Translations under genes and position numbers: made by a program
From: an uncultured Chromatiales bacterium
GTDB taxonomy: Bacteria; Pseudomonadota; Gammaproteobacteria; DATFLL01
Assembly: GCA_964561765.1 (NCBI GenBank)
Contig: CAZLQI010000009.1
Coordinates: forward strand, 37,266 to 101,265
Reading direction: 5' to 3'
DNA: 64,000 nt
Part shown: positions 1-64,000 of the stretch, one piece after another
Position numbering within the stretch: position 1 is the first letter of the stretch
Layout: the number at the start of each line of letters is the position of its first letter
The notes under the pieces: generated by a model
Databases searched by the model: none
What the model was told of the DNA's origin: nothing
What the model saw: the letters and a program-made list of their open reading frames with translations, nothing else

Positions 1-285
1 TTCGAGGCGATGCCCGCGCCAGTCACGATGCCCCTCGCCGGGCCGGTGGTGGTGCGGGTACCGGAGGAGCGCGCCGCACCACCGCAGGGCCCGGAGTGTC
101 TCAACGATGATCTGCGCATGCGCGAGTGGAACCTGATCATTGATGCACTCACCCAGGAGCGGGGCAGTCGCAAGGACACCGCAACGCGCCTGGGTATCAG
201 TCAGCGTACCCTGCGCTACAAACTCTCGCGCATGCGCGAGGCGGGGGTACGGATTCCGGGCGATGTTGGTCCGCAACATGCATGA
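1..285 (+). CDS. sigma-54-dependent response regulator, C-terminal fragment (FleR/FlrC-like); Fis-type HTH; 5' end lies outside the window
   Basis: Translation ends ...RDTATRLGISQRTLRYKLSRMREAGV, the typical Fis-family HTH of NtrC-type activators; sits immediately upstream of fliE as fleSR does in polar flagellar loci. Confidence 0.65.
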   Translation, partial: FEAMPAPVTMPLAGPVVVRVPEERAAPPQGPECLNDDLRMREWNLIIDALTQERGSRKDTATRLGISQRTLRYKLSRMREAGVRIPGDVGPQHA

Positions 286-354
286 TTATGACGCGTTCAA
301 TCATCGATTCCGGAAATGGGTCGTCAATGAACAGCACACTGGGGGACGCCGGAC

Positions 355-702
355 ATGAGTAACACCATTAACAACGACGTGAATGCATTGCTGGCGAAGA
401 TGCAGACGATGAGTCTGGAGGCCCAGGGTGGTGCACCGGGTGCAGGCGGGGCCCTCGCCGGCGGTGCGCCGACAGACAAACCGGATTTCTCGGCGCTGCT
501 CAAGCAGTCCATCGACAGCGTCAATGCCACTCAACAAAATGCCGCAGCATTGTCCAGGTCCTTCGAACTGGGTGATCCCGGCGTACAGTTGGCGCAGGTC
601 ATGGTAGCCATGCAAAAGGCCTCGGTCTCGTTTCAGGCGATGACCCAGGTACGCAACAAACTGGTCTCGGCCTACAAAGACATCATGAACATGCCCATTT
701 GA
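355..702 (+). CDS. fliE: flagellar hook-basal body protein FliE
   Basis: 115 aa with the conserved FliE C-terminus ([39 protein letters not shown]); GGGGA RBS; position before fliF. Confidence 0.9.
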
Positions 703-772
703 TGATCTGCGCAGACGCTGGGGTGCACGGTATAAGCAGGATAGATAAACACTAAAGCAAGCGGATACGACG

Positions 773-2467
773 ATGGCACTGGTCAAGGCTGAAGATATCA
801 ATACGCAATTTAAAAATATGTCGCACTTGCCGATGTTGCGCCAGCTCGGGCTGCTCATTGGTCTGGCGGCGAGTATTGCGCTGGGGGTGGCGGTGGTGCT
901 GTGGTCGCAAACGCCGAACTACAGTCCGGTGTTCAACGGCCTGTCGGGTACGGATGCCAGTGCCGTGATGAGTGCCTTGCAAAGAGATAATATCCCCTAC
1001 AAGCTTGAGGCCGGCACCCTCATGGTGCCGGCCTCGAAGTTGAACGAGGTTCGGCTCAAACTTGCTGGCGAGGGCCTGCCACATGGCACCAATACCGGCT
1101 TTGAACTGCTGAGCAAGCAGCAGGGTTTCGGTACCAGCCAGTTTATCGAACGGGCGCGCTATCAACACGCGATGGAGGGCGAACTCGCCCGCACCATCGC
1201 GAGCATCAATGCAGTGGAAAACGCGCGGGTGCACCTGGCGGTGCCACGCGAGTCGGTATTCATCCGCGCCAGCAAGAAACCCAGTGCCTCGGTCATGGTG
1301 GAATTATATCCCGGGCGTAGTCTGGACGCAGGTCAGGTGACGGCGATCATGCATCTGGTTGCCTCCAGTGTGCCAAATCTCGATGCGGATGGGGTCACAG
1401 TGGTCGACCAGCGTGGACAATTGTTGACGCCGGATGAAAGCCCACACTCGATGGCGTTGAGCAATACGCAGTTCAAATACACCCGTAAGATCGAACAGGC
1501 CTATAGTCGCAAAATACTAAATCTCCTCAGTCCCCTCGTGGGTCGCAACAATGTACGCGCGCAGGTCGTTGCGGATATGGACTTCACGCAGAGTGAGCAG
1601 ACCCGGGAGGTGTACAATCCCAATTCGCTCGCCGTGCGCAGTGAGCAGCGCTTCGATGAGCAGGTGCCAGTCGGTAGCGGTGTCGGCGGAGTGCCGGGGG
1701 CGCTGTCCAATGAGCCGCCGGGGGCCGGCACGGCACCGCAACAGGTCACACCGCCCGCCAGTGCCGGGAACACGAACGCAGCAAACGCTGGAACAAATGC
1801 GCAGCCAAAGCCCGCAGGCAGTACCAATGCATCGAAGAAAATCACGCGCACGCCCTACAAGACGACCAAGCGCTCCACGATCAACTATGAACTCGACAAG
1901 ACGATCAGTCACACGCGCCGCCCGAGTGGTGTCCTGCAACGGCTGTCGGTTGCCGTGGTGGTCAATGACACGCAGAGCGTCAATGCCAAAGGCAAGAGGG
2001 TGGACACGCCCCTGGCACCGAAGGAGCTCAGTCGCATCGCACAGCTGGTCAAGGATGCGGTGGGTTACAATGTGCAGCGCGGTGATACGGTCAATGTCAT
2101 CAATGCCGCGTTTAAGGCCCCTACGATGGTGGCACCGCTGCCCAAACCGCCAATATGGAAGCAACCCTGGGTGTGGAGTATCGGCAAGCAGCTCCTCGGT
2201 GCGCTGGCCGTGATCTTGCTGGTGTTCGGGGTGTTGCGCCCGGTGATGCGTGGCCTTGCCACGCGCCCCGTGCACACGGTGGCCAAGGATGAGGCGCAGG
2301 AGGATATGGCCGAGGATCAACTGACTCTCAGTGACGGGACACAGCAGCGTCTTCCGGCACCGAACGGTCAGTATGAGAACGCACTGGAAATGGCCAAGGC
2401 CGCCGTCGGTGACGACCCGCGTCGGGTCGCACAGGTGGTCAAGACCTGGGTGGCCAGTGAGGTTTGA
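773..2467 (+). CDS. fliF: flagellar MS-ring protein FliF
   Basis: 564 aa; N-terminal TM, YscJ/FliF domain, Pro/Ala-rich linker, C-terminal TM and FliG-binding tail; synteny fliE-fliF-fliG. Confidence 0.95.
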   Translation: MALVKAEDINTQFKNMSHLPMLRQLGLLIGLAASIALGVAVVLWSQTPNYSPVFNGLSGTDASAVMSALQRDNIPYKLEAGTLMVPASKLNEVRLKLAGEGLPHGTNTGFELLSKQQGFGTSQFIERARYQHAMEGELARTIASINAVENARVHLAVPRESVFIRASKKPSASVMVELYPGRSLDAGQVTAIMHLVASSVPNLDADGVTVVDQRGQLLTPDESPHSMALSNTQFKYTRKIEQAYSRKILNLLSPLVGRNNVRAQVVADMDFTQSEQTREVYNPNSLAVRSEQRFDEQVPVGSGVGGVPGALSNEPPGAGTAPQQVTPPASAGNTNAANAGTNAQPKPAGSTNASKKITRTPYKTTKRSTINYELDKTISHTRRPSGVLQRLSVAVVVNDTQSVNAKGKRVDTPLAPKELSRIAQLVKDAVGYNVQRGDTVNVINAAFKAPTMVAPLPKPPIWKQPWVWSIGKQLLGALAVILLVFGVLRPVMRGLATRPVHTVAKDEAQEDMAEDQLTLSDGTQQRLPAPNGQYENALEMAKAAVGDDPRRVAQVVKTWVASEV

Positions 2468-2547
2468 GGGCCCATGAAGCCTGGCCACAACACCGCCCGG
2501 ATGGCTGTCGGCATGGGGGCCGTAATGCACGCAAGGATTAGAAGGTA

Positions 2548-3558
2548 ATGGCGGAGAGTAAAACCAAATTCAGCGGCAGCGAGCGTGCGGCCATCCTGCT
2601 CATGTCGCTGGGTGAGAAGGACGCCGCCGAGGTCATGCGCCACATGTTACCGAAGGAGGTGCAGAAGATCGGCGAGGCCATGGCCACGCTGACCAATGTG
2701 CCCAAGGATTCGGTACATGCCGTGCTCGATGACTTTTGCGGTGTCGTGCAGCAACAGACCTCACTGGGTATCGGCAACGAGGATTACCTGCGCACGGTGC
2801 TGGTCGATGCGATCGGCGCCGATAAGGCGGGTAACCTGATCGATCGTATCCTGCTCGGTCGTTCCTCCAAGGGGCTTGAAGCACTCAAATGGATGGACCC
2901 ACGCGCCGTTGCCGAGATCATCCGCCTCGAACATCCGCAGATTATCGCCATTGTATTGTCCTATCTCGACAGTGATCAGGCGGCAGAGGTGTTGTCGGCA
3001 TTGCCCGAGCGCATGCGCCCGGATGTGTTGATGCGCATCGCGTCGCTCGATGGTATTCAGCCCAATGCGCTGCATGAACTCGATGAGATCCTCGAACGCC
3101 AGTTCTCGGGCAATACGAGCAATGTGCGCTCATCCAGTGTGGGGGGCGTGAAGACTGCGGCGAATATCCTCAACTTCATGGATAGTGCCGTCGAAGGCCA
3201 GCTCATGGACTATGTCAAGGAGCAGGACGAGGAACTCGGCCAAAACATCCAGGACCTGATGTTCGTCTTCGAGAACCTGATTGAACTCGATGATCGCAGT
3301 ATTCAATCCCTGCTGCGCGAGATTTCCTCGGAAAACCTTATCACCGCGCTCAAGGGTGCCGATGAAGCCATCAAGGAGAAGATATTCCACAACATGTCCA
3401 AACGTGCCGCCGAGATGTTGCGCGATGATCTTGAGGCGAAGGGTCCGGTGCGCCTGAGCGATGTCGAGGAGGCGCAAAAGGAGATCCTGTCCGTGGCCCG
3501 GCGCATGGCCGAGTCGGGCGATATCTCGCTGGGCGGCAAGGGCGATGAATATGTCTAG
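2548..3558 (+). CDS. fliG: flagellar motor switch protein FliG
   Basis: 336 aa, N-terminus MAESKTKFSGSERAAILLMSLGE typical of FliG; conserved C-terminal torque helix region. Confidence 0.95.
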   Translation: MAESKTKFSGSERAAILLMSLGEKDAAEVMRHMLPKEVQKIGEAMATLTNVPKDSVHAVLDDFCGVVQQQTSLGIGNEDYLRTVLVDAIGADKAGNLIDRILLGRSSKGLEALKWMDPRAVAEIIRLEHPQIIAIVLSYLDSDQAAEVLSALPERMRPDVLMRIASLDGIQPNALHELDEILERQFSGNTSNVRSSSVGGVKTAANILNFMDSAVEGQLMDYVKEQDEELGQNIQDLMFVFENLIELDDRSIQSLLREISSENLITALKGADEAIKEKIFHNMSKRAAEMLRDDLEAKGPVRLSDVEEAQKEILSVARRMAESGDISLGGKGDEYV

Positions 3559-4321
3559 TCCCTCCAAGCTCATTGGCGCGGAGGAACTGACGGCCTACGA
3601 ACGCTGGGAGTTGCCCACTGTAACCGAAGGGGTCGAGCACCCGCATACCACAGGGCTGGGGGTGAACATGGACGACAGCCCCAACCTGCTAACGGCTGCA
3701 CAGATTGAAGAACTGCAACAACAGGCCTATCAGGAAGGCTACCAGTCCGGTTTCAGTCAGGGGCGCGAAGACGGTGTGCAGGCAGGCCGTGATGAGATGC
3801 ACGCGGCCGCAACGCATCTGGCCGAGGCGTTGAGCGCCCTGAGCACACCCTTCGAGGAACTCGATGCTGAGGTTGAACAGCAACTGGTGGCGTTGGCGTT
3901 CAGCGTGGCGCGCCAGATCATCCGCCGTGAATTGCGTACCGATCCCGGTCAGGTGATTGCCGTGGTTCGCGAGGCGTTGGGTGTATTGCCGGCCGCAGCA
4001 CGCACTATCCGTGTCCACCTGCATCCCGAGGACGCCCGGTTGATGCGTGAGGCGATTACGCTGGGTGATGACGCAGACAGCGCCTGGCAGATTGTCGACG
4101 ACCCGGTGCTGACCCGGGGCGGTTGTCTGATCGAGACTGAATTCTCCACCGTGGATGCCACGGTGGAGAAGCGCATCAATGCCGTCATGGCACAGGTGCT
4201 GGGTAGTGAACGTGGCCATGAGCGGGCGGTGGCGGATCAGCGCTCGCCATCGACTCCGGTTGAGCAGACACGGGTGCCTGTCGGTGATGAGCCGGGCGAG
4301 GGGCACGGTGATGAGCACTGA
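3545..4321 (+). CDS. fliH: flagellar assembly protein FliH
   Basis: In-frame ATG overlapping the fliG stop; Glu/Gln-rich N-terminus and FliH/YscL-type C-terminus; the longer 3461 start of the track ORF is inside fliG. Confidence 0.8.
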
Positions 4322-5798
4322 CGCCCCCGCCTCACCCTCGATCCGGCGTGGCGCGCGCTGGGCACGACAACTGCACGCCCTTGAGGCACATCTGGAAACC
4401 ATGCCGCCACTGGCCGTGACCGGCAGGCTGACCCGCATGGTGGGTCTGACCCTGGAGGCGGTGGGTTGCCAGGCGGTGATTGGCACGCGCTGCCTGGTGG
4501 AGAGTGTTGGCGCCGATCCTATCGAGGCCGAAGTGGTCGGCTTTTCCGGCGAGCGCCTGTACCTGATGCCCACGGGGGAGTTGCGGGGTGTGGGGCCCAA
4601 CGCGCGGGTCACTCCCAGTCAGGAGACCTATCTGGCACCAGCCGGGGAGGCCTTGCTCGGTCGCGTGCTCGATGGTGTTGGCCGCCCGTTGGATGGGCGT
4701 GGACCCTTGCACGAATCGACGCGAGTGCCTATCACCGGGCAACCGATCAATCCGCTGGCACGACAGCCCATTCGTGAACCGCTCGATGTCGGTGTGCGCG
4801 CGATCAATGCCTTGCTGACCGTGGGGCGTGGGCAGCGCATGGGTCTGTTTGCCGGCAGTGGTGTCGGCAAGAGCGTGTTGCTTGGCATGATGACCCGCTA
4901 TACCACGGCCGATGTGATTGTGGTCGGTCTTATCGGTGAGCGTGGGCGCGAGGTCAAGGAGTTCATCGACAACATCCTCGGTGAAGAAGGTCTGGCACGT
5001 GCGGTGGTGGTCGCCGTGCCCGCAGATCATACCCCGGTCATGCGCATGCATGGCGCGGCGCTGGCCACCAGTATTGCCGAATACTTCCGTGATCAGGGGC
5101 GCGATGTCTTGTTGCTGATGGACTCACTCACCCGTTATGCTCAGGCGCAGCGCGAGATCGGGTTGGCCATCGGCGAACCGCCAGCGACCAAGGGTTATCC
5201 GCCGTCGGTGTTCGCCAAGATGCCGCAACTGGTGGAACGCGCCGGTAACGGGTGTGCCGGTGGGGGCTCCATCACCGCCTTCTATACGGTACTGACAGAA
5301 GGCGATGATCAGCAAGACCCCATTGCTGATGCCGCCCGCGCCATCCTTGATGGACACATCGTGCTCTCACGCACGCTGGCCGAGTCTGGCCACTATCCGG
5401 CGATCGATATCGAGGCATCCATCAGTCGGGCGATGACGGAAATCACCGCCCCGGACCATCAGTTGCAGGCGCGTGAGTTCAAGCAGATGTATTCAACCTA
5501 TCAGCAGAATCGTGATCTGATCAGCGTTGGCGCCTACAGTTCGGGTAGTGATCCACGTATTGATTTGGCCATCGAGATGCAGCCCATCGTGCAGGCCTTT
5601 TTACAGCAGGACATGCACACCCCGGTGCGACTGGCCGACAGCCTGGCGGGTCTGCACACGTTGATGGAGGCGGCCGCACACTCCACGGGCAGGGCTGGCT
5701 CCAACGCCGGTGAGGGTGCTGCGGGGATGAACGAGGGTGTGAGCGTCAGTCAGGCCGCCGCATCCCGGGTCTATCAGGAACAGAGCGAAAGCAGGTAG
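4311..5798 (+). CDS. fliI: flagellum-specific ATPase FliI
   Basis: Walker A GSGVGKS and Walker B present; strong similarity to FliI/YscN across the core; the start was chosen by alignment to the FliI N-terminus (MSTDAPAS...WARQL) and overlaps the fliH end; about 35 aa of low-complexity C-terminal extension. Confidence 0.93.
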
Positions 5799-5803
5799 CT
5801 GGT

Positions 5804-6271
5804 ATGTCAAAGCGAAAATCCCGTCGTCTTGAACCCGTCGCTCGCGTGACCAGCCATCATGAACAGGAGGCCATGCGTGCACTGGGTCAGGCCCGTCGGG
5901 TTCTGGAAGAGCAGGTGCGCAAGCTGGGTGAGCTGCGCGAGTATCGCAGCGATTATCAGCAGCGTTTGCAGCACCGCGGCGAACAGGGTATCGATATCGG
6001 TGTCTTGCAGGAATACCGTCGTTTTGTCGAGCGCCTGGATGTCGCCGTTCAGCAGCAGGAAGAGCAGGTGACGCGGGCCAGGCAGGCCTGTGCGGTCTGT
6101 GAGGCCCATTGGCAGGACCGGCGTATTCGTAGTCAGGCCATAGACAAGGCGGTGGCACGCAGCCGGGAGGCCGAGCAACACACCCAGGCTCGGCGTGAGC
6201 AGGACGAGACCGATGAAACGGCGGGGCGTATCAGCGCCAGCGATACCACATCCGAGAGCGGCTCTCGCTGA
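5804..6271 (+). CDS. fliJ: flagellar export chaperone FliJ
   Basis: 155 aa charged coiled-coil protein directly after fliI; FliJ-like heptad pattern. Confidence 0.75.
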   Translation: MSKRKSRRLEPVARVTSHHEQEAMRALGQARRVLEEQVRKLGELREYRSDYQQRLQHRGEQGIDIGVLQEYRRFVERLDVAVQQQEEQVTRARQACAVCEAHWQDRRIRSQAIDKAVARSREAEQHTQARREQDETDETAGRISASDTTSESGSR

Positions 6272-6379
6272 TGACACCGCCCGTTGGCGTTGTCGCATTA
6301 TCCTCAGGGCGCCCACCTGCACTCAGGTGATTCACCCCGAAATGTGATTTCAGCGCGGTGTACTAAGTCAAACAATCTC

Positions 6380-6395
6380 TGGCACGCTCCTTGCT
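6380..6395 (+). promoter_or_regulatory. sigma-54 (-24/-12) promoter upstream of fliK: TGGCACgctccTTGCT
   Basis: Exact GG-N10-GC spacing with a TGGCAC ... TTGC consensus, about 40 nt upstream of the fliK start. Confidence 0.55.
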
Positions 6396-6434
6396 ACTTC
6401 TCCTGACGAAGAGGACCTCGTTACGGAGTACATC

Positions 6435-7667
6435 ATGCCGCAAGTCCCAATGCTTCACGTGAACGCCGTGGCTGCCAATACCCAGAGTGGAGCGCCGGGC
6501 CCCAGCCCGGGGACGTCCGGTGAGGTGAGCGGCCAGGACCCGTCCGCAGGTCATGATGTGCGCGCCGACGGGGGGTTTCACACGGCACTCAAAGGGGTGA
6601 AGAAACAGAGTGATGGTGTGAAAAAGCCGGGCAGCGAACTAAAAAAACAAAATGATGGCCGGGATACGGGGCCGGCATCCACCGCCGGGTCGATGCCGAC
6701 CCATCCGGATACAAAAACCGCCCCGACTGCTCTCGCAGGCAGCATATCAGGTGCTGTCGTCGGGAAAAAATCGACCGATCACGGCAAATTTCAGCCGCCC
6801 TTCCTGCCCTGGACCCTGCCGGTGGAGGCACGCGCCGGGCACATCGGCCTTGTTGCCGACCCCGATTCTGCCATGACAGCATCGGGGCAGGGTCGTCTGC
6901 CGCCAAGCCTGGCGGCCCTCCTGCGACACCCTGGTGCCAATCCCGGTGCCAATCCCGGTGCTGCTCTGGGCACTGGCCCCAAGGCAATTGCGGGTAAAGA
7001 GGGCGATTTTCTGCGCAAAGTGTTTTCCGCGCTCCACAAGCAAGACCCTCCGGGGACCGCCCTCGATCAGACGTTGCTCGCGCGTTTGGCTGTTGATCCA
7101 GCGACCACGAAGGCACTGCTTGGCGGTGGTGCCAGTCCGGCTCAGCTCATGCTCGCTGGCGCAGGTCCGGCGGTGCCCCAACTGCCTGGGGCCACTGTGA
7201 CTCCTGCCGGGCTGATTATCCCGCAGCCGGTTCAGCATCCCGGCTGGTCGCAGGCACTGGGTGAACGGGTGCAGTGGATGCTGGGACAGAACATGCAAAG
7301 CGCGTACATCCGCCTCAATCCACCGGGTCTTGGCCCCCTGGAGGTGCGCATTCTCATCCAAGGTGATCAGACCAGCGTGCAGTTCATTACCCATCACACA
7401 CAAGTACACGATGCCCTGGAGGCTTCGTTGCCGCGTCTGCGGGATATGCTCGGCAATCAGGGCATGCAGTTGGGTAATCTCAATGTCAACGTCTCCGCCC
7501 ATCCTTTCTCCGGATATACGCCGTCGCACGGTGGCGCGGGTCAGGGCCAGGGTGGCTATGGGGGTGGTGCCCATGCGGGTTTCAACGCCGACGATACCGC
7601 CAGTGTGTTGGTGGGGGCCGTCGGGCTGCGACAGCTCGGGCTGAGCATGCTGGATGTGTATGCCTGA
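6435..7667 (+). CDS. fliK: flagellar hook-length control protein FliK
   Basis: Pro/Ala/Gly-rich N-terminal part and a conserved Flg_hook C-terminal domain (QWMLGQNMQSAYIRLNPPGLGPLEVRILIQGDQTSVQF...); follows fliJ. Confidence 0.85.
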   Translation: MPQVPMLHVNAVAANTQSGAPGPSPGTSGEVSGQDPSAGHDVRADGGFHTALKGVKKQSDGVKKPGSELKKQNDGRDTGPASTAGSMPTHPDTKTAPTALAGSISGAVVGKKSTDHGKFQPPFLPWTLPVEARAGHIGLVADPDSAMTASGQGRLPPSLAALLRHPGANPGANPGAALGTGPKAIAGKEGDFLRKVFSALHKQDPPGTALDQTLLARLAVDPATTKALLGGGASPAQLMLAGAGPAVPQLPGATVTPAGLIIPQPVQHPGWSQALGERVQWMLGQNMQSAYIRLNPPGLGPLEVRILIQGDQTSVQFITHHTQVHDALEASLPRLRDMLGNQGMQLGNLNVNVSAHPFSGYTPSHGGAGQGQGGYGGGAHAGFNADDTASVLVGAVGLRQLGLSMLDVYA

Positions 7668-7746
7668 ATGAAGGGCTCGGTTACACTGTGACCTTGTGCC
7701 AAGGCGCAAGACGGCGAACCCGTGCGCAGATTTCGCGGCGGACGAT

Positions 7747-7774
7747 TAAAGGTTTTTCCCGTTGGACCGACACA
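7747..7774 (+). promoter_or_regulatory. putative sigma-28 promoter TAAAGGTTT-N11-CCGACACA upstream of the first fliA paralog
   Basis: Matches the TAAAGTTT-N11-GCCGATAA consensus in the -35 element and spacing, with 5/8 matches in the -10 element; about 110 nt upstream of the ATG at 7888. Confidence 0.35.
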
Positions 7775-7887
7775 CTGACAAGGCCCGCACGCCCACTGAC
7801 AGTGCCCACGCTGATGGCACCAGGGGCAGGCAGACCACGCTTTTCTATCTTTCCGGCAAGCGGACTCTATTCAGGGAACACGCGTGG

Positions 7888-8598
7888 ATGTACCCCAGCA
7901 TTGAGGCGAATACTGCCAGTGAACTGGTCGAAACCTATGCCCCACTGGTCAAGCGTATTGCCTATCATCTGATTGCGCGCCTGCCACCGAGTGTGTCGGT
8001 CGATGATCTCATTCAGGCCGGCATGCTGGGTTTGCTCGACGCCTGCCGCCAGTACGATCCTTCCCAGGGTGCAAAGTTTGCAACCTATGCGCGTATACGC
8101 GTGCGTGGTGCCATGCTGGATGAATTGCGTCGCAATGATTGGGCGCCGAAGTCGGTGCATCGGCGCATGCGCGATGTGGAAGTGGCGATCAGGGTGATTG
8201 AGGCACGGTACGGACGTGATGCCCGCGACGGCGAGGTCGCCGAATGCATGGGCATTGAACTCGATGAGTATTACCACATCCTGCAAGACGCGCGCAGTTG
8301 CACGGTGCTGACTCTCGACGATGCCGGGCTGGAGGGCAATCTGGGTCGCGATGACCCGGGGGAAGGGCTGCGCGGCCCCCTGGATGGCCTGCTCACTGAG
8401 CAGTTCCGCCAGGAACTGGCCAATGCTATCAGTAGTCTGCCCGAGCGCGAGCGCATGGTAGTCAGCTTCTATTATGACAACGAACTCAATCTGCGCGAGA
8501 TCGGCCAGCTGCTGGGTGTGAGTGAATCGCGCATCAGCCAGTTGTTGAGCCAGGCGCATCTGCGGCTGCGCTCGCGCTTGCGCGGCGGCACGGACTGA
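7888..8598 (+). CDS. RNA polymerase sigma factor, FliA/sigma-28 family (paralog 1; extra copy)
   Basis: 236 aa from an in-frame ATG (MYPSIEANTASELVETYAPLVKRIAYHL...); regions 2, 3 and 4 are conserved and highly similar to the canonical fliA at 46078. Confidence 0.85.
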   Translation: MYPSIEANTASELVETYAPLVKRIAYHLIARLPPSVSVDDLIQAGMLGLLDACRQYDPSQGAKFATYARIRVRGAMLDELRRNDWAPKSVHRRMRDVEVAIRVIEARYGRDARDGEVAECMGIELDEYYHILQDARSCTVLTLDDAGLEGNLGRDDPGEGLRGPLDGLLTEQFRQELANAISSLPERERMVVSFYYDNELNLREIGQLLGVSESRISQLLSQAHLRLRSRLRGGTD

Positions 8599-8821
8599 CG
8601 GTATTTATCACCAGTCCGACGGGAAGTTGTGATGTGCTTGGTGTTTTTGGTGTCGCTGCACGGTTATGCTCAATGCGTCGTGATGCTACTTTCCGAGCGC
8701 AGGATGGCGATTCAATATGCCTGGTACAAACCGTTCGCTGCCCGCATTATCTGTCGGCGCGTGGAACGGTCGATATAATAATTATTCATTCTTGATTTGA
8801 AGACCTCTCAAGGAGGCATCG

Positions 8822-10312
8822 ATGAGCCTGTCCGATATTTTTCTCTTCCTGCCGGGACCGCCCGTCATTTCCATCCTGTTCTGGGTGGTGCTGTTAATGG
8901 CGGCCCTGTACCTGGCACGTACCCCTGCACATCGCGCCCTGTTATCTCTGAGCAGTGTGCTGCACCATGCCTTCAGACTGTCGGCGTACTCGGTGCGCCT
9001 GGCCGAACAACGCCTGCACCTGCGCAACCGCGAGGTGTTGCTCTCTGCCGGGCGCGAGGCGTCGGAACGCATCATTGAACGCGAGTTCGAACGCGTGGAT
9101 GATGGGGTGCGCCGCGATCTGGCCGAGTATCCCGCCCTGCAGCGCCACATCAACGAGGGCATCACGCATATCGAGGAGGACTACCAGCAGAGCACCGAGG
9201 TACCACCGGCCCCGCCGGGCTGGGTCAAGGCCGTTGAGTCCGTGGCCAAGATTCCGTCTGCGGGCGATCCTATGGTGGCCAATATTCTTGAGGATATCCA
9301 CAGTTCGTTGCTCAAGGCGCAGAACCATGCCACCGAGGAATACCGCAAGAGTAGCCACGAACGCCATATGTATCTCAAACGCATGATGCCGCACTGGCGC
9401 AGGCTGCTGCAATTGCTTGGTCGTGTGGACAAGAATGTGAACAGCCTGCTGGAGCGATCCAAGACGCTGGACCGACACATGGACGAGTACGAGGGGATCA
9501 TCAAGAAGACGGACCATGCGGTGCGCATGCTGTCCTCGTCTTCCATTACCCAGTTCTTCATCGCGGCCTTTGTGTTGGTGATTGCCATTGGTGGTGCGGT
9601 GATCAACTTTCATCTCATCGCCCGGCCGATGTCGGAGATGGTAGGTGGGACGAGTTACATCAATCTGGGTTTTGCCAGCTATCGGACTGCGGATGTTGCC
9701 GCCCTGGTGCTCATCTTGGTCGAGGTCGCGATGGGCCTGTTTCTGATGGAGTCCTTGCGTATCACGCGCCTGTTCCCGGTGATCAATGCGCTGAATGACA
9801 AGCTGCGTGTGCGCATGATCTGGATTACATTCGCCATCCTGCTCGCATTGGCCAGTGTCGAATCGGGGCTGGCCTATATGCGTGAGATCCTCTCGCTGGA
9901 TGATGCGGCGCTGCGCGCCACGCTGCTCGGCAATACCTCCGTGGCGGTGGACCATACCAGCCGCTGGATCACCACGGCGGCGCAGATGGGGATGAGTTTC
10001 ATCTTGCCCTTCGCCCTGACCTTTGTGGCGATTCCACTGGAGTCCTTTATTCATTCCCTGCGCACCGTGCTGGGTCTCGTCGGTGTGGGGTTGTTGCGGG
10101 CGTTGGCTTTTGCGCTGCGACTGCTGGGCAACATCTCACGCTATACCGGAACACTGTCGGTCAATGTGTATGATTTGCTGATCTTTGCGCCGTTGTGGCT
10201 GGAGCGCCAGTGGATACAACGCAGTGCCGGGCGGCCCCTCGGCGTGGTGGTGAAGGCGGAGGGTCGACGCGGGGGCGGCGCCAAGCCCGCCGCGGTGGAG
10301 GGGCAGTCATGA
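8822..10312 (+). CDS. conserved hypothetical polytopic membrane protein (N-terminal TM, ~200-aa charged helical domain, 5 C-terminal TM helices)
   Basis: 496-aa ORF with a strong AGGAGG RBS 6 nt upstream; hydrophobic segments at about aa 8-30, 241-266, 295-315, 333-355, 382-410 and 413-436; the stop overlaps the next gene's start (ATGA); no family recognised. Confidence 0.7.
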   Translation: MSLSDIFLFLPGPPVISILFWVVLLMAALYLARTPAHRALLSLSSVLHHAFRLSAYSVRLAEQRLHLRNREVLLSAGREASERIIEREFERVDDGVRRDLAEYPALQRHINEGITHIEEDYQQSTEVPPAPPGWVKAVESVAKIPSAGDPMVANILEDIHSSLLKAQNHATEEYRKSSHERHMYLKRMMPHWRRLLQLLGRVDKNVNSLLERSKTLDRHMDEYEGIIKKTDHAVRMLSSSSITQFFIAAFVLVIAIGGAVINFHLIARPMSEMVGGTSYINLGFASYRTADVAALVLILVEVAMGLFLMESLRITRLFPVINALNDKLRVRMIWITFAILLALASVESGLAYMREILSLDDAALRATLLGNTSVAVDHTSRWITTAAQMGMSFILPFALTFVAIPLESFIHSLRTVLGLVGVGLLRALAFALRLLGNISRYTGTLSVNVYDLLIFAPLWLERQWIQRSAGRPLGVVVKAEGRRGGGAKPAAVEGQS

Positions 10313-10980
10313 ACAGGCGTCCTGACCTTATGCGTGTCCTGGTTGCGCTCCTGTTGGTGTTCGCGCTTGCGGGCTGCTCTTCCAAGAGTGCGGTCTCCCA
10401 CACCCGCGGGGTCTACATGCTCATTGACACCTCAGGGACTTATACCAATGAGTTGCAGAAGGCACAAAATATTGTCGACTACGTGCTGTCCAAGCTCAAC
10501 CCGGGTGATTCTTTTGCTGTGGCGCGTATCGATACCGGCAGTTTCAGTCAGAAAAATATCATAGCCAAGATGACGTTTGATGATCGCCCCAGTATGGCCA
10601 ATGCGGAGAAGCGCGAGTTTCGCGAGACCATCGATAAATTCATCAAGCACGTGAGACCGAGCGCTTACACGGATGTCACCGGCGGTATCCTGCAGGCCAT
10701 CGAGTTTCTCAACGAGGTGAACCCGGGCCACAAGACCATCCTGATCTTCTCCGACCTCAAGCAAGATCTGAAGAAAGGCTATGTGCGCAACATTCCTCTC
10801 CAGCTCAACGGTTTCGATGTGATCGCACTCAATGTCACCAAATTGCGCAGCGACAATGTTGATCCCCGCGAGTACATGAACAGGTTGAAGGAATGGCGCA
10901 AGAAGGTCGTGGCGGGCGGTGGTCATTGGCGCGTCATCAATGACCTGGAACGTATGGAGGGAATCTTCCCTAATCCATAG
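10309..10980 (+). CDS. VWA (von Willebrand factor A) domain lipoprotein
   Basis: Signal peptide plus lipobox LLVFALAGCSS; MIDAS motif DxSxS (YMLIDTSGT) with downstream TDVTGG and IFSDLKQD elements typical of VWA; translationally coupled to the upstream membrane protein. Confidence 0.75.
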   Translation: MNRRPDLMRVLVALLLVFALAGCSSKSAVSHTRGVYMLIDTSGTYTNELQKAQNIVDYVLSKLNPGDSFAVARIDTGSFSQKNIIAKMTFDDRPSMANAEKREFRETIDKFIKHVRPSAYTDVTGGILQAIEFLNEVNPGHKTILIFSDLKQDLKKGYVRNIPLQLNGFDVIALNVTKLRSDNVDPREYMNRLKEWRKKVVAGGGHWRVINDLERMEGIFPNP

Positions 10981-11020
10981 ATTATGGTCAGTGATAGCGT
11001 GGGACGACACGCCTTTTCAT

Positions 11021-11057
11021 AAAAAAACCCGTGATGGTATACCGCGGGTTTTTTTAT
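11021..11057. terminator. bidirectional rho-independent terminator (A7 - GC hairpin - T7)
   Basis: aaaaaaaCCCGtgatggtataccgCGGGttttttt, between convergent genes ending at 10980 (+) and 11087 (-). Confidence 0.5.
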
Positions 11058-11086
11058 GGGCTGATCGAAGTGCGATTGAATGCTGA

Positions 11087-12319
11087 CTATTGAATGCGTG
11101 ACAGGACCCGTTCCAGTGCGCCGGATTGCGCCTGTGCCCACTGTCGGCCCTGCTCGGACAACCGGCGTGACCGGGTCTCGTCGCTGATCAGTTGGTATGC
11201 GGCTTCGACCAGAGCGTGGTCATTATCGACGCCAATGATCGCGCCCGCAGCGAGGGCTGCACGTACCACAGGATCATGGTGTACGGGGCCGACGATGACC
11301 GGACATGCCAGGCTCAGGGGCGTCAAGATATCGGGGGTGTGGCCCGCCATCTCGCTGAGGCTGCCACCGGCGACGACGAAGTCCGCACAGCGGTAGAGCG
11401 CCGTCAGTGTCTGTGGGTCTTCGATGTAGTAGACGCGACTCTTGATGGGTACGAATGAGGTGCTCAAACGGTTGTGCCGGTTGGTGGGTAGGTGGTACTT
11501 GAGGGCATCACGGTAGACCGGTTCGTAGCGTTCGCCATCCCGGGGTGCCAGCGCGAGCAGGCCCATTTTGCGCCGTATCAAAGTGAAGAAGGCGCCATAG
11601 GCGATGGCCTCCTCACCGGCGCCGGTGGCGGCAAAATAGCCGATCCAGCGCCCATTCTTGCGGTGCGCGCGAAAGCGCTCACAGAGGCCGTCAATACCCG
11701 CTGGTTTGGGTAGTTGCGTGATGCCGAGCAGGGGATCGCCGGTCAGTTCGGTATCGGCCATGTGGGTGACGTCGGCGGGATCGGCGCTCAACAGAGCCTG
11801 GGCGCGGGGCATTTTGGTGACATGGCGGGGCACGTTGACCCAGAACAGCGGTGCACGGGTGGCTGTGGCGATCGTCTCGCTATGGGGTATGTCACCAAGC
11901 AGGATGAGGCGCACTGGTGCGAGCCTGGCCAAGGCCCTGCGCAGGGCCACAGGATGGGCAGGGAGTGGCACATACGGCATGGCTTGCGTCGATGACGCGG
12001 TGGGTGGTGCGTCAAAGCCGGCGCTGGCAACGCGCCCGAAACGTGCCTGTAACCCGGCCAGCAGGTCGTGGGCCTGCGCCAGGGTGGCACTGTCGCCGAT
12101 CAGCACTGTGGCCTCGCGCGCCACGCACGGGTGCGTCCCGAATCCCATACGCGCAAATAGTGACATGAGCGAGCCCATTGAATAAAAAACCGGTATTATA
12201 CGGACATGGGCGTCAAATGCCACGAGAGGAATAGCCGCCTGCGAGGGTATCGCCACGGTTCCAACAACGGCGCATGCAATTGCGATTGTCTCGCGGGCAT
12301 CGGGTACAGCGATTGCCAC
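11087..12319 (-). CDS. GT30-family glycosyltransferase, Kdo-transferase (WaaA/KdtA)-like with a divergent N-terminal domain
   Basis: C-terminal half aligns with KdtA (RWIGYFAATGAGEE ~ RPVWIASSTHEGEE; FVVAGGSLSEMAGHTPDILTPL...VIVGPVHHD ~ FVGGSLVERGGHNPLEAAAH...VLMGPHTFN; GALERVLSRI ~ GALQRLLQLL); the N-terminal HAASVGE-type motif is not recognisable; the start could instead be the internal Met at 12178. Confidence 0.55.
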   Translation of the reverse strand: MAIAVPDARETIAIACAVVGTVAIPSQAAIPLVAFDAHVRIIPVFYSMGSLMSLFARMGFGTHPCVAREATVLIGDSATLAQAHDLLAGLQARFGRVASAGFDAPPTASSTQAMPYVPLPAHPVALRRALARLAPVRLILLGDIPHSETIATATRAPLFWVNVPRHVTKMPRAQALLSADPADVTHMADTELTGDPLLGITQLPKPAGIDGLCERFRAHRKNGRWIGYFAATGAGEEAIAYGAFFTLIRRKMGLLALAPRDGERYEPVYRDALKYHLPTNRHNRLSTSFVPIKSRVYYIEDPQTLTALYRCADFVVAGGSLSEMAGHTPDILTPLSLACPVIVGPVHHDPVVRAALAAGAIIGVDNDHALVEAAYQLISDETRSRRLSEQGRQWAQAQSGALERVLSRIQ

Positions 12320-12497
12320 GTGTCGGAGCGGGTTGTTACCATGAACGTGGATTGCAGGTCTGGAACGGAGACTGCGGTTGTGACGTTATATGCCAGTACC
12401 GTAGGCAGAGTGGGCAAGGTCGGCGAATGTAACCGCAGGGCGTTAACGTGTCCTTCACGGCAGTCGGTTCCAAAGTGGGTATGTTAAAGCCGGGCAC

Positions 12498-13061
12498 GTG
12501 TCTGCCGATAAACTGCTATGGTTCGCGCCGGGGATATGTGCACTGGCGTACTGGCATGGTGAGGGCATTTTCAGCAGTGTTGAGCAAGTCTTACAATCGG
12601 ACAAATTCATGAGCCATACGATTCCAGTCGGGCGCACACGCCACCCCATGTGGTTCTATGAGCGGAACTATGCCCTGTTGCATCGACTCGTACCGGGCGG
12701 ATTGAGTCTGGGTGAGGATGTCCTGCTGGCTGCCCGCGAGAGTGGTCTGTTGCGTTTTCGTGTCGAGGAACAGTGCAAATATACCCTGACGGTTGGCATC
12801 ACTCACGCGTTTAGTGTCCGATCGGCGGCGGTGAACGAGCTGTATTTGCAGGTAAGAATCTATTGTGATGCCAGTGTGGCTGAAGTGATGGGTTATCAGG
12901 GGCATTGGCGATTTCTGCCTACCTATGATTACCCTAATGAAAACATGTTTTTACCCGATGAGAAACGACAAGTCAATTTTCTGCTCTATGAATTATTGTG
13001 CCATTTCATGACGCGAAATCGTCAGTTTGTGGACATGACCGTCGATACTGTAGGTAGCTGA
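12498..13061 (+). CDS. DUF1249 family protein (YqiB-like)
   Basis: RIYCDASVAEVMGYQGHWRFLPTYDYPNENMFLPDEKRQVNFLLYELL aligns with E. coli YqiB ([48 protein letters not shown]); the true start is possibly the Met at 12609. Confidence 0.7.
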   Translation: MSADKLLWFAPGICALAYWHGEGIFSSVEQVLQSDKFMSHTIPVGRTRHPMWFYERNYALLHRLVPGGLSLGEDVLLAARESGLLRFRVEEQCKYTLTVGITHAFSVRSAAVNELYLQVRIYCDASVAEVMGYQGHWRFLPTYDYPNENMFLPDEKRQVNFLLYELLCHFMTRNRQFVDMTVDTVGS

Positions 13062-13062
13062 C

Positions 13063-13848
13063 ATGAATGTGCCTGAGAAAAGAGGGTGTGACTCGAACGC
13101 CGCGTGCGCCCTTGACGCGACCTTCGTGTCCTGCAAGTGGCGTGGAATTGGCCGCGTCATGTTGTTGTGCGTTGCGCTGAGTGTGCCCGTGGGGGCAGTG
13201 GCCGCTAATGCAGCTCAGGCCCTGCAAGCGCAGCAAGTCGGTGATTTCGCTACCGCGATGCACGTGTGGATGTCATTGGCGCAAGGCGGTGATCCGGTGG
13301 CGGAGTACAATCTCGGTTTGCTGTACCGCCATGGACAGGGCGTGGCGCAGAGTGTTGCTCAGGCACGGCATTGGTTTACCCTTGCGGCCAGTCACGGGTT
13401 GGCTGATGCCTATGCCATGCTGGGTCAGGTACCGGCCGCTCTACAGGCCAGCGCCCAGGCGCCTGCGATGCGCAGTCCGAACGCGCCACAGGTCAGCGCC
13501 AATGTGCCTGCGAGGCAGACATCGACAGGTGTAGCACCAGGCGCCAGTGTGGCGCAGGGTGCACAGAGGTGGATCAGGCAACAAAGCCCGAGCCACTACA
13601 CCCTCCAGTTGGCGAGCAGCAAGAACGTGAGTCTGATCGAGAAATACATCTCTGCTAATAACCTTGAGGGGCGAGCAGGCTATTACAAGAGTCGGCGAGG
13701 TGGCGAGGATTGGTATGCCTTGGTCTACGGCAGCTACGCCTCCTTGGCCACTGCGAAGGCGGCCATCGCCAGTTTACCCGCGAGTCTGCGCAAGTGGTCA
13801 CCGTGGGTACGCAAGTATGCCGATATCCAGCATATCATGGCGCGTTGA
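13063..13848 (+). CDS. Sel1-repeat / SPOR-domain periplasmic protein
   Basis: Sel1-like repeats (AEYNLGLLYRHGQGVAQSVAQARHWFTLAASHG) and a C-terminal SPOR domain (HYTLQLASSKNVSLIEKYI...WYALVYGSYASLATAKAAIASLP); signal-peptide-like MLLCVALSVPVGAVAANA suggests a start near 13159. Confidence 0.7.
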   Translation: MNVPEKRGCDSNAACALDATFVSCKWRGIGRVMLLCVALSVPVGAVAANAAQALQAQQVGDFATAMHVWMSLAQGGDPVAEYNLGLLYRHGQGVAQSVAQARHWFTLAASHGLADAYAMLGQVPAALQASAQAPAMRSPNAPQVSANVPARQTSTGVAPGASVAQGAQRWIRQQSPSHYTLQLASSKNVSLIEKYISANNLEGRAGYYKSRRGGEDWYALVYGSYASLATAKAAIASLPASLRKWSPWVRKYADIQHIMAR

Positions 13849-13860
13849 GTCAGCGTCGAC

Positions 13861-14304
13861 TCAGTCCTGAGTGTGTCCACCGCACTGTCTTGCCATGTTC
13901 ATGATGCGCTGCGCAGCGCGTGTTTCGGTCTTACCAGCGACCTTCACCGCCTGTGCATAGCCATGCAGAAATGCGGGCAGACGTTGTACCACCAGTGCCT
14001 TGCGGGCGCGGCTGACGCCCTGCACCGCCCAGGCAACGCGCCAGTCCGCATTAGGCAGGGCGTCGCAGATCTTCAGGCTCCAGGTCGGTTGACGCAGGGT
14101 CCATTCATGGGCGCGCACCACCAGCCGATAGACCGTCTCTTTGCCCTCCACACCGACACCGGGGCCGATGTACTCGACTTCAAGGGCGGGGGCCAATTGT
14201 TCGAATTCCGCGTCCAGCGCAGCCAGCGCGATATCCAGTGCCTGTGTGATGGCCACAGGCGTGGTCTGACTCAGTTTGGCAAGGACATCCATATAGTCAG
14301 GCAT
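13861..14304 (-). CDS. hypothetical protein (147 aa)
   Basis: The start was set at the Met with a GGAG RBS 6 nt upstream (…aaaggGGAGcaacgATG); the longer track ORF extends into the probable 5' UTR; no family recognised. Confidence 0.5.
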   Translation of the reverse strand: MPDYMDVLAKLSQTTPVAITQALDIALAALDAEFEQLAPALEVEYIGPGVGVEGKETVYRLVVRAHEWTLRQPTWSLKICDALPNADWRVAWAVQGVSRARKALVVQRLPAFLHGYAQAVKVAGKTETRAAQRIMNMARQCGGHTQD

Positions 14305-14847
14305 CGTTGCTCCCCTTTCGGTGCAAATCCAAGGCGACGCAGTATAACAGCCCTCAGACGGGGAATCTGCGTCATCACTCACGGTCAGGTTGTCGTTAAT
14401 GCCCCACGCCAGGTAGACCCCGGTAACCTCAGGGTTCATCAAGACGTGCGCAGAAAGCAGATACCCCACACGGGCGGGTGCGTGCAACTGGAATGATGGT
14501 CACACGATAGGGCGGAAAGAGGGTGAATGTGCTTCACGGAAATAGTACATTTCATACGGGAATATACAGGATATATGCTAGTCGGCCTCCGCTTTACAGT
14601 GGGTGGTTTATCGAGTGCATGTGCTGCCAACAGCGACAAGACGCATTGCGTTATTTTGGGCATGGATTTAGCCCTATTTCTGTGCTAGACCTTTAAGTAG
14701 CTCTGTAACTCAGGTTACTGCCAAACAGGATTACAGCATGATAGGTTAGAGCCGTCCCTTAAAGCGAAGGAATTCAGCAATCCTTGTATTCATTTAAGGT
14801 GTGATCTGGGATGTTGTTGTAATCCTAACTACTAGGAGGGCATAGCC

Positions 14848-15495
14848 ATGAATACTGAAGACCTACATATGAAAGAAACCCTGATCGGCGGTGCCGGGGC
14901 GGAAGCGATTGCCGGCATTGGTGCTGTCGCCCTGAGCGTTATCGGGCTGGCACATGTATATCCCGATGTACTGCTTGCCATAAGCGGGATCGCCGTTGGT
15001 ATCGGGTTGTTGCTGGAAGGCAGCAGTCTTGCGGTAGAACACAGAAAGTTGTTGTCACTCATTGCCCCTGACAAACTGGAGCACATAAACGTCGACATGG
15101 GTATGAGTGTGGAGGTAATCGCTGGTCTGACCGCGGTGGTACTCGGCATACTCTCAGTACTGGCCCTGAATCCCGACGTCCTCATGCCCGCTGCTGCGAT
15201 TGTCGTGGGCACCGCCCTGCTACTTTCCAGTGGTACCACGGCGCGTCTTAACGCGTTGCGTCTGGCGGGCCAGGATGTAGAGGGTCCTGCCCTGCACGTA
15301 GCCCGTGAAATGGTCAACGGCTCGGCCATGACCGAAGTGTTGGTGGGCATCAGTGCTGTTGTACTCGGTATCCTGGCACTGATTGGTGTTGTGCCGACCG
15401 TATTGACCCTGGTCGCCTTCCTGGCCATTGGTGGCTCGCTGGCGCTGAGCGGTTCTGCGATCGGTGGACGCCTGTTTGGCGCCATCAAGGCCTAA
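14848..15495 (+). CDS. small integral membrane protein with three tandem ~50-aa internal repeats (six predicted TM helices), Gly/Ala-zipper rich
   Basis: Strong RBS ctAGGAGGgcatagccATG; repeat units E(A/V)I/LxGI/LxAVxLxxI/LxL...P(D/T)VL...AxIxVGxxLLLxSG occur three times; preceded by a 540-bp AT-rich region. Confidence 0.65.
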   Translation: MNTEDLHMKETLIGGAGAEAIAGIGAVALSVIGLAHVYPDVLLAISGIAVGIGLLLEGSSLAVEHRKLLSLIAPDKLEHINVDMGMSVEVIAGLTAVVLGILSVLALNPDVLMPAAAIVVGTALLLSSGTTARLNALRLAGQDVEGPALHVAREMVNGSAMTEVLVGISAVVLGILALIGVVPTVLTLVAFLAIGGSLALSGSAIGGRLFGAIKA

Positions 15496-15547
15496 ACCAG
15501 GTAGCGCAACCACGTTGGCTGACAATAGAGACTTCACTTAAATCGAC

Positions 15548-15591
15548 CAAGGGCCTATTGCGCAAAGACGACACGCGTCAATAGGCCCTTG
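15548..15591 (+). terminator. perfect 13-bp inverted repeat hairpin (CAAGGGCCTATTG...CAATAGGCCCTTG) downstream of the triplicated membrane protein gene; no U-tract
   Basis: Seen directly in the sequence; 18-nt loop; may be a terminator or other structured site. Confidence 0.4.
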
Positions 15592-15596
15592 CGCTC

Positions 15597-15704
15597 TGGT
15601 TCCATACGAACCTAAAAATCAAGAAAGCCGAAACTCTCTTCCCAGACGTTGATTATCTTCGTTTTCATCTCGTTCAATGTAAGCTCAAGACGATCAAGAA
15701 TATA
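15597..15704 (-). pseudogene. reverse transcriptase remnant (group II intron/retron-type RT domain 6-7 fragment)
   Basis: Translation MLRYILDRLELTLNEMKTKIINVWEESFGFLDF* matches the RT signature ...L.LNEEKTKI...(E)GFDFLGF, with the final motif corrupted and truncated; locally low GC; only about 35-55 codons remain. Confidence 0.4.
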
Positions 15705-15788
15705 TCTCAGCATGGACAGCGGTGTGACTGTCCTCCTGTGCAACTCAATCGAGTCTGAACCCCATTGATTGATCTCCGGTTGGGGGCA

Positions 15789-16655
15789 TCAACACGTGCC
15801 GACAGCCACCAGCATTTCGCAGGGGCCTTCGAACCGGGCGTGAGTTTCAAACTGTCTGAGTGCCTCCGCTATTTCCTGCCAGGTTTCATCTTTTTCTGTA
15901 TCGGACAGCGAAGCCATCATCTGATGCAATGCGCCGAATGATTCTTGTTCGAACTGTAAACATTCGACAGCGGATGCCAGCCGAATCGGCGCGTCAATGG
16001 CTTCCACCCGAATGTCTTTCAGTCCTGCCCGGTTGAACACATCGGTCAGAATATCCGCCGTGCCCAGGCTGAAGGGGCCGGGTTGGCCGGGCAGTGGGGC
16101 AGGCGGTTTGGCGCGGCGGCGGATGATGGAGACCGGAATGGAAAAGAACGGGTTCTTCTCTGCGGTAGCGTACACCATTGCAGCGATCTTGCCGCCTGGC
16201 TTGAGTTGCTGTTTCATTCCGAGCAGGGCCTTTTGCTGGTCGGGGAAATAGATCAGGCCAACACGCGAGATCACGGCATCGAACAGGTCGCCCTTCAACG
16301 TGTCCAGGCATTCGCCGTCGATGACACAGGCGTGGACATTGTTCAGCCCGGCCAGTTTTGCCGAGGCAGCGGCGTAGTCAAGAATGTTTGGCGACAGATC
16401 CGTGGCCAGCACATAGCCGGTGTCACCGACACGTTTGGCGGCGGTAATGGACTGCTCGCCTGCGCCGGCAGCCACATCGAGCACCCGGCTGCCGGTGGTG
16501 ATTTCGCACATATCCAGCATGGTGTCGGTGGCTGGACCCAGCCAGCGGTTCAGCAAGGGGCTCCAACGGTGCCAAGCCTCGGCTGCGCTGTTCCATTGTT
16601 CCAGAGTGGTTTTCTTGTATTGTTCGGCGTTGAATTGCGATGGGTTTTTGGTCAT
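15789..16655 (-). CDS. class I SAM-dependent methyltransferase
   Basis: Motif I VLDVAAGAGEQS and post-I acidic residue ATDLSP; Methyltransf_11/25-like fold; 288 aa. Confidence 0.8.
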   Translation of the reverse strand: MTKNPSQFNAEQYKKTTLEQWNSAAEAWHRWSPLLNRWLGPATDTMLDMCEITTGSRVLDVAAGAGEQSITAAKRVGDTGYVLATDLSPNILDYAAASAKLAGLNNVHACVIDGECLDTLKGDLFDAVISRVGLIYFPDQQKALLGMKQQLKPGGKIAAMVYATAEKNPFFSIPVSIIRRRAKPPAPLPGQPGPFSLGTADILTDVFNRAGLKDIRVEAIDAPIRLASAVECLQFEQESFGALHQMMASLSDTEKDETWQEIAEALRQFETHARFEGPCEMLVAVGTC

Positions 16656-16775
16656 GATTCAGTTCCTCCTGACTTGTTGTGTCACGGTATGAGAAAGCTT
16701 ACCCTGTCCGTAAATAGATGCCATTCTCTAAATATGGAAACATGATGTGCAAATTTGCACAGATGACTACGGCCA

Positions 16776-17648
16776 ATGAATTGGGATGACATGCGCCTGT
16801 TTCTGGCGGTGGCGCGCACCGGTTCGATCAGTGGTGCCGGGCGCCAACTGGGGGTGCAGCACTCCACGGTGTCGCGGCGGATGCGGCAACTGGAGGAAAG
16901 ACTGGGCGCGCGTCTGATCGAGCGCAAGAAAACCAGTTACGAACTCACCGCCGCCGGTGAGAAAATCAAGCTGGCTGCTGAACGCATGGAAAGCGAAATC
17001 CTGTCGGTGGACGGTTCGGTGCTGGGAAGGGATGCCCGGCTGGTCGGCCCGCTGCGCGTGACCGCGATCAACAATATGGCCTCATCCATCCTGATGCCAA
17101 TGTTCGCCGCATTCAGCCGGAAGCACCCGGGGGTGGAACTGCATATCATTGTATCCAACACCTATGCCAGCCTGCCGCAACGCGAAGCCGATGTCGCCAT
17201 TCGCCTGACCAACCGCCCAACTGATACCCTGATAGGCACGCGTGCAGTAGCCGTTGCTTCGACTGTTTATGGCAGCCGTGACTATCTGGCTGAAATCGGC
17301 AGACAAGGTACCCGGCCAAAATGGTTGGGTGTGGAATGTTGTAATTTTCATCGCACATGGACAAAACAGCAATGTGACGGTCAGGCATATACGTTTTACA
17401 GTGACGATACCTTATTAACCCTGGCCGCGTTAAAGCAGGGGCTGGGGGTATCCTATCTTCCCTGCTTTATGGGCGATACCGAACCACAGTTGGAACGTGT
17501 TGGCGAACCGGATGCGGCACGTGATCTAGGACTGTGGATTTTGATGCACCCTGATTTTAAGCACACGGCAAGAGTGCTGGCATTTCGCGAATTCATACTG
17601 GATGCGATAAAACAGCAATCGGCGGTTTTTGAAGGACAGCTTAACTGA
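16776..17648 (+). CDS. LysR-family transcriptional regulator
   Basis: N-terminal wHTH MRLFLAVARTGSISGAGRQLGVQHSTVSRRMRQLEERLGARLIER plus a LysR substrate-binding domain; divergent from the methyltransferase. Confidence 0.9.
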   Translation: MNWDDMRLFLAVARTGSISGAGRQLGVQHSTVSRRMRQLEERLGARLIERKKTSYELTAAGEKIKLAAERMESEILSVDGSVLGRDARLVGPLRVTAINNMASSILMPMFAAFSRKHPGVELHIIVSNTYASLPQREADVAIRLTNRPTDTLIGTRAVAVASTVYGSRDYLAEIGRQGTRPKWLGVECCNFHRTWTKQQCDGQAYTFYSDDTLLTLAALKQGLGVSYLPCFMGDTEPQLERVGEPDAARDLGLWILMHPDFKHTARVLAFREFILDAIKQQSAVFEGQLN

Positions 17649-17903
17649 CGGCTGAATCCGTGAGTCCATCACCCAAGCTCTTGATCCGTTTTTCCTACTT
17701 CAATCCTCTTGCAAAACGCTCGGAAATGAACGCATGGAGTCTGCTATTGGTAGAGAAAAGACGGCAAAGAACTGGAAGCGTTCATGGAAGCTAAGGGTGA
17801 TTGGGACGATGACCCCTGAGCGGGAACAAGTACTTTCGGCTCTCTAACCACAGAGAGCAGGAAGTAAACCTATGTGATGCAGGATCAACTACGACTCGGG
17901 TTA

Positions 17904-18600
17904 TAGCTGCGCCTTGGGCACCTATCCACCGGTAGCAAGCCGTTTGTCGTAGATAATGCCTTTTCCTTCCTGCTGGTCATGGTTCGGTCCCTCGACGTAC
18001 TGGTAGGGAATGAGTCCGTCGATGCGCTCAAATCCAGCTTCATCCAGCATATCGGTCAGATATCCCGCCAGGGGGCTGATATCGGCATAATGGAAAGTGC
18101 CATCAATCTCCAGCCTTGCCCAGCATCGGTGAATATCACCAATGGATTTGTTTCTATCTCATTCTACGCTCGGAAACTGTCGGGGTGGTGCCGGGGCCGT
18201 CATTGTGGCAGACACCGCACTGATGCGGTTCGACTGTGTATGCCAGCACACGGCCGCTGAAATTAACGGTGTCGCGCCATTCACTCACCAGCCGGTAATG
18301 GTTATCCTCTTGTCTGGCGAGGATTGAATGCGCGAAATCCACTGGCATCTTGGCGCCAACTATTTGGGTCAAAATGGTGCTTTGTTCTTCCCGGTATGAT
18401 ATTTCAGATATTCTTGTGCTATGTCTTCGTGATAGGTTGACACCGCTCCGTTACGACCTGTTCGATACGTTTCAGCTCTGGATAGGCGCCGTAGCGTGCC
18501 TCTACTTCCTCCCGTGCAGAGCCGAGGTGTTTTTGTAAACCGGGTGCAATCTCTTTCACGAGCTTACCCAGGAATTGCGACCGTATCGCACATACTGTTT
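17904..18600 (-). pseudogene. frameshifted gene remnant of unknown function (three consecutive reading-frame fragments)
   Basis: Minus-strand fragments ...FLGKLVKEIAPGLQKHLGSAREEVEARYGAYPELKRIEQVV.. / ..ILARQEDNHYRLVSEWRDTVNFSGRVLAYTVEPH.. / ..ARLEIDGTFHYADISPLAGYLTDMLDEAGFERIDGLIPYQYVEGPNHDQQ.. abut in different frames; the region lacks any long intact ORF and has reduced GC. Confidence 0.3.
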
Positions 18601-18687
18601 GGTCAGTGTGTCCCCGTCAGGGGGTACACCGTCCTGTACCTGCGCTTATCCTGGTGGTGTGGTTCAGGTTTCTTTGATGAGTGATGA

Positions 18688-19212
<525 letters not shown>

Positions 19213-19364
19213 GTCGATACAAACCTTTACTGATAATCATCGGCAAATAATGACTGGTTGTGGCTATGTAATCGCTTGCTCTGTTTCATGGCATCTGCTC
19301 AAATAGCCGCGGCTCGTTATTGTGTCTGCGAGTCCCTGCTCGTTTACCAAGGTTCTGTTTCCTC

Positions 19365-21281
19365 ATGGCATTATTGAGTCTGGACAATGTTTCCCTGGCC
19401 TTTGGCCATCATCCGTTGCTGGATGCTGTGGCGCTGAGCATCGAATCGGGTGAACGGGTATGCATCATCGGCCGCAATGGGGCCGGAAAGTCCTCGCTGC
19501 TACGTATCCTGGCCGGTGAACTTGCGCCAGATGATGGCCAGGTCTGGCGTCAATCCGGGTTGCGCGTGGCAACATTGGCCCAGGAGTTACCTGCCGATGA
19601 ACGGCGTACGGTGTTCGAGGTTATCGCCGATGGGTTGGGTGAGGTGGGCAGACTGATCGCGGACTACCATGCCTGCGTCGCCACACTGGCGAGTGACGCG
19701 GGGGGGTTGGTGAAGCTGGAGCGCTTGCAGCATGCCCTGGAGGCCGCCGACGGCTGGTGTCTGGAGCAGCGCGTGGAGGCGGTCATGACCAAACTGGGCC
19801 TACCGGCAGACGCGACCCTGGACAGTCTTTCGGGCGGTTGGCAGCGCCGGGTTCTGCTCGGTCAGGCTCTGGTGCGTGAGCCGGACCTGCTCTTGCTCGA
19901 TGAACCGACCAATCATCTCGACATCGACAGTATCACCTGGCTGGAGCGTTTTCTCGTCGACTTCCGGGGTGCCGTGGTCTTCATCACCCATGACCGCACT
20001 TTTTTGCGCCGCCTGGCAACCCGCCTGGTCGAGCTCGATCGCGGTTGGCTGACCTCCTGGCCGGGCGACTACGACAATTACCTGCGCCGACGCGAGGAAC
20101 GCCTCTCGGCCGAGGCGGTGGAAAATGCCCGTTTTGACAAGAAACTGGCCACGGAAGAGGTCTGGATTCGCCAGGGCATCAAGGCACGGCGTACCCGCAA
20201 TGAAGGTCGGGTGCGAGCGCTGGCAGACCTGCGCGCGGAGCAGGCGCAGCGCCGGGCCCTGATGGGCAAGGTACGCATGAAGCTGGAAGACGGCAAGGGC
20301 AGCGGTAAGCTCGTGCTGGAGGCTGAACACATTAGCAAGGCCTGGGCAGCGGGTGTCGTTGTGGAGGATTTTTCCTTCACCCTGATGCGCGGTGACCGGG
20401 TCGGTCTGATTGGCCCCAATGGCAGCGGCAAGAGCACATTGCTCAAACTGCTGCTCGGCGAGCTCGCGCCTGACAGTGGCACGCTTCGCCACGGCACGCG
20501 CCTGGCGGTGGCCTATTTTGATCAGATCCGCACCCAGCTCAATCTGGAACAGCGTGTGGTCGATGCCGTTGCTGATGGTCAGACGACGATCACGATCAAT
20601 GACCGCAGTCGCCATGTTATGAGCTATTTACAGGACTTTCTGTTCTCGCCAGAGCGTGCCCGTACTCCGGTGAAGGCACTTTCGGGCGGTGAGCGCAACC
20701 GCCTGCTGCTCGCGCGATTGTTCACCCAGCCCGCCAATCTGCTGGTCATGGACGAGCCGACCAACGACCTGGATATGGAGACTCTGGAGCTGCTCGAAGA
20801 ACTCCTGGCTGACTACCAGGGTACGCTGCTGCTGGTCAGCCATGACCGTGCCTTCATGGACAACGTCGTCACCAGTACCCTGATCTTCGAGGGAGAGGGC
20901 CGGATTCAGGAATACGTCGGTGGTTACCATGATTGGTTACGCCAGCGCGGCACTGCTGCGCCCACCAACACCCCGACCGCTACGCCGTCCGCCGCCGGGA
21001 CCGCTGACACCAATAACGCTGTGGCACCGGCCAAAGTCCGTCCCGCCCGGAAACTCAGTTATAAGGAACAGCGCGAGCTCGACGCTCTACCGGGCCGCAT
21101 CGAGGTGCTGGACGCGGAACAGGCCAGCCTGCAGAGCCGCACCGCCGATCCGGCCTTCTACCAGCAAGGTGATGACAAGGTGATGACCGAGACCGTGGCG
21201 CGTCTACAGGCGATCGAGATCGAATTGGCAGAGGTCTATAGCCGCTGGGAGATATTGGAGGAAAAGTGCACCGACCGCTGA
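19365..21281 (+). CDS. uup: ABC-F family ATPase Uup-like (two ABC domains plus a C-terminal coiled-coil domain)
   Basis: Two Walker A motifs (GRNGAGKSS, GPNGSGKST) and two LSGG signatures; about 638 aa with a charged coiled-coil C-terminus. Confidence 0.88.
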   Translation: MALLSLDNVSLAFGHHPLLDAVALSIESGERVCIIGRNGAGKSSLLRILAGELAPDDGQVWRQSGLRVATLAQELPADERRTVFEVIADGLGEVGRLIADYHACVATLASDAGGLVKLERLQHALEAADGWCLEQRVEAVMTKLGLPADATLDSLSGGWQRRVLLGQALVREPDLLLLDEPTNHLDIDSITWLERFLVDFRGAVVFITHDRTFLRRLATRLVELDRGWLTSWPGDYDNYLRRREERLSAEAVENARFDKKLATEEVWIRQGIKARRTRNEGRVRALADLRAEQAQRRALMGKVRMKLEDGKGSGKLVLEAEHISKAWAAGVVVEDFSFTLMRGDRVGLIGPNGSGKSTLLKLLLGELAPDSGTLRHGTRLAVAYFDQIRTQLNLEQRVVDAVADGQTTITINDRSRHVMSYLQDFLFSPERARTPVKALSGGERNRLLLARLFTQPANLLVMDEPTNDLDMETLELLEELLADYQGTLLLVSHDRAFMDNVVTSTLIFEGEGRIQEYVGGYHDWLRQRGTAAPTNTPTATPSAAGTADTNNAVAPAKVRPARKLSYKEQRELDALPGRIEVLDAEQASLQSRTADPAFYQQGDDKVMTETVARLQAIEIELAEVYSRWEILEEKCTDR

Positions 21282-21319
21282 GCCGGACGAATGCCATCGG
21301 GTGTCCTGAGCACACGGAC

Positions 21320-22192
21320 TCAATGCCAGTCGAGGACGATGCCGTGGGCCGTGAGTGTGCGCAAGGTCGAGGCGAGGTTTTCGTCGACGAAGCGGATGCG
21401 GTGTGGATTGGTGCGGGCGAGGCGTTCCCAATCGGTATGTGGTGACAGTCCAGCGAGGTCGTAGACGCTGGAAGTGGGGAAGTACAGAGCGTGTACAAAC
21501 TGACGAAATAGTCTTTTAATTAATGGCTTGAGAAAGAATAAGCGCCAGCGAGGCATGACCGCGAAGCGTGCCGCGAGGGTATCCAGCGCGTGGGCAATGT
21601 GGCGTGCCTCATCAATAATATGCACCCTGGTGACATCATAGATGGCCGCGTTGACCGTATCGCAGTGCGTGCGGATAAAGCGATTGAGCCGATCCGGCAC
21701 CTCCTCGCCAATGAGCATCGCGATCCAGAAGGCGGTGGAATCAAAGGGTGCGAAACGTCCCACCAGATTCGCCGCCCGCATCTGGTAAAAGCGCGTCTGT
21801 GGCCGGGGTAGTCCGCTGCGACGCATCACCTCCAGAAACATCAGGCTGTGACCTGCCTCCTCGCGCAACTCATGCAGATGATAAATGAGGCGACCGAGAT
21901 GGGCATCGGTGTGCTGCAGGGTGCGACTGATGCGCTCCATGAAAATGCCCTCCAGCCACAGTCCTGCCTCAAGCACATGGAGCAACTCGAACTGTGACAG
22001 GGTGATGCGCTGCTCCTCGGTCAGGGTGTCATAGACTGGCAGACCATAGAGTGACAGTGCCTCCTCAGGCAGCCAGAACGACGCCGTATCCAGCGCGTCC
22101 CAATCCACGCGCACCAGCGCATCCCTATACGGTGTGCTGTTGCGGCTGAGCTGCTCGTGGAGTTCACCCGAGTTGGGTTGGGGTATACGCAT
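21320..22192 (-). CDS. ferritin-like diiron-carboxylate protein (AurF/CADD-like oxygenase family), tentative
   Basis: Two ExxH motifs (LREEAGHSL, IIDEARHIAH) in a helical protein of about 290 aa; the track ORF is artificially extended through the tRNA-Ser gene, so the start was set at the Met at 22192. Confidence 0.45.
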   Translation of the reverse strand: MRIPQPNSGELHEQLSRNSTPYRDALVRVDWDALDTASFWLPEEALSLYGLPVYDTLTEEQRITLSQFELLHVLEAGLWLEGIFMERISRTLQHTDAHLGRLIYHLHELREEAGHSLMFLEVMRRSGLPRPQTRFYQMRAANLVGRFAPFDSTAFWIAMLIGEEVPDRLNRFIRTHCDTVNAAIYDVTRVHIIDEARHIAHALDTLAARFAVMPRWRLFFLKPLIKRLFRQFVHALYFPTSSVYDLAGLSPHTDWERLARTNPHRIRFVDENLASTLRTLTAHGIVLDWH

Positions 22193-22442
22193 GATCCGAA
22201 AATCCAGGCCTTGGGTGCAAGTATTTCTGATGCCCTCGCGGGGCGTAAATATTACGTCAAACGCCCCCGGAATGCACCCGAACCCTGCCACGTATAGCAC
22301 GAGGCCAGGCCTCGATAAGACCCCCATGCGACCGGATGTACATTGCAAGTCACATCCATCTGGTTTAATCTTGCCCGCTGTCCGGCGCGGGGCCTTCACA
22401 AGTCGATAGCATGAAGTAATAGGCGTGCCTGGTACAGAATCC

Positions 22443-22535
<93 letters not shown>

Positions 22536-22803
22536 TACGCAGTAGTACGAAATGCTTCGCTGTGACCCTCAGAAACCGACACGAACCCCATTGGATTGTC
22601 AGGCAACCTGTTGGCTATTCAGAGTCCATTTCAATTCCGCCGTCTTTGTGGCGAACGGGGTAGGACATGAACGTCGATTCCCGGTCAATGTTCAAGGGCG
22701 TGCTCCAGAGCGCCCTGAGCATCTGACATGCAGGCGAGAGAGTAAGTTGGCGCAGCGGGTGTATTTCAACCTGACGTCGAGCAGACGCCACCTTACTATT
22801 CTC

Positions 22804-23571
22804 TTACTTTTTCGCGGTATCTGTAGATACCGACTCCAGCAGTGGTCTGATCAGGTCGATAGGCAGCGGGAACAGGATGGTGTTGGACTTTCCGGGTGCG
22901 GCGACTTCGGTTAGCGTCTGCAGATAGCGCAACTGAATGGCTTGTGGTTGCGTAGCCAGGCGATTGGCAGCCTGGGTGAGTTTTTCCGAGGCTTGCAGTT
23001 CGCCTTCGGCGTTGATTACCTTGGCGCGACGCGCGCGTTCGGCCTCGGCTTGGCGCGCGATGGCACGCACCATGTTTTCATCCAGTTCGATTTGTTTGAT
23101 CTCGACATTGGTGACCTTGATGCCCCAGGCGTCGGTCTGGTCGTCGAGGATGGCCTGAATGGCGGTATTGAGTTTTTCGCGTTCGGCAAGCATGTCGTCG
23201 AGTTCGTGTTGCCCCAGTACCGAACGCAGCGTGGTCTGTGCCAACTGACTGGTCGCATCGAACGGATCGGCGACCTGGATGATGGCGCGTTCCGGGTCCA
23301 CGATACGGAAATAGATGACGGCGTTTACCTTGGCCGATACGTTGTCGCGCGAGATTACGTCCTGCGGCGGTACGTCCATGACGATCACGCGTAGATCGAC
23401 CCGTGTCATCTGTTGAATGCCAGGGATCACGATGATCATTCCCGGCCCCTTCACGGCCTGAAATTTGCCGAGCAGGAAGATCACACCACGTTCGTATTCC
23501 TTGAGTATCCTCATCGAGCTGAACGCGATCAGGATGATGAGGCCAATGATAACGAGAATAGGGGTCAGCAT
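22804..23571 (-). CDS. qmcA: SPFH/band-7 (stomatin-like) protein QmcA/YbbK family
   Basis: N-terminal TM followed by an SPFH domain ([17 protein letters not shown]...GPGMIIVIP...); downstream of nfeD in an operon arrangement. Confidence 0.85.
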
Positions 23572-23616
23572 GATTCAATCCTCCAGTGCTTGTTTTGTCA
23601 CTATTGCGTGTGGCGC

Positions 23617-24945
23617 TCAGGTGGAGTGGGTTCGTTGCGTGGAAGCCTGCGGCGAAACGGACAACACCAAGCCGTCGATGGCGTTGACGATAACACGTTC
23701 GCCACGTTTGAGGGGGTTCGAAGTCACCGCCGCCCAGCGTTCGCCCTCGATATGGACGTAGCCCCTGGAGTCGAAATCCGACAGCGCTGTGGCAACGTGC
23801 CCGATCATGTGCTCCACTCCACTCACCACTGGCCTTCGTCTCATTTTTACGACGAGGTAAAGCACTCCCATGATGATTGCCCCGGCCGCAGCGGCGAGGC
23901 TGGTGATGTAGATGCGCGGCAGGCTGTAGCCGGGGGCATGGGTGTCGATCAGCATGATCGAGCCGACAACGAAGGCGACAATGCCGCCGATGGCGAGCGT
24001 GCCGTAACTGGTTACAAAGGCTTCGGTCACAAACAGGATGACGCCAAGCACAATCAATGCCAGTCCCGCGTAGTTGACGGGCAGGGCATGGAAGGCGAAC
24101 AGTGCCAGGATGAGACTGATGGCGCCCACCGTGCCAGGCAGTATCACACCGGGATGCAGGCCTTCCATGATCAGGCCGAAGAGGCCGATCAGGAATAACA
24201 GGTAAGCCACCGTCGGGTTGGTGATGACGGTCAGCAATCGTTCACGCCAGTCCTGATGCTGGATTTTCACAGTGACGTTGTCGGTGTGCAGGGTAACTGT
24301 GCCTTTTGCGGTGGGCACGGTCACGCCGTTTATGGTGGCCAGCAGTGCCTGCGTGTTGGGTGCGATGCGATTGATAACCTGTTTGGCGAGAGCGGTTCTC
24401 GCAGTGATGCTGTCCCCATTGCGAACCGCCTGCTCGGCCCAGACTGCATTGCGCCCGCGCAATTGCGCCAGACTCGTGATGTAGGCTACGGCATCGTTCA
24501 GTATTTTTTTCTGTTCTGCCGTTTTTGGTTTGGCCGGCGTGTTGCTGCCGCCAGTCGGATTGAGCGCCACCGGCGTGGCGGCACCCACATTGGTGCCGGG
24601 CGCCATCGCTGCGTAGCCGCAGGCATAGAGGATGTAGGTGCCGGCACTGGCTGCCCGCGAACCCTCGGGTCCGACCCAGCAAATCACTGGTATGGGCGAG
24701 GCGAGAATGTCTTTGATGATGTTGCGCATGGAAACGGATAGACCGCCCGGTGTGTCGAGTCGTATAAGGACAAAAGGCGCCGCGCTACGCTGCGCCTGGC
24801 CGAGCGTGCGATGCACATAGCCGGCCATGGGCGGACCAATTGGCCCCACGATTGCGATTTCGGGCACTACCGTACCTGCAACCACCGGTGCGATGGAGAA
24901 GAGCAGGGCGAAAACGACTAAGGCACACCGTGCAAGCGCGCTCAT
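23617..24945 (-). CDS. nfeD: NfeD-family membrane-bound serine protease (long form, YbbK partner)
   Basis: Signal/TM segment, ClpP-like domain (ICWVGPEGSRAASAGTYILYAC), multi-TM region and a C-terminal OB domain; classic nfeD-stomatin pairing. Confidence 0.85.
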   Translation of the reverse strand: MSALARCALVVFALLFSIAPVVAGTVVPEIAIVGPIGPPMAGYVHRTLGQAQRSAAPFVLIRLDTPGGLSVSMRNIIKDILASPIPVICWVGPEGSRAASAGTYILYACGYAAMAPGTNVGAATPVALNPTGGSNTPAKPKTAEQKKILNDAVAYITSLAQLRGRNAVWAEQAVRNGDSITARTALAKQVINRIAPNTQALLATINGVTVPTAKGTVTLHTDNVTVKIQHQDWRERLLTVITNPTVAYLLFLIGLFGLIMEGLHPGVILPGTVGAISLILALFAFHALPVNYAGLALIVLGVILFVTEAFVTSYGTLAIGGIVAFVVGSIMLIDTHAPGYSLPRIYITSLAAAAGAIIMGVLYLVVKMRRRPVVSGVEHMIGHVATALSDFDSRGYVHIEGERWAAVTSNPLKRGERVIVNAIDGLVLSVSPQASTQRTHST

Positions 24946-25126
24946 TGGACTGGATCGATGGCAGCCATAGGTTGCATCAGAGCAGAACCAAAGCCGGAAC
25001 ACAAGCCGTGCAAGTCGGCGCCACTCTCATCCCAACAGCAAACAATCAAGCGGGTGCGGTACACTGCAATGGCACAGCACGTATCGTCGGCGATGCCCTA
25101 AACAGAAGAGGGACAAAACGAGGGCC

Positions 25127-25429
25127 ATGGCAATGAAACATCGCAAACTGGAACACCTGCAAATCACCTGCGGCGATGAAAATTTCGATTACCGGCGGGC
25201 GCGACAATTGGCCGAGGAACTGGCCGCCGGGCAGCTCGGTGATGCCCTGCTGGTCGCCTGGTTCGATGGCCAGAAAAACGAGGAGCACCCCCAGGTGCCG
25301 GAGTGTCAGCACAAGCCGGGTTGGCTGGCCTATGCTCATGGCCATGGTGGCCGGTTGTGTATCGATGTCAACGGCGGTGAATTTAGCTTTGTTTATGCCG
25401 ATGCGGGTAACCTGGAGGGCAATGCCTGA
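25127..25429 (+). CDS. hypothetical small protein (100 aa)
   Basis: ORF with a GAGGG RBS; no recognised family. Confidence 0.4.
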   Translation: MAMKHRKLEHLQITCGDENFDYRRARQLAEELAAGQLGDALLVAWFDGQKNEEHPQVPECQHKPGWLAYAHGHGGRLCIDVNGGEFSFVYADAGNLEGNA

Positions 25430-25769
25430 CGACAGGAGCCATACCCATGAGAACGACACTGGATACAGCAACACGCAAGCAGGCCTATGCCAGGCTCGCC
25501 AGACACGACGACCCGTAGCACGGCTTTATCATCGTGAGGGCAGATCAGCGGGGACGACTGCGGCTGATGGAACTACTGGTGGCCCTGGCGATCGGGTGCT
25601 GGACGGTGGTGGTGGTGAATGCGACAGCTACCGTTTGCCGATGATGGCTTCGATGTTGCGCTGGCGGGCCAACGGCAGACGGGGTTGAACCTTGAGCCGC
25701 TTTCTTCCCTCTGGTATCCTGCCGACGCGCTTGGGAGTGGATGTGGTGATGCTCCCGGCGCACTGCAAT

Positions 25770-25885
25770 GGTGGCTTGTGTCGGTCCCCCCGCGACGATA
25801 AACCGTGAACCCGGTCAGACCCGGAAGGGAGCAGCCGCAGCGGTGGACTCGGGCGCCGGGGTGTGGCTGGCATGAGTCGCCACCC
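25770..25885 (+). ncRNA. ffs: signal recognition particle RNA (4.5S RNA, ffs)
   Basis: Domain IV core ...GUGAACCCGGUCAGACCCGGAAGGGAGCAGCCGCAGCGG... matches the E. coli 4.5S motif CCAGGUCAGGUCCGGAAGGAAGCAGCCAAGGCAG; the 5' GGUGGC pairs with the 3' GCCACC; located just upstream of dnaX, as is common in gammaproteobacteria. Confidence 0.7.
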
Positions 25886-26058
25886 AATTTGATACTCTAT
25901 CCCTGCCCCTTAGTGCTACAGGCGGTCTTTCGAGCGTGTCCGTCCGAGGTGTGCCACGGCGCACGGATTTGATGATTGATCTCGTCTTTCCGGGTGCGCC
26001 GCGCTCGTCGAGTCGGTAGAATGTGGATCTACGTTCCCAGGCAGATTCTGACAATTTA

Positions 26059-27849
26059 ATGAGCTATCAGGTACTTGCACGCAAGTGGCGTCCGCGCAGC
26101 TTCGCCGAAATGGTTGGCCAGGAGCATGTGCTGCGCGCCCTGATCAATGCCCTGGACAATGACCGCCTGCATCATGCCTTTTTGTTTACCGGCACCCGTG
26201 GTGTCGGCAAGACCAGCATCGCCCGGATTCTGGCCAAGTCACTGAATTGTGAGCAGGGTGTCAGCTCGCAGCCGTGCGGGGTGTGTTCGGCCTGTCAGGA
26301 GATCGATGAAGGGCGTTTCGTGGATCTCATCGAAGTGGATGCGGCCTCGCGCACCAAGGTCGAGGATACGCGCGAGTTGCTGGACAATGTGCAGTACGCG
26401 CCGACGCGGGGGCGCTACAAGGTGTACCTCATTGATGAGGTACACATGTTGTCGAATCATAGTTTCAATGCCCTGCTCAAGACGTTGGAGGAGCCGCCAC
26501 CGCATGTGAAGTTTCTGTTGGCAACGACAGATCCGCAGAAACTGCCGGTGACGATCCTGTCGCGCTGTCTTCAGTTCAATCTGCGCCGGTTGTCGGCGGA
26601 GCGTATTCGTGACCATCTGGCGGAGGTGTTGGGCAAGGAACAGATCGAGACCGACATGTCGGCACTGGCCTTGTTGGCCCGGGCGGCGGATGGCAGCATG
26701 CGCGACGCTTTGAGCCTGCTTGATCAGGCCATCGCCTTCGGTGGTGGTCGGGTAGGTGAGACGGATGTGGGGGCAATGCTGGGCACGCTGGACCAGACTC
26801 AGGTCTATGCCTTGCTGGAGGCGCTGGGTCGACAGGACGGGGTCGGGGTGATGGCGCAGGTGGCGGCGTTGGCCGAGCAGGCGCCGGACTTTGGTGCGGT
26901 GCTGGCCGATCTGCTTTCGGTGTTGCATCGGTTGGCGCTGTTGCAGGTCTGCCCGGGGGCCTATACGGAGGACATGGGGGAGCGGGGCGTGCTGGAGGCA
27001 TTGGCGAACACCCTGTCGCCGGAGGATGTGCAGCTTTTCTATCAGATCGGTGTGATGGGACAGCGCGATCTGCCATTGGCTCCGGAGCCGCGTGTTGGTC
27101 TGGAGATGACGGTCTTGCGGATGCTGGCCTTTCGCCCCGTCGATGATGTGACGGCAAGTCCAGGCACCGCGACAGGTCCAGCCCGGTCTCAGGGGGTGGT
27201 TGACACACAGGGGCAGGCCGGATCATCAGCGCATGAGGGGAACAACGCATCGGCTGATGCCCGGTCCGGTGCCCCCGCATCGCCATCATCGATATCGGGG
27301 ACCACGCAGTCCCACGCGACGAACACGGCCCCGGTGGGCGTCGCTGAGGCGCCACCCGCACAGCCTGCTCAGGTTGGCCCATCCCCCCCCGCAGTGAGCG
27401 CGGCTGCGCCCACGATGACCCCGTCTGCCGGGGAGGCGAACCCCGACAAGAAAGAGGTAGCGTTCGGGTCTGCCGATGAGTGGCATGCTGCGGTGGCGTC
27501 GTTGCGGCTCACTGGTGTGCTGCGCCAGATTGCATTGAATACGGCCTTCGTGCGCAAGGAGGGGGTCGTCTGGTATCTTGCGCTGGACCCCTCTTGCGCA
27601 CAGTTGATGACTCCGCGTCATCAGGCCCGGTTGGAAGCGGCGTTGGGCGCGCACTGCGGCGAGAAAGTGCGGCTGAATATCTCAACCGAGGCGCCCTCAG
27701 CAGAGACACCCGCGGCGCGCAGTGAACGTGAGCGCGGTGAGCGCCAGGTCAAAGCGGTCGAGGCCATTGAGCATGATGCGAATGTGCAGACCATCATGGA
27801 TACGTTCAATGCACATATTTTACCGGACTCGATCCGACCGCGTGACTGA
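26059..27849 (+). CDS. dnaX: DNA polymerase III subunits gamma/tau
   Basis: N-terminus MSYQVLARKWRPRSFAEMVGQEHV..., Walker A GTRGVGKTS, zinc module CEQG..CGVCSAC, and a Pro/Ala-rich tau domain. Confidence 0.95.
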   Translation: MSYQVLARKWRPRSFAEMVGQEHVLRALINALDNDRLHHAFLFTGTRGVGKTSIARILAKSLNCEQGVSSQPCGVCSACQEIDEGRFVDLIEVDAASRTKVEDTRELLDNVQYAPTRGRYKVYLIDEVHMLSNHSFNALLKTLEEPPPHVKFLLATTDPQKLPVTILSRCLQFNLRRLSAERIRDHLAEVLGKEQIETDMSALALLARAADGSMRDALSLLDQAIAFGGGRVGETDVGAMLGTLDQTQVYALLEALGRQDGVGVMAQVAALAEQAPDFGAVLADLLSVLHRLALLQVCPGAYTEDMGERGVLEALANTLSPEDVQLFYQIGVMGQRDLPLAPEPRVGLEMTVLRMLAFRPVDDVTASPGTATGPARSQGVVDTQGQAGSSAHEGNNASADARSGAPASPSSISGTTQSHATNTAPVGVAEAPPAQPAQVGPSPPAVSAAAPTMTPSAGEANPDKKEVAFGSADEWHAAVASLRLTGVLRQIALNTAFVRKEGVVWYLALDPSCAQLMTPRHQARLEAALGAHCGEKVRLNISTEAPSAETPAARSERERGERQVKAVEAIEHDANVQTIMDTFNAHILPDSIRPRD

Positions 27850-27906
27850 GCCGAGACAGAGTCGGGTGGTGCATGTGTTTCATACTGAGCAAGAGGTGAA
27901 GGTACT

Positions 27907-28230
27907 ATGAAAGGCGGAATCGGCAATCTGATGAAGCAGGCCCAGCAGATGCAGGCCAACATGCAAAAGGCGCAGGAGGAACTGGCGAACATGGAAGTGA
28001 CTGGGCACTCAGGCGGTGGCATGGTCAGCGTGGTGATGACCGGCAAGCACGATGTGAAACGTGTCAGTATCGACGACAGTCTGGTGGGGGACGACAAGGA
28101 AATGCTTGAAGACCTGGTGGCCGCGGCAGTCAATGATGCCGTGCGCCAGATCGAGAAGGTCACTGAGGAAAAATTCTCTGGCATGACCGGCGGGATGGGG
28201 CTGCCCGGCGGTTTCAAGCTGCCGTTCTGA
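27907..28230 (+). CDS. ybaB: nucleoid-associated protein YbaB/EbfC
   Basis: 107 aa, [16 protein letters not shown]... canonical YbaB; dnaX-ybaB-recR synteny. Confidence 0.9.
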
Positions 28231-28236
28231 GCCCGC

Positions 28237-28833
28237 GTGTCTGCGAGTCCCCTGATTACCCGCCTGGTGGTGGCGCTGCGTTGTTTGCCCGGCGTCGGGC
28301 CGAAGTCGGCACAGCGCATGGCTTATGCGCTGCTGGAGCGTGACCGCCCCGGCGCGCTGGCACTGGCTGATGCGCTGCGCGAGGCGGTCGAGCGTGTCGG
28401 GCATTGCACATCCTGCCGGACATTCAGCGAGGACGCGGTGTGCGGCCTGTGCAGCAATCCCCGGCGTGACCGTGGCGTGTTGTGTGTCGTGGAATCACCC
28501 GTCGATGTGCAGGCACTGGAGCAGGCCACGGATTTTCGCGGCCTGTACTTCGTACTCATGGGACATCTCTCGCCGCTGGATGGTATCGGTCCAGATGATA
28601 TTGGCTTGGACCTGTTGGCCACACGGTTGGACAGTGGCGAGGTCACGGAGGTGATTCTGGCCACCAATCCCACTGTCGAGGGTGAGGCCACGGCGCACTA
28701 CATTGGGGAGATGGTACGCAAACGCGGCCTGCGGGCGACCCGGATAGCCCATGGTGTGCCCCTTGGCGGTGAGCTGGAGTTCATTGATGGCAGCACCTTG
28801 TCGCATGCCTTCGCCGGGCGCCTGGACATCTAA
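28237..28833 (+). CDS. recR: recombination protein RecR
   Basis: GTG start; HhH motif, C4 zinc finger ([16 protein letters not shown]) and a Toprim domain. Confidence 0.93.
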
Positions 28834-28865
28834 TTTTTCCCTGTTGTTTAGCGTTACGGGCCGGG

Positions 28866-30302
28866 TTATTTGCGCCGCGGCGAGAGACTGGCGATGGCGG
28901 CGGCAGCCTGTATGCACAGCGACTTGAAGTGCTGATAGCTGCGCATATCGAGTCCGCAGGCGTCGTTGTGACGATCGGCGTAGAACAGCCCGATGGCCTT
29001 ATCGTGTACAAAGATGGACATGGCAAAGAAGGAGTGGGTTCCGATGAGGGTACGAAATTCCTCCGGCACCAATGGCCAGAGGTGGGCGCGATTCTCATCG
29101 TTGAGCCACACGGCCTGTTGGCGTTGCAGCAAGCGCTTGAACAGATTGGCGCCGTCGAGCGGGATTGTCAGGCGATTGAAGTGGGTGTCGTTTTCCGTGC
29201 CGGCCAGCGCACGTACCTGGAGATTTTGTTGATCGGGACTGAGCATGGTGAACACGGCGCGGTTCATGCCGGCACCATCGTGCAGGCCGCGCATGAGTGT
29301 ATCCATCAGGGTCTGTGAAGTCAGTCCGGCGGGTCGACGTAGCCGGGCCATGACTTCGGCCAGGACGGCGGCATTGGGCATGATGCAGATGCCGGCCTCC
29401 TCTGCGACAGCTTCGACCTGGGCAGCCGGAGGCTCTGGCAAGGGCAGGAGGGGCAGCAAGGCGGCAGCAGGCAGAACCCCGTAGATCGATGATTGAGCGG
29501 CACGTACGGCAGTGCGGTGTACACGTGCGTTCATGGCGTCGGGTTTGAGCCCGAGCAGTTCTGCTCCTTGTTCCACCAGGGCGCTGACTTGTGGCCGGTA
29601 CCAACCATGTTCACTGGCCCGTGCCAGTTGTACGGCCAGCATCACGCCCAAGGCACGGGGATGCTGGGCATTTTCCGCCGCCAGACCTTGTTGCACCAAG
29701 GTGGGGAGATGCCATTCCTGGGCCAGGGCCAGAGAGAGCTGGTCAAGGGTGAAACCGAGTACGATGTATTGCGCCTCTTCGTCCGCAATATGTTCATCGC
29801 GGATCATGCGCTCGATGTGTTCGAGTTGTTCGGCACCGAAAATGGACAATACCATGTCACCGATAAAATGCTGTTGTGCGGCGGCGAAGACCTCGTCGGG
29901 TTGCATGTCACGGCGCAACAGCGCCCAGTCGCGTGCCTGAACGGCGGCGTGGTAGGCGCAACTGCAAGTCATGAGCAGGCGGTGGCGGGCGGGGTCGCGT
30001 AATATTTTATCGAGTATCGGCAGGGTCGCGGGCAGTTTGCGCAGTCTTTCGAGTCCGAGTATGAGCAAGGCGGGTTCGACGGCGGTGATCTCGGTGCTGA
30101 GTCGTCCGCGATGCATCGAGTTGGTGATACGCAGGATCTGGGCGGTCAGCCCCGGATCGCGGTGGACAATATCGGCAAATTCACCCAGGGGAATGCGGCC
30201 CTGGTCGATGATCTGTGTCAGCGCACGCACGGTGCGTGCTAGCACCGGGATTGGCCGGTGGCCGATGCGCTTTATCCACTCTGCGATGGGTAGTTGAGGC
30301 AT
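28866..30302 (-). CDS. HDOD-domain signalling protein with a C-terminal GAF-like domain
   Basis: N-terminal HDOD region (…IPLGEFADIVHRDPGLTAQILRITNS...) and a C-terminal GAF-like segment; divergent from motAB. Confidence 0.7.
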   Translation of the reverse strand: MPQLPIAEWIKRIGHRPIPVLARTVRALTQIIDQGRIPLGEFADIVHRDPGLTAQILRITNSMHRGRLSTEITAVEPALLILGLERLRKLPATLPILDKILRDPARHRLLMTCSCAYHAAVQARDWALLRRDMQPDEVFAAAQQHFIGDMVLSIFGAEQLEHIERMIRDEHIADEEAQYIVLGFTLDQLSLALAQEWHLPTLVQQGLAAENAQHPRALGVMLAVQLARASEHGWYRPQVSALVEQGAELLGLKPDAMNARVHRTAVRAAQSSIYGVLPAAALLPLLPLPEPPAAQVEAVAEEAGICIMPNAAVLAEVMARLRRPAGLTSQTLMDTLMRGLHDGAGMNRAVFTMLSPDQQNLQVRALAGTENDTHFNRLTIPLDGANLFKRLLQRQQAVWLNDENRAHLWPLVPEEFRTLIGTHSFFAMSIFVHDKAIGLFYADRHNDACGLDMRSYQHFKSLCIQAAAAIASLSPRRK

Positions 30303-30504
30303 GCGGTTTTTGTTGTCAGACGTCGGGATTTTGGCGTGTCGTGATCTGCAAGGTGGATAATCCCGATATCGCGGTTGTCTCGTGGCAAGTTCGACACTGG
30401 GACGGACGTGCCCGCCGACCCATCCTTAGAGTGTATATCGGTAGTTTGGCGAGTTTCTTTAATATTGAGTACTATGGTAGTCCTGGGCAGGCACACATTC
30501 AGGC

Positions 30505-30532
30505 TCAAGGTTTACCCGGTTGCAGTCGATAG
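30505..30532 (+). promoter_or_regulatory. putative sigma-28 promoter TCAAGGTTT-N11-GTCGATAG upstream of motAB
   Basis: Close match to TAAAGTTT-N11-GCCGATAA with correct spacing, about 55 nt upstream of the motA ATG. Confidence 0.5.
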
Positions 30533-30588
30533 GTACATTAACGCAAGCCTGTGGATTTTAATACTCATTCCGGAGTGAAGTACGTTCC

Positions 30589-31443
30589 ATGAAGTTTATC
30601 GTTGGTTCTTTGATCGTTGCGGGCTCGGTCTTTGGTGGCTATATACTATCGAGTGGGAAATTGGCGGCGCTGTTTCAGCCATTCGAGTTATTGATCATCG
30701 CCGGTGGTGCGACCGGAGCCTTCGTGATCTCCAACCCCGGCAAAGTATTGAAGGATGTCCTCAAGGCCATTCCCAGCCTCCTTGCCGGTGCCAAGTACAA
30801 CAAAAAGTCCTATCTTGATCTGCTGACGATGATGTACGCATTGTTTGCCAAGGCACGCAAGGAAGGGTTGATGGCGCTGGAAAATGATATCGAAGAGCCT
30901 GAGCAGAGCGAGATTTTCAATCAGTATTCCAAGATAGTAAAGGACCATCATGTGATGAACTTCATCACCGATTACCTGCGGTTGATGGTCGGTGGCAGTA
31001 TGAACGCCTTCGAATTGGAAAACCTCATGGATGTCGAGATGGAGACCCACCATCACGAGGCCGAGCAGCCTGCCACCGCGATTACACGTGCTGCTGACGG
31101 CCTGCCGGGGTTCGGCATTGTCGCCGCCGTGATGGGGGTGGTGATCACTATGGGCTATATCAGTGAGCCCCCCGAAGTGTTGGGCCACCATATCGCCGCC
31201 GCCTTGGTGGGTACTTTTCTGGGTATCCTGCTGGCCTATGGCTTCGTCGGCCCGATGGGTACGGCAATAGAGCACAAGTCGCAAGAAGAAGCCAAGTTCA
31301 TGGAGTGCGCGAAGGTATGCATACTCGCCACGCTCAATGGTTATACACCGCAGATTGCCGTCGAGTTTGGTCGCAAGGTGATCTACAGCAAGGACAGACC
31401 GGGTTTTACAGAGCTGGAAGAGCACATCAAACAGAATAAATAA
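30589..31443 (+). CDS. motA: flagellar stator protein MotA (PomA-like)
   Basis: 284 aa, four TM helices, MotA/TolQ/ExbB family with a conserved cytoplasmic loop. Confidence 0.9.
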   Translation: MKFIVGSLIVAGSVFGGYILSSGKLAALFQPFELLIIAGGATGAFVISNPGKVLKDVLKAIPSLLAGAKYNKKSYLDLLTMMYALFAKARKEGLMALENDIEEPEQSEIFNQYSKIVKDHHVMNFITDYLRLMVGGSMNAFELENLMDVEMETHHHEAEQPATAITRAADGLPGFGIVAAVMGVVITMGYISEPPEVLGHHIAAALVGTFLGILLAYGFVGPMGTAIEHKSQEEAKFMECAKVCILATLNGYTPQIAVEFGRKVIYSKDRPGFTELEEHIKQNK

Positions 31444-31518
31444 TTCGGAGCATGGTTCGAGCAGACCGACGCGGGGGAATGCTCCGCTCCCGCTCCCGCA
31501 CAGGCATGTTGCAGGCAT

Positions 31519-32508
31519 ATGGACGACAAGAAACAACCCATTGTCATCAAACGCATCAAGAAGGGCGGTCATGCTGCGCATGGCGGTGCCTGGAAGGTGG
31601 CCTATGCCGATTTCGTGACTGCGATGATGGCGTTTTTTCTGCTCATGTGGTTGCTTGGTTCCACGACCAAGGCGCAAAAACGCGGTATCTCCGACTGGTT
31701 CCAGAATCCCACCGGGATACAGGGGCCGGGTGGAGCGAGTACCAGCATGATCCAGCTGGGCGGCACCATGGACATGCCGACCGGTGAAGGAAAAAAGACC
31801 AATAAGGAATCGCCTTCCAATAATAAGGCTAGGCAGCGGGTGCTCATCGCGGAGAAGGCGCTGGACAAACGCCGCCTTGATGCACTGATGCAGCAGATCA
31901 AGAAGGCCATTGACAAGAGCCAGGCACTCAAGCCCTTCAAGGATCAGCTATTGCTCGACATTACCCCCGAAGGCCTGCGTATCCAAATCGTGGACAAGGA
32001 AAATCGTCCCATGTTTGACAGTGGCAGTCCCAAGCTGAAGTGGTACACCACGGAGATCCTCCACGAGATTGGCAAGACCATTAATCAGGTGCCGAACAAG
32101 ATATCGATCACCGGGCATACCGATGCGACGCCCTACAGCAATGCAGTTCATGATTACACGAACTGGGAGTTGTCGGCGGATCGTGCCAATGCTGCTCGCC
32201 GGGCACTGATTGCCGGTGGGATGAATCCAGACAAGGTTGCCCAGGTGGTGGGCCTGGCTTCGACGGTCTTGTTCGATAAGGCTAATCCCTTCAGTCCGAT
32301 AAACCGGCGTATCAGCATTATCGTGATGAATAAGGCGACGGAAAAGGCGATACGCAAGCAGGGCAGAGGGCAGTCGGTGCCTACCCCTAGGCTTGCGGCA
32401 CCCAGTGTTCCCCCTGGTGCGAAAGCGCCTGGAGCGACGCCGGCTCCAGGCGCAGCGGCGCCCGCATTAACGCCCATATTGCCACCGATTAAATTGCCAT
32501 CGCCCTGA
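31519..32508 (+). CDS. motB: flagellar stator protein MotB with OmpA-like PG-binding domain
   Basis: N-terminal TM with the conserved Asp (VAYADFVTAMMAFFLLMWL) and a C-terminal OmpA domain (ITGHTDATPY..NWELSADRANAARRAL). Confidence 0.9.
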   Translation: MDDKKQPIVIKRIKKGGHAAHGGAWKVAYADFVTAMMAFFLLMWLLGSTTKAQKRGISDWFQNPTGIQGPGGASTSMIQLGGTMDMPTGEGKKTNKESPSNNKARQRVLIAEKALDKRRLDALMQQIKKAIDKSQALKPFKDQLLLDITPEGLRIQIVDKENRPMFDSGSPKLKWYTTEILHEIGKTINQVPNKISITGHTDATPYSNAVHDYTNWELSADRANAARRALIAGGMNPDKVAQVVGLASTVLFDKANPFSPINRRISIIVMNKATEKAIRKQGRGQSVPTPRLAAPSVPPGAKAPGATPAPGAAAPALTPILPPIKLPSP

Positions 32509-32525
32509 GTTTTTCGCACCACTTT

Positions 32526-33536
32526 TCAGACGCTCAAGCTATCCACAATGCAGTGATAACTTTCCAGGCGACGAGGGCTGGCACGGCCTGCGTCCACGGC
32601 CGCACGCACGGCGCAACCCGGTTCCTGGCGATGTCTGCAGTTACGAAAGCGACATAAACCACGCAGTGGACGGAATTCGGGGAACCCCTCAAAGGCCTGT
32701 TGTGGTGAAACATTCCAGAGCCCGAATTCACGGATTCCCGGAGAGTCGATGATGGCACCTGACTTCGACAGGCGGTAGAGCAGGGAGGTTGTGGTGGTAT
32801 GACGCCCCTGGTCGGAGTGTGTTGATATGGCACCGATGCGGGCATTGGCCTCAGGCAGCAGGGCATTGATGAGCGAGGATTTGCCCACTCCGGACTGGCC
32901 GACAAAGATGCTGGTGTGTCCGTGCAGGTGGGTGTGCAGGGTGTCAAGTCCGTGTCGCTGGCATGTGCTTGCATAGAGAAGGGTGTAATCGAGCCGGTGG
33001 TATTCATCAAGGCTGTGTTCGAGCGCCACGCGTTCATCCGCATTGAGCAAGTCGATTTTATTGATCAGAATGAGGGGAGTGATGCCGGTGATCTCAGCCG
33101 CCAGCAGGTAGCGGTCAATGAGTGGTAACTGGATGCCTGGACGCGGTGCCACTACGATAAATATCTGCCCGATATTTGCTGCGATCGGTTTCATCTGCCC
33201 TTCCCGATCGGGGCGGGCAAGCAGGGTTTGCCTCGGGGTGAGGGCCACCACCACACCGTCGCCGTTGCGGGCCCTCTGCCAGATGATCCGATCGCCGCTT
33301 ACCATGGGGCTGAGGTTTTGGCGCAACAGGCAGCGATGGTGTGCGCCCATTGCGTCCTCGACGAGGACATAGGCCCCGTAGCGTGCCAGCAGGGTGCCGG
33401 TTTGCTCCGGGTACAGTGCTTGGTCACTGGGTCCTTCCTGTAGACGTACGGCTTTGCGCGCGGCCCGAGTCAGCCGTTCTTCCTGTATTTTTTCGATACG
33501 CCAGCGCTGGCGTCGACTCAGTTTACGTGAGGCCAT
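32526..33536 (-). CDS. rsgA: ribosome small-subunit-dependent GTPase A
   Basis: OB fold, GTPase motifs (FVGQSGVGKSSLINAL, DSPGIREF) and a C-terminal zinc finger CRFRNCRHRQEPGC. Confidence 0.9.
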   Translation of the reverse strand: MASRKLSRRQRWRIEKIQEERLTRAARKAVRLQEGPSDQALYPEQTGTLLARYGAYVLVEDAMGAHHRCLLRQNLSPMVSGDRIIWQRARNGDGVVVALTPRQTLLARPDREGQMKPIAANIGQIFIVVAPRPGIQLPLIDRYLLAAEITGITPLILINKIDLLNADERVALEHSLDEYHRLDYTLLYASTCQRHGLDTLHTHLHGHTSIFVGQSGVGKSSLINALLPEANARIGAISTHSDQGRHTTTTSLLYRLSKSGAIIDSPGIREFGLWNVSPQQAFEGFPEFRPLRGLCRFRNCRHRQEPGCAVRAAVDAGRASPRRLESYHCIVDSLSV

Positions 33537-33610
33537 GCAGTCAGCGCGTGGGCCGGGAACGGCCGTTGGTGTGACGTCATGGCGCACCTCATGGCGTGGA
33601 TACCGGTCGT

Positions 33611-34846
33611 TTAGCCAACAGATGCGCGACGCGCACCGAGGCGGGGCGGATGGGAGTCGTGAAAGGCTGAGTATAGCGGGTCCGGTGTCAGGGTGCTGGC
33701 ATTGTCACGATACAGTTTGACCAGGGCGCGAACCAGGGTGCCGGCATCGGTTTGTTCGACGGCAAAATCGTCTGCCTCGAATTCGTGCCGACGTTGAGAG
33801 GCCGCGAGCAGAGGTTGGAGGAAAAAGGTGAACACCGGGGCGATCATCAGAAACAGGAGCAGGGCCATGTGCTGGGAGGCACGGGTGACCCCCAGGCCAT
33901 GGTAGAACCAACCCTGGGTGGCCAGCCAGCCAAGCAGGGCAAGGCCAAGCAGGCTCATGAGGGCCATGATCAGCAGGCGTTTCTGCACATGGCGACGACG
34001 AAAGTGTCCGAGTTCATGCGCCAGGACGGCCTCGACCTCGGTGGGCTCCAGGGTCTGGAGCAGAGTGTCGAAGAACACGATACGCTTGTTGGCGCCGAAA
34101 CCGGTGAAATAGGCATTGCCGTGACTGGAACGCCGTGAGCCATCCATGATGAAAACTCCCTGGCTGGTAAAACCGCAGCGCACGAGTAGATGCTCGATGC
34201 GGTTCCTCAGACCGGTATCCTCCAGGGGCTTGAAGCGGTTGAATAGTGGGGCGATGAAGGCGGGGTAGGCCCAGAGCATGAGCAGACTGAAACCCATCCA
34301 GACCAGCCAGACCCATACCCACCAGAACGGTCCGGTGTGGTGCATCAGCCACAGTACCAGCCAGATGAGTGGGGCGCCGATGAGCACACTGAGCAGCACC
34401 TGCTTGAACAGATCGGTGATGAACAGGGCCGGTCGGGTATGGTTGAAGCCGAAACGTTGTTCGATGCTGAAGGTCCGGTAGAGATCGAGCGGCAGGCTGA
34501 TCAAACCGGCAATGAGCAGGACGCTCAACACCACAGCGGTGGCGCTGAGCAGCGGAGACAAGCCGCTGGTCTGCCAGGCCCGGTCCAGGACATTGAGACC
34601 ACCGCCCAGCGTCCAGCCGAGCAGGATGAGGGCGCCAAAGACGGTGTCGAACATCGCGAAGCTGGCCCTGGCCTGGGTGTAGTCTGCCGCGCGTTGGTGC
34701 GATTGTGGTTCGATCTTGCCGAGAAAGGCCTCGGGCACAGTGGCGCGGTGTGCCAGTACGTGCCGGCGCTGTCGGTACAGCAGCCACAGTTGGGTCGTGC
34801 CTTGAATAATCACGGCGGCAATGAAGATAAGGCTGAAAAGGTCCAT
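33611..34846 (-). CDS. M48-family zinc metallopeptidase (Ste24/HtpX-like), membrane-bound
   Basis: Multiple N-terminal TM helices plus HEXXH (LAHELGHFRRRH) and a downstream Glu (EFEADDFA). Confidence 0.8.
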   Translation of the reverse strand: MDLFSLIFIAAVIIQGTTQLWLLYRQRRHVLAHRATVPEAFLGKIEPQSHQRAADYTQARASFAMFDTVFGALILLGWTLGGGLNVLDRAWQTSGLSPLLSATAVVLSVLLIAGLISLPLDLYRTFSIEQRFGFNHTRPALFITDLFKQVLLSVLIGAPLIWLVLWLMHHTGPFWWVWVWLVWMGFSLLMLWAYPAFIAPLFNRFKPLEDTGLRNRIEHLLVRCGFTSQGVFIMDGSRRSSHGNAYFTGFGANKRIVFFDTLLQTLEPTEVEAVLAHELGHFRRRHVQKRLLIMALMSLLGLALLGWLATQGWFYHGLGVTRASQHMALLLFLMIAPVFTFFLQPLLAASQRRHEFEADDFAVEQTDAGTLVRALVKLYRDNASTLTPDPLYSAFHDSHPPRLGARRASVG

Positions 34847-35132
34847 GTTTTTGCTCTGTTACGCGATCGACGGGCGCTGAGCGCGAACACCGCCAAGTGC
34901 AAACGTGTGAAAAGAGTCTGGCGGCGACCGGCCCGGACAGCGCAGGGTAGCCTTTGGTAGAATGCTTGGCAAGTCGCTGGCACACAGCTACTGCGGCCAT
35001 GCAGGCACCGGTGATGTGCCCTGCGCGCGGGCACGGGACCGGTATGGGGAGGGTATTGCCCGTGCTTGCGCCCAGGGTCAAATGAAAACCGGTTAACATC
35101 AACTGCATTCAACTAACTATAAGGAATGACGC

Positions 35133-35684
35133 ATGCCCCAGGACGCGATGAATCTCATCTGGATCGATCTTGAAATGACCGGTCTGGATACACAGGCGGA
35201 TTTGATTATCGAGATTGCCACCAGCGTGACAGATGCCCAGCTCAATGTGCTGGCGGAAGGACCGGTGGTGGCCATCCACCAGAGCGATGCTGTGCTCAAT
35301 GCCATGGATGCCTGGAACACGAATCAACATGGCAAGTCAGGACTGATTGAGCGTGTGCGCACCAGCCGCTGTGACGAGGCCGAGGCCGAACGCCAGACAT
35401 TGGCGTTTTTGTGCGAACATGTGCCGGCCAAGGCCTCACCGATGTGCGGTAACAGCATTTGTCAGGACCGGCGTTTCCTCGCCCGGTGTATGCCGAAGCT
35501 GGAGGCCTATTTCCATTACCGCAATCTCGATGTCAGCACGATCAAGGAACTGGCCCGGCGCTGGGCACCAAAGGTTTACAGCAGCTTCAATAAGCAGGGC
35601 GCTCACCTGGCACTCGATGATATCCGCGACTCCATTCTGGAACTGCAACACTACCGTGAACGGTTTATCCGCGTAGCGGAGTGA
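35133..35684 (+). CDS. orn: oligoribonuclease
   Basis: DEDDh exonuclease motifs ([13 protein letters not shown]-x4-D ...ALDDIRDS); 183 aa. Confidence 0.9.
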
Positions 35685-36019
35685 ATCGGTTTTCCCGATA
35701 CGGTCACGCTGGCAGGCACATCTGCCCACATCAACGAGCGGGTGCAGGCACACCACGGCTGAGCGATTACGTTCCTGCGGGTTAGTCGTGGCGCGGATTC
35801 GCATCCTCTGGACGGCTCTTCTGCCGTCGTCTTTACTCTCCATGATTCTGTACAGAACACCCATTACGCACGGATAAGGGGGGGACACGTTGCAGCGGGT
35901 GTCGATCCGGCACGGATACTCGTCATATTTTCGCCGGTATCATCGGGCGACAGCAGTCAAATCTCCGACACTTTGCTTTTGTCGGTTTTTATCTTGTTGA
36001 TTAATAGATCTAAAATAGA

Positions 36020-36035
36020 TGGCACGTGTTTTGCT
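36020..36035 (+). promoter_or_regulatory. sigma-54 (-24/-12) promoter TGGCACgtgttTTGCT upstream of fliL
   Basis: Canonical GG-N10-GC spacing about 40 nt upstream of the fliL ATG; matches the FleQ/FleR-dependent class of polar flagellar promoters. Confidence 0.55.
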
Positions 36036-36075
36036 GTTTGGTCTCTGACGTCAGTTTGATTCCGGAGTATACAAC

Positions 36076-36582
36076 ATGGCAAAAGACGATACTGAACTGG
36101 ATACCACTGCCCCCAGTGGGTCCGGCAAGAAAAAACTTATCCTGATCATCGTGCTCGTTGTGGCGCTGGTGGGGGTGTCGGTCGGGGCGACGTTGTTTCT
36201 GACCGGTGCCCTCGGTGGTGGCAAGGCGCATCCTGGCAAAAAAGCAGAAACGGCACAGATCAAGCCGACATTGTATTTACCGCTTGATCCCACCTTTGTG
36301 GTCAATTTCGAAAATCAGAGCATGGCGCGTTATCTGCAAGTGAAGTTACAGATTATGGCCCGATCAAAGGCTGCGCTCAACGCCGTGCAGTCGCAGATGC
36401 CGGTGATTCGTAACAATATTCTGCTCCTGCTCAGCAGCCAGCGCTACGCGCAGGTCAGTACCAGTGCGGGTAAGGATAAACTGCGCCAGGCCATCCTTGA
36501 CTCCATCAACAAGGTGCTGCACGACGCGGGCAGCAAGGAACACATCACGGCGGTGTACTTCACCGGCTTCGTGATGCAATAG
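36076..36582 (+). CDS. fliL: flagellar basal body-associated protein FliL
   Basis: Single N-terminal TM (LILIIVLVVALVGVSVGATLFL) plus the FliL periplasmic domain; precedes fliM. Confidence 0.85.
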   Translation: MAKDDTELDTTAPSGSGKKKLILIIVLVVALVGVSVGATLFLTGALGGGKAHPGKKAETAQIKPTLYLPLDPTFVVNFENQSMARYLQVKLQIMARSKAALNAVQSQMPVIRNNILLLLSSQRYAQVSTSAGKDKLRQAILDSINKVLHDAGSKEHITAVYFTGFVMQ

Positions 36583-36594
36583 GAGGACGCGTGC

Positions 36595-37575
36595 ATGGCC
36601 GTCAATGATCTGCTGAGCCAGGACGAGATCGATGCACTGTTACACGGGGTCGATTCGGGTGATGTCGAGACTGAGGTCGATGAGGTCGAGGCCGGACAGG
36701 CGCGTAGCTACGATTTCAACAGTCAGGATCGTATCGTGCGTGGGCGTATGCCCACGTTGGAGATGATCAATGAGCGTTTCGCGCGCCATATCCGTATCAG
36801 CATGTTCAATCTATTGCGCCGCAGTGCCGAGATATCGGTCGGTGGGGTGCAGATGCTCAAGTTTTCCGAGTACCTACATAACCTGTTTGTGCCGACCAGC
36901 CTGAATATCGTCAAGGTACGGCCCTTGCGGGGGGTGGCGTTGTTCGTGCTCGATCCCAAGTTGGTGTTTATTCTCGTCGATAATTTTTTTGGTGGTGACG
37001 GGCGGTTTCACGCCAAGATCGAAGGCCGCGAATTCACGACTACCGAGCAGCGCGTGATCACGATGATCCTGGAACTGGCATTTAAGGATTTGAAAGAGGC
37101 ATGGAAGCCGGTGCTCGACGTGGATTTTGATTATGTCAACTCGGAGGTCAACCCGCAGTTCGCCAATATCGTTAGTCCCACAGAGGTGGTGGTGGTTAGT
37201 ACCTTTCATATCGAACTCGACGGTGGCGGTGGCGATCTGCACGTGACCATGCCCTATTCCATGGTTGAACCGATCCGCGATCTGCTCGATGCCGGCATTC
37301 AAAGTGATCGCGCCGAGAAGGACGATCGCTGGACCAATGCCCTGCGCGATGAGATCAAGGCGGCGGAGGTCGAACTGAGTTCGGTGCTGACCCAGACTAC
37401 GGTCTCGCTGCGCGAGATTCTGAATATGAAACCGGGGGATGTGATTCCCATCGAATTGCCCAAAAAAGTGACTGTGCTGGCAGAGGACATTCCGGTGTTT
37501 CGCGGTCGCTACGGTGTATCACGCGGCAACATGGCGGTGAAGATTCTCGAACATGTCGAGCGTCCCAAAAACTGA
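36595..37575 (+). CDS. fliM: flagellar motor switch protein FliM
   Basis: N-terminal CheY-P binding peptide LSQDEIDALL, CheC-like middle domain and SpoA C-terminus. Confidence 0.95.
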   Translation: MAVNDLLSQDEIDALLHGVDSGDVETEVDEVEAGQARSYDFNSQDRIVRGRMPTLEMINERFARHIRISMFNLLRRSAEISVGGVQMLKFSEYLHNLFVPTSLNIVKVRPLRGVALFVLDPKLVFILVDNFFGGDGRFHAKIEGREFTTTEQRVITMILELAFKDLKEAWKPVLDVDFDYVNSEVNPQFANIVSPTEVVVVSTFHIELDGGGGDLHVTMPYSMVEPIRDLLDAGIQSDRAEKDDRWTNALRDEIKAAEVELSSVLTQTTVSLREILNMKPGDVIPIELPKKVTVLAEDIPVFRGRYGVSRGNMAVKILEHVERPKN

Positions 37576-37616
37576 TTCGAACACGGCGTTTTTACCCGAG
37601 AAACGGGAGTATACCC

Positions 37617-38081
37617 ATGAGTGACGAGACGACAGAAGACACGCCGGCCGGTGGCGAGGCGGTGGATGAGTGGGCCGAGGCCATGGCTGAACAAGCGACT
37701 GATGAGGCGACTGAACAGGCGAGCGAGACCGTTCAGACAGGGAGTGACAGCGCGGCGGGTGGTGAGATTGCCGCTGCGGGTTTCGACAGTCTGGTGGACG
37801 AGGGTGTGCCGGGTGATGCAGAGGTCAACCTGGACGTGATTCTGGATATTCCAGTCACCATTTCCATGGAGATTGGTCGCAGCAGAATTAACATTCGTAA
37901 TCTGCTTCAGCTCAATCAGGGTTCGGTCATTGAACTCGACCGATTGGCCGGTGAGCCCATGGACGTACTGGTCAATGGCACCCTTATCGCACACGGTGAG
38001 GTCGTGGTCGTGAACGAGAAATTCGGTATCCGTCTCACCGATGTGATCAGTCCGGTCGAGCGCGTGAAGAAATTAAAATGA
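37617..38081 (+). CDS. fliN: flagellar motor switch protein FliN
   Basis: Acidic N-terminus plus a C-terminal SpoA domain (ILDIPVTISMEIGRSRINIRNLLQLNQGSVIELD). Confidence 0.9.
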   Translation: MSDETTEDTPAGGEAVDEWAEAMAEQATDEATEQASETVQTGSDSAAGGEIAAAGFDSLVDEGVPGDAEVNLDVILDIPVTISMEIGRSRINIRNLLQLNQGSVIELDRLAGEPMDVLVNGTLIAHGEVVVVNEKFGIRLTDVISPVERVKKLK

Positions 38082-38106
38082 ACGCGGTCCAGGTGAATTA
38101 GGCGCC

Positions 38107-38616
38107 ATGATGCTGTTTAAACGTATCCTCATGCCGATCTTGTGCCTCGGTCTAAACTGGCCGTTGGCGGCGTCTGCGAGTGCATCGGTCACGGATAAGG
38201 TGGTTTCGGGCAGCCGTGTGGGTGGTGTCGCGCAGGCGGCGTTGGTTGGACAGGGGGTGGGTGGAGGCGAATACCTTCAAGTCTTTCTTGGTCTGTTCCT
38301 GGTGGTGGGTCTGATCATTGCGTTGGCTTGGGTGGCCCGCCGTTTCGGGCGCTTTAATGTGGCGGGGGCCGGTGCTCTGCGTATCCTGGGCGGATTGTCG
38401 ATGGGGCAACGCGAGCGTGTCGTATTGATCCAGGTGGGCGAACAACAGATCCTGCTGGGTGTCGCGCCAGGACGGGTGCAGACCCTGCACGTGCTGACAC
38501 AACCGATCACCTCGTCTGCGGCCAACACGGGGTTAGACCGCGGTGGCGCATCGGGCAGTGGCCCGCGTTTTGCCGAACGACTCAGTGCCGTACTCAAGCG
38601 GGGGCTACGCCCGTGA
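38107..38616 (+). CDS. fliO: flagellar biosynthesis protein FliO
   Basis: Signal-like N-terminus and a single TM ([24 protein letters not shown]); position between fliN and fliP. Confidence 0.75.
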
Positions 38617-39404
38617 CGAGATTTATATCGGTATCGTTACTGCCACCAGTGAGCGCGCGCCGGGGAATACAATGTGTACTGGTGTTGTTGCTGGCATTGT
38701 TGCCAATCGGTGTGGCGCTAGCCGCGCCGGGGCTGCCTGCGGTGACGGTAACCAGCAATGGTGATGGTAGCCAGACGTACTCGCTGAGCCTGCAGGTCCT
38801 GGGCCTGATGACGGCGCTGACACTGTTGCCCGCAGCGTTGCTGATGATGACCGCCTTTACCCGCATCATCATTGTCTTGTCCATCCTGCGCCAGGCACTG
38901 GGACTGACACAGACACCGTCATCGCAGATATTGATTGGACTGGCCCTGTTTCTGACTTTCTTCATCATGGCGCCGGTATTCAACCGGATTAACAGCACGG
39001 CCCTGCAGCCCTACATAAAAAACCAGATTTCGCTCCAACAGGCGATAACCAATGCAAGCCTGCCGTTGCGCGGCTTCATGTTGAAGCAGACCCGCAAACC
39101 CGATTTGAGTATGTTTGCCAAGATCAGCGGTCAGGGCAAGATTGCCTCGCCGGACAAGGTGCCGTTCTCGTTGTTGGTGCCGGCGTTTGTCACCAGTGAG
39201 TTGAAGACGGCATTCCAGATAGGTTTCCTGTTGTTCATCCCCTTTATGATCATCGACCTCGTCGTGGCCAGTGTATTGATGGCCATGGGCATGCTGATGC
39301 TCTCACCGATGATCATCTCGCTGCCGTTCAAGATCATGTTGTTCGTGTTGGTCAATGGCTGGACGCTGGTGTTGGGGACGCTGGCCTCGAGTTTTTACAG
39401 ATGA
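38613..39404 (+). CDS. fliP: flagellar export apparatus protein FliP
   Basis: Signal peptide plus conserved FliP TM domains; overlaps the fliO stop. Confidence 0.95.
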
Positions 39405-39426
39405 TGACAGTATAGGGAGAAGTGCG

Positions 39427-39696
39427 ATGAGTCCGGATAGTGTACTCAGTATTTTCCAACAGGCCTTGCATGTCATCTTGTTGCTAATCATCGTTATGCT
39501 GGTGCCGGCGTTGGTGGTCGGTCTGTTGGTGAGCATGTTCCAGGCAGCCACGCAGATCAACGAGCAGACCTTGAGTTTCATCCCCAAACTGCTCGTGACC
39601 TTGTTGACGCTGTTGCTGGCTGGCCCTTGGATGCTAAATCTTCTGGTGCAGTACACCGAGCGGTTAATTCACAACATCCCCTACCTTATCGGGTGA
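39427..39696 (+). CDS. fliQ: flagellar export apparatus protein FliQ
   Basis: 89 aa, two TM helices, MSPDSVLSIFQQALHVIL... typical of FliQ; start set at the internal ATG of the track ORF. Confidence 0.9.
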   Translation: MSPDSVLSIFQQALHVILLLIIVMLVPALVVGLLVSMFQAATQINEQTLSFIPKLLVTLLTLLLAGPWMLNLLVQYTERLIHNIPYLIG

Positions 39697-39699
39697 TGC

Positions 39700-40476
39700 A
39701 TGCACTTTACCAGCGCCGAGATCAACACCTGGGTCGGTGCCTTCATCTGGCCCTTCGTGCGTATTGCGGCCATGACTATGACCGCACCGCTGCTCAGTGC
39801 GCGCAGTGTACCGGTGCGTGTCCGCTTAGGTATCGCGTTGGCCATCACGTTGGTGGTGGCGCCGATGTTGCCGGCCATGCCACAGGTCGCCCCCTTCAGT
39901 GTGGCGGCGCTGTTGATTTTATTCCAGCAAATGCTCATCGGTATTATCTTTGGCTTCATAATCCAGCTCGTGTTCAGTGCGATCATCACCGCCGGACAGT
40001 TGATCGCCTTGCAAATGGGTTTGGGTTTTGCCGCCATGGTTGATCCCCAGAACGGCAAGCAGGTGCCGGTGGTCAGTCAGTTCTACCTGATGATGATGAC
40101 GCTGGTCTTCCTCGCCCTGAACGGTCATCTGATTCTTATTGAAGTGCTGGTGAACAGTTTCAAATTTATGCCGATTGCCAGTACTGGGCTGTTGCCGGCA
40201 AATTTCTGGCAACTCGCATTGTGGGGTGGACATGTCTTCTCCGGGGCGGTGAGTATTTCGTTGCCTGCGATTGCCTCACTGCTTATCGTCAATCTGGCCT
40301 TCGGCGTCATGACCCGTGCGGCACCGCAAATCAATATCTTCTCCATCGGTTTCCCGCTGACCATGCTGTTGGGCTTTGCCGTGATGTTAGTGACGCTGCC
40401 CAGTGCGTTGCCGCAGTCGGAACAGCTCTGGCGCGGTGCCTTTAATCTGTTGCGCGCACTGTCAGGGGGGGGCTGA
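39700..40476 (+). CDS. fliR: flagellar export apparatus protein FliR
   Basis: 258 aa polytopic membrane protein, FliR family; follows fliQ. Confidence 0.9.
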   Translation: MHFTSAEINTWVGAFIWPFVRIAAMTMTAPLLSARSVPVRVRLGIALAITLVVAPMLPAMPQVAPFSVAALLILFQQMLIGIIFGFIIQLVFSAIITAGQLIALQMGLGFAAMVDPQNGKQVPVVSQFYLMMMTLVFLALNGHLILIEVLVNSFKFMPIASTGLLPANFWQLALWGGHVFSGAVSISLPAIASLLIVNLAFGVMTRAAPQINIFSIGFPLTMLLGFAVMLVTLPSALPQSEQLWRGAFNLLRALSGGG

Positions 40477-40479
40477 GCC

Positions 40480-41637
40480 ATGGCCGAGCAGGACACCGGA
40501 CAGGAACGCACCGAAGAGGCGACCCCGAAACGCCAGCAGGAGGCGCGCGAAAAAGGCCAAATTGCACGTTCGCGTGAACTCAATACCATGTTGTTATTGC
40601 TGGCCGCCGCGGTGGCGGCGTGGAAGCTGGGTCCGCGCATGATTCACGGCCTGCTCGCCATGCTCCATGCGCACCTGAGTCTGACACGCGCCGAGGTCTT
40701 CGATACCCATGCGCTGACCTTGCAGTTACGCGTGGCCCTGCTCCATGCGTTGTCCATCATGACGCCGTTTTTTGTCATCGTTGTGTTGGCGGCCCTGCTG
40801 GCACCGCTGGCCATGGGTGGGTGGGGTTTCAGTGGCGAGGCCATGGCCTTCAAATGGGACAAACTCGATCCGGTCAAGGGGCTCACGCGCGTGTTTGCCT
40901 GGCGGGGCCTAGTGGAGTTGATCAAGGCGTTGGCGAAATTCATTCTGGTCGGCAGCGTGGCGCTGCTCTTTCTCTACCTCAGCCTGGGGGCGTTGCTGGG
41001 TCTGGGCTATGAGCCGTTACGCCAGGCACTGGGACACACGGGTCATCTCTTTGTGCGGGCCTTCATGGTGTTTTCCGCTGCGCTGATCCTCATTGCCGCG
41101 GCGGATGTCCCCTTCCAGCTCTGGGATTACAAGCGCCAGCTCAAGATGACGCGCCAGGAGATCAAGGATGAGTTCAAACAATCGGAGGGCAGTCCCGAGT
41201 CGAAGGCACGGGTGCGCCGCATGCAACAGGAAATGGCGCAAAGACGCATGATGTCGGAGGTGCCCAAGGCCGATGTCATCGTCACCAATCCGCAACACTA
41301 TGCCGTTGCCCTGCGCTATGACCAGACGAAGATGGCTGCCCCGGTGGTGGTTGCCAAGGGCGCGGATCTGGTGGCGGCAAAGATCCGCGGCATTGCCGCC
41401 AAGGTGAAGGTGCCCATCGTTTCCGCGCCACCGTTGGCCCGCGCGATCTTCCATACCACCGAGATCAATGCCGAGGTGCCGGCGGCCCTGTACATGGCGG
41501 TGGCCCAGGTGCTGGCCTATGTCTTCCAGTTGCGCCAGACCGCCGGAGCAGGCACGTCACGACAAGGCTCAACGCATGCCGCGGAGATACATATGGATGA
41601 TTTGCCGATTCCCGATGACTTGCACTACGACAGTTAA
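40480..41637 (+). CDS. flhB: flagellar export switch protein FlhB
   Basis: Four TM helices plus a cytoplasmic domain with the NPTH autocleavage site (VIVTNPQHYAVAL). Confidence 0.95.
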   Translation: MAEQDTGQERTEEATPKRQQEAREKGQIARSRELNTMLLLLAAAVAAWKLGPRMIHGLLAMLHAHLSLTRAEVFDTHALTLQLRVALLHALSIMTPFFVIVVLAALLAPLAMGGWGFSGEAMAFKWDKLDPVKGLTRVFAWRGLVELIKALAKFILVGSVALLFLYLSLGALLGLGYEPLRQALGHTGHLFVRAFMVFSAALILIAAADVPFQLWDYKRQLKMTRQEIKDEFKQSEGSPESKARVRRMQQEMAQRRMMSEVPKADVIVTNPQHYAVALRYDQTKMAAPVVVAKGADLVAAKIRGIAAKVKVPIVSAPPLARAIFHTTEINAEVPAALYMAVAQVLAYVFQLRQTAGAGTSRQGSTHAAEIHMDDLPIPDDLHYDS

Positions 41638-41718
41638 TTTGGTGCTGCGGACAACCTGTGCCCAGTCCGGGCCGACACTGTCCGGTTGCACTGCAGACGG
41701 ATGGTAAGGATAGAGACA

Positions 41719-43839
41719 ATGGCTGAACAGAGCATATCGCAGAATACACCGAGCAACCTGCTCGCTACGGTGCGCAATGTCCTGGGCAACGGGCTGGGGG
41801 CGCCTCTCCTGCTCATGGTCATGATGGCCATGATCATTGTGCCGCTGGCGCCGTTTATGCTGGACCTGTTCTTCAGCTTCAATATTGCGTTGTCGCTGAT
41901 TTTCTTGCTGGCAACTATCTATGTGTTGCGGCCGCTGGACTTCAGCGTATTTCCAACGGTACTGCTCATTGCCACGTTGTTGCGCCTGGCCCTCAACGTT
42001 GCCTCCACGCGTGTGGTGTTGCTCAATGGTCAGACCGGCCCTGGTGCGGCCGGTCATGTCATCGAGGCCTTCGGCAATTTTGTCGTCGGCGGTGACTATG
42101 CTGTCGGTATCGCGGTCTTCCTGATTCTGGTGATCATCAACTTCGTGGTGGTGACCAAGGGTGCGACCCGTGTCTCGGAGGTCAGCGCCCGCTTCACCCT
42201 GGATGCCATGCCGGGCAAACAGATGGCGATCGACGCCGATCTGAATGCCGGCATTATCGATCAGGAGGAGGCGCGCCAGCGGCGCGATGAGATCGTCCAG
42301 GAGGCGGATTTCTACGGTTCCATGGACGGTGCGAGCAAATTTGTCCGTGGCGATGCCATCGCTGGTATTTTGATCCTGTTTGTCAATATCATCGGCGGGC
42401 TGACTATTGGGGTATTCCAGCACAACATGCCGGTGGCCGATGCCGCACGCACCTACACTCTGCTGACCATCGGTGATGGCCTGGTGGCGCAAATTCCCTC
42501 GCTGCTGTTGTCTACCGCGACCGGCATCATGGTGACCCGCGTGTCCTCCTCGCAGGATATGGGCACACAGGTGATCTCTCAGCTCTTCAGGAACCCGCGC
42601 ACACTGGCAGTGACCGCCGGCATCCTGACCGTAATGGGTATTATTCCCGGTATGCCGAACGTGGCGTTTCTCAGCCTTGCGCTCATGTGCGGCGGGACGG
42701 CCTGGTGGATCTACCGCCGCAGCCTGGTCAGTGTGGTCGAGGAGCCGGTGCCGGCAACGGTTGAACCCGCTGCGGAGAACCGGGAGTTGAGCTGGGATGA
42801 TGTCACGCCGGTCGATGCCATTGGTTTGGAGGTCGGTTATCGCCTGATTCCGATGGTGGACAAGAATCAGGGTGGGCAGCTCATGGCACGCATCAAGGGA
42901 GTGCGCAAGAAACTGTCGCAGGAACTGGGTTTCCTGGTCCCGCCCGTACATATCCGTGACAACCTCGACCTGGTGCCCAACGCCTATCGTATTACCCTCA
43001 TGGGGGTGACGGTGGGCGAGGCGGAGATCTATCCGGAGCGTGAGATGGCCATCAATCCCGGTCAGGTCTTCGGTACGTTGGAGGGGGTGGAGACACAGGA
43101 TCCGGCCTTTGGTCTGGATGCGGTGTGGATCGAGCATGGCCAGCGTGATCACGCCCAGACCCTGGGCTATACCGTGGTGGACGCCAATACCGTTGTCGCC
43201 ACCCACCTGAGTCAGCTGATCCAGTCGCACAGCCACGAGCTGCTTGGCCACGAGGAAGTCCAGCAGTTGCTCGATCTGCTGGCCAAGCACTCGCCAAAAC
43301 TGGTGGAGAATCTGGTGCCCGATACACTCGCGCTCGGCGTGGTGGTGAAGGTGTTGCAGAACCTGCTTGTCGAGGGGGTGGCGATACGCGATATGCGCAC
43401 GATTGCCGAGGCATTGGCGGAGCAGGGTGCACGGAGTCAAGACCCCGACGTCTTGACTGCGACGGTCCGTATTGCACTTGGGCGTTTAATTGTCCAACAA
43501 ATCAACGGTATGCAGCATGAGTTGCCGGTTATTACACTTGATCCTGAGCTGGAACGCATATTGCATCAGTCAATGCAGGTGTCGGGCGAGGGTGGCGGGA
43601 CCATCGAGCCGGGGCTCGCGGAGCGGATGCATGCGAGTCTGGCTGAAAGTGCTCAGAACCAGGAGCACGCCGGTCAACCCGCGGTCCTTGTTGTTTCCGC
43701 CGGGCTGCGGCCCTTGTTGACCCGCTTCGTGCGCAACTCGATACCAGGACTACATGTGCTGTCCTATAACGAGATACCGGACAACAAACAGATTCGTATC
43801 GTCGCCGCTGTTGGCCAACCGACCGGCGCCCTGGCCTGA
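41719..43839 (+). CDS. flhA: flagellar export gate protein FlhA
   Basis: Start at ATG with an AAGGA RBS (MAEQSISQNT...); eight TM helices plus the large conserved cytoplasmic domain. Confidence 0.95.
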   Translation: MAEQSISQNTPSNLLATVRNVLGNGLGAPLLLMVMMAMIIVPLAPFMLDLFFSFNIALSLIFLLATIYVLRPLDFSVFPTVLLIATLLRLALNVASTRVVLLNGQTGPGAAGHVIEAFGNFVVGGDYAVGIAVFLILVIINFVVVTKGATRVSEVSARFTLDAMPGKQMAIDADLNAGIIDQEEARQRRDEIVQEADFYGSMDGASKFVRGDAIAGILILFVNIIGGLTIGVFQHNMPVADAARTYTLLTIGDGLVAQIPSLLLSTATGIMVTRVSSSQDMGTQVISQLFRNPRTLAVTAGILTVMGIIPGMPNVAFLSLALMCGGTAWWIYRRSLVSVVEEPVPATVEPAAENRELSWDDVTPVDAIGLEVGYRLIPMVDKNQGGQLMARIKGVRKKLSQELGFLVPPVHIRDNLDLVPNAYRITLMGVTVGEAEIYPEREMAINPGQVFGTLEGVETQDPAFGLDAVWIEHGQRDHAQTLGYTVVDANTVVATHLSQLIQSHSHELLGHEEVQQLLDLLAKHSPKLVENLVPDTLALGVVVKVLQNLLVEGVAIRDMRTIAEALAEQGARSQDPDVLTATVRIALGRLIVQQINGMQHELPVITLDPELERILHQSMQVSGEGGGTIEPGLAERMHASLAESAQNQEHAGQPAVLVVSAGLRPLLTRFVRNSIPGLHVLSYNEIPDNKQIRIVAAVGQPTGALA

Positions 43840-43926
43840 GGGCCTCAAGATTAAACCTGTCAACCAGGTATGGGCCTACGGGTATGGTACGACACCGGGC
43901 CACCACACAGTTTCGGGAGTGCGTGA

Positions 43927-45204
43927 ATGAAAATTAAGCGGTTCTTTGCCCCCGACATGCGCCAGGCCATACGCCTGGTGCGTGAGGCAATGGGGCCGGA
44001 TGCCGTCATCCTGTCCAATGAGCGGGTCAAGGGTGGTATCGAACTGGTTGCTGCCACCGACTATGATGAGTCCATTTTCGAGTCTGACGCCAAACCTGCA
44101 CTCAAACCGGCCCTTCGGCCTGCCTCCAGATCGACTCCCATAGCCGCTTATAGCAGCGCCACAGCCAGTGCGTCGCCGGTGCATACGGTTCACGTCGCAG
44201 GTGAGGGGTGCAGCGCACAGAGCCCTGTCGAGCTGTCCGGCGACGCCGCGCAGAATATCTGGTCTCAGGAACCCACACTGGTCGAGATGCGCCGTGAACT
44301 CAGCGGCCTGCGCGGACTGTTGGTCAATCAATTATCGGGACTGGCTTGGCACGAGACACAACGCAATCGTCCTCTCTACGCCCGGCTTTTGCAGCGCATG
44401 ATGGCGCTGGGATTGAGTCCTGCACTGGCCAGGCATATCGCTGAGGCCGCGCCGGAGACCGAGGATTTTGACCACCACTGGCGCCAGGCGCTGGGTCGGC
44501 TCGCGCATGCGCTGCCGATCACGGATGATGATATTCTGGAACAGGGTGGTGTGGTGGCACTGGTGGGGCCGACCGGAGCGGGAAAAACGACCTCGGTGGC
44601 CAAACTGGCCGCCCGCTATACCCTGCGCCACGGTGCTGGCCGCGTGGCCCTGGTGGCGACCGACAGTTTTCGCATCGGTGCCCAGGAGCAGTTGCGCACC
44701 TATGCCCGCATCCTGGGTGTGCCCCTGCGGGCTGCGGACAATGGGGAGGCCCTGCGTGAGGCACTGGTTCATTTTGCCGACAAAGATCTGGTCCTGATCG
44801 ACACGGCAGGCATGGGACCACAGGACCTGCGGTTGAATCAGCAACTGGCGCTGCTCAATGAGGAGGCCTGCCCGGTGCGCAGCTATCTGGTCCTGGCCGC
44901 CAATACTCAGCGCCGGGCAATGGAGCAGGCGGTCACGGTCTTTCGCCACCCCCGTCTGACGGGTTGTATTCTCACCAAGATCGATGAAGCCGCCAGCCTC
45001 GGCGGCGCGCTGTCGGTGGCAGTGGAACAACAACTTGCGGTCGCCTATCTGACGGATGGGCAGCAGGTGCCGGAGGATATGCACGCGGCCCGTGCGCACA
45101 CTCTGGTCAGCCGCTGTGTGACACTCATGCAGCACGGGGCCGTTGGGCGTAAGGATGTGGACACTCTGACAATCGGTGGAATGGTGGCTCATGCTCATGG
45201 TTGA
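43927..45204 (+). CDS. flhF: flagellar biosynthesis GTPase FlhF (SRP-type)
   Basis: N-terminus MKIKRFFAPDMRQA..., SRP54-type G domain (GPTGAGKTTS, DTAG). Confidence 0.9.
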   Translation: MKIKRFFAPDMRQAIRLVREAMGPDAVILSNERVKGGIELVAATDYDESIFESDAKPALKPALRPASRSTPIAAYSSATASASPVHTVHVAGEGCSAQSPVELSGDAAQNIWSQEPTLVEMRRELSGLRGLLVNQLSGLAWHETQRNRPLYARLLQRMMALGLSPALARHIAEAAPETEDFDHHWRQALGRLAHALPITDDDILEQGGVVALVGPTGAGKTTSVAKLAARYTLRHGAGRVALVATDSFRIGAQEQLRTYARILGVPLRAADNGEALREALVHFADKDLVLIDTAGMGPQDLRLNQQLALLNEEACPVRSYLVLAANTQRRAMEQAVTVFRHPRLTGCILTKIDEAASLGGALSVAVEQQLAVAYLTDGQQVPEDMHAARAHTLVSRCVTLMQHGAVGRKDVDTLTIGGMVAHAHG

Positions 45205-46081
45205 AACACAACAGTTTGATCAGGCCGCCGGGCTTCGGCGCATCACCCGACCCCGGCCGGTCCGTGTCGTCGCGGTGGCCAGCGGCAAGGGTGGGGTCGG
45301 CAAGACCAATGTCTCGGTCAATCTCGCCATGTCGTTGGTCAACAACGGCAAGAAGGTCATGCTCATGGACGCCGATCTGGGTCTGGGTAATGTCGATGTC
45401 CTGCTGGGTGTTCACCCACGCTACAATCTGTCACACGTGGTGACCGGCGTATGCAGTCTGGAGGAGGCCCTCGTCCAGGGTCCCGGTGGTCTGAGGATCA
45501 TCCCGGCCTCCTCGGGTGTGCAGCAAATGGCCATGCTCTCGCCCGCCGAACACGCTGGACTCATCCGTGCCTTCAGTGAACTGAGCCAGCAGGTCGATGT
45601 ACTGCTCATCGACACCGCCGCGGGTATCGCTGACAGCGTGATTAGCTTCAGCCGGGCCGCGCAGGAGGTGATCGTGGTGGTCTGCGATGAACCCGCATCG
45701 GTCACCGATGCCTATGCCCTGATCAAACTCCTGAACCGCGAGCACGGCGTCTATCGGTTCCATGTGCTGGCCAATATGGCCCAGAGTGCGCAACAGGGGC
45801 GCGACGTCTTTGACAAGATCAATAAGGTGTCGGACCGGTTTCTGGACGTGACTCTTGACTACCTCGGCCATATTCCTTACGACGATTTTCTACGCAAGGC
45901 AGTACAGAAACAGCGTACTGTTGTCGAGGCCTACCCGCGCAGCAAGGCGGCCATGGCCTTCAGGACACTGGCAGACAAGACAGAGCGCTGGCCCATGCCC
46001 TCTGCGGCGGGTGGCCATCTGGAGTTTTTTGTTGAACGCCTTATTCAGACCAATCTGCATGATGCGGGGGTGATGCCATGA
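45191..46081 (+). CDS. flhG: flagellar number regulator FlhG/FleN (MinD-like ATPase)
   Basis: Deviant Walker A SGKGGVGKT; ParA/MinD fold; overlaps the flhF stop; start choice 45191 versus 45197 is uncertain. Confidence 0.85.
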   Translation: MLMVETQQFDQAAGLRRITRPRPVRVVAVASGKGGVGKTNVSVNLAMSLVNNGKKVMLMDADLGLGNVDVLLGVHPRYNLSHVVTGVCSLEEALVQGPGGLRIIPASSGVQQMAMLSPAEHAGLIRAFSELSQQVDVLLIDTAAGIADSVISFSRAAQEVIVVVCDEPASVTDAYALIKLLNREHGVYRFHVLANMAQSAQQGRDVFDKINKVSDRFLDVTLDYLGHIPYDDFLRKAVQKQRTVVEAYPRSKAAMAFRTLADKTERWPMPSAAGGHLEFFVERLIQTNLHDAGVMP

Positions 46082-46806
46082 ATGGAATGGCAGTGTATGC
46101 GGCGGTCCAGTTGACGACGTACTATGACGACATGGTGGAACGACATGCGTCTTTGGTAAAGCGCATTGCCTATCATCTAATGAGCCGCCTGCCGGCGAGT
46201 ATCCAGATCGAGGACATGATCCAGGCGGGGATGATTGGCCTGCTCGAGGCCTCGCGTAATTACGACGAGACCCAGGGGGCCAGTTTCGAGACCTACGCCG
46301 GTATTCGTATCCGTGGCTCCATGTTAGATGAAATCCGCAAAAACGACTGGGCACCACGCTCGGTGCATCGCAAGGCGCGCATGGTCGCGGAGGCGGTACG
46401 CGGGATCGAGCATGCCCATGGGCGCGATGCCCGTGATCACGAGATCGCCGCCGAACTGGATATCAGCCTGAATGAGTACTACCACATCCTCCAGGAGGCC
46501 AATAATCACAAGATCATGAGCGTGGAGGACATCGGGGTGGGTGATGAGTCCTATCTCAATAACATGTCGGACAATGCCCCGGGCATCGTCGATGGCCTGC
46601 ACCGTGAAGACTTGCAGCGCCTGTTGGGTGCGGCTATCGCCGGTTTGCCAGAGCGCGAACGGCTGGTCATGGCCCTCTACTATGAAGAAGAACTCAATCT
46701 GCGCGAAATCGGGGCCGTGATGGGAGTGAGTGAGTCGCGGATCAGTCAGATACACAGTCAGGCGGTCATTCGCCTGCAGGCCCGGTTGGTCATCAGACCG
46801 GACTAA
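46078..46806 (+). CDS. fliA: flagellar sigma factor FliA (sigma-28), canonical copy
   Basis: 242 aa with sigma-70 regions 2, 3 and 4; flhF-flhG-fliA-cheY synteny; start overlaps the flhG stop (ATGA). Confidence 0.93.
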   Translation: MNGMAVYAAVQLTTYYDDMVERHASLVKRIAYHLMSRLPASIQIEDMIQAGMIGLLEASRNYDETQGASFETYAGIRIRGSMLDEIRKNDWAPRSVHRKARMVAEAVRGIEHAHGRDARDHEIAAELDISLNEYYHILQEANNHKIMSVEDIGVGDESYLNNMSDNAPGIVDGLHREDLQRLLGAAIAGLPERERLVMALYYEEELNLREIGAVMGVSESRISQIHSQAVIRLQARLVIRPD

Positions 46807-46816
46807 GCGGTTTAGA

Positions 46817-46844
46817 TTGAAGAAATTCCAGATTCCGCCGATAT
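46817..46844 (+). promoter_or_regulatory. weak candidate sigma-28 promoter (TGAAGAAA-N11-GCCGATAT) upstream of cheY
   Basis: Good -10 GCCGATAT, poor -35; about 85 nt upstream of the cheY ATG. Confidence 0.25.
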
Positions 46845-46928
46845 ACCCAAACGATAGGGTTATGTTCCCCCTGCGGAGTCTGGGTGGGGTTGTTATAAAG
46901 ATGCGTTGACGCGGTACTGGAGGGTACG

Positions 46929-47321
46929 TTGGATAAGAGCATGAAAATTCTTGTTGTGGACGACTTTTCCACAATGCGGCGGATCATAAAAAATCTGTTG
47001 CGCGATCTGGGGTTTAACGACACCGCAGAGGCCGATGATGGCACGACCGCCTGGCCCGCGCTGCAAAATGGCGGCTTTGATCTGCTGATCACCGACTGGA
47101 ACATGCCGGGCATGCAGGGCATCGACCTGCTCAAACTGGTCCGTGCCGATGAACACCTGAGCAAGCTGCCGGTACTTATGGTGACTGCAGAGCAAAAGCG
47201 CGACCAGATTGTTGCGGCTGCACAGGCCGGAGTGAACGGCTATATTGTCAAACCGTTTACCGCCGTGACGCTCAAGGAAAAGCTTGAGAAAATCTTCGAA
47301 CGCATTGAAAGCAATGCCTGA
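46929..47321 (+). CDS. cheY: chemotaxis response regulator CheY
   Basis: 130 aa receiver domain with DD...D57 ([11 protein letters not shown]), T87 and K109. Confidence 0.95.
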
Positions 47322-47335
47322 GCAGGGGAGCCTGG

Positions 47336-48094
47336 ATGGAAGAGCACGTAGTCGACGAGAACACCTTGACGTATGCCCGCGAACTGGTCGCACTGATGGA
47401 AGCGGGAGACGAACAGAAGGCATCCTTACTGCTTGATAAACTGATGACCGAGCGCGAGAAGGACCTGTACCAGGAGTTGGGACGACTGACTCGCGATTTC
47501 CATGATACGTTGAAAAATTTTCAGTTCGATGATCGGCTGACGAACCTCGCCGAGGAGGAGATTCCGGATGCGCGGGAGCGATTGAACTATGTCCTGACCA
47601 TGACCGATCAGGCCGCTGATCGCACCCTGACCGCGGTGGAGGCCTCCTTGCCGCTGTGTGACGGCTTGGCGCAGGAGTGTGCCGGTTTGTCCAGCGACTG
47701 GGAGCGGTTTACTCATCGGGACATGGATGCAGAGGAATTTCGTGGATTGAGTCTGCGACTCAAGGATTTTCTCAACAACAGTAATGCCTCGGTGCACAGC
47801 TTGCGTGAGAATCTCAATGAGGTATTGATGGCGCAGGATTTTCAGGATCTGACCGGGCAGATCATCAAACGTGTCGTTACGATGGTCGAAGAACTGGAGG
47901 CGAGTTTGGTCAATCTGATTCGTATCAGTGGACAAAAATTCAAAACCGAGACGGAAAAAACGACGCAACCGGTGTCGGCCGATAGCAAGGACGTCAGCTG
48001 CGAAGGACCGGTCGTTCCGGGTGTGACGGGCGCCCTGGATGTGGTTTCCGGGCAGGATGATGTGGATGACCTCCTGTCCAGCCTGGGCTTCTAG
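47336..48094 (+). CDS. cheZ: CheY-P phosphatase CheZ
   Basis: Helical protein with the catalytic Gln region (QDFQDLTGQIIKRV) and a C-terminal CheY-binding peptide DDVDDLLSSLGF. Confidence 0.85.
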   Translation: MEEHVVDENTLTYARELVALMEAGDEQKASLLLDKLMTEREKDLYQELGRLTRDFHDTLKNFQFDDRLTNLAEEEIPDARERLNYVLTMTDQAADRTLTAVEASLPLCDGLAQECAGLSSDWERFTHRDMDAEEFRGLSLRLKDFLNNSNASVHSLRENLNEVLMAQDFQDLTGQIIKRVVTMVEELEASLVNLIRISGQKFKTETEKTTQPVSADSKDVSCEGPVVPGVTGALDVVSGQDDVDDLLSSLGF

Positions 48095-48128
48095 GCGCGT
48101 ATCGCTTTATTAATTAGGCAGAGTCACT

Positions 48129-50219
48129 ATGGCGTTGGACGTTGACGACGAGATTCTTCAGGATTTCCTGATCGAGGCGGGTGAGATCCTCGAACAACTG
48201 GGTGAGCAACTGGTTGACCTGGAACAACGCCCGCAGGATGTTGAACTGCTCAATACGGTATTTCGTGGATTTCACACGATTAAGGGTGGCGCTGGCTTTC
48301 TGGCGCTGGAGTCGATGGTGGCGCTGTGCCATCGTGCGGAGGATGTCTTTAATCTCCTGCGCAACGGCGAACGCCAGGTCGACACGCAGTTGATGGATAT
48401 CATGTTGCCGGTGCTCGATATGCTCAATGATCAGTTCGAGAGCCTGCGTGCCGGTGAGGAACCGGCGGCGGCGGAGCCGGCCCTGCTGGCGGCACTTGAG
48501 GCGTTGTCATTACCGGCGGCTCCGGTAGCGGCACCTCCCCCGCCAGCGCCGCCTGCCTCGCCAACGTCATCGGTCCCGTCCACCCCGCCGGGGCAGTGTG
48601 CCGGCGCGGCGGTGGCGAGTGGCAGCGGTGAGGACATCACGGACGAGGAATTCGAGGCCCTGCTTGATGCGATGGAGGGCTCCGGCGAACAAGGCGATGC
48701 AGTCGCCGCTGGCGTGGTGACACCCGCTACCGGGGCAGCATCGTCCAGTGATGAGATCAGTGGCGAGGAGTTTGAAACGCTGCTCGATGATCTGCATGGC
48801 AAAGGGCAGTTCAACGGACAACCGGCAACGCTGGCCGCTGGAGTAAACGCAGGCAAGGTGGGCACGGAGGATATCACGGATGATGAATTTGAGGCCTTGC
48901 TCGATGGCCTGCACGGCAAGGGGAAGTTTAGTGGGGAGGTAGTTGCCCATCCCGTGGCAAAACCTGGCGCACCGGTTGGTGCGAGTGCAACGGCCGCGAC
49001 GGGCGGGCGCACGGCTGGGGCACGCGCCGAGAAGCACGAAGGGGTACAGACCGAGACGACAGTGCGTGTCGATACCAAGCGTCTTGATGACATTATGAAT
49101 CTGGTCGGTGAGCTGGTGCTTGCACGCAACCGCCTGGCGCGCCTGGAAGAGAACATGGCCGATGAGGCAATGGCCAAGGCCGTTAGTAATCTCGATCTGG
49201 TGACCGCCGATTTGCAGACGGCGGTGATGAAGACCCGTATGCAGCCTATCAAGAAGGTCTTCGGGCGTTTTCCCCGTGTAGTGCGCGACCTGGCCCGTCA
49301 CCTGGAAAAGGAAATCAAACTGGAGCTCCAGGGCGAGGAGACCGATCTCGACAAGAATCTGGTCGAGGCGCTGGCCGATCCCCTGGTGCATCTGGTGCGC
49401 AACGCCGTCGATCACGGTATTGAATTGCCGGATGTGCGCGAGGCCGCCGGCAAGCCGCGTAGCGGTACGGTGATTCTTTCCGCCGAGCAGGAAGGCGATC
49501 ATATCTTGTTGTCGATCGAAGACGATGGGGCAGGCATGGATGTCAATGTCCTGCGTAACAAGGCGGTTGAGAAAGGTCTGCTCGATGCCGATGCCGCAGC
49601 CAGGCTGGATCGGCGCGATACCTACAATCTGATTTTTATGCCGGGTTTTTCCACCAAGACCGAGATATCCGATGTCTCTGGACGCGGTGTGGGTATGGAT
49701 GTGGTCAAGACGCGCATCGCGCAGCTCAATGGCACGGTTGATATTGATTCACAACTTGGCAAGGGCAGTCGCCTGAGCATCAAGGTCCCGCTGACACTGG
49801 CGATCATGCCCACCCTGATGGTCAAGCTGGACACGCAGATGTTTGCGCTGCCACTGGTCAGCGTCAGCGAGATATTCCACCTCGATCTGAGCAAGACCAA
49901 TACCGTCGATGGACAGCTGGTGGTCATGGTGCGTGCGCACGCCCTGCCGTTGTTTTACCTCAGTCGCTGGCTGATCAAGGGATGTGAGAACCGTTCCCTG
50001 CCGGGGTTTGGCCATGTCGTGGTGGTGCAGGCGGGTACGCAGCGGGTCGGTTTTGTGGTTGATCAGCTGATTGGCCAGGAAGAGGTGGTCATCAAGCCGC
50101 TGGGGACCCTGTTACACGGTATCGACGGGCTGGCGGGGGCCACGATAACGGGCGATGGCCGTATCGCTATCATTTTGGATATTCCGGGGATCATGGACAA
50201 ATATGCCCGGCGCGCATAA
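48129..50219 (+). CDS. cheA: chemotaxis histidine kinase CheA
   Basis: P1 Hpt (FRGFHTIKGGAG), dimerisation domain, HATPase (DDGAGMD...GRGVGMD) and a CheW-like P5; the linker carries three acidic tandem repeats. Confidence 0.95.
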   Translation: MALDVDDEILQDFLIEAGEILEQLGEQLVDLEQRPQDVELLNTVFRGFHTIKGGAGFLALESMVALCHRAEDVFNLLRNGERQVDTQLMDIMLPVLDMLNDQFESLRAGEEPAAAEPALLAALEALSLPAAPVAAPPPPAPPASPTSSVPSTPPGQCAGAAVASGSGEDITDEEFEALLDAMEGSGEQGDAVAAGVVTPATGAASSSDEISGEEFETLLDDLHGKGQFNGQPATLAAGVNAGKVGTEDITDDEFEALLDGLHGKGKFSGEVVAHPVAKPGAPVGASATAATGGRTAGARAEKHEGVQTETTVRVDTKRLDDIMNLVGELVLARNRLARLEENMADEAMAKAVSNLDLVTADLQTAVMKTRMQPIKKVFGRFPRVVRDLARHLEKEIKLELQGEETDLDKNLVEALADPLVHLVRNAVDHGIELPDVREAAGKPRSGTVILSAEQEGDHILLSIEDDGAGMDVNVLRNKAVEKGLLDADAAARLDRRDTYNLIFMPGFSTKTEISDVSGRGVGMDVVKTRIAQLNGTVDIDSQLGKGSRLSIKVPLTLAIMPTLMVKLDTQMFALPLVSVSEIFHLDLSKTNTVDGQLVVMVRAHALPLFYLSRWLIKGCENRSLPGFGHVVVVQAGTQRVGFVVDQLIGQEEVVIKPLGTLLHGIDGLAGATITGDGRIAIILDIPGIMDKYARRA

Positions 50220-50359
50220 CGCGTCGGGTACTCGTGGCATAGCGATCAAAAAGGAGCTGGGGTGGAACTCAAACAGTCAGGCAGGTTACCGCGTTGGTGG
50301 GTAGGGCAATCAGCGCAGTGCAACAAGACATTACGTGTGGTGATAGCAGGGAGGCGGGG

Positions 50360-51421
50360 ATGAGCGTCAAGGTGCTGGTTGTCGATGACTCGCGGTTTTT
50401 CCAGCGTCGGGTCACAGAGATACTGAATGCCGATCCCCTGATCGAGGTTGTGGGTACCGCCGGCGATGGCGCGGAGGCCATTACGCAGGTTGTCCACCTC
50501 AAACCGGATGTGATCACGATGGATATCGAGATGCCGGTTATGGATGGCATCACGGCCGTGCGCAAGATCATGGCGCGCCACCCGGTCCCGGTGCTCATGT
50601 TCTCTTCACTGACCACTGATGGCGCACAGGCCACGCTTGATGCCCTGGATGCCGGGGCGGTGGATTTTTTGCCTAAGCGCTTTGAGGATATTTCCAAGGA
50701 TCGGGAAGAGGCCAAACGGTTGCTATGCCAGCGGGTGCGTGCCATTGCACGCACCCGTACCGCTGCGCTGCGCCGTGCCCCTGCCACGGTGGCTGGCGCG
50801 CTCCGAACGGTGCCGGTCGTAGCGCCTGTTGCGCGACACATGCCCCGCGGACGGCCCGTTAAACTGGTGGCGATCGGGACGTCGACCGGTGGTCCCGTTG
50901 CCTTGCTGGAGGTCCTGCGCAAGCTGCCTGCCAGTTGTTCGGTGCCCTTGGTGCTGGTTCAGCACATGCCGGCGACTTTTACCCCGGCGTTTGCCAAGCG
51001 CCTTGACCAGCAATGCGCGATTCGGGTTCGGGAGGCGCAGGATGGCGATCGACTCGAACCCGGTCTGGCCTTGCTGGCACCGGGTGGGAGTCAGATGAGT
51101 GTGGAACGCAACGGGCATGAGGCGCGTGTGCGTATTCGCGAGGGAACGGCGGATGAGACTTATAAACCCTCGGTGGACATTACCTTCAGTGCGGTGGCCA
51201 GGCTGTTCCCCGCCGATACCCTGGCGGTCGTTCTGACCGGCATGGGGGCCGATGGGCGTGAAGGGGTGCGTGCGCTCAAGCAGGGCGGCTCGACGGTTTG
51301 GGTTCAGGATGAGGCCAGTTGTGTGGTCTATGGTATGCCGGCTGCCGTGGCGGAGGCGGGCCTGGCGGATCAGGTGATCGCACTGCCGGAAATTGGTTCT
51401 CTTCTGGCACAACGGGTCTAG
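50360..51421 (+). CDS. cheB: chemotaxis methylesterase CheB
   Basis: Receiver domain ([10 protein letters not shown]...D56) plus a methylesterase domain with Ser/His/Asp (GTSTGGP, HMP, GMGADG). Confidence 0.95.
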
Positions 51422-51425
51422 CGTC

Positions 51426-52166
51426 GTGGATTTGCTCAGTCTCATCGGTCTGGTGCTTGGCCTCGCTGCGGTGCTGATGGGACAGTCCCTCGAAGGCGGT
51501 CACATCGACACACTGGTCAATGGGCCGGCGGCGATGATCGTCCTCGGTGGCAGCATCGGCGCTGTCATGTTGCAATCGCCGTTGGCGTTGTTTCTGCGTG
51601 CCTTGCGCATGCTGGCCTGGGTGTTCAGACCGCCGCGTCTGCAGGTGGAGTCCGCCGTGGAGAAGATCATCGGCTGGAGCGGCATCGCCCGTAAGGAGGG
51701 TTTGCTGGGTCTGGAGTCGTTGGAAGACGACGAAGACGATCCGTTTATTCGCAAGGGCCTGCAATTGCTGATCGACGGCAGTGAGCCGGAGAGTATTCGT
51801 GCGATTCTGGAGGTTGAGATCGATGCCAAGGAGCACTTCGATATGCAGGCGGCGAAGATTTTCGAGAGTATGGGCGGCTATACCCCGACGCTGGGCATCA
51901 TCGGTGCGGTCATGGGTCTGATCCATGTCATGGGCAACCTGTCCAATCCGGCGAAACTTGGCAGCGGGATCGCCGTGGCCTTTGTTGCCACGATTTACGG
52001 TGTCGGTATGGCCAATATGATCCTGATTCCGATGGCAAAGAAACTCCTGATCCTGGTGAGACAGCACAGTCAGTTTCGCGAGATGATTGTCGAGGGTATG
52101 GTGTCCATCGCCGAGGGTGAAAATCCGCGCAATATCGAGACCAAACTGCAGGGATACCTGCACTGA
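51426..52166 (+). CDS. motC: flagellar stator protein MotC (second MotA-type stator)
   Basis: Aligns end to end with P. aeruginosa MotC from a GTG start (VDLLSLIG ~ MDVLSLIG); the upstream ATG at 51393 lies inside cheB. Confidence 0.85.
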   Translation: MDLLSLIGLVLGLAAVLMGQSLEGGHIDTLVNGPAAMIVLGGSIGAVMLQSPLALFLRALRMLAWVFRPPRLQVESAVEKIIGWSGIARKEGLLGLESLEDDEDDPFIRKGLQLLIDGSEPESIRAILEVEIDAKEHFDMQAAKIFESMGGYTPTLGIIGAVMGLIHVMGNLSNPAKLGSGIAVAFVATIYGVGMANMILIPMAKKLLILVRQHSQFREMIVEGMVSIAEGENPRNIETKLQGYLH

Positions 52167-52203
52167 GGCGCCGTGTGTTGCGCCACGGGTGGATGATACA
52201 ACC

Positions 52204-53073
52204 ATGTCTCGCAGGAAGCCAAAGCATGAAGAGAACGAGAATCTAGACCGCTGGTTGGTGTCCTATGCCGATTTTATCACCCTGTTGTTTGCGTTTTTCG
52301 TCGTGATGTATTCGATCTCCTCGGTCAATGAAGGAAAGTATCGCGTATTGTCGGACTCGATCATTGCCGCATTTCGAACGCCACAGAAAAGCACCAAACC
52401 CATCAGCCTCAGTCCTAAGGCGAAGTCGGTCATGATCAACGAAGGTGCCCCGGTTAGAGCACCGCTGATCCAGATACCCCATGCGCCGGGATTGCAGATG
52501 CAACACATCGCCAGCCAGCTGCGGGATGCGCTGCGCCCGTTGATCGATAAAAAACTGATCAAGGTCTCCAGCAACAAACTATGGGTTGAGGTGGAGATGA
52601 GCACTCACATCCTGTTTCCTAGTGGCAGTGCGGTGCTGGAGAGCACGGCAACGCCCGTTCTGCGCGCCTTGGCCGGTGTGTTGAATAAGTTGCCCAACCC
52701 CGTGCAGGTCGAAGGATATACGGATAATGTGCCGATCAGCACTCTGGTCTATCCTTCCAACTGGGAACTCTCCACAGCGCGCGCCTCCAGTGTGGTGCGC
52801 CTGTTTATGCGGGCTGGCGTGGACCCCGGGCACATGGCCGCGATCGGCTATGGTGAGTATCGCCCGCTGGCCAGCAACGCGACGGCGGCGGGGCGCAGCC
52901 GTAACCGCCGTGTCGTGGTGGTGATCCTGGCCAATAAAAAGGCCCGTCATGTACTGGAAACCGGGCGGGGCGTAGCGCCGACCAGCACTGCGCTAACTGG
53001 CGGGCCGGCACGCGCACCGAGTCAGCCCGTTATTGCCACGCCGGGTGTCGCAGGCCGGAGGACGATACCATGA
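52204..53073 (+). CDS. motD: flagellar stator protein MotD (second MotB-type stator, OmpA domain)
   Basis: TM with the conserved Asp (WLVSYADFITLLFAFFVVMY) and a C-terminal OmpA-like domain (EGYTDNVPI...NWELSTARASSVVR). Confidence 0.85.
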   Translation: MSRRKPKHEENENLDRWLVSYADFITLLFAFFVVMYSISSVNEGKYRVLSDSIIAAFRTPQKSTKPISLSPKAKSVMINEGAPVRAPLIQIPHAPGLQMQHIASQLRDALRPLIDKKLIKVSSNKLWVEVEMSTHILFPSGSAVLESTATPVLRALAGVLNKLPNPVQVEGYTDNVPISTLVYPSNWELSTARASSVVRLFMRAGVDPGHMAAIGYGEYRPLASNATAAGRSRNRRVVVVILANKKARHVLETGRGVAPTSTALTGGPARAPSQPVIATPGVAGRRTIP

Positions 53074-53852
53074 GGATCTGGGCCGTCGCCAATCAGAAGG
53101 GAGGTGTGGGTAAGACCACTACCGCCGTTACCCTGGCGGGACATTTGTGCCGGATGGGCAGTGCCACATTGCTGGTCGACCTTGACCCGCATGGCTCGAT
53201 GACGGCGTACTTCGGCCATGATCCGGACGCGATCGAACGCGGTGTCTATCAACTCTTTCAGTCCGAAGCCTTGCCAACCACCGCGCTCATTGTGCCGACC
53301 GCGAACGAGGGCTTGTCGCTGATGCCGGCCACCACGGCCCTGGCCACGCTGGATCGTCAACTGGGCACTCAGGAGGGCAAGGGGTTGGTGATTTTGCACG
53401 CCTTGAAAGGGCTCGATGCACACTATGAGCATGTCATTATCGATTGTCCACCAGTCCTGGGTATCCTGATGATCAATGCCCTGGCGGCGTGCCAGCACCT
53501 TCTGGTGCCGGTGCAGACCGAGTTTCTTGCACTCAAAGGGCTGGAACGCATTATTCACACTCTGGAGATGATCACGCGCTCGCGCCGCCAGCACTTGCCC
53601 TACACCATTGTGCCGACGATGTTCGACCGCCGCACACGTGCCTCCATCAGCAGCCTGCGCGCGCTGCGCAAGCGCTATGGCGAGGAACTCTGGGACGGGG
53701 TCATTCCGGTCGATACACGCTTTCGTGAGGCGAGTATGCACGGTCAGCCCCTGTCCATCATGCAGCCGCACTCGCGCGGTGCGCTTGCCTATGGGACCTT
53801 GCTCGAACGACTGCTTGCGCAGAGCCCGGTCAGGCATCTCAACGTGGTATAG
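53070..53852 (+). CDS. ParA/MinD-family ATPase of the chemotaxis cluster (ParC-like)
   Basis: Deviant Walker A NQKGGVGKTT; position motD-parA-cheW as in Pseudomonas and Vibrio. Confidence 0.85.
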   Translation: MRIWAVANQKGGVGKTTTAVTLAGHLCRMGSATLLVDLDPHGSMTAYFGHDPDAIERGVYQLFQSEALPTTALIVPTANEGLSLMPATTALATLDRQLGTQEGKGLVILHALKGLDAHYEHVIIDCPPVLGILMINALAACQHLLVPVQTEFLALKGLERIIHTLEMITRSRRQHLPYTIVPTMFDRRTRASISSLRALRKRYGEELWDGVIPVDTRFREASMHGQPLSIMQPHSRGALAYGTLLERLLAQSPVRHLNVV

Positions 53853-53856
53853 GTCC

Positions 53857-54612
53857 ATGGCAAAAGACAACATACTGGTTGATCAGAAGCTCGCGCTGTC
53901 CCTGTTTCTGGACGCCCTGTTACACGAGCCGGCCCCGGAATCGGTAGTGGCGCCGGAACGGGTGACGACACTCCCTGAGCAGACCCCGCCGTCACTTGCC
54001 GTACTCAGACCGGTGCGGGTCCCACCGCAACAGCTGCCTCCTGTTGCCTTGCCCGAACCTGCGCTCAAGACACCGCTGACCCCTCCCGTTGTGTCCCTGC
54101 CCAGGAGTGGCGCACCTGCGCTGGCAACGCCGGATGCCGCGACCGAGGTGCTGCGCCCGGATTGGGCTACCGAGGCGTTTCAGATCCTGCTGTTCAAAGT
54201 GGCCGGACTGGGGCTGGCGGTGCCACTCATCGAACTCAATGGCATCGTTGAATGGACCGACGCGGTGACCCCCTTGCCCGGTCATGCCGATTTCTACCTC
54301 GGTCTGCTACAACATCGGGATTGCAGCGTGCCGGTGGTGGACCCCGCTCGTCTGGTTTTGCCTGCGCAGCAGTTTGCGGCCCTGACGCAGGACCCGCGCG
54401 AGCGCGTGCGCCGTATCGTGCTCATTGACGAGGGGCGTTGGGGGTTGGCCTGCGATCAGGTCAGCGAGGTCATCACGGTCAAGCCTGAGCAAGTGCGCTG
54501 GCGCGGTCGCCGCACACAACGCCGCTGGCTGGCCGGTACCGTGATCGATCATATGTGTGCTTTGCTCGACACCCAGGCGTTTGCCCGCTTGCTGGAGTCC
54601 GGGTGGGGATAG
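53857..54612 (+). CDS. CheW-domain protein with a Pro-rich N-terminal extension
   Basis: C-terminal CheW-like domain (FQILLFKVAGLGLAVPLIELNGIVEW...); start at ATG 53857 (MAKDNILVDQ). Confidence 0.7.
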   Translation: MAKDNILVDQKLALSLFLDALLHEPAPESVVAPERVTTLPEQTPPSLAVLRPVRVPPQQLPPVALPEPALKTPLTPPVVSLPRSGAPALATPDAATEVLRPDWATEAFQILLFKVAGLGLAVPLIELNGIVEWTDAVTPLPGHADFYLGLLQHRDCSVPVVDPARLVLPAQQFAALTQDPRERVRRIVLIDEGRWGLACDQVSEVITVKPEQVRWRGRRTQRRWLAGTVIDHMCALLDTQAFARLLESGWG

Positions 54613-54753
54613 GGTGCCAGGCAGGGGATAACGTCGATATTGAACCAGTTTATGGCATGTATCGTGCTTATATTTTTGTACAAATGCCTTCAGCGCCGGG
54701 GCTTTGACGCCCGCAGATCGGTGCGTGACAACCGAATCTCAGGAGAATGACTG

Positions 54754-55233
54754 ATGAATCAGGCTGTGGAAACCAACAATGCCCCGCTGAGCCAGTGGGT
54801 GACCTTCCGGCTGGATGCCGAGAAATACGGCATCAATGTCATGAGCGTGCAGGAGGTGCTGCGCATGACCGAGATCGCCCCCGTGCCGGGTGCCCCCGAT
54901 TATGTGCTGGGCATCATCAATTTGCGCGGCAATGTCGTGACGGTGATCGATACCCGCAAGCGCTTTGGACTCAGCGACAAGGAAGCCGATGAGCAGACCC
55001 GTATCGTGATCATCGAGGCCGAGAATCAGGTCGTGGGCATACTGGTCGACAGCGTTGCCGAAGTGGCTGATCTTCAGGGGTCCCAGATCGAGTCGGCACC
55101 CAATGTCGGAAATGATGAAAGCGCCCGGTACATCCAGGGGGTGTCCTCGCAGGAGAGCGAACTTCTGATCCTGATCGATGTGAACAAGTTGCTCTCGGAT
55201 GACGAATGGGAGGAGGTGGCGGCCGCGTTGTAG
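54754..55233 (+). CDS. cheW: chemotaxis coupling protein CheW
   Basis: 159 aa canonical CheW (WVTFRLDAEKYGINVMSVQEVLR...GIINLRGNVVTVID). Confidence 0.9.
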   Translation: MNQAVETNNAPLSQWVTFRLDAEKYGINVMSVQEVLRMTEIAPVPGAPDYVLGIINLRGNVVTVIDTRKRFGLSDKEADEQTRIVIIEAENQVVGILVDSVAEVADLQGSQIESAPNVGNDESARYIQGVSSQESELLILIDVNKLLSDDEWEEVAAAL

Positions 55234-55497
55234 GCCGCCGTCCGTGTCGCCGTGGCCGAGATAGGGGACCTTAACCCGCTCGGTCCGATCCGCCCGACTC
55301 GTGCCCCCGGGCCACGCAAGGAACGGCGGCAGGTGCCATCCCGGCCGCCAGACAGAAAAGGCGATGACGATGATGGACCGGGTGATAACCCGCAGGGAGA
55401 GTCCGATGAGAACAAGCGGCCACCCCATATCGATGAGTATGTGTGAGGCGATGGCCGGGGATGGTTGTCGACGAACGGATGAGGAGGCGCCTGAGTC

Positions 55498-55914
55498 ATG
55501 ATGAGCGCACTGTTTTCGCTGACCGACCCCTGGTTACCCGTGGCCGGCGTGGTTACCTCCGTCGTATTGCTGCTGGTGACGCTCGTGGTGCTGAGCGCGG
55601 TCGTGCGCCGTATGCGCCGGCGTCTGTTGCACCAGGATGAGAGGATTTCGGCCCTGCGCCAGGATCTGCGTGCCCTGACCACCGCCGCGGTTGGGGTCGG
55701 TGAGCGGGTACTGGGCGCCGAGCGCCGGCAACGCCGTCTTGCCGAGCGCCAGGACCAGCTCGACCTCTACGATGCCGCCAACCAGCCCTACGAACAGGCC
55801 ATCCGTCTCGTGCACAAGGGGGCCGGTGTCGATGAACTGGTCGATATCTGCGGCCTCAATCTTGGCGAGGCGGAACTTATCCGCATGCTCCACCGGTTAG
55901 ACAAGAGCGCTTGA
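55498..55914 (+). CDS. DUF2802-like small membrane protein (flagellar-cluster associated)
   Basis: N-terminal TM plus a charged coiled-coil; position after cheW as in Pseudomonas; family assignment is from memory. Confidence 0.5.
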   Translation: MMSALFSLTDPWLPVAGVVTSVVLLLVTLVVLSAVVRRMRRRLLHQDERISALRQDLRALTTAAVGVGERVLGAERRQRRLAERQDQLDLYDAANQPYEQAIRLVHKGAGVDELVDICGLNLGEAELIRMLHRLDKSA

Positions 55915-55973
55915 GTTCGTATCGGTGTCGATACCGACCCCTCGGCCCGCGTTGAAGGCGTGGCGGTTCTGCG

Positions 55974-56264
55974 CTAGGGCGTGGTCGCCGGGGGGGGCTC
56001 GCGCCCGCGCACCTGATAGGCAAAGGCAATGATCTCGGCGACCGCCACATACAGCTCATAGGGAATTTCGCTGCCCAGTTCCAGGTGCGACAAGAGCTGT
56101 ACCATCTCCCGATCCTCGCGCAGGGGCACCCCGTGTTCCTCGGCCAGGGCGAGGATCTGTTCGGCGACCAGTCCCGCCCCCTTGGCGGTGACGCGCGGGG
56201 CGCCGCTGCCGTCATAGTGCAGGGCGACGGCGAGGGTCGGTGGCGTGTCCTGTGGTTCATTCAT
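55974..56264 (-). CDS. FlhB C-terminal-domain-like protein (EscU/YscU/HrcU family, soluble)
   Basis: RVTAKGAGLVAEQILALAEEHGVPLREDREMVQLL...IPYELYVAVAEIIAFAY parallels the FlhB cytoplasmic domain in this window (VVAKGADLVAAKIRGIAAKVKVPIVSAPPLARAIF...VPAALYMAVAQVLAYVF). Confidence 0.75.
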   Translation of the reverse strand: MNEPQDTPPTLAVALHYDGSGAPRVTAKGAGLVAEQILALAEEHGVPLREDREMVQLLSHLELGSEIPYELYVAVAEIIAFAYQVRGREPPPATTP

Positions 56265-57589
56265 GCCTTTTCGTTCACCAGACCGGAGGGGGGCGGGGGT
56301 GGGATGTCACTCGGTATGCCGTCCTGGCAACCCAGCCGGCCGACCTGCAGTCCGGCGGTGCCCAGGTGGGTGCGCAAGGTGGCCAACTCGGCGTCGAAAC
56401 GCTGGCGTGTCATGGGCCGTTCGACCCAGAACTGGGCGCTCACCTGGCCATCGTACAGACTGACATGGACGCGTACTGCGCCCAGTTCGCTGAGGTTAAA
56501 GGCCAGGATGACCGACCAGACGGCAGAGCGCGTACTGGTTACCTTCCGCTCACCTGCGTCGCGTTGGATATGCAGCTCGAACAAATCGATCTGTGGTCCG
56601 TTGTGCAGGGGGAGTTCCATGGCCCAGATGGCACGGGTGGCCTCAGCGCTGGATTGGGAGGACTGAGATTGAGATTGGGGCTGGGACTGGATCTGGTGGA
56701 GCTGGATGCGCGCCAGGGCCCCTTCGATCTGCTGGAGCAGTTCATGTCCGGCTGCGCTCGGCGGTAGGGTGGCCAGGGTAGGCGCAGCCTGTGGCTGGGG
56801 ATGCGGCGATGTGCCCCGCAAGGGGGCCGGGGTAACGGCGGGAGGCACAGAGGCAGACTTTGCCTGGGCGCCGGGGAGGGCAGCGGACTGCGGTGGGGTC
56901 GCAGGGGGTTGTGCGCGACTGGCCTGCAAGGTCGCCGCCAGTCGCAGTAGTCCGGCACGCAGATCGCCGCCCAGCAGTTGCGCGGCCTGGCGCTGCAGGC
57001 CGTCGGGCTGGGTGCCTGGCGTCGCGCTCAACAAACGGGCAAGACGACCCTCCAGGAACACGCCGCTGTCCTGCAGGGCCTGTTTCAGGCCATCGGGGTG
57101 ACTGGCCTGTGCACTATCGGGCAGCAGGCGCAGCCATTGCTGCAGCTGTTCGATAACCGGACGGGACAAGGCCGTGGTGAGGCCGGTCGTCGCCGTCTGT
57201 GCCGGACCGGAGCGGGTGCCCGCCGCGCTGTCGGCCAGCAGCCTCAGATTGGCGAGCAGCGGTGCCAGCGAGGTCTGTCGGGGAAGCAGTATCCGCAGGG
57301 CCTGTTCGGCCGGGTTTTTCCTGTCGGTGGCGGTCAGGATGCGCAGAATGGGGGGGTCACTGCGTGGCTGGACGACTTCCAGCCTCAAGTGCTGGCCGAC
57401 CTGCAGCGGGGCCTGGGTGCGGGCCAGGACATGCTGGCGACCCACCGCCAGCACCGCACCTTGGTCGACCAGTCGCAGGACCGTCGCCAGCAGTTTGTCG
57501 CCGGCCTGCCAGGGGCGCGTGTTCAGCGCCTCCGCGCCCGGATTCTGGGACGGCGCGGGTGGTGGCAAGGGTGGGCCGTTAATCTGCAT
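56261..57589 (-). CDS. FliK-like hook-length-control family protein (second copy)
   Basis: Pro/Gln/Ala-rich body with a C-terminal Flg_hook-type domain (VILAFNLSELGAVRVHVSLYDGQVSAQFWVERPMTRQRFDAELATLRTHLGTAGLQVGRL); stop overlaps the FlhB-like start. Confidence 0.7.
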   Translation of the reverse strand: MQINGPPLPPPAPSQNPGAEALNTRPWQAGDKLLATVLRLVDQGAVLAVGRQHVLARTQAPLQVGQHLRLEVVQPRSDPPILRILTATDRKNPAEQALRILLPRQTSLAPLLANLRLLADSAAGTRSGPAQTATTGLTTALSRPVIEQLQQWLRLLPDSAQASHPDGLKQALQDSGVFLEGRLARLLSATPGTQPDGLQRQAAQLLGGDLRAGLLRLAATLQASRAQPPATPPQSAALPGAQAKSASVPPAVTPAPLRGTSPHPQPQAAPTLATLPPSAAGHELLQQIEGALARIQLHQIQSQPQSQSQSSQSSAEATRAIWAMELPLHNGPQIDLFELHIQRDAGERKVTSTRSAVWSVILAFNLSELGAVRVHVSLYDGQVSAQFWVERPMTRQRFDAELATLRTHLGTAGLQVGRLGCQDGIPSDIPPPPPSGLVNEKA

Positions 57590-57764
57590 AGTCCTGAGAA
57601 CCTGACGCTTGGCATTGGCCGTGGTTGTCGGTGTGCTTTATGATGCCAGTATCCCACATCGTAAAGGCCAATAATAATCAATAAGCATAGCCAGTTAGTG
57701 CAGGAACCACAGGCGCGCAACAGACGCTGAACCCGGTGGCGGGTACCCGCAGCGAGGAGGCTCG

Positions 57765-58721
57765 ATGGCACACAATAATCTCTGGTACGTTCGGCGCGGG
57801 CGCACGCTCAAGGGGCCGTTCCCGGCCGGTCTGATCTCGCGTTATATCCTGCTGGAGCGGATTCGTCTGAGTGACGAACTGAGTCAGGATCGCACGACCT
57901 GGAAGCCGGTGAAGGCGTGTGCCGAGTTGATCCCGGAGGTGCTGAAGGCCGATCCGGAGGATGAGGACGCCCAGCGTCGGCTTGAGGCGGCCCGGCGCTG
58001 GGCGGATGAACGGCGTGGGGAGGATCAGCGGGCCTGGGGGGGCGCCGGGGATCAGCCTGGAGAGGTGGCCGAGGTGGCCGAGGTGCGCGATGCGGGCGAG
58101 CGGCGTAGTGCGGAGCGCCGGCGCACGGAGTCGGAGGAGCAGGCCCAGTTCCGCCAGATCCATCAGCGCTTGATCGGGGCAGCGCACCAGAAGCAGCACT
58201 ACCTGTTGCAGTTGTCGATGATCCTCATCGTGGTGGCGGTGGTCATCGGTGCGGCCATGTATTACACACCGAGCAAGACGATAAATACGGCGGACTGCAC
58301 GGCGCCGCCGGGCCTTGGGGTCAACTGGAGCAATTGCAGGTTACAGGGTATTCAGGTGCCGGGGAAAGATCTGCGCGGGGCACATCTCAATAGCACTGAT
58401 GCCTCGGGTAGTGACCTCGCCGGTACCAATTTGCGCCAGGCGGTGTTGTCCTACGCCGATCTGAGTCTCGCCAATCTGCGGGGTGCCGATCTGCGTGACG
58501 CACAGTTGGTCGGTACCAATCTGCGCCGGGCCAATCTGGCCCAGGCAGATCTGCGCCGAGCCAATCTTACCTATGCCGATCTCACCGGTGCCCGCCTGAC
58601 GGGAGCGCAGTTGCAGGGCGCACGCCTGGATCACGCCATCTGGGTGGATGGTCAGACCTGTCAGCCGGGCTCGTTGGGGCGTTGCCTGACCGGGGTCCCC
58701 GCCGTGCCGCCCGTTCGTTAG
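57765..58721 (+). CDS. GYF-like (DUF4339) domain - TM - pentapeptide-repeat protein
   Basis: N-terminal WYVRRGRTLKGPFPAGLISRYILLERIRLSDELSQD (DUF4339/GYF-like), Arg/Glu-rich linker, TM helix, then about 14 A(D/N)LxG pentapeptide repeats. Confidence 0.75.
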   Translation: MAHNNLWYVRRGRTLKGPFPAGLISRYILLERIRLSDELSQDRTTWKPVKACAELIPEVLKADPEDEDAQRRLEAARRWADERRGEDQRAWGGAGDQPGEVAEVAEVRDAGERRSAERRRTESEEQAQFRQIHQRLIGAAHQKQHYLLQLSMILIVVAVVIGAAMYYTPSKTINTADCTAPPGLGVNWSNCRLQGIQVPGKDLRGAHLNSTDASGSDLAGTNLRQAVLSYADLSLANLRGADLRDAQLVGTNLRRANLAQADLRRANLTYADLTGARLTGAQLQGARLDHAIWVDGQTCQPGSLGRCLTGVPAVPPVR

Positions 58722-58747
58722 CCATTGCCCCCCAATCGTTGGCCGGT

Positions 58748-59320
58748 TCAGTCGACCGTCTCCACCGTGTAGCTCGCAATGTGCAGCGTATCAGACCAGT
58801 AGTCGGCGGGCAGACCGGCCTTGCGTTTGAGCGCCTGTATGAACTGCGCGGGATCGGGCAGGCTGCTCCAGACCGAGGGCAGGAAAGTGGCGCGATGTGC
58901 CCGATCTTCGAGGATGAGTCCATCGATGCCGGGTCGCAACCGTGCGCATAGTGTGGCCTCGTTGGGCACCGTCAGCACGTGCGGTGGCTGAAGTATTGAG
59001 ATGTGCAGGTGCAGTTCGGCGCGTTCGGTGGTGGTGAGCGGGTTGAAACGCGGATCACGAAAGGCCGCGGCATAGGCATTGTCACTGACATCGTGCGCCA
59101 GGGGACGGCAGGCCTCCAGGCTGCCGATGCAGCCGCGCAGTGCGTCGTGCAGGGTCAGAGTGACAAAACTGGCACGCCAGGCCTGCAGGGCGGATGGGCA
59201 GGTCGTGCTGTCGAGTGCGGGAGGATGGCCGGTATGCAGACCCTGATCGATGGCCTGGGTAGCCAGGGTCAGTAGGGTGTGGCGGTCAGCGGTGCTCAGC
59301 AGGATGTGATGAGGGTTCAT
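58748..59320 (-). CDS. amrA: AmmeMemoRadiSam system protein A (AMMECR1 domain)
   Basis: AMMECR1 core (ASFVTLTLHDALRGCIGSLEACRPL...); adjacent to MEMO1 and radical-SAM partners. Confidence 0.85.
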   Translation of the reverse strand: MNPHHILLSTADRHTLLTLATQAIDQGLHTGHPPALDSTTCPSALQAWRASFVTLTLHDALRGCIGSLEACRPLAHDVSDNAYAAAFRDPRFNPLTTTERAELHLHISILQPPHVLTVPNEATLCARLRPGIDGLILEDRAHRATFLPSVWSSLPDPAQFIQALKRKAGLPADYWSDTLHIASYTVETVD

Positions 59321-60159
59321 GAAGGCGGCAGGGCGTCAGTGTGGCCCTCCCCCGAAGACACCGCCCAGAAGGCGAAGGCGCCATAGCCGACGACACGATC
59401 CTGTGGCCCGGCGGTATCGCCGGAGTTGCGCAGGTCCAGTGTCCGGGCCTGTAGCCCGTGTTGTCGGGCGAAATACAACAGCCCGTTGATGGGGTCACGG
59501 CCGCAGGCGTCCTCATAGCCGATGGTCTCCGGGTGCAGCTGTTCGATAGCACTGGCAGTGGCCTGATCGCGCCAGCGGGCCGTCTCATAGTCGTGGTAGT
59601 GGCTCAGATCGGAGCTGATGACGATCAGGGTTTCCGCTCCGCCCCATACCCTCTCCAGTACCTGTGCGACTGCGCCCGGTTCGGCCCTGCCCACCACCAG
59701 CGGTACCAGCGTGCATTCACCCAGCACCACCTGCAGGAAAGGCAGGTGCACCTCCAGACTGTGTTCCAGCGCATGGGCTTCATCGAACGGATGTACCTGG
59801 GGCAGGGTGAGTAACCGATCCAGGGTCGCCCGGTCGAGGGTTATGGCGCCCAGCGGTGTGTCGAAGGCGCTGGCGCTGCTCGTGGCCAGGCCTGAAAATG
59901 ACACCCGATGCGCCGGGCCGAGCAGAACCACACGCTTGACCGTGCCGCGCAGAGGACGCAGGCGCACATAGGCGCTGGCCGCGACCGGCCCGGAATAGAT
60001 ATACCCGGCATGTGGTGCAATGATGGCCTTAGGTGGTGCTGTATCATCGTGCACCACCGCGTGTAAATAGCCTTCCACCGCACTTTGCAGTGCCTGTGCC
60101 TCTTCGGGATAGAACAGGCCAGCGACGGCAGGGGGGCGTACACAGGTGTGGCTGGACAT
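59317..60159 (-). CDS. amrB: AmmeMemoRadiSam system protein B (MEMO1 family)
   Basis: MEMO1 signature (RPPAVAGLFYPEE..., IIAPHAGYIYSGPVAA, ISSDLSHYH); start at MSSHTC. Confidence 0.85.
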   Translation of the reverse strand: MSSHTCVRPPAVAGLFYPEEAQALQSAVEGYLHAVVHDDTAPPKAIIAPHAGYIYSGPVAASAYVRLRPLRGTVKRVVLLGPAHRVSFSGLATSSASAFDTPLGAITLDRATLDRLLTLPQVHPFDEAHALEHSLEVHLPFLQVVLGECTLVPLVVGRAEPGAVAQVLERVWGGAETLIVISSDLSHYHDYETARWRDQATASAIEQLHPETIGYEDACGRDPINGLLYFARQHGLQARTLDLRNSGDTAGPQDRVVGYGAFAFWAVSSGEGHTDALPPS

Positions 60160-60332
60160 AGCGGAAACTTCCGACACAGACCGATGAGGGTCTCAGAGGC
60201 AAGTATAGCGTGCGGTGCTGATCGGCGATGGGTCGGGTGACGGGCGGGTCGATGTGCCGGTAGGGTCGGCGTCGCTGAACTATGCTTGATCTATCGGTTT
60301 GCGGAATCAAGGTGCCAGGAGGGGCGGCGACA

Positions 60333-61433
60333 ATGAGCGATACGGCCGTGCAGGAGCCGGTTCGGCCGGTGGGCTACTGGCATCGCCTCGACGACGGTCG
60401 TATCCAGTGCGATCTGTGTCCGCGTTTCTGCAAGTTGCGCGATGGCCAGCGTGGTCTGTGTTTTGTACGTGCCCGTCAGGGTGACACCTTGGTGTCGACC
60501 ACCTACGGGCGCTCCAGCGGGTTTTGCATTGATCCGATTGAGAAAAAGCCGCTCAATCATTTTCTTCCGGGCACCTCGGTGCTGTCTTTCGGTACCGCCG
60601 GTTGCAACCTCGCCTGTGCGTTTTGTCAGAACTGGGATATCAGTAAATCACGCGAGTTCGATACGCTGAGCGATACGGCCTCGCCCGAGGCGATTGCGTG
60701 TGCGGGCGCTGCGCAAGGCTGTGCCAGCGTGGCGTTTACCTACAATGATCCGGTGATTTTTCATGAATACGCCATCGATGTGGCCCGGGCCTGTCATGCA
60801 CGCGACATCCGCACCGTGGCGGTCACGGCCGGTTATGTGAGTGCCGCGCCACGCGCGGAATTCTATCGCCACATGGATGCGGTGAATGTGGACCTCAAGG
60901 CGTTTACCGAGCGCTTCTACCACACGCTGACCGGTGGTCACCTGCAACCGGTACTGGAGACCCTCGAATACATCCGCCACGAGACTGACGTCTGGCTGGA
61001 GGTGACGACACTGCTGATCCCCGGTGAGAATGACAGCGACGAGGAACTCCGCACGCTCGCACGGTGGATAGGCGAACATCTGGGCGTGGACGTGCCGCTG
61101 CATTTCAGCGCCTTTCACCCGGACTGGAAGATGCTGAACCTGCCGCCGACACTGCCGGCGACGCTGCGCCGCGCGCGCCATCTCGCCATGGAACAGGGTT
61201 TGCATTATGTCTATACCGGCAACGTGCATGATCCGCAAGGCGAGAGCACTTTCTGCCCCGCGTGCGGTAGCAAAGTGATCGGCCGGGACGGCTACACCCT
61301 GACGGCCTGGCACCTCACCGACGAGGGTCATTGTCGTGCTTGTGGTACACCCTGTGCCGGTGTGTTCGCCGCTCCTCCTAGACAGAGGGGAGCGCGTCGA
61401 AGACCCGTGCGCCTTAGGGATTTTACCACTTGA
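60333..61433 (+). CDS. amrS: AmmeMemoRadiSam system radical SAM enzyme
   Basis: CxxxCxxC (GCNLACAFCQNW) plus an N-terminal Cys cluster (CDLCPRFCKL) typical of PFL-activase-like AmrS. Confidence 0.85.
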   Translation: MSDTAVQEPVRPVGYWHRLDDGRIQCDLCPRFCKLRDGQRGLCFVRARQGDTLVSTTYGRSSGFCIDPIEKKPLNHFLPGTSVLSFGTAGCNLACAFCQNWDISKSREFDTLSDTASPEAIACAGAAQGCASVAFTYNDPVIFHEYAIDVARACHARDIRTVAVTAGYVSAAPRAEFYRHMDAVNVDLKAFTERFYHTLTGGHLQPVLETLEYIRHETDVWLEVTTLLIPGENDSDEELRTLARWIGEHLGVDVPLHFSAFHPDWKMLNLPPTLPATLRRARHLAMEQGLHYVYTGNVHDPQGESTFCPACGSKVIGRDGYTLTAWHLTDEGHCRACGTPCAGVFAAPPRQRGARRRPVRLRDFTT

Positions 61434-61643
61434 GTGGGCCTCCCCGCTTGTACCCCGAGACCTGCAGAAACAGTCGCACCGGGCGTTAACGCTAAACGAT
61501 GCAGGGTTGTGGTACGTCGGGCCGATGTTTGCGCGGGAAATGCCAGGATTCCGGCCAATCTGGTGTATGATTTCCGCACCCGATGGCCCGGTGCCAACGG
61601 GCATCGGCCCACAGAGCAGCGAGATAAGGCAGTTGAACCGACG

Positions 61644-62210
61644 ATGAGTAAAGCGAAAGTACGTATTGGTATTGTGACCGTTTCCGATCGCGCCAGTCGT
61701 GGCGAGTATGAGGACCTGGGTGGTCCGGCCATCCATGAGTGGCTCGACAAGACCCTGGTGAGTGCCTGGGAACCCGTCCCCCGACTGGTTGCCGATGAGC
61801 AATTGCAGGTCGAGGCCGTCTTGCGTGCCCTGTGTGATGAGCAGGGGTGCTGCCTGGTGGTGACCACCGGGGGCACCGGACCGGCACCCCGCGATATCAC
61901 TCCGGAGGCGACCATGGCGGTGTGCGACAAGATTCTCGACGGTTTCGGCGAACAGATGCGCGCGGTCTCGCTGCGCCATGTGCCCACGGCCATCCTCTCT
62001 CGCCAAATCGCTGGCGTGCGGGGGCGTAGTCTGCTCATCAATCTGCCGGGCAAGCCCTCGGCCATCGCCGATTGCCTCAACGCGGTGTTCCCGGCGGTGC
62101 CCGATTGCATTGAACTGATAGGAGGCGGCAGCGGCCCGTATCTGCACACCGATCCGGAGAGGCTCAAGGCCTTTTGGCCGAAGCACGCCGAACAATCCAC
62201 TCCGGTCTGA
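61644..62210 (+). CDS. mogA: molybdopterin adenylyltransferase MogA
   Basis: MogA/MoaB fold ([23 protein letters not shown]...[18 protein letters not shown]). Confidence 0.85.
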
Positions 62211-62221
62211 GGTGTCTGCAC

Positions 62222-63196
62222 ATGCGTGATGCGACATCGGGGCCACGATTGGGGAACCCAGGTGATACCGTGTCCGCCAGCGATCAGACGCTGGCGGCGT
62301 TGCATACCCTGCGTGACTTTATCCGCTGGGGCGCCAGTCTGTTCCATGCCGAGGGCCTGTGTTTCGGTCATGGCAGCGATAACGCCTTTGACGAGGCGAC
62401 CTATCTAGTCAGCCATGCCGTGCATTTGCCACCGGACTTCCCGCCGGCCTATCTGGATGCACGCCTGGTGCCCGCAGAACGTGAAGCGGTGGCGGGCCTG
62501 TTGTTGCAACGCGCGCAGACACGCTTGCCAGCGCCCTATCTGACGCACGAGGCCTGGTTTGCCGGTCTGCGTTTCTATGTGGATGAACGGGTGTTGGTCC
62601 CGCGCTCCCCGATCGCGGAGCTGATTGAACACGGTTTTGCGCCTTGGCTGGAGGCAGACGGCGTCAGTCGGGTACTGGATTTGTGCACCGGCAGCGGTTG
62701 CATTGCCATTGCCTGTGCGCAGGCCTTTCCCGAGGCCGGGGTCGATGCCGTGGACATCTCCACAGATGCGCTGGCAGTGGCCGCCATGAATATCGAACGT
62801 CACGGACTGGGTGAGCGGGTGCAGGCGATCGTCTCGGATCTGTTCACCGGGTTGCCCCTGCGCGGTTATGACCTGATTGTCAGCAATCCGCCCTATGTAG
62901 ATGCCGCAGACATGGCAGCCCTGCCTGCGGAGTACCGCCATGAGCCCGTGCTGGGGCTGGCGGCGGGCACGCAGGGGTTGGACCTGGTGATCCCTCTGCT
63001 GCGTGATGCCAGCGATTACCTCAATCCGGGCGGCATCCTGGTGGTCGAGGTTGGCCACAGCGCAGCGGCCTTGGTCGGGCGTTTCCCGCAGGTTCCGTTC
63101 CTGTGGCTGGATTTCGCCCGCGGCGGTGAGGGGGTATTCATGCTCGATGCCGGGCAGTTGTCCGGGTATCATCGCCTGTTCGCCGAGGCATCCTGA
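62222..63196 (+). CDS. prmB: 50S ribosomal protein L3 glutamine N5-methyltransferase PrmB
   Basis: N-terminus aligns with E. coli PrmB ([33 protein letters not shown]), SAM motif [11 protein letters not shown] and NPPY. Confidence 0.85.
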
Positions 63197-63289
63197 GCAG
63201 GCCCGGCATACCGATGCCACACGGACACCACAGGTTCCCTGTGAGGTCTGTATTGAATACAACGAAGACAGTGGGAGGAGAGACAGACC

Positions 63290-63625
63290 ATGCAGATACC
63301 GAAAACCCGGGTGCAGCGTCCGCACACGGCACAGGAGTACGTCGATCTGGTCGAGCAGGCGATCTTCGAACTCGAGGAACTGCGCTTGGCGATGGAATAC
63401 GACATGGAGTCCATGGGCGAGTCCGGTGGGTTCATTGACGAAATGGAACGCGCGATGCGCGCGCTGCGCCAGTCGATGGCCGACGGCAGCTACCAGTTTG
63501 ACCGCCACGATTTCCCGTTTATGGCGCTAGTGGACAAGCAAAATGACCATGTCCTGCCGTTCAAGTACCTGTTCAAGGTGATCAATGAAACGCACAAGCT
63601 GGGTCTGGACACCGATGGGGCTTGA
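63290..63625 (+). CDS. hypothetical acidic protein (111 aa)
   Basis: GGGAGGA RBS; helical, no family recognised. Confidence 0.5.
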   Translation: MQIPKTRVQRPHTAQEYVDLVEQAIFELEELRLAMEYDMESMGESGGFIDEMERAMRALRQSMADGSYQFDRHDFPFMALVDKQNDHVLPFKYLFKVINETHKLGLDTDGA

Positions 63626-63670
63626 TCCAGGTCAACGCGGTGTACAGGTGGGGTATTTATAGTGAACACC

Positions 63671-64000
63671 ATGACAACAGACGATGATTTTCACGCCCTG
63701 GTCTTCGACCCGGAGCGACTTGAACGCTATGATGCCAGCGGTCCGCGTTATACCTCCTACCCGACGGCCGTTCAGTTCCACAGTGGTTTTACCGCCGAGG
63801 ATTACCAGGCGGCCTGCGCGCGTAGTCAAGCGCATGAAGACCTGCTACCGCTGTCGCTGTATTTTCATCTCCCGTTCTGTAACACGGTCTGTTATTACTG
63901 CGCCTGCAACAAGGTCATAACCAAGAACCGCAACCGGGCCGCCCCCTACCTGGCACGTCTGCACCGTGAGCTTGCCCTGCAGGGCGCACTGTTCGACTCA
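63671..64000 (+). CDS. hemN: oxygen-independent coproporphyrinogen III oxidase HemN, N-terminal fragment (continues beyond the window)
   Basis: MTTDDDFHALVFDPERLERYDASGPRYTSYPTAVQF...LSLYFHLPFCNTVCYYCACNK, the canonical HemN N-terminus with the CxxxCxxC radical-SAM motif. Confidence 0.75.
   Translation, partial: MTTDDDFHALVFDPERLERYDASGPRYTSYPTAVQFHSGFTAEDYQAACARSQAHEDLLPLSLYFHLPFCNTVCYYCACNKVITKNRNRAAPYLARLHRELALQGALFDS

Follow-up and report, generated by a model that had tools for sequence, protein, structure and literature searches.

In Vibrio parahaemolyticus and Vibrio cholerae, the chemotaxis kinase CheA carries a localization and inheritance domain (LID) that was defined by two-hybrid truncations (Ringgaard et al. 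2014 PNAS, cited via PMC5706961 and PMC7534058). According to these accounts, the CheA LID of V. parahaemolyticus suffices for interaction with ParP, V. cholerae ParP needs W305, a residue of its CheW-like domain, to interact with CheA, and no LID is found apart from ParC and ParP. The N terminus of Vibrio ParP is the end that binds ParC (PMC5706961). More detail comes from the CheA of Pseudomonas putida, in which a preprint described three copies of a 19-residue EFExLLD repeat (DEITDAEFESLLDQLHGKG), assigned them to the ParP-binding LID of Vibrio, and called them exclusive to organisms that have ParC and ParP (Pulido-Sanchez et al., bioRxiv 10.1101/2025.10.27.684771). In the AF3 models of that preprint, the repeats contact residues 253 to 274 of ParP, and its authors call the CheA interface inconsistent between models.

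Here we analyzed the CheA encoded in a 64,000-nucleotide stretch of DNA, referred to below as the window (Table 1). The window organism is a GC-rich, sulfur-oxidizer-like gammaproteobacterium, and the nearest homologs of its CheA, at 63 to 74% identity, come from Thiohalomonadaceae and Thioalkalispiraceae MAGs. Pfam places the Hpt (residues 8 to 104), H-kinase_dim (310 to 369), HATPase_c (417 to 556), and CheW (563 to 690) domains in this protein, with a linker of about 190 residues between P1 and P3, the same slot that P2 (PF07194 and PF09078) occupies in other CheAs. Whereas P2 is an alpha/beta fold of about 70 residues, neither PF07194 nor the CheY-binding domain PF09078 matched the window CheA at an E value of ≤0.01, and both were likewise absent from 120 homologs (precomputed Pfam matches) and from 8 more distant CheAs bearing the motif described below. 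An AF2 model built on a 50-sequence alignment contained no beta strands in the linker and predicted it to be disordered (pLDDT of <50) save for three isolated 12-residue helices with block-mean pLDDT values of about 66 to 75. A search of the PDB with the linker as the query gave no match. These results bear out the proposal in the preliminary description of this DNA that the protein has no folded, canonical P2. SHOCT (PF09851) was considered for the linker and rejected; the window CheA had no match, the partial ITxxEFE matches in its homologs were subthreshold, and the one homolog just above the cutoff (P0271) had no individually significant stretch, so that we judged this to be a chance overlap of patterns. 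In another homolog (P0233), a PDB sequence search did not confirm that an alpha/beta segment C terminal to the repeats resembles P2.

Table 1. Positions in the window of the genes, protein segments, and peptides discussed in the text
Feature	Position	Strand	Details
fliM	36595-37575		Pfam FliM
FliM N-terminal peptide, LSQDEIDALL	36613-36642	+	Outside CheA, the top match to the repeat model
cheY	46929-47321	+	Probable start ATG at 46941 (MKILVVDD); Pfam Response_reg, 1.8e-30
cheZ	47336-48094		Pfam CheZ, 6.8e-72
CheZ C-terminal peptide, QDDVDDLLSSLGF	48053-48091	+	Rank 38 of 67,104 against the repeat model
cheA	48129-50219	+	696 aa; F6-type P1-linker-P3-P4-P5 without P2 (ORF, Pfam, AF2 model)
P1-P3 linker of CheA, residues 127-315	48507-49073	+	Ala/Pro/Gly rich, predicted disordered, bears the three motifs
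Repeat 1, residues 167-188, GEDITDEEFEALLDAMEGSGEQ	48627-48692	+	Tail-less type (without LHGKGxF); AF2 helix 172-183
Repeat 2, residues 207-228, SDEISGEEFETLLDDLHGKGQF	48747-48812	+	Full motif with LHGKGxF tail; AF2 helix 212-223
Repeat 3, residues 246-267, TEDITDDEFEALLDGLHGKGKF	48864-48929	+	Full motif with tail; AF2 helix 251-262
parC-like gene	53070-53852	+	ParA/MinD-family ATPase, 260 aa; Pfam AAA_31, CbiA, ParA, MipZ; position as parC in Vibrio and Pseudomonas
parP-like gene	53857-54612	+	251 aa; Pfam CheW, 1.1e-16; layout as ParP in PMC5706961
Basic Trp/Arg patch of the ParP CheW-like domain, residues 213-227, VRWRGRRTQRRWLAG	54493-54537	+	Candidate docking site of the acidic motif in CheA

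Each linker helix coincides with one copy of a repeat whose consensus, derived together with a position-specific model from 440 unique CheA repeat instances, is D-[DE]-I-[TS]-[DE]-[DE]-E-F-E-x-L-L-D-x-L-H-G-K-G-x-F. The acidic (D/E)EFExLLD motif that was reported earlier to occur three times in this linker was recovered by translation, by regular expression, and as DNA, where its copies form a single three-copy family of 62 nt with 61 to 73% identity. Their description as tandem repeats needs amending, since the copies are interspersed, at spacings of 120 and 117 nt, and not strictly tandem; Tandem Repeats Finder made no call because they are both interspersed and diverged. Over all six reading frames, the ORFs of the window comprise 72,454 residues, in which the expression EF[DE].L[LM][DN] occurs three times, always in the CheA linker; from composition, 0.0004 matches would be expected in CheA, and only 1 of 100,000 shuffles of the linker had at least one match. 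A chance origin of the repeats is excluded. Each pair of repeats differs by synonymous changes only at 5 or 6 of the 22 codons, and the repeats are therefore old copies under purifying selection.

Among 200 homologous CheAs, the motif did not vary, whereas the spacers between copies drift. In an alignment of 50 homologs, in which the motif columns but not the spacers were conserved, the invariant positions were I210, E214, F215, L219, D220, H223, G224, and G226 in repeat 2 and I249, E253, F254, L258, D259, H262, G263, and G265 in repeat 3. One to four copies per CheA were found in all of the 120 best homologs and at all of 80 genome loci, and the first copy was tail-less in 154 of the 200 homologs. 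An exhaustive search of 1.84 billion cluster representatives returned only 161 matches to the repeat region, and the motif carriers among them were CheA and ParP-like proteins only. A CheA fragment of V. cholerae has three copies of the same motif, and AF models of Vibrionales CheAs show no folded P2.

The window chemotaxis cluster includes parC and parP, both downstream of cheA, with parP 3.6 kb away. The parC-like product gave subthreshold matches to the ParA/MinD-type models of NCBIfam, a collection that contains no ParP model, and has orthologs in the same position at 70 loci (44 to 68% identity). Its neighbor has the layout of ParP, consisting of an N-terminal peptide (LALSLFLDALLHE, residues 12 to 24), a Pro-rich linker, and a CheW-like domain (residues 109 to 243). 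ParC and ParP were encoded downstream of the motif-bearing cheA at 70 of the 70 loci with enough downstream DNA. The sole exception, locus L060, which is a single MAG contig, has lost motD, parC, and parP by deletion; on this contig the repeats have decayed, CheA retaining two tail-less cores, and cheY and cheZ are intact. The distribution of the motif tracks ParC/ParP and not the absence of P2.

The window linker corresponds to the LID region of Vibrio, with which it shares its position between P1 and P3, the parC/parP gene cluster, and the restriction to organisms with ParC and ParP, and the repeats are probably the binding elements of the LID. In the drawings of reviews, the Vibrio LID is an additional domain that follows P2 and precedes P3; in both the window CheA and the Vibrionales AF models, short helices sit on a disordered tether instead. 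The repeats themselves are not new, being already known from P. putida; the window CheA is a further instance that shares the motif, its copy number of three, and the proposed partner, but it differs in its tail-less first copy and in its host, and the P. putida interface comes from AF3 models only. What we add is the ParC/ParP link over 70 of 70 loci with the decay at L060, a conserved basic patch on ParP, and a set of motif-bearing ParPs in the Xanthomonadales that lack this patch.

The patch (VRWRGRRTQRRWLAG) is a Trp-containing surface in the CheW-like domain of the window ParP and is probably equivalent to the W305 site of V. cholerae. Its signature, VRWRxxR..RxW, was found in 64 of the 70 ParPs encoded next to motif-bearing CheAs (window-type ParPs), the remaining 6 having near-variants of it. 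The patch co-varies with the motif, and net charge was +2.6 for window-type ParPs versus −3.5 for ParPs that bear the motif themselves. In a ParP of the putida group, the signature lies at residues 260 to 274, inside the contact region of the preprint's AF3 models. These observations suggest that the patch is the receptor of the CheA repeats. We lean toward the reading that the repeats are short linear motifs that tether CheA to the ParC/ParP polar-array system, most likely through this patch. The sequences I-T-D-D-E-F-E-x-L-L-D-x-L-H-G would form capped, acidic, amphipathic helices of 12 residues, about 40 residues apart on a disordered P1-P3 tether, and the tether would couple a P2-less CheA of the F6 class to ParC/ParP, the system that assembles chemoreceptor arrays, stabilizes them, and places them at the cell pole. 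Each helix would dock on the patch of ParP, which in turn would be held by the ParA-like ATPase ParC. With several copies of the motif per CheA and two CheAs per dimer, the tether would be multivalent, and this would explain how ParP lowers the dissociation of CheA from arrays.

The Xanthomonadales constrain this model. There, a near-identical motif, I-[ST]-[DE]-D-E-F-E-A-L-L-D-x-L-H-G, is carried mainly by ParP; the CheA of the Silanimonas type has neither P2 nor the motif, and the adjacent ParP bears it. A clean exchange between the two proteins across the order did not hold up, since one copy persists in Pseudoxanthomonas CheAs, and those of the Silanimonas type alone have none. All 121 of 121 motif-bearing Xanthomonadales ParPs lack the patch signature, and therefore the receptor in these bacteria must be something else. 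Judged from the sequences, this case argues for a partner that would be common to both lineages, for example ParC or CheY, which are 44% and 74% identical, respectively, between lineages in which the scaffold of the motif differs. KGxF tails occurred on none of 280 Xanthomonadales ParP motifs versus 380 of 457 non-first copies in window-type CheAs, a weak lead that this tail may co-vary with the ParP patch. Against such co-variation, the tails of V. cholerae and Shewanella have no Phe, although Shewanella ParPs have the patch; the retrieved sequences included no Vibrio ParP.

The N-terminal EIDAL peptide of FliM binds CheY-P and FlhG, and the C-terminal peptide of CheZ binds CheY-P. Both the FliM peptide (LSQDEIDALLHG, from position 36613) and the CheZ peptide (DDVDDLLSSLGF, ending at 48091) that had been likened to the repeats are present in the window, and both are, like the repeats, acidic amphipathic helices of the form hydrophobic-acidic-x-L-L. 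The likeness stood by rank for FliM, which shares with the repeat an unbroken ten-residue pattern, [IL]-[ST]-x-D-E-[FI]-[ED]-A-L-L, and ranked fourth among 67,639 window positions, first outside CheA, against a gapless position-specific scoring matrix of the 440 CheA repeats, at an absolute score of about 0 bits. It was weaker for CheZ (within the top 0.06%), and a profile hidden Markov model of the motif matched neither protein significantly. A tentative idea is that the universally conserved core, I-T-D-D-E-F-E-A-L-L-D-x-L-H-G, is a peptide of the FliM N-terminal kind, whose receptor would be conserved in every motif-bearing lineage whatever the scaffold. This receptor would be either ParC, in parallel to the pairing of FlhG with FliM EIDAL and of ParC with the ParP N terminus, or CheY.

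One form of this idea, which we regard as unlikely, is that the acidic helix binds the ParA/MinD-type ATPase ParC directly, as the EIDAL peptide of FliM binds FlhG, a MinD-like ATPase, with CheA (ParP in the Xanthomonadales) as a multivalent client or activator and the ParP patch in a secondary role. It would explain why the motif can sit on either CheA or ParP and why it is restricted to genomes with ParC and ParP, and it draws on the FliM N terminus being the closest match to the motif outside CheA in the window. From the literature, the binding of FlhG in Shewanella putrefaciens requires EIDAL, which also suffices for it, and ParC and CheA of Pseudomonas aeruginosa interact in a two-hybrid assay; the FlhG-FliM parallel, however, is an analogy of pattern. 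The N terminus of ParP, which is the ParC-binding end in Vibrio, has a conserved [YF]L[DE]xLL in both lineages that, anchored on LL, reads hydrophobic-acidic-A-L-L, like EFEALL, but this peptide came only 64th of 69,779 when scored with a 6-residue model and did not stand out with longer ones. In addition, the Vibrio two-hybrid work, carried out in an Escherichia coli host without ParC, identifies ParP, with a Trp of its CheW-like domain, as the contact of the LID.

The preliminary description had proposed that the repeats are CheY-docking peptides. In this reading, which we find distinctly improbable, each would mimic the N-terminal helix of FliM or the C-terminal one of CheZ and bind the alpha4-beta5-alpha5 face of CheY (and possibly also CheB), and the repeats would concentrate CheY near P1 and substitute for P2. 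The lack of P2 in this CheA, the position-by-position alignment of ITDDEFEALL with LSQDEIDALL of FliM, the ranks of the FliM and CheZ peptides, and the high identity of CheY between lineages all speak for it, as does the co-localization of CheY-eYFP with a CheA of the same type at the pole of P. aeruginosa, where CheY still localizes to arrays built on this P2-less CheA (PMC12410967). However, more than half of all CheAs have no P2 (PMC10782961), and most P2-less CheAs have no motif, those of the Silanimonas type included; the motif follows ParC/ParP instead, decays where parC and parP are deleted even though cheY and cheZ are intact, and is carried by ParP in the Xanthomonadales. The repeats also differ from the FliM and CheZ peptides in being internal and repeated instead of terminal and single, in their invariant Phe where FliM has Ile or Val, in the LHGKGxF tail, which has no counterpart there, and in the absence of homology detectable by the motif model. 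CheY docking fits the phyletic pattern poorly, none of the tests made here supported it as a function, and we found no support for it in the literature.

That the helices have a purely intramolecular or structural role, transiently touching P1, P4, or P5 and tuning autophosphorylation or the dimensions of the linker without an external partner, is very improbable, for although the P1-P2 and P2-P3 linkers of E. coli CheA influence its kinetics and the AF2 confidence of the helices is only moderate, such a role leaves unexplained the restriction to ParC/ParP, the transfer of the motif to ParP in the Xanthomonadales, and the co-variation with the ParP patch.

On the tethering reading that we favor, Vibrio, Pseudomonas, Shewanella, and their relatives have in their main chemotaxis kinase, where "P2 plus LID" used to be drawn, a disordered tether that bears a few very strongly conserved peptide motifs. 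A vaguely bounded domain becomes a small, mutable target, in which three Phe/Leu-Leu substitutions should uncouple the positioning of arrays from kinase signaling. A natural experiment that limits what the partner can be is provided by the Xanthomonadales, where the motif has moved to ParP. If the tentative idea of a shared core were true, polar-flagellate gammaproteobacteria would use a single "hydrophobic-acidic-A-L-L" helix code to connect the kinase, the motor switch, and the ATPases for flagellar number and array positioning with one another, and the basic patch of ParP would be an addition specific to certain lineages.

The flagellar chemotaxis cluster of the window runs fleN-like, fliA, cheY, cheZ, cheA, cheB, motC, motD, parC-like, parP-like and cheW, the gene order usual for flagellar chemotaxis clusters of the Pseudomonas/Vibrio kind, and the three peptides quoted in the preliminary description are all present in its CheA. 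They had been called tandem repeats; there are indeed three copies, but these are interspersed rather than head to tail, which explains why Tandem Repeats Finder did not report them. At the DNA level, they form a single three-copy family of 62 nt with 61 to 73% identity, spaced 120 and 117 nt apart. Chance is excluded as their origin: across 72,454 residues of ORFs in all six frames of the window, the core EF[DE].L[LM][DN] matched three times, every time in the CheA linker, against 0.0004 expected from the composition of CheA itself. When the linker was shuffled 100,000 times, one shuffle gave any core match at all. For each pair of repeats, 5 or 6 of the 22 codons differed only synonymously, implying that the copies are old and have been held by selection. 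The mechanically called ORFs for cheB (50294-51421) and cheY (46929-47321) begin at TTG, upstream of the receiver domains; the true starts are likely the ATGs at about 50360 (cheB) and 46941 (cheY, MKILVVDD).

Positions of the CheA repeats, the ParP patch and the motif-bearing ParP genes
Feature	Position	Strand	Details
cheA	48129-50219	+	696 aa; contains all three repeats
Repeat 1	48627-48692	+	CheA residues 167-188; tail-less, …LLDAMEGSGEQ
Repeat 2	48747-48812	+	CheA residues 207-228
Repeat 3	48864-48929	+	CheA residues 246-267
ParP basic patch in window	ParP residues 213-227		VRWRGRRTQRRWLAG
Motif-bearing ParP gene	L081 10001-11116		Silanimonas/Pseudoxanthomonas-type cluster
Motif-bearing ParP gene	L082 10001-11023		Silanimonas/Pseudoxanthomonas-type cluster
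Motif-bearing ParP gene	L084 8001-9080		Silanimonas/Pseudoxanthomonas-type cluster

As had been proposed, the window CheA lacks a canonical P2 domain. Pfam assigned Hpt (residues 8-104), H-kinase_dim (310-369), HATPase_c (417-556) and CheW (563-690) and matched neither P2 family, and an AlphaFold2 model built on a 50-sequence alignment was confident for P1 up to about residue 126 and for P3 to P5 from about residue 316, with no strands between P1 and P3. The repeats do not lie within a conventional folded P2; each is predicted to form one isolated 12-residue helix (172-183, 212-223 and 251-262; block-mean pLDDT of ~66 to 75) in an otherwise disordered linker (pLDDT of <50). Judged from sequence, the I-[TS]-D-D-E stretch has the look of a cap at the N-terminal end of the helix, and L-H-G that of a C-terminal one. 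Absence of P2 is not unusual among CheAs, and F6 CheA models in a Vibrionales survey likewise had no distinct P2.

The repeats had also been likened to the CheY-binding peptides of FliM and CheZ. Scored against a gapless position-specific model built on positions 3 to 12 of the repeat, FliM LSQDEIDALL (36613-36642) ranked 4th of 67,639 window positions, behind the three repeats only, and was again 4th with the full 22-mer, while the CheZ C-terminal QDDVDDLLSSL ranked 38th of 67,104. The absolute scores of both peptides were near or below zero bits and the motif profile HMM found no significant match to FliM or CheZ; what is shared is therefore a helix pattern, not detectable homology. The observation itself is confirmed, and to describe it as three acidic, FliM-like repeats that stand where a P2 would be is accurate; its functional interpretation is supported only in part.

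All 120 of the best full-length CheA homologs (58 to 74% identity), from Pseudomonas and Thiohalomonadaceae/Thioalkalispiraceae MAGs, carried two to four copies of the motif. The 80 CheA loci drawn from contigs of one genome per species each had one to four copies; among their genera are Pseudomonas, Marinobacter, Shewanella, Marinomonas, Methylomonas, Alteromonas, Pseudoalteromonas, Colwellia and Oceanospirillum. In the 50-sequence alignment, the sole invariant linker columns were the I, E, F and L of each repeat and the D, H, G and G of repeats 2 and 3; the spacers were unconserved. The consensus of 440 unique instances was x-D-[DE]-I-[TS]-[DE]-[DE]-E-F-[ED]-x-L-L-D-x-L-H-G-K-G-x-F, with the Ile kept in 433; the regular expression that gathered the instances does not cover its Ile, Thr/Ser, Leu, His and Gly positions. 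Median motif spacing was 41 residues. The first CheA copy was tail-less in 154/200 homologs, as in the window, and later copies mostly had the LHG·KGxF tail.

CheA linker fragments with the motif also occur under the NCBI labels Escherichia coli (P0270, NKQ94748.1, 411-nt contig) and Streptococcus pyogenes (P0020, 245-nt contig); almost certainly, they stem from reads of Vibrio- or Pseudomonas-like bacteria that contaminate the two assemblies. A metagenomic CheA of an STAS-REC-CheA cluster (P0233, L085 1451-3610) has two motif copies, followed by an alpha/beta segment that may be P2-like and then by an inserted Globin domain (Pfam PF00042, 3.6e-11) ahead of P3; its contig is short, and the protein breaks off within P4. 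As read from its domains, such a kinase would have a haem sensor built in.

Earlier work has already described the repeats, and it ascribes them to ParP, not CheY. Pulido-Sanchez et al. (bioRxiv 10.1101/2025.10.27.684771), the sole paper matching a literal search for the motif strings, described P. putida CheA as having three repeats of 19 residues (DEITDAEFESLLDQLHGKG; core, EFExLLD) and stated that these occur exclusively in CheAs from organisms with ParC and ParP. According to that preprint, the repeats overlap the LID, which is sufficient for ParP interaction in V. parahaemolyticus (citing Ringgaard 2014), and AlphaFold 3 recurrently but inconsistently places them against ParP residues 253-274, a predicted contact only. 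The LID is present only alongside ParC/ParP, and W305 in the CheW-like AIF domain of V. cholerae ParP is needed for CheA binding (Alvarado et al., PMC5706961); a V. cholerae CheA fragment from the database has three motif copies. In the literature searched, we found no proposal of CheY docking to the motif, nor any account of motif relocation onto ParP in Xanthomonadales, ParP-patch co-variation or formal FliM similarity.

Recognizable ParC and ParP were encoded downstream of cheA in 70 of the 80 loci, and nine of the other ten end <3 kb from cheA. The only informative exception, the gammaproteobacterial MAG contig L060, runs cheA-cheB-motC-cheW (5151-9997), with motD, parC and parP deleted, and its CheA keeps two motif cores, EEFDALLDQFQS and AEFDALLDAIQR, without the LHGKGxF tail. 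This contig represents a natural control for the loss of ParC/ParP or else an artifact of assembly; as a single MAG contig, it is weak evidence on its own. Its CheA linker also has unrelated low-complexity repeats (NKPIDNKPIDNKP, GAEQPGAEQPG and AASGSAASGS). Two window ORFs downstream of cheW (55498-55914 and 57765-58721) can be matched to recognizable counterparts that follow the cheW of L060 in the same order (10023-10436 and 10553-11041); one is a small membrane-anchored protein, and the other has the N terminus MAHNNLWYVRRGRTLKGPFPAG…, followed in the window by pentapeptide-like repeats.

The ParPs encoded beside motif-bearing CheAs have in common a basic segment rich in Trp, V[RK]WRxxRx-[KR]RxWLAGTV (net charge, +2.6), matched strictly in 64 of 70, the remaining six being near-variants. 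In a putida-group ParP, it occupies residues 260-274, within the AlphaFold 3 contact region of the preprint. All 121 motif-type ParPs of Xanthomonadales lack it and are ordinary-CheW-like at that segment (net charge, −3.5). An acidic motif on CheA thus co-occurs with a basic patch on ParP, and this co-occurrence is the strongest new support in this analysis for ParP. On balance, we favor the view that the repeats are short linear motifs of the CheA LID whose acidic copies would dock multivalently onto the ParC/ParP array-positioning system and tether CheA to it, most probably via the basic Trp/Arg patch of ParP.

The main alternative, to which we give considerably less weight, is that ParC is the partner, instead of or in addition to ParP. 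ParC and CheA interact in a P. aeruginosa two-hybrid assay (bioRxiv 10.1101/330878), FliM EIDAL, the closest look-alike of the motif in the window, binds the MinD/ParA-type ATPase FlhG as well as CheY-P, and there is a conserved [YF]L[DE]xLL peptide in the ParC-binding N terminus of ParP. Less probable still is CheY as the sole or an additional partner. P2 is absent, as the proposed replacement by CheY-docking peptides required, and CheY-eYFP still co-localizes with CheA in P. aeruginosa (PMC12410967), but the role for CheY fares poorly because the motif follows ParC/ParP and not P2 loss: it decays upon parC/parP loss though cheY and cheZ remain, and a Silanimonas-type CheA is without both P2 and motif. 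Moreover, FliM has Ile at the position of the invariant motif Phe, and the conserved tail has no counterpart in FliM or CheZ.

Exhaustive HMMER comparison of the repeat region with 1.84 billion cluster representatives gave 161 matches at E<=0.001. These were CheAs and fragments of CheA, together with an unexpected set of seven full-length proteins that are not CheAs and have an L-x-D-D-Y-L-x-x-L-L-G peptide at the N terminus, then a disordered linker of Ala/Pro type carrying two or three motif copies, and a C-terminal CheW domain. In the three longer contexts (L081, L082 and L084), all Silanimonas/Pseudoxanthomonas-type flagellar clusters, these proteins hold the parP position, directly after parC; on a short contig (L083), one directly follows a ParA-like gene. 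One to four copies were present in 120/121 Xanthomonadales ParP-like proteins, between the LxDDYLxxLLG peptide and the CheW-like domain, and AlphaFold2 predicted isolated motif helices (82-92, 123-133 and 165-175) in the disordered linker of one of them. The neighboring CheAs are short, with 550 aa and no motif copy in L081 and 580 to 581 aa and one copy each in L082 and L084. Between the window and L081, ParC is 44% and CheY 74% identical.

The Xanthomonadales ParP motif, I-[ST]-[DE]-D-E-F-E-A-L-L-D-x-L-H-G, is near-identical to the CheA motif and keeps LHG in 260/280 copies, with a KGxF tail in none of the 280; V. cholerae and Shewanella CheA tails also lack the Phe. Since these ParPs have the motif but no patch, their motif must have a different receptor, which may be a component that both lineages have conserved. 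The absence of KGxF tails from them gives weak support to a split role, in which the motif core would bind a conserved partner and the KGxF tail the ParP patch; the Phe-less V. cholerae and Shewanella tails speak against it. At the P5 segment aligning with the ParP patch, the CheAs of L081 (5853-7505) and L082 read LPKRVRG/LPRAVRG and window-type CheAs LGTLLHG/LGKMLQG. These two sequences hint that, in clusters whose motif shifted to ParP, the basic receptor surface may have relocated to CheA P5.

Follow-up and report, generated by a model that had tools for sequence, protein, structure and literature searches.

The window, which is the whole stretch of 64,000 nucleotides analysed here, contains an overlapping pair of minus strand genes orthologous to the fliK2-flhX operon of Pseudomonas putida. 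This operon has already been named and is functionally uncharacterised, the pair is not new. One gene codes for a FliK paralogue, the other for a soluble equivalent of FlhB-CC, the polypeptide freed by FlhB autocleavage. We infer, as the best explanation, that the pair would be an accessory module which exchanges or modulates FlhB-CC.

A pair with the same synteny was named fliK2-flhX in P. putida, where it corresponds to PP_4328-PP_4329 (Leal-Morales et al., bioRxiv 10.1101/2021.08.29.457346), and it was first noted in 2016 (PMC5026340). FlhX is treated in comparative genomics as a standard flagellar component. No functional studies of the FliK2/FlhX pair were found in the literature searched ('FlhB-like', 'FliK-like'). 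What is new here is the tightness of the coupling, the recurrence in Alphaproteobacteria and Clostridia, the start of FlhX at the cleavage site and its pocket, the fold of FliK2 and its C-terminal motif. The name has other uses: the Vibrio alginolyticus 'fliK2' is the FliK of the lateral system, unlike the window gene. In the accessible part of the V. cholerae MakA paper, fliK2 was not found as a gene name.

The genes of the locus and the canonical genes used as comparators are located as follows:

6435..7667, plus strand: canonical fliK (PF02120, 82.7 bits).
40480..41637, plus strand: canonical full-length flhB (PF01312 over its full length, 420 bits).
54754..55233: cheW, on which the pair converges together with the DUF2802 gene.
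55498..55914, plus strand: DUF2802 gene (FlrD-like), convergent to the pair (PF10975, E 9e-21).
55974..56264, minus strand: flhX, coding for a free-standing 96 amino acid homologue of the C-terminal part which autocleavage separates from FlhB (FlhB-CC/CCD).
56261..56264, minus strand: ATGA stop/start overlap of fliK2 and flhX, seen in the sequence, which points to translational coupling.
56261..57589, minus strand: fliK2, an open reading frame starting with ATG and coding for a 442 amino acid FliK paralogue with Flg_hook (PF02120).
57590..57764, minus strand: region upstream of fliK2, as seen in the sequence, common to the divergent pentapeptide-repeat gene.
57765..58721, plus strand: pentapeptide-repeat gene, divergent neighbour (Pfam Pentapeptide, E 3.5e-27).

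The gene order is flhB-flhA-flhF-fleN-fliA-che-motCD-parCP-cheW-DUF2802, followed by the convergent flhX-fliK2. The DUF2802 gene is the final gene of the flhA...cheW operon. A convergent minus strand pair at the end of the che cluster, in addition to canonical fliK and flhB genes, had been proposed in a previous sequence-only reading, and all four genes are indeed present. The overlap which it described is also there: the TGA stop of fliK2 and the ATG start of flhX share the ATGA, and AAGG is found five bases 5' of the flhX ATG. FliK2 begins with MQINGPP, and its homologues begin likewise. The canonical flhB has NPQH as its autocleavage motif. The canonical FliK has a Gly/Ala/Pro-rich N-terminal region of 270 amino acids, a T3S4 domain at aa 277-354 and a 56 amino acid tail, ending in LDVYA. 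A second export gate is not evident in the window, nor does a further set of genes for such a gate appear there.

The P. putida operon coincides with the window pair in both domain types, in gene order and in its position convergent to the cheW-flrD end. PP_4331, which has the same position as the window DUF2802 gene, has been called an flrD orthologue (bioRxiv 10.1101/2021.08.29.457346). The P. fluorescens locus has the same gene order. The 524 amino acid 'FliK' proteins which adjoin flhX in Pseudomonas are homologues of FliK2 (E about 1e-14, over 61-65% of the query), and the homology extends beyond Flg_hook, as the helical-bundle motifs described below also align (alignment A2). There are some differences. 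The Pseudomonas proteins have extra N-terminal sequence as compared with the 442 amino acids of window FliK2, the upstream neighbours of fliK2 are ccm genes instead of a pentapeptide-repeat gene, and FliA dependence has been demonstrated in P. putida, whereas the window shows a weak promoter match only.

Both genes are present in 78 of 85 related loci. The same 4 nt ATGA overlap is found in 68 of these 78, and seven more have spacings from -14 to +1 nt. Gene coordinates also reveal the overlap in P. fluorescens and P. aeruginosa. The pair is found as well in P. aeruginosa, in Bosea and in a second alphaproteobacterium, and in Clostridia a Flg_hook protein is directly followed by FlhX. A linked flhX-fliK is mentioned for Nitratiruptor (PMC9321776). 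In several bacterial classes, fliK2 and flhX nearly always show translational coupling. Six Methylobacter-type loci have flhX alone, between queF-like and psd-like genes, which indicates that the adjacency is not obligatory. As to the neighbours, DUF2802 is found in 36 of the 85 loci (also in P. fluorescens). A pentapeptide-repeat gene often accompanies the pair in this lineage: 47 of the 85 loci have a homologue of it on the upstream side of fliK2, in divergent orientation. It is possible that the pentapeptide-repeat protein is a third component of the pair in this lineage.

In the pair of Firmicutes, the first protein is large and ends in a Flg_hook domain (with DUF6240), and a 92-102 amino acid FlhB-CC homologue follows directly. 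One such locus has the order L19, GTPase, RNase HII, Flg_hook protein, FlhX. The Firmicute pair is probably ylqG-ylqH of B. subtilis. The Firmicute genes are 2-58 nt apart, whereas those in the window overlap. No N-terminal homology between FliK2 and the Clostridial partner was detectable, a profile comparison aligned the C-terminal domain only, with E 0.026 and a low probability.

The conservation of the pair contradicts the reading as decaying, functionless duplicates. The reading frames are intact, and motifs and overlap are conserved in dozens of species across classes. The N-terminal module specific to FliK2 (aa 1-235) is matched by 437 clusters at 50% identity. All that speaks for decay is that no phenotype is known in the literature searched, and we consider it extremely improbable.

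FlhX had been described as a FlhB C-domain homologue with no transmembrane region and no NPTH context, and this description holds. It matches only positions 258-334 of the 335 of Bac_export_2 (PF01312, E 5e-19), and the N-terminal transmembrane part is missing. With aa 270-352 of the window FlhB it shares 40% identity, and it can also be aligned to the solved structure of Salmonella FlhB-CC (chain 3b0z_B, E 2e-14). Its closest match in the genome collection has 70% identity. FlhX is encoded alongside full-length FlhB in the same genome. T7-P8-P9-T10 of FlhX align to N-P-Q-H of the window FlhB and N-P-T-H of Salmonella FlhB, with P8 at P270: TPPT takes the place of the cleavage motif. The first residues of FlhX thus correspond to the site of FlhB autocleavage, and the catalytic Asn is lost. 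NPTH is absent from all 40 FlhX homologues in the alignment. Since the protein starts at the cleavage position and has no NPTH Asn, it can be considered as a CC domain which is already 'cleaved'.

Residues A22/P23/A76/I79 of FlhX align to A286/P287/A341/L344 of Salmonella FlhB, which form the early-substrate pocket (PMC9307174). A22, P23 and A76 are invariant among 40 FlhX sequences. By alignment, FlhX retains the equivalents of all four residues of this hydrophobic pocket, at which early (rod/hook-type) substrates dock.

Its sequence places the small protein in the FlhX / TIGR00789 'FlhB-related' group, which has been known for a long time. The highest scoring NCBIfam model is TIGR00789 flhB_rel, with 84.7 bits, below the curated cutoff of 117.35. 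Its 96 amino acids are within the range of the group (about 80-110), and it contains only the C-terminal FlhB subdomain. The sources call proteins of this type 'EscU/YscU/HrcU family type III secretion system export apparatus switch protein'.

Another member of this kind is H. pylori FlhX (HP1575), which, like the window FlhX, is a small soluble homologue of the FlhB C-terminal subdomain found beside full-length FlhB. It is reported to replace FlhB function in part and has been described as a 'spare part' for FlhB-CC (Wand et al. 2006; Smith et al. 2009). PP_4329 and HP1575 share 34% identity (bioRxiv 10.1101/2021.08.29.457346). With respect to the H. pylori work, as reported, the T3S4 partner gene is the new element of the window pair.

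The partner, FliK2, has Flg_hook (PF02120) at aa 347-426, with E 8e-18 and 64.5 bits against a cutoff of 29.8. The profile searches proposed for both proteins give matches far beyond chance. The protein contains 10.4% Pro and 10.2% Gln, in agreement with the Pro/Gln-rich FliK-like protein which had been announced. AlphaFold2 predicts a structure with pLDDT 79.3 and pTM 0.72, with 334 of 442 residues at pLDDT of at least 70. It may be divided in the following regions:

57326..57496, minus strand: aa 32-88, predicted five-stranded OB/S1-like beta-barrel (AlphaFold2, Foldseek).
56912..57313, minus strand: aa 93-226, predicted helical bundle (AlphaFold2 helices, pLDDT mostly 86-96).
56762..56911, minus strand: aa 227-276, Pro/Ala-rich linker of low confidence (AlphaFold2; 14 Pro in 50 residues).
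56321..56761, minus strand: aa 277-423, long helix followed by the T3S4/Flg_hook alpha-beta domain (Pfam, AlphaFold2, Foldseek).
56264..56281, minus strand: C-terminal tail L-V-N-E-K-A (position-wise counts, 75 homologues).

The barrel strands correspond to residues 32-41, 44-49, 52-57, 67-74 and 81-88, with pLDDT about 78-85. The barrel has S1/OB-fold matches in Foldseek, and its motif W..GQ.L.A.V...G...L..G...A.T..PL..GQ.L.L.V is conserved in alignment A2. The bundle has the family motifs LPRQ..L.PLLANL, GLKQA..SGVFLE and DLKA.LLRL; G176 and E180 are invariant in the same alignment and F178 nearly so. When 40 FliK2 members were scanned with E up to 1, no consistent Pfam family was found for the N-terminal module. 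The linker, whose pLDDT is 46-49 for aa 236-248, is the length-variable block of the family in A2; family lengths range from 257 to 659 amino acids, with some reading frames cut by contig ends. The long helix carries the motif LARIQL.QL. The T3S4 domain (E320-389, H392-411, E415-423; pLDDT 92-95) matches FliK-C (2rrl) and the PscP switch domain (5cuk) in Foldseek. According to these predictions, FliK2 would have no disordered tape measure in its N-terminal two thirds, which would instead fold as an OB-barrel and a helical bundle. The N-terminal 22 residues are predicted to be disordered. These residues and the length-variable linker would be compatible with secretion and some spacer function.

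The family C-terminus, L-[LIV]-D-x-x-[AV]-COOH, is conserved in 75 homologues. In FliK2 only 16 residues come after the T3S4 domain, as compared with 56 for the canonical FliK of the window. In Salmonella, the last five residues of FliK are essential to engage FlhB-CCD, which holds the gate in early mode and whose removal depends on FliK (PMC13344023). The resemblance of the FliK2 C-terminus to the LDVYA end of the canonical FliK of the window is suggestive. Both Salmonella domain families are present in the window pair, where the equivalents of the FlhB pocket and the T3S4 fold are kept. On the other hand, FlhX differs from Salmonella FlhB-CCD in being separately encoded, never joined to FlhB-CN or the membrane domain, and without NPTH, while FliK2, as predicted, has no long disordered ruler like that of Salmonella FliK.

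These features bear on the previous proposal of a second ruler/switch module. Such a module would require FliK2 to be exported through the flagellar channel, to measure length and to flip FlhX as a second switch receptor. The partners are paralogous by domain, the disordered N-terminus might be an export signal, and the Pro/Ala-rich linker differs in length among homologues. However, the prediction shows a fold of high confidence for most of FliK2, with confident domain packing, in the place where FliK has its long disordered measuring region, and the linker has only about 50 residues in the window protein. FlhX has neither membrane anchor nor FlhB-CN, so it cannot alone be a gate component, and a second gate gene set is not seen. 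We regard a true second ruler as very unlikely. What stands of the proposal is an extra, translationally coupled paralogous pair of T3S4 protein and FlhB C-domain; the reading as a ruler is unsupported, since the predicted structure of FliK2 is largely folded. The further suggestion of a regulatory or decoy role is plausible.

A T3S4 domain and a FliK-like tail on a predicted folded body might also correspond to a non-secreted switch factor. Xanthomonas HpaC is described as a type III secretion control protein which binds HrcU-C (PMC3040844, PMC2427183). FliK2 might similarly act on the genuine FlhB C-domain, for example in gates without the normal hook signal, with FlhX as its cognate inhibitor, a target mimic which masks the T3S4 domain as long as it is not needed. 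Weak matches to the HpaP T3S4 family are found in 12 of 40 FliK2 members, and translational coupling is typical of inhibitor-target pairs. The likeness is a functional analogy only: a FlhB-family C-domain is bound and substrate specificity is changed, in a different secretion system (an injectisome), and homology is limited to the weak matches mentioned. We know of no free-standing HrcU-CC partner. The switching would be expected of the canonical FliK, which the window also encodes, and the stand-alone flhX of Methylobacter-type loci argues for a role of FlhX of its own. We consider an HpaC-type factor improbable.

A weak sigma-28-like site, TAAAG-N16-GCCAATGC, is found upstream of fliK2 at about 57611..57639, with 10/13 matches and atypical spacing, as compared with 11-13/13 for the canonical sigma-28 sites elsewhere in the window. 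Among related loci, 21% have sigma-28-like sites of at least 11/13 upstream of fliK2, against 1% of shuffles. The minus strand upstream of fliK2 gave no sigma-70-like site, and inspection of the region by eye no sigma-54 site with the correct GG-N10-GC spacing. The P. putida fliK2-flhX operon is FliA-dependent (bioRxiv 10.1101/2021.08.29.457346), and by extrapolation the window pair may be expressed late.

Late expression would fit a cytoplasmic sink or decoy. After the late genes have been turned on, the FlhX pocket would trap the remaining early substrates or canonical FliK, while the T3S4 domain of FliK2 would cap free or ejected FlhB-CC; the switch would be sharpened and switched gates protected, and FlhX would never dock at FlhB. 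The FliA dependence in P. putida, the enrichment of sigma-28-like sites and the conserved pocket residues agree with this, and 1:1 coupling fits a stoichiometric binder. Nevertheless, H. pylori FlhX is reported as a substitute for FlhB-CC, which implies that FlhX is able to dock at the gate, and a sink has no obvious need for a large conserved OB and helical module on the partner. We consider this explanation rather unlikely.

We give a probability of roughly 0.55 to the reading that the pair is a fliK2-flhX of the P. putida type, accessory to the single polar export gate, with FlhX exchangeable for FlhB-CC and FliK2 handling FlhX. FliK2 and FlhX would be made in roughly matched amounts and would form a cytoplasmic T3S4-FlhX complex, mirroring the contact of FliK-C with FlhB-CC. 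This complex would serve the gate as an accessory, not as a second ruler. FlhX might dock at FlhB-CN as a 'spare' CC domain which can be exchanged, a property reported for H. pylori FlhX, and the state in which early substrates dock would in this way be restored or prolonged. FliK2 would bind, deliver or remove FlhX, and the net effect might be either that gates are re-armed or that the switch is buffered. Several points go against this explanation: the stand-alone flhX in six Methylobacter-type loci, the disordered N-terminus and length-variable linker of FliK2, the weak sigma-28 match and the TIGR00789 score below cutoff. A wider version is doubtful: the T3S4-protein/FlhX pair might be an ancient module across phyla, in which FlhX reloads FlhB-CN after FliK has driven out FlhB-CC, and FliK2, anchored by its folded N-terminus and not passing through the channel, controls loading and removal.

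In summary, the window itself contains the orthologue of a known, named operon. The interest of the pair goes beyond this locus. The hook-to-filament export switch is a classic problem, and a 2026 study proposes that FliK brings it about by driving the cleaved C-domain of FlhB out of the gate (PMC13344023). Many flagellated bacteria, this one included, encode a free copy of the ejected domain together with a translationally coupled, dedicated T3S4 protein. Given the intact FlhX pocket, the conserved FliK-like tail and the pairing from Gammaproteobacteria to Clostridia, the pair is a tractable handle on two questions: can the ejected domain be replaced, and can T3S4 domains act without being secreted? 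If FlhX does reset the gate, the flagellar specificity switch would be reversible or repairable, with the gate returned to early-substrate mode. The 2026 model, which treats the removal of FlhB-CCD as irreversible, would thereby gain a 'reset' arm.

The pair of minus-strand genes at 55974..57589 is, close to certainly, the fliK2-flhX operon, an orthologue of an operon which has already been named and annotated. The genes concerned are the following:

6435..7667 (+), canonical fliK, Flg_hook 82.7 bits
40480..41637 (+), canonical flhB, full-length, 420 bits
54754..55233, cheW, convergent to the flhX-fliK2 pair
55498..55914, DUF2802 gene, convergent to the flhX-fliK2 pair
55974..56264 (-), flhX, 96 aa, PF01312 positions 258-334 of 335 only, E 5e-19
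56261..57589 (-), fliK2, 442 aa, Flg_hook PF02120 at aa 347-426, E 8e-18, 64.5 bits (cutoff 29.8)
57765..58721 (+), pentapeptide-repeat protein, 318 aa, divergent, adjoins fliK2

The sequence-only reading had placed two minus-strand ORFs exactly here, and its description of them is borne out. FliK2 is rich in Pro (10.4%) and Gln (10.2%) and carries a C-terminal Flg_hook domain, the 96-aa FlhX matches the end of the FlhB profile, and the fliK2 stop overlaps the flhX start as ATGA (56261..56264), with AAGG a short way upstream. The pair was also said to exist besides the canonical genes. Since both canonical fliK and a full-length flhB are found in the window, it is indeed an addition and not a replacement. 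The cheW and DUF2802 genes close a typical polar-flagellum operon (flhB, flhA, flhF, fleN, fliA, cheY/Z/A/B, motCD, parC, parP, cheW). Between flhX and the convergent DUF2802 gene lie 59 nt (55915..55973). They carry a short inverted repeat, GTATCG-ACAC-CGATAC, which is absent from the terminator scan output because it has no T-run.

P. fluorescens has the same synteny: cheA, cheB, motCD, parC, parP, cheW, DUF2802, then convergent flhX and fliK2. The window FliK2 is homologous (E ~1e-14, over 61-65% of its length) to 524-aa Pseudomonas proteins which bear the annotation 'FliK'. A FliK2 with 99% identity to it is encoded on an NCBI contig of 65 kb. The P. aeruginosa pipeline names are 'flagellar hook-length control protein FliK' for fliK2 and 'EscU/YscU/HrcU family type III secretion system export apparatus switch protein' for flhX. 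One of the loci retrieved for comparison (L089, P. aeruginosa pZYPA1927, NZ_CP133752.1) is a 180-kb record labelled as a plasmid, which carries ccmA-F and fliK2-flhX in what we take to be the chromosomal arrangement of P. aeruginosa; the record may be a chromosomal fragment. In P. putida, Leal-Morales et al. (bioRxiv 10.1101/2021.08.29.457346) gave the name fliK2 to PP_4328 and flhX to PP_4329. They describe a single class IV operon, dependent on FliA, which borders the flagellar cluster close to flrD (PP_4331). According to these authors, fliK2 has no characterised function and what FlhX does is poorly understood. Comparative studies routinely count FlhX among flagellar export components (PMC9321776, PMC10746217).

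FliA dependence makes the P. putida operon a late one. In the window, the best sigma-28-like site upstream of fliK2 is TAAAG-N16-GCCAATGC, with a score of 10/13 and the wrong spacing. Canonical sites elsewhere in the window reach 11-13/13, for example:

12485..12511 (+), perfect consensus TAAAG-N14-GCCGATAA
30505 (+) and 30461 (-), 11/13, on both strands near 30.5 kb
46818 (+), 11/13, directly after fliA

Sites of at least 11/13 are found upstream of fliK2 in 21% of related loci, versus 1% of shuffles. Judging from these motifs, late expression of the window pair is plausible.

FlhX shares 40% identity with the window FlhB (aa 270-352), and aligns with the crystallised Salmonella FlhB-CC, the autocleaved C-terminal subdomain of FlhB (chain 3b0z_B, E 2e-14). 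Among NCBIfam models it scores highest against TIGR00789, 'FlhB-like flagellar biosynthesis protein' (84.7 bits, below the strict cutoff of 117.35). In the alignment to full-length FlhB, P8 of FlhX corresponds to Salmonella P270, the first residue of FlhB-CC. TPPT takes the place of NPTH, with Thr where the catalytic Asn was, and no member of the 40-sequence FlhX alignment has an NPTH motif. FlhX is thus encoded 'pre-cleaved'. All 40 sequences start about ten variable residues ahead of a conserved LAVAL.YDG.GAPRVTAKG block. The autocleavage site of the canonical FlhB itself (40480..41637, +; aa 269-272) is N-P-Q-H, versus the usual N-P-T-H.

The surface of FlhB-CC (or FlhB-CCD) has a hydrophobic pocket which recognises early substrates, formed by A286, P287, A341 and L344 (PMC9307174). 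The equivalents in FlhX, from the alignment to Salmonella FlhB, are A22, P23, A76 and I79. The first three are invariant among the 40 aligned sequences, and the fourth position is Ile or Leu. As judged by alignment, FlhX retains the pocket residues and has lost the cleavage motif. A protein of this kind might serve to sequester early substrates, or FliK, in the cytoplasm, which we consider possible but unlikely.

The structure of FliK2 was predicted with AlphaFold2 from a shallow 40-sequence alignment (mean pLDDT 79.3, pTM 0.72). Its predicted parts are:

aa 1-22, disordered
aa 32-88, five-stranded barrel (Foldseek: S1/OB folds)
aa 93-226, helical bundle
aa 227-276, Pro/Ala-rich linker of low confidence
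aa 277-302, long helix
aa 320-423, alpha-beta substrate-specificity-switch domain, T3S4 (Foldseek: FliK-C 2rrl and PscP switch domain 5cuk)

Foldseek matches of the model to the PDB are at the domain level only. The barrel and the bundle contain strongly conserved family motifs, including the invariant G176 and E180 in SGVFLE, and no Pfam family covers this region (aa 1-235; 56885..57589, -). A single-sequence search with aa 1-235 among 1.84 billion cluster representatives (50% identity) detected at least 437 clusters at E <=1e-3, and 80 at <=1e-10. Most of the matched proteins are 360-570 aa long, with the aligned region at the N-terminus. In some homologues, including those of Pseudomonas, the barrel motif appears to occur a second time, at the N-terminus.

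The linker is the sole length-variable part of the family. Across 75 homologues the C-terminal end is conserved, with the pattern L-[LIV]-D-x-x-[AV]. The window FliK2 has LVNEKA at this end, and the canonical FliK has LDVYA. In Salmonella FliK, the final five residues are essential to engage FlhB-CCD (PMC13344023). The canonical FliK of the window differs in its N-terminal 270 aa, which are Gly/Ala/Pro-rich, unlike FliK2, and in the 56 residues which follow its T3S4 domain, versus 16 in FliK2. The body of FliK2 is predicted to be folded, and its FliK-like C-terminal tail is conserved.

The sequence-only reading proposed a second, possibly regulatory or decoy, ruler/switch module. An extra paralogous switch pair, perhaps regulatory, agrees with our results. 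The ruler does not: FliK2 is predicted to be folded, its linker is short and no second gate is evident in the window, so a true second ruler is very unlikely. FliK2 might also be an HpaC-like switch factor which is not secreted, with FlhX as its inhibitor, a rather doubtful alternative.

The association of both genes was analyzed in 85 loci: 80 obtained through the FlhX alignment from one-genome-per-species representatives, all of them Gammaproteobacteria (including Thiohalomonadaceae, Ectothiorhodospiraceae, Chromatiales, Methylococcales, Competibacterales and Zhongshania), and five from exact-protein look-ups. An HMM built from FliK2 homologues detects fliK2 in 78 of the 85. The identical 4-nt stop/start overlap is found in 68 of these 78 (ATGA, or GTGA/TTGA in three), and the spacing is -14 to +1 nt in 7 more. 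Translational coupling is near-universal among related loci, and a non-functional pair is extremely unlikely. In one locus, two further genes separate fliK2 from flhX, and one FlhX lies at a contig edge. In six other exceptions, of the Methylobacter type, flhX stands by itself, flanked by queF-like and psd-like genes. In these loci (L039, L059, L063, L069, L076 and L084; Methylobacter/Methylococcales), no FliK2-like gene is found within the 10-kb locus. By eye, the flanking ORFs are QueF-like (129 aa) and phosphatidylserine decarboxylase-like (286 aa), and flhX has a 4-nt overlap with the downstream gene.

Outside flagellar clusters, the pair is found with the same overlap in Bosea and a second alphaproteobacterial genome. 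In three Clostridia loci, a Flg_hook protein of 607-847 aa is directly followed by an FlhB-CC homologue of 92-102 aa:

L090, 2425..5258
L091, 2399..5279
L092, 3124..5309

Two of the three Flg_hook proteins contain DUF6240, and flagellin comes next in two of the three loci. Acetoanaerobium has an 847-aa protein (DUF6240 and a C-terminal Flg_hook, 28.6 bits, slightly below the cutoff), 2 nt later an FlhB-CC homologue of 95 aa, and next to this flagellin and fliS. Criibacterium is nearly identical in arrangement. In the third genome, genes for ribosomal protein L19, a GTPase and RNase HII come directly before those for the Flg_hook protein (607 aa) and FlhX, an order which resembles the neighbourhood of B. 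subtilis ylqG-ylqH. A linked 'flhX-fliK' is mentioned in Nitratiruptor (PMC9321776). With pairs in Gammaproteobacteria, Alphaproteobacteria, Clostridia and Nitratiruptor, the association of FlhX with a T3S4 protein is old and widespread.

The pentapeptide-repeat protein is a frequent neighbour. Homologues with 31-66% identity, mostly over the full length, are found in the same divergent position in 47/85 loci, more than DUF2802 (36/85) or cheW (35/85). In this lineage, the module may thus include the pentapeptide protein as a third component. Pseudomonas differs: ccm genes occupy this position, and the pentapeptide gene is absent there. In the window protein, the motif 'WYVRRG..GPF' is N-terminal and the repeats span about aa 187-295. 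A pentapeptide protein is also encoded two genes away from fliK2-flhX in L087, a locus from an alphaproteobacterium. Directly past the pentapeptide gene, 58748..60177 (-) contains a gene for AmmeMemoRadiSam system protein A (TIGR04335, 194.6 bits) and, next to it, an ORF of 286 aa, the stop of which overlaps the start of the AmmeMemoRadiSam gene. Homologues of both are found in 25-27 of the 85 loci, and they appear to be unrelated to motility.

FlhB-CCD is required for early-substrate export and keeps the gate in early mode, and FliK promotes its removal, which locks the late mode (PMC13344023). H. pylori FlhX is cited, in a passage of bioRxiv 10.1101/2021.08.29.457346, as partly substituting for FlhB function. 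We consider that fliK2-flhX is somewhat more probably than otherwise (about 0.55) an accessory module which exchanges or modulates the CC domain. FliK2 and FlhX would be made in about matched amounts and form a putative cytoplasmic T3S4/CC complex. FlhX would occupy FlhB-CN as an exchangeable CC domain, and FliK2 would govern this exchange.

Since the window pair is orthologous to an operon which already has a name and an annotation but no characterised function, the find is not new in kind. Its coupling across phyla, the intact pocket for docking and the ejection model of 2026 (PMC13344023) together make it a good experimental target.
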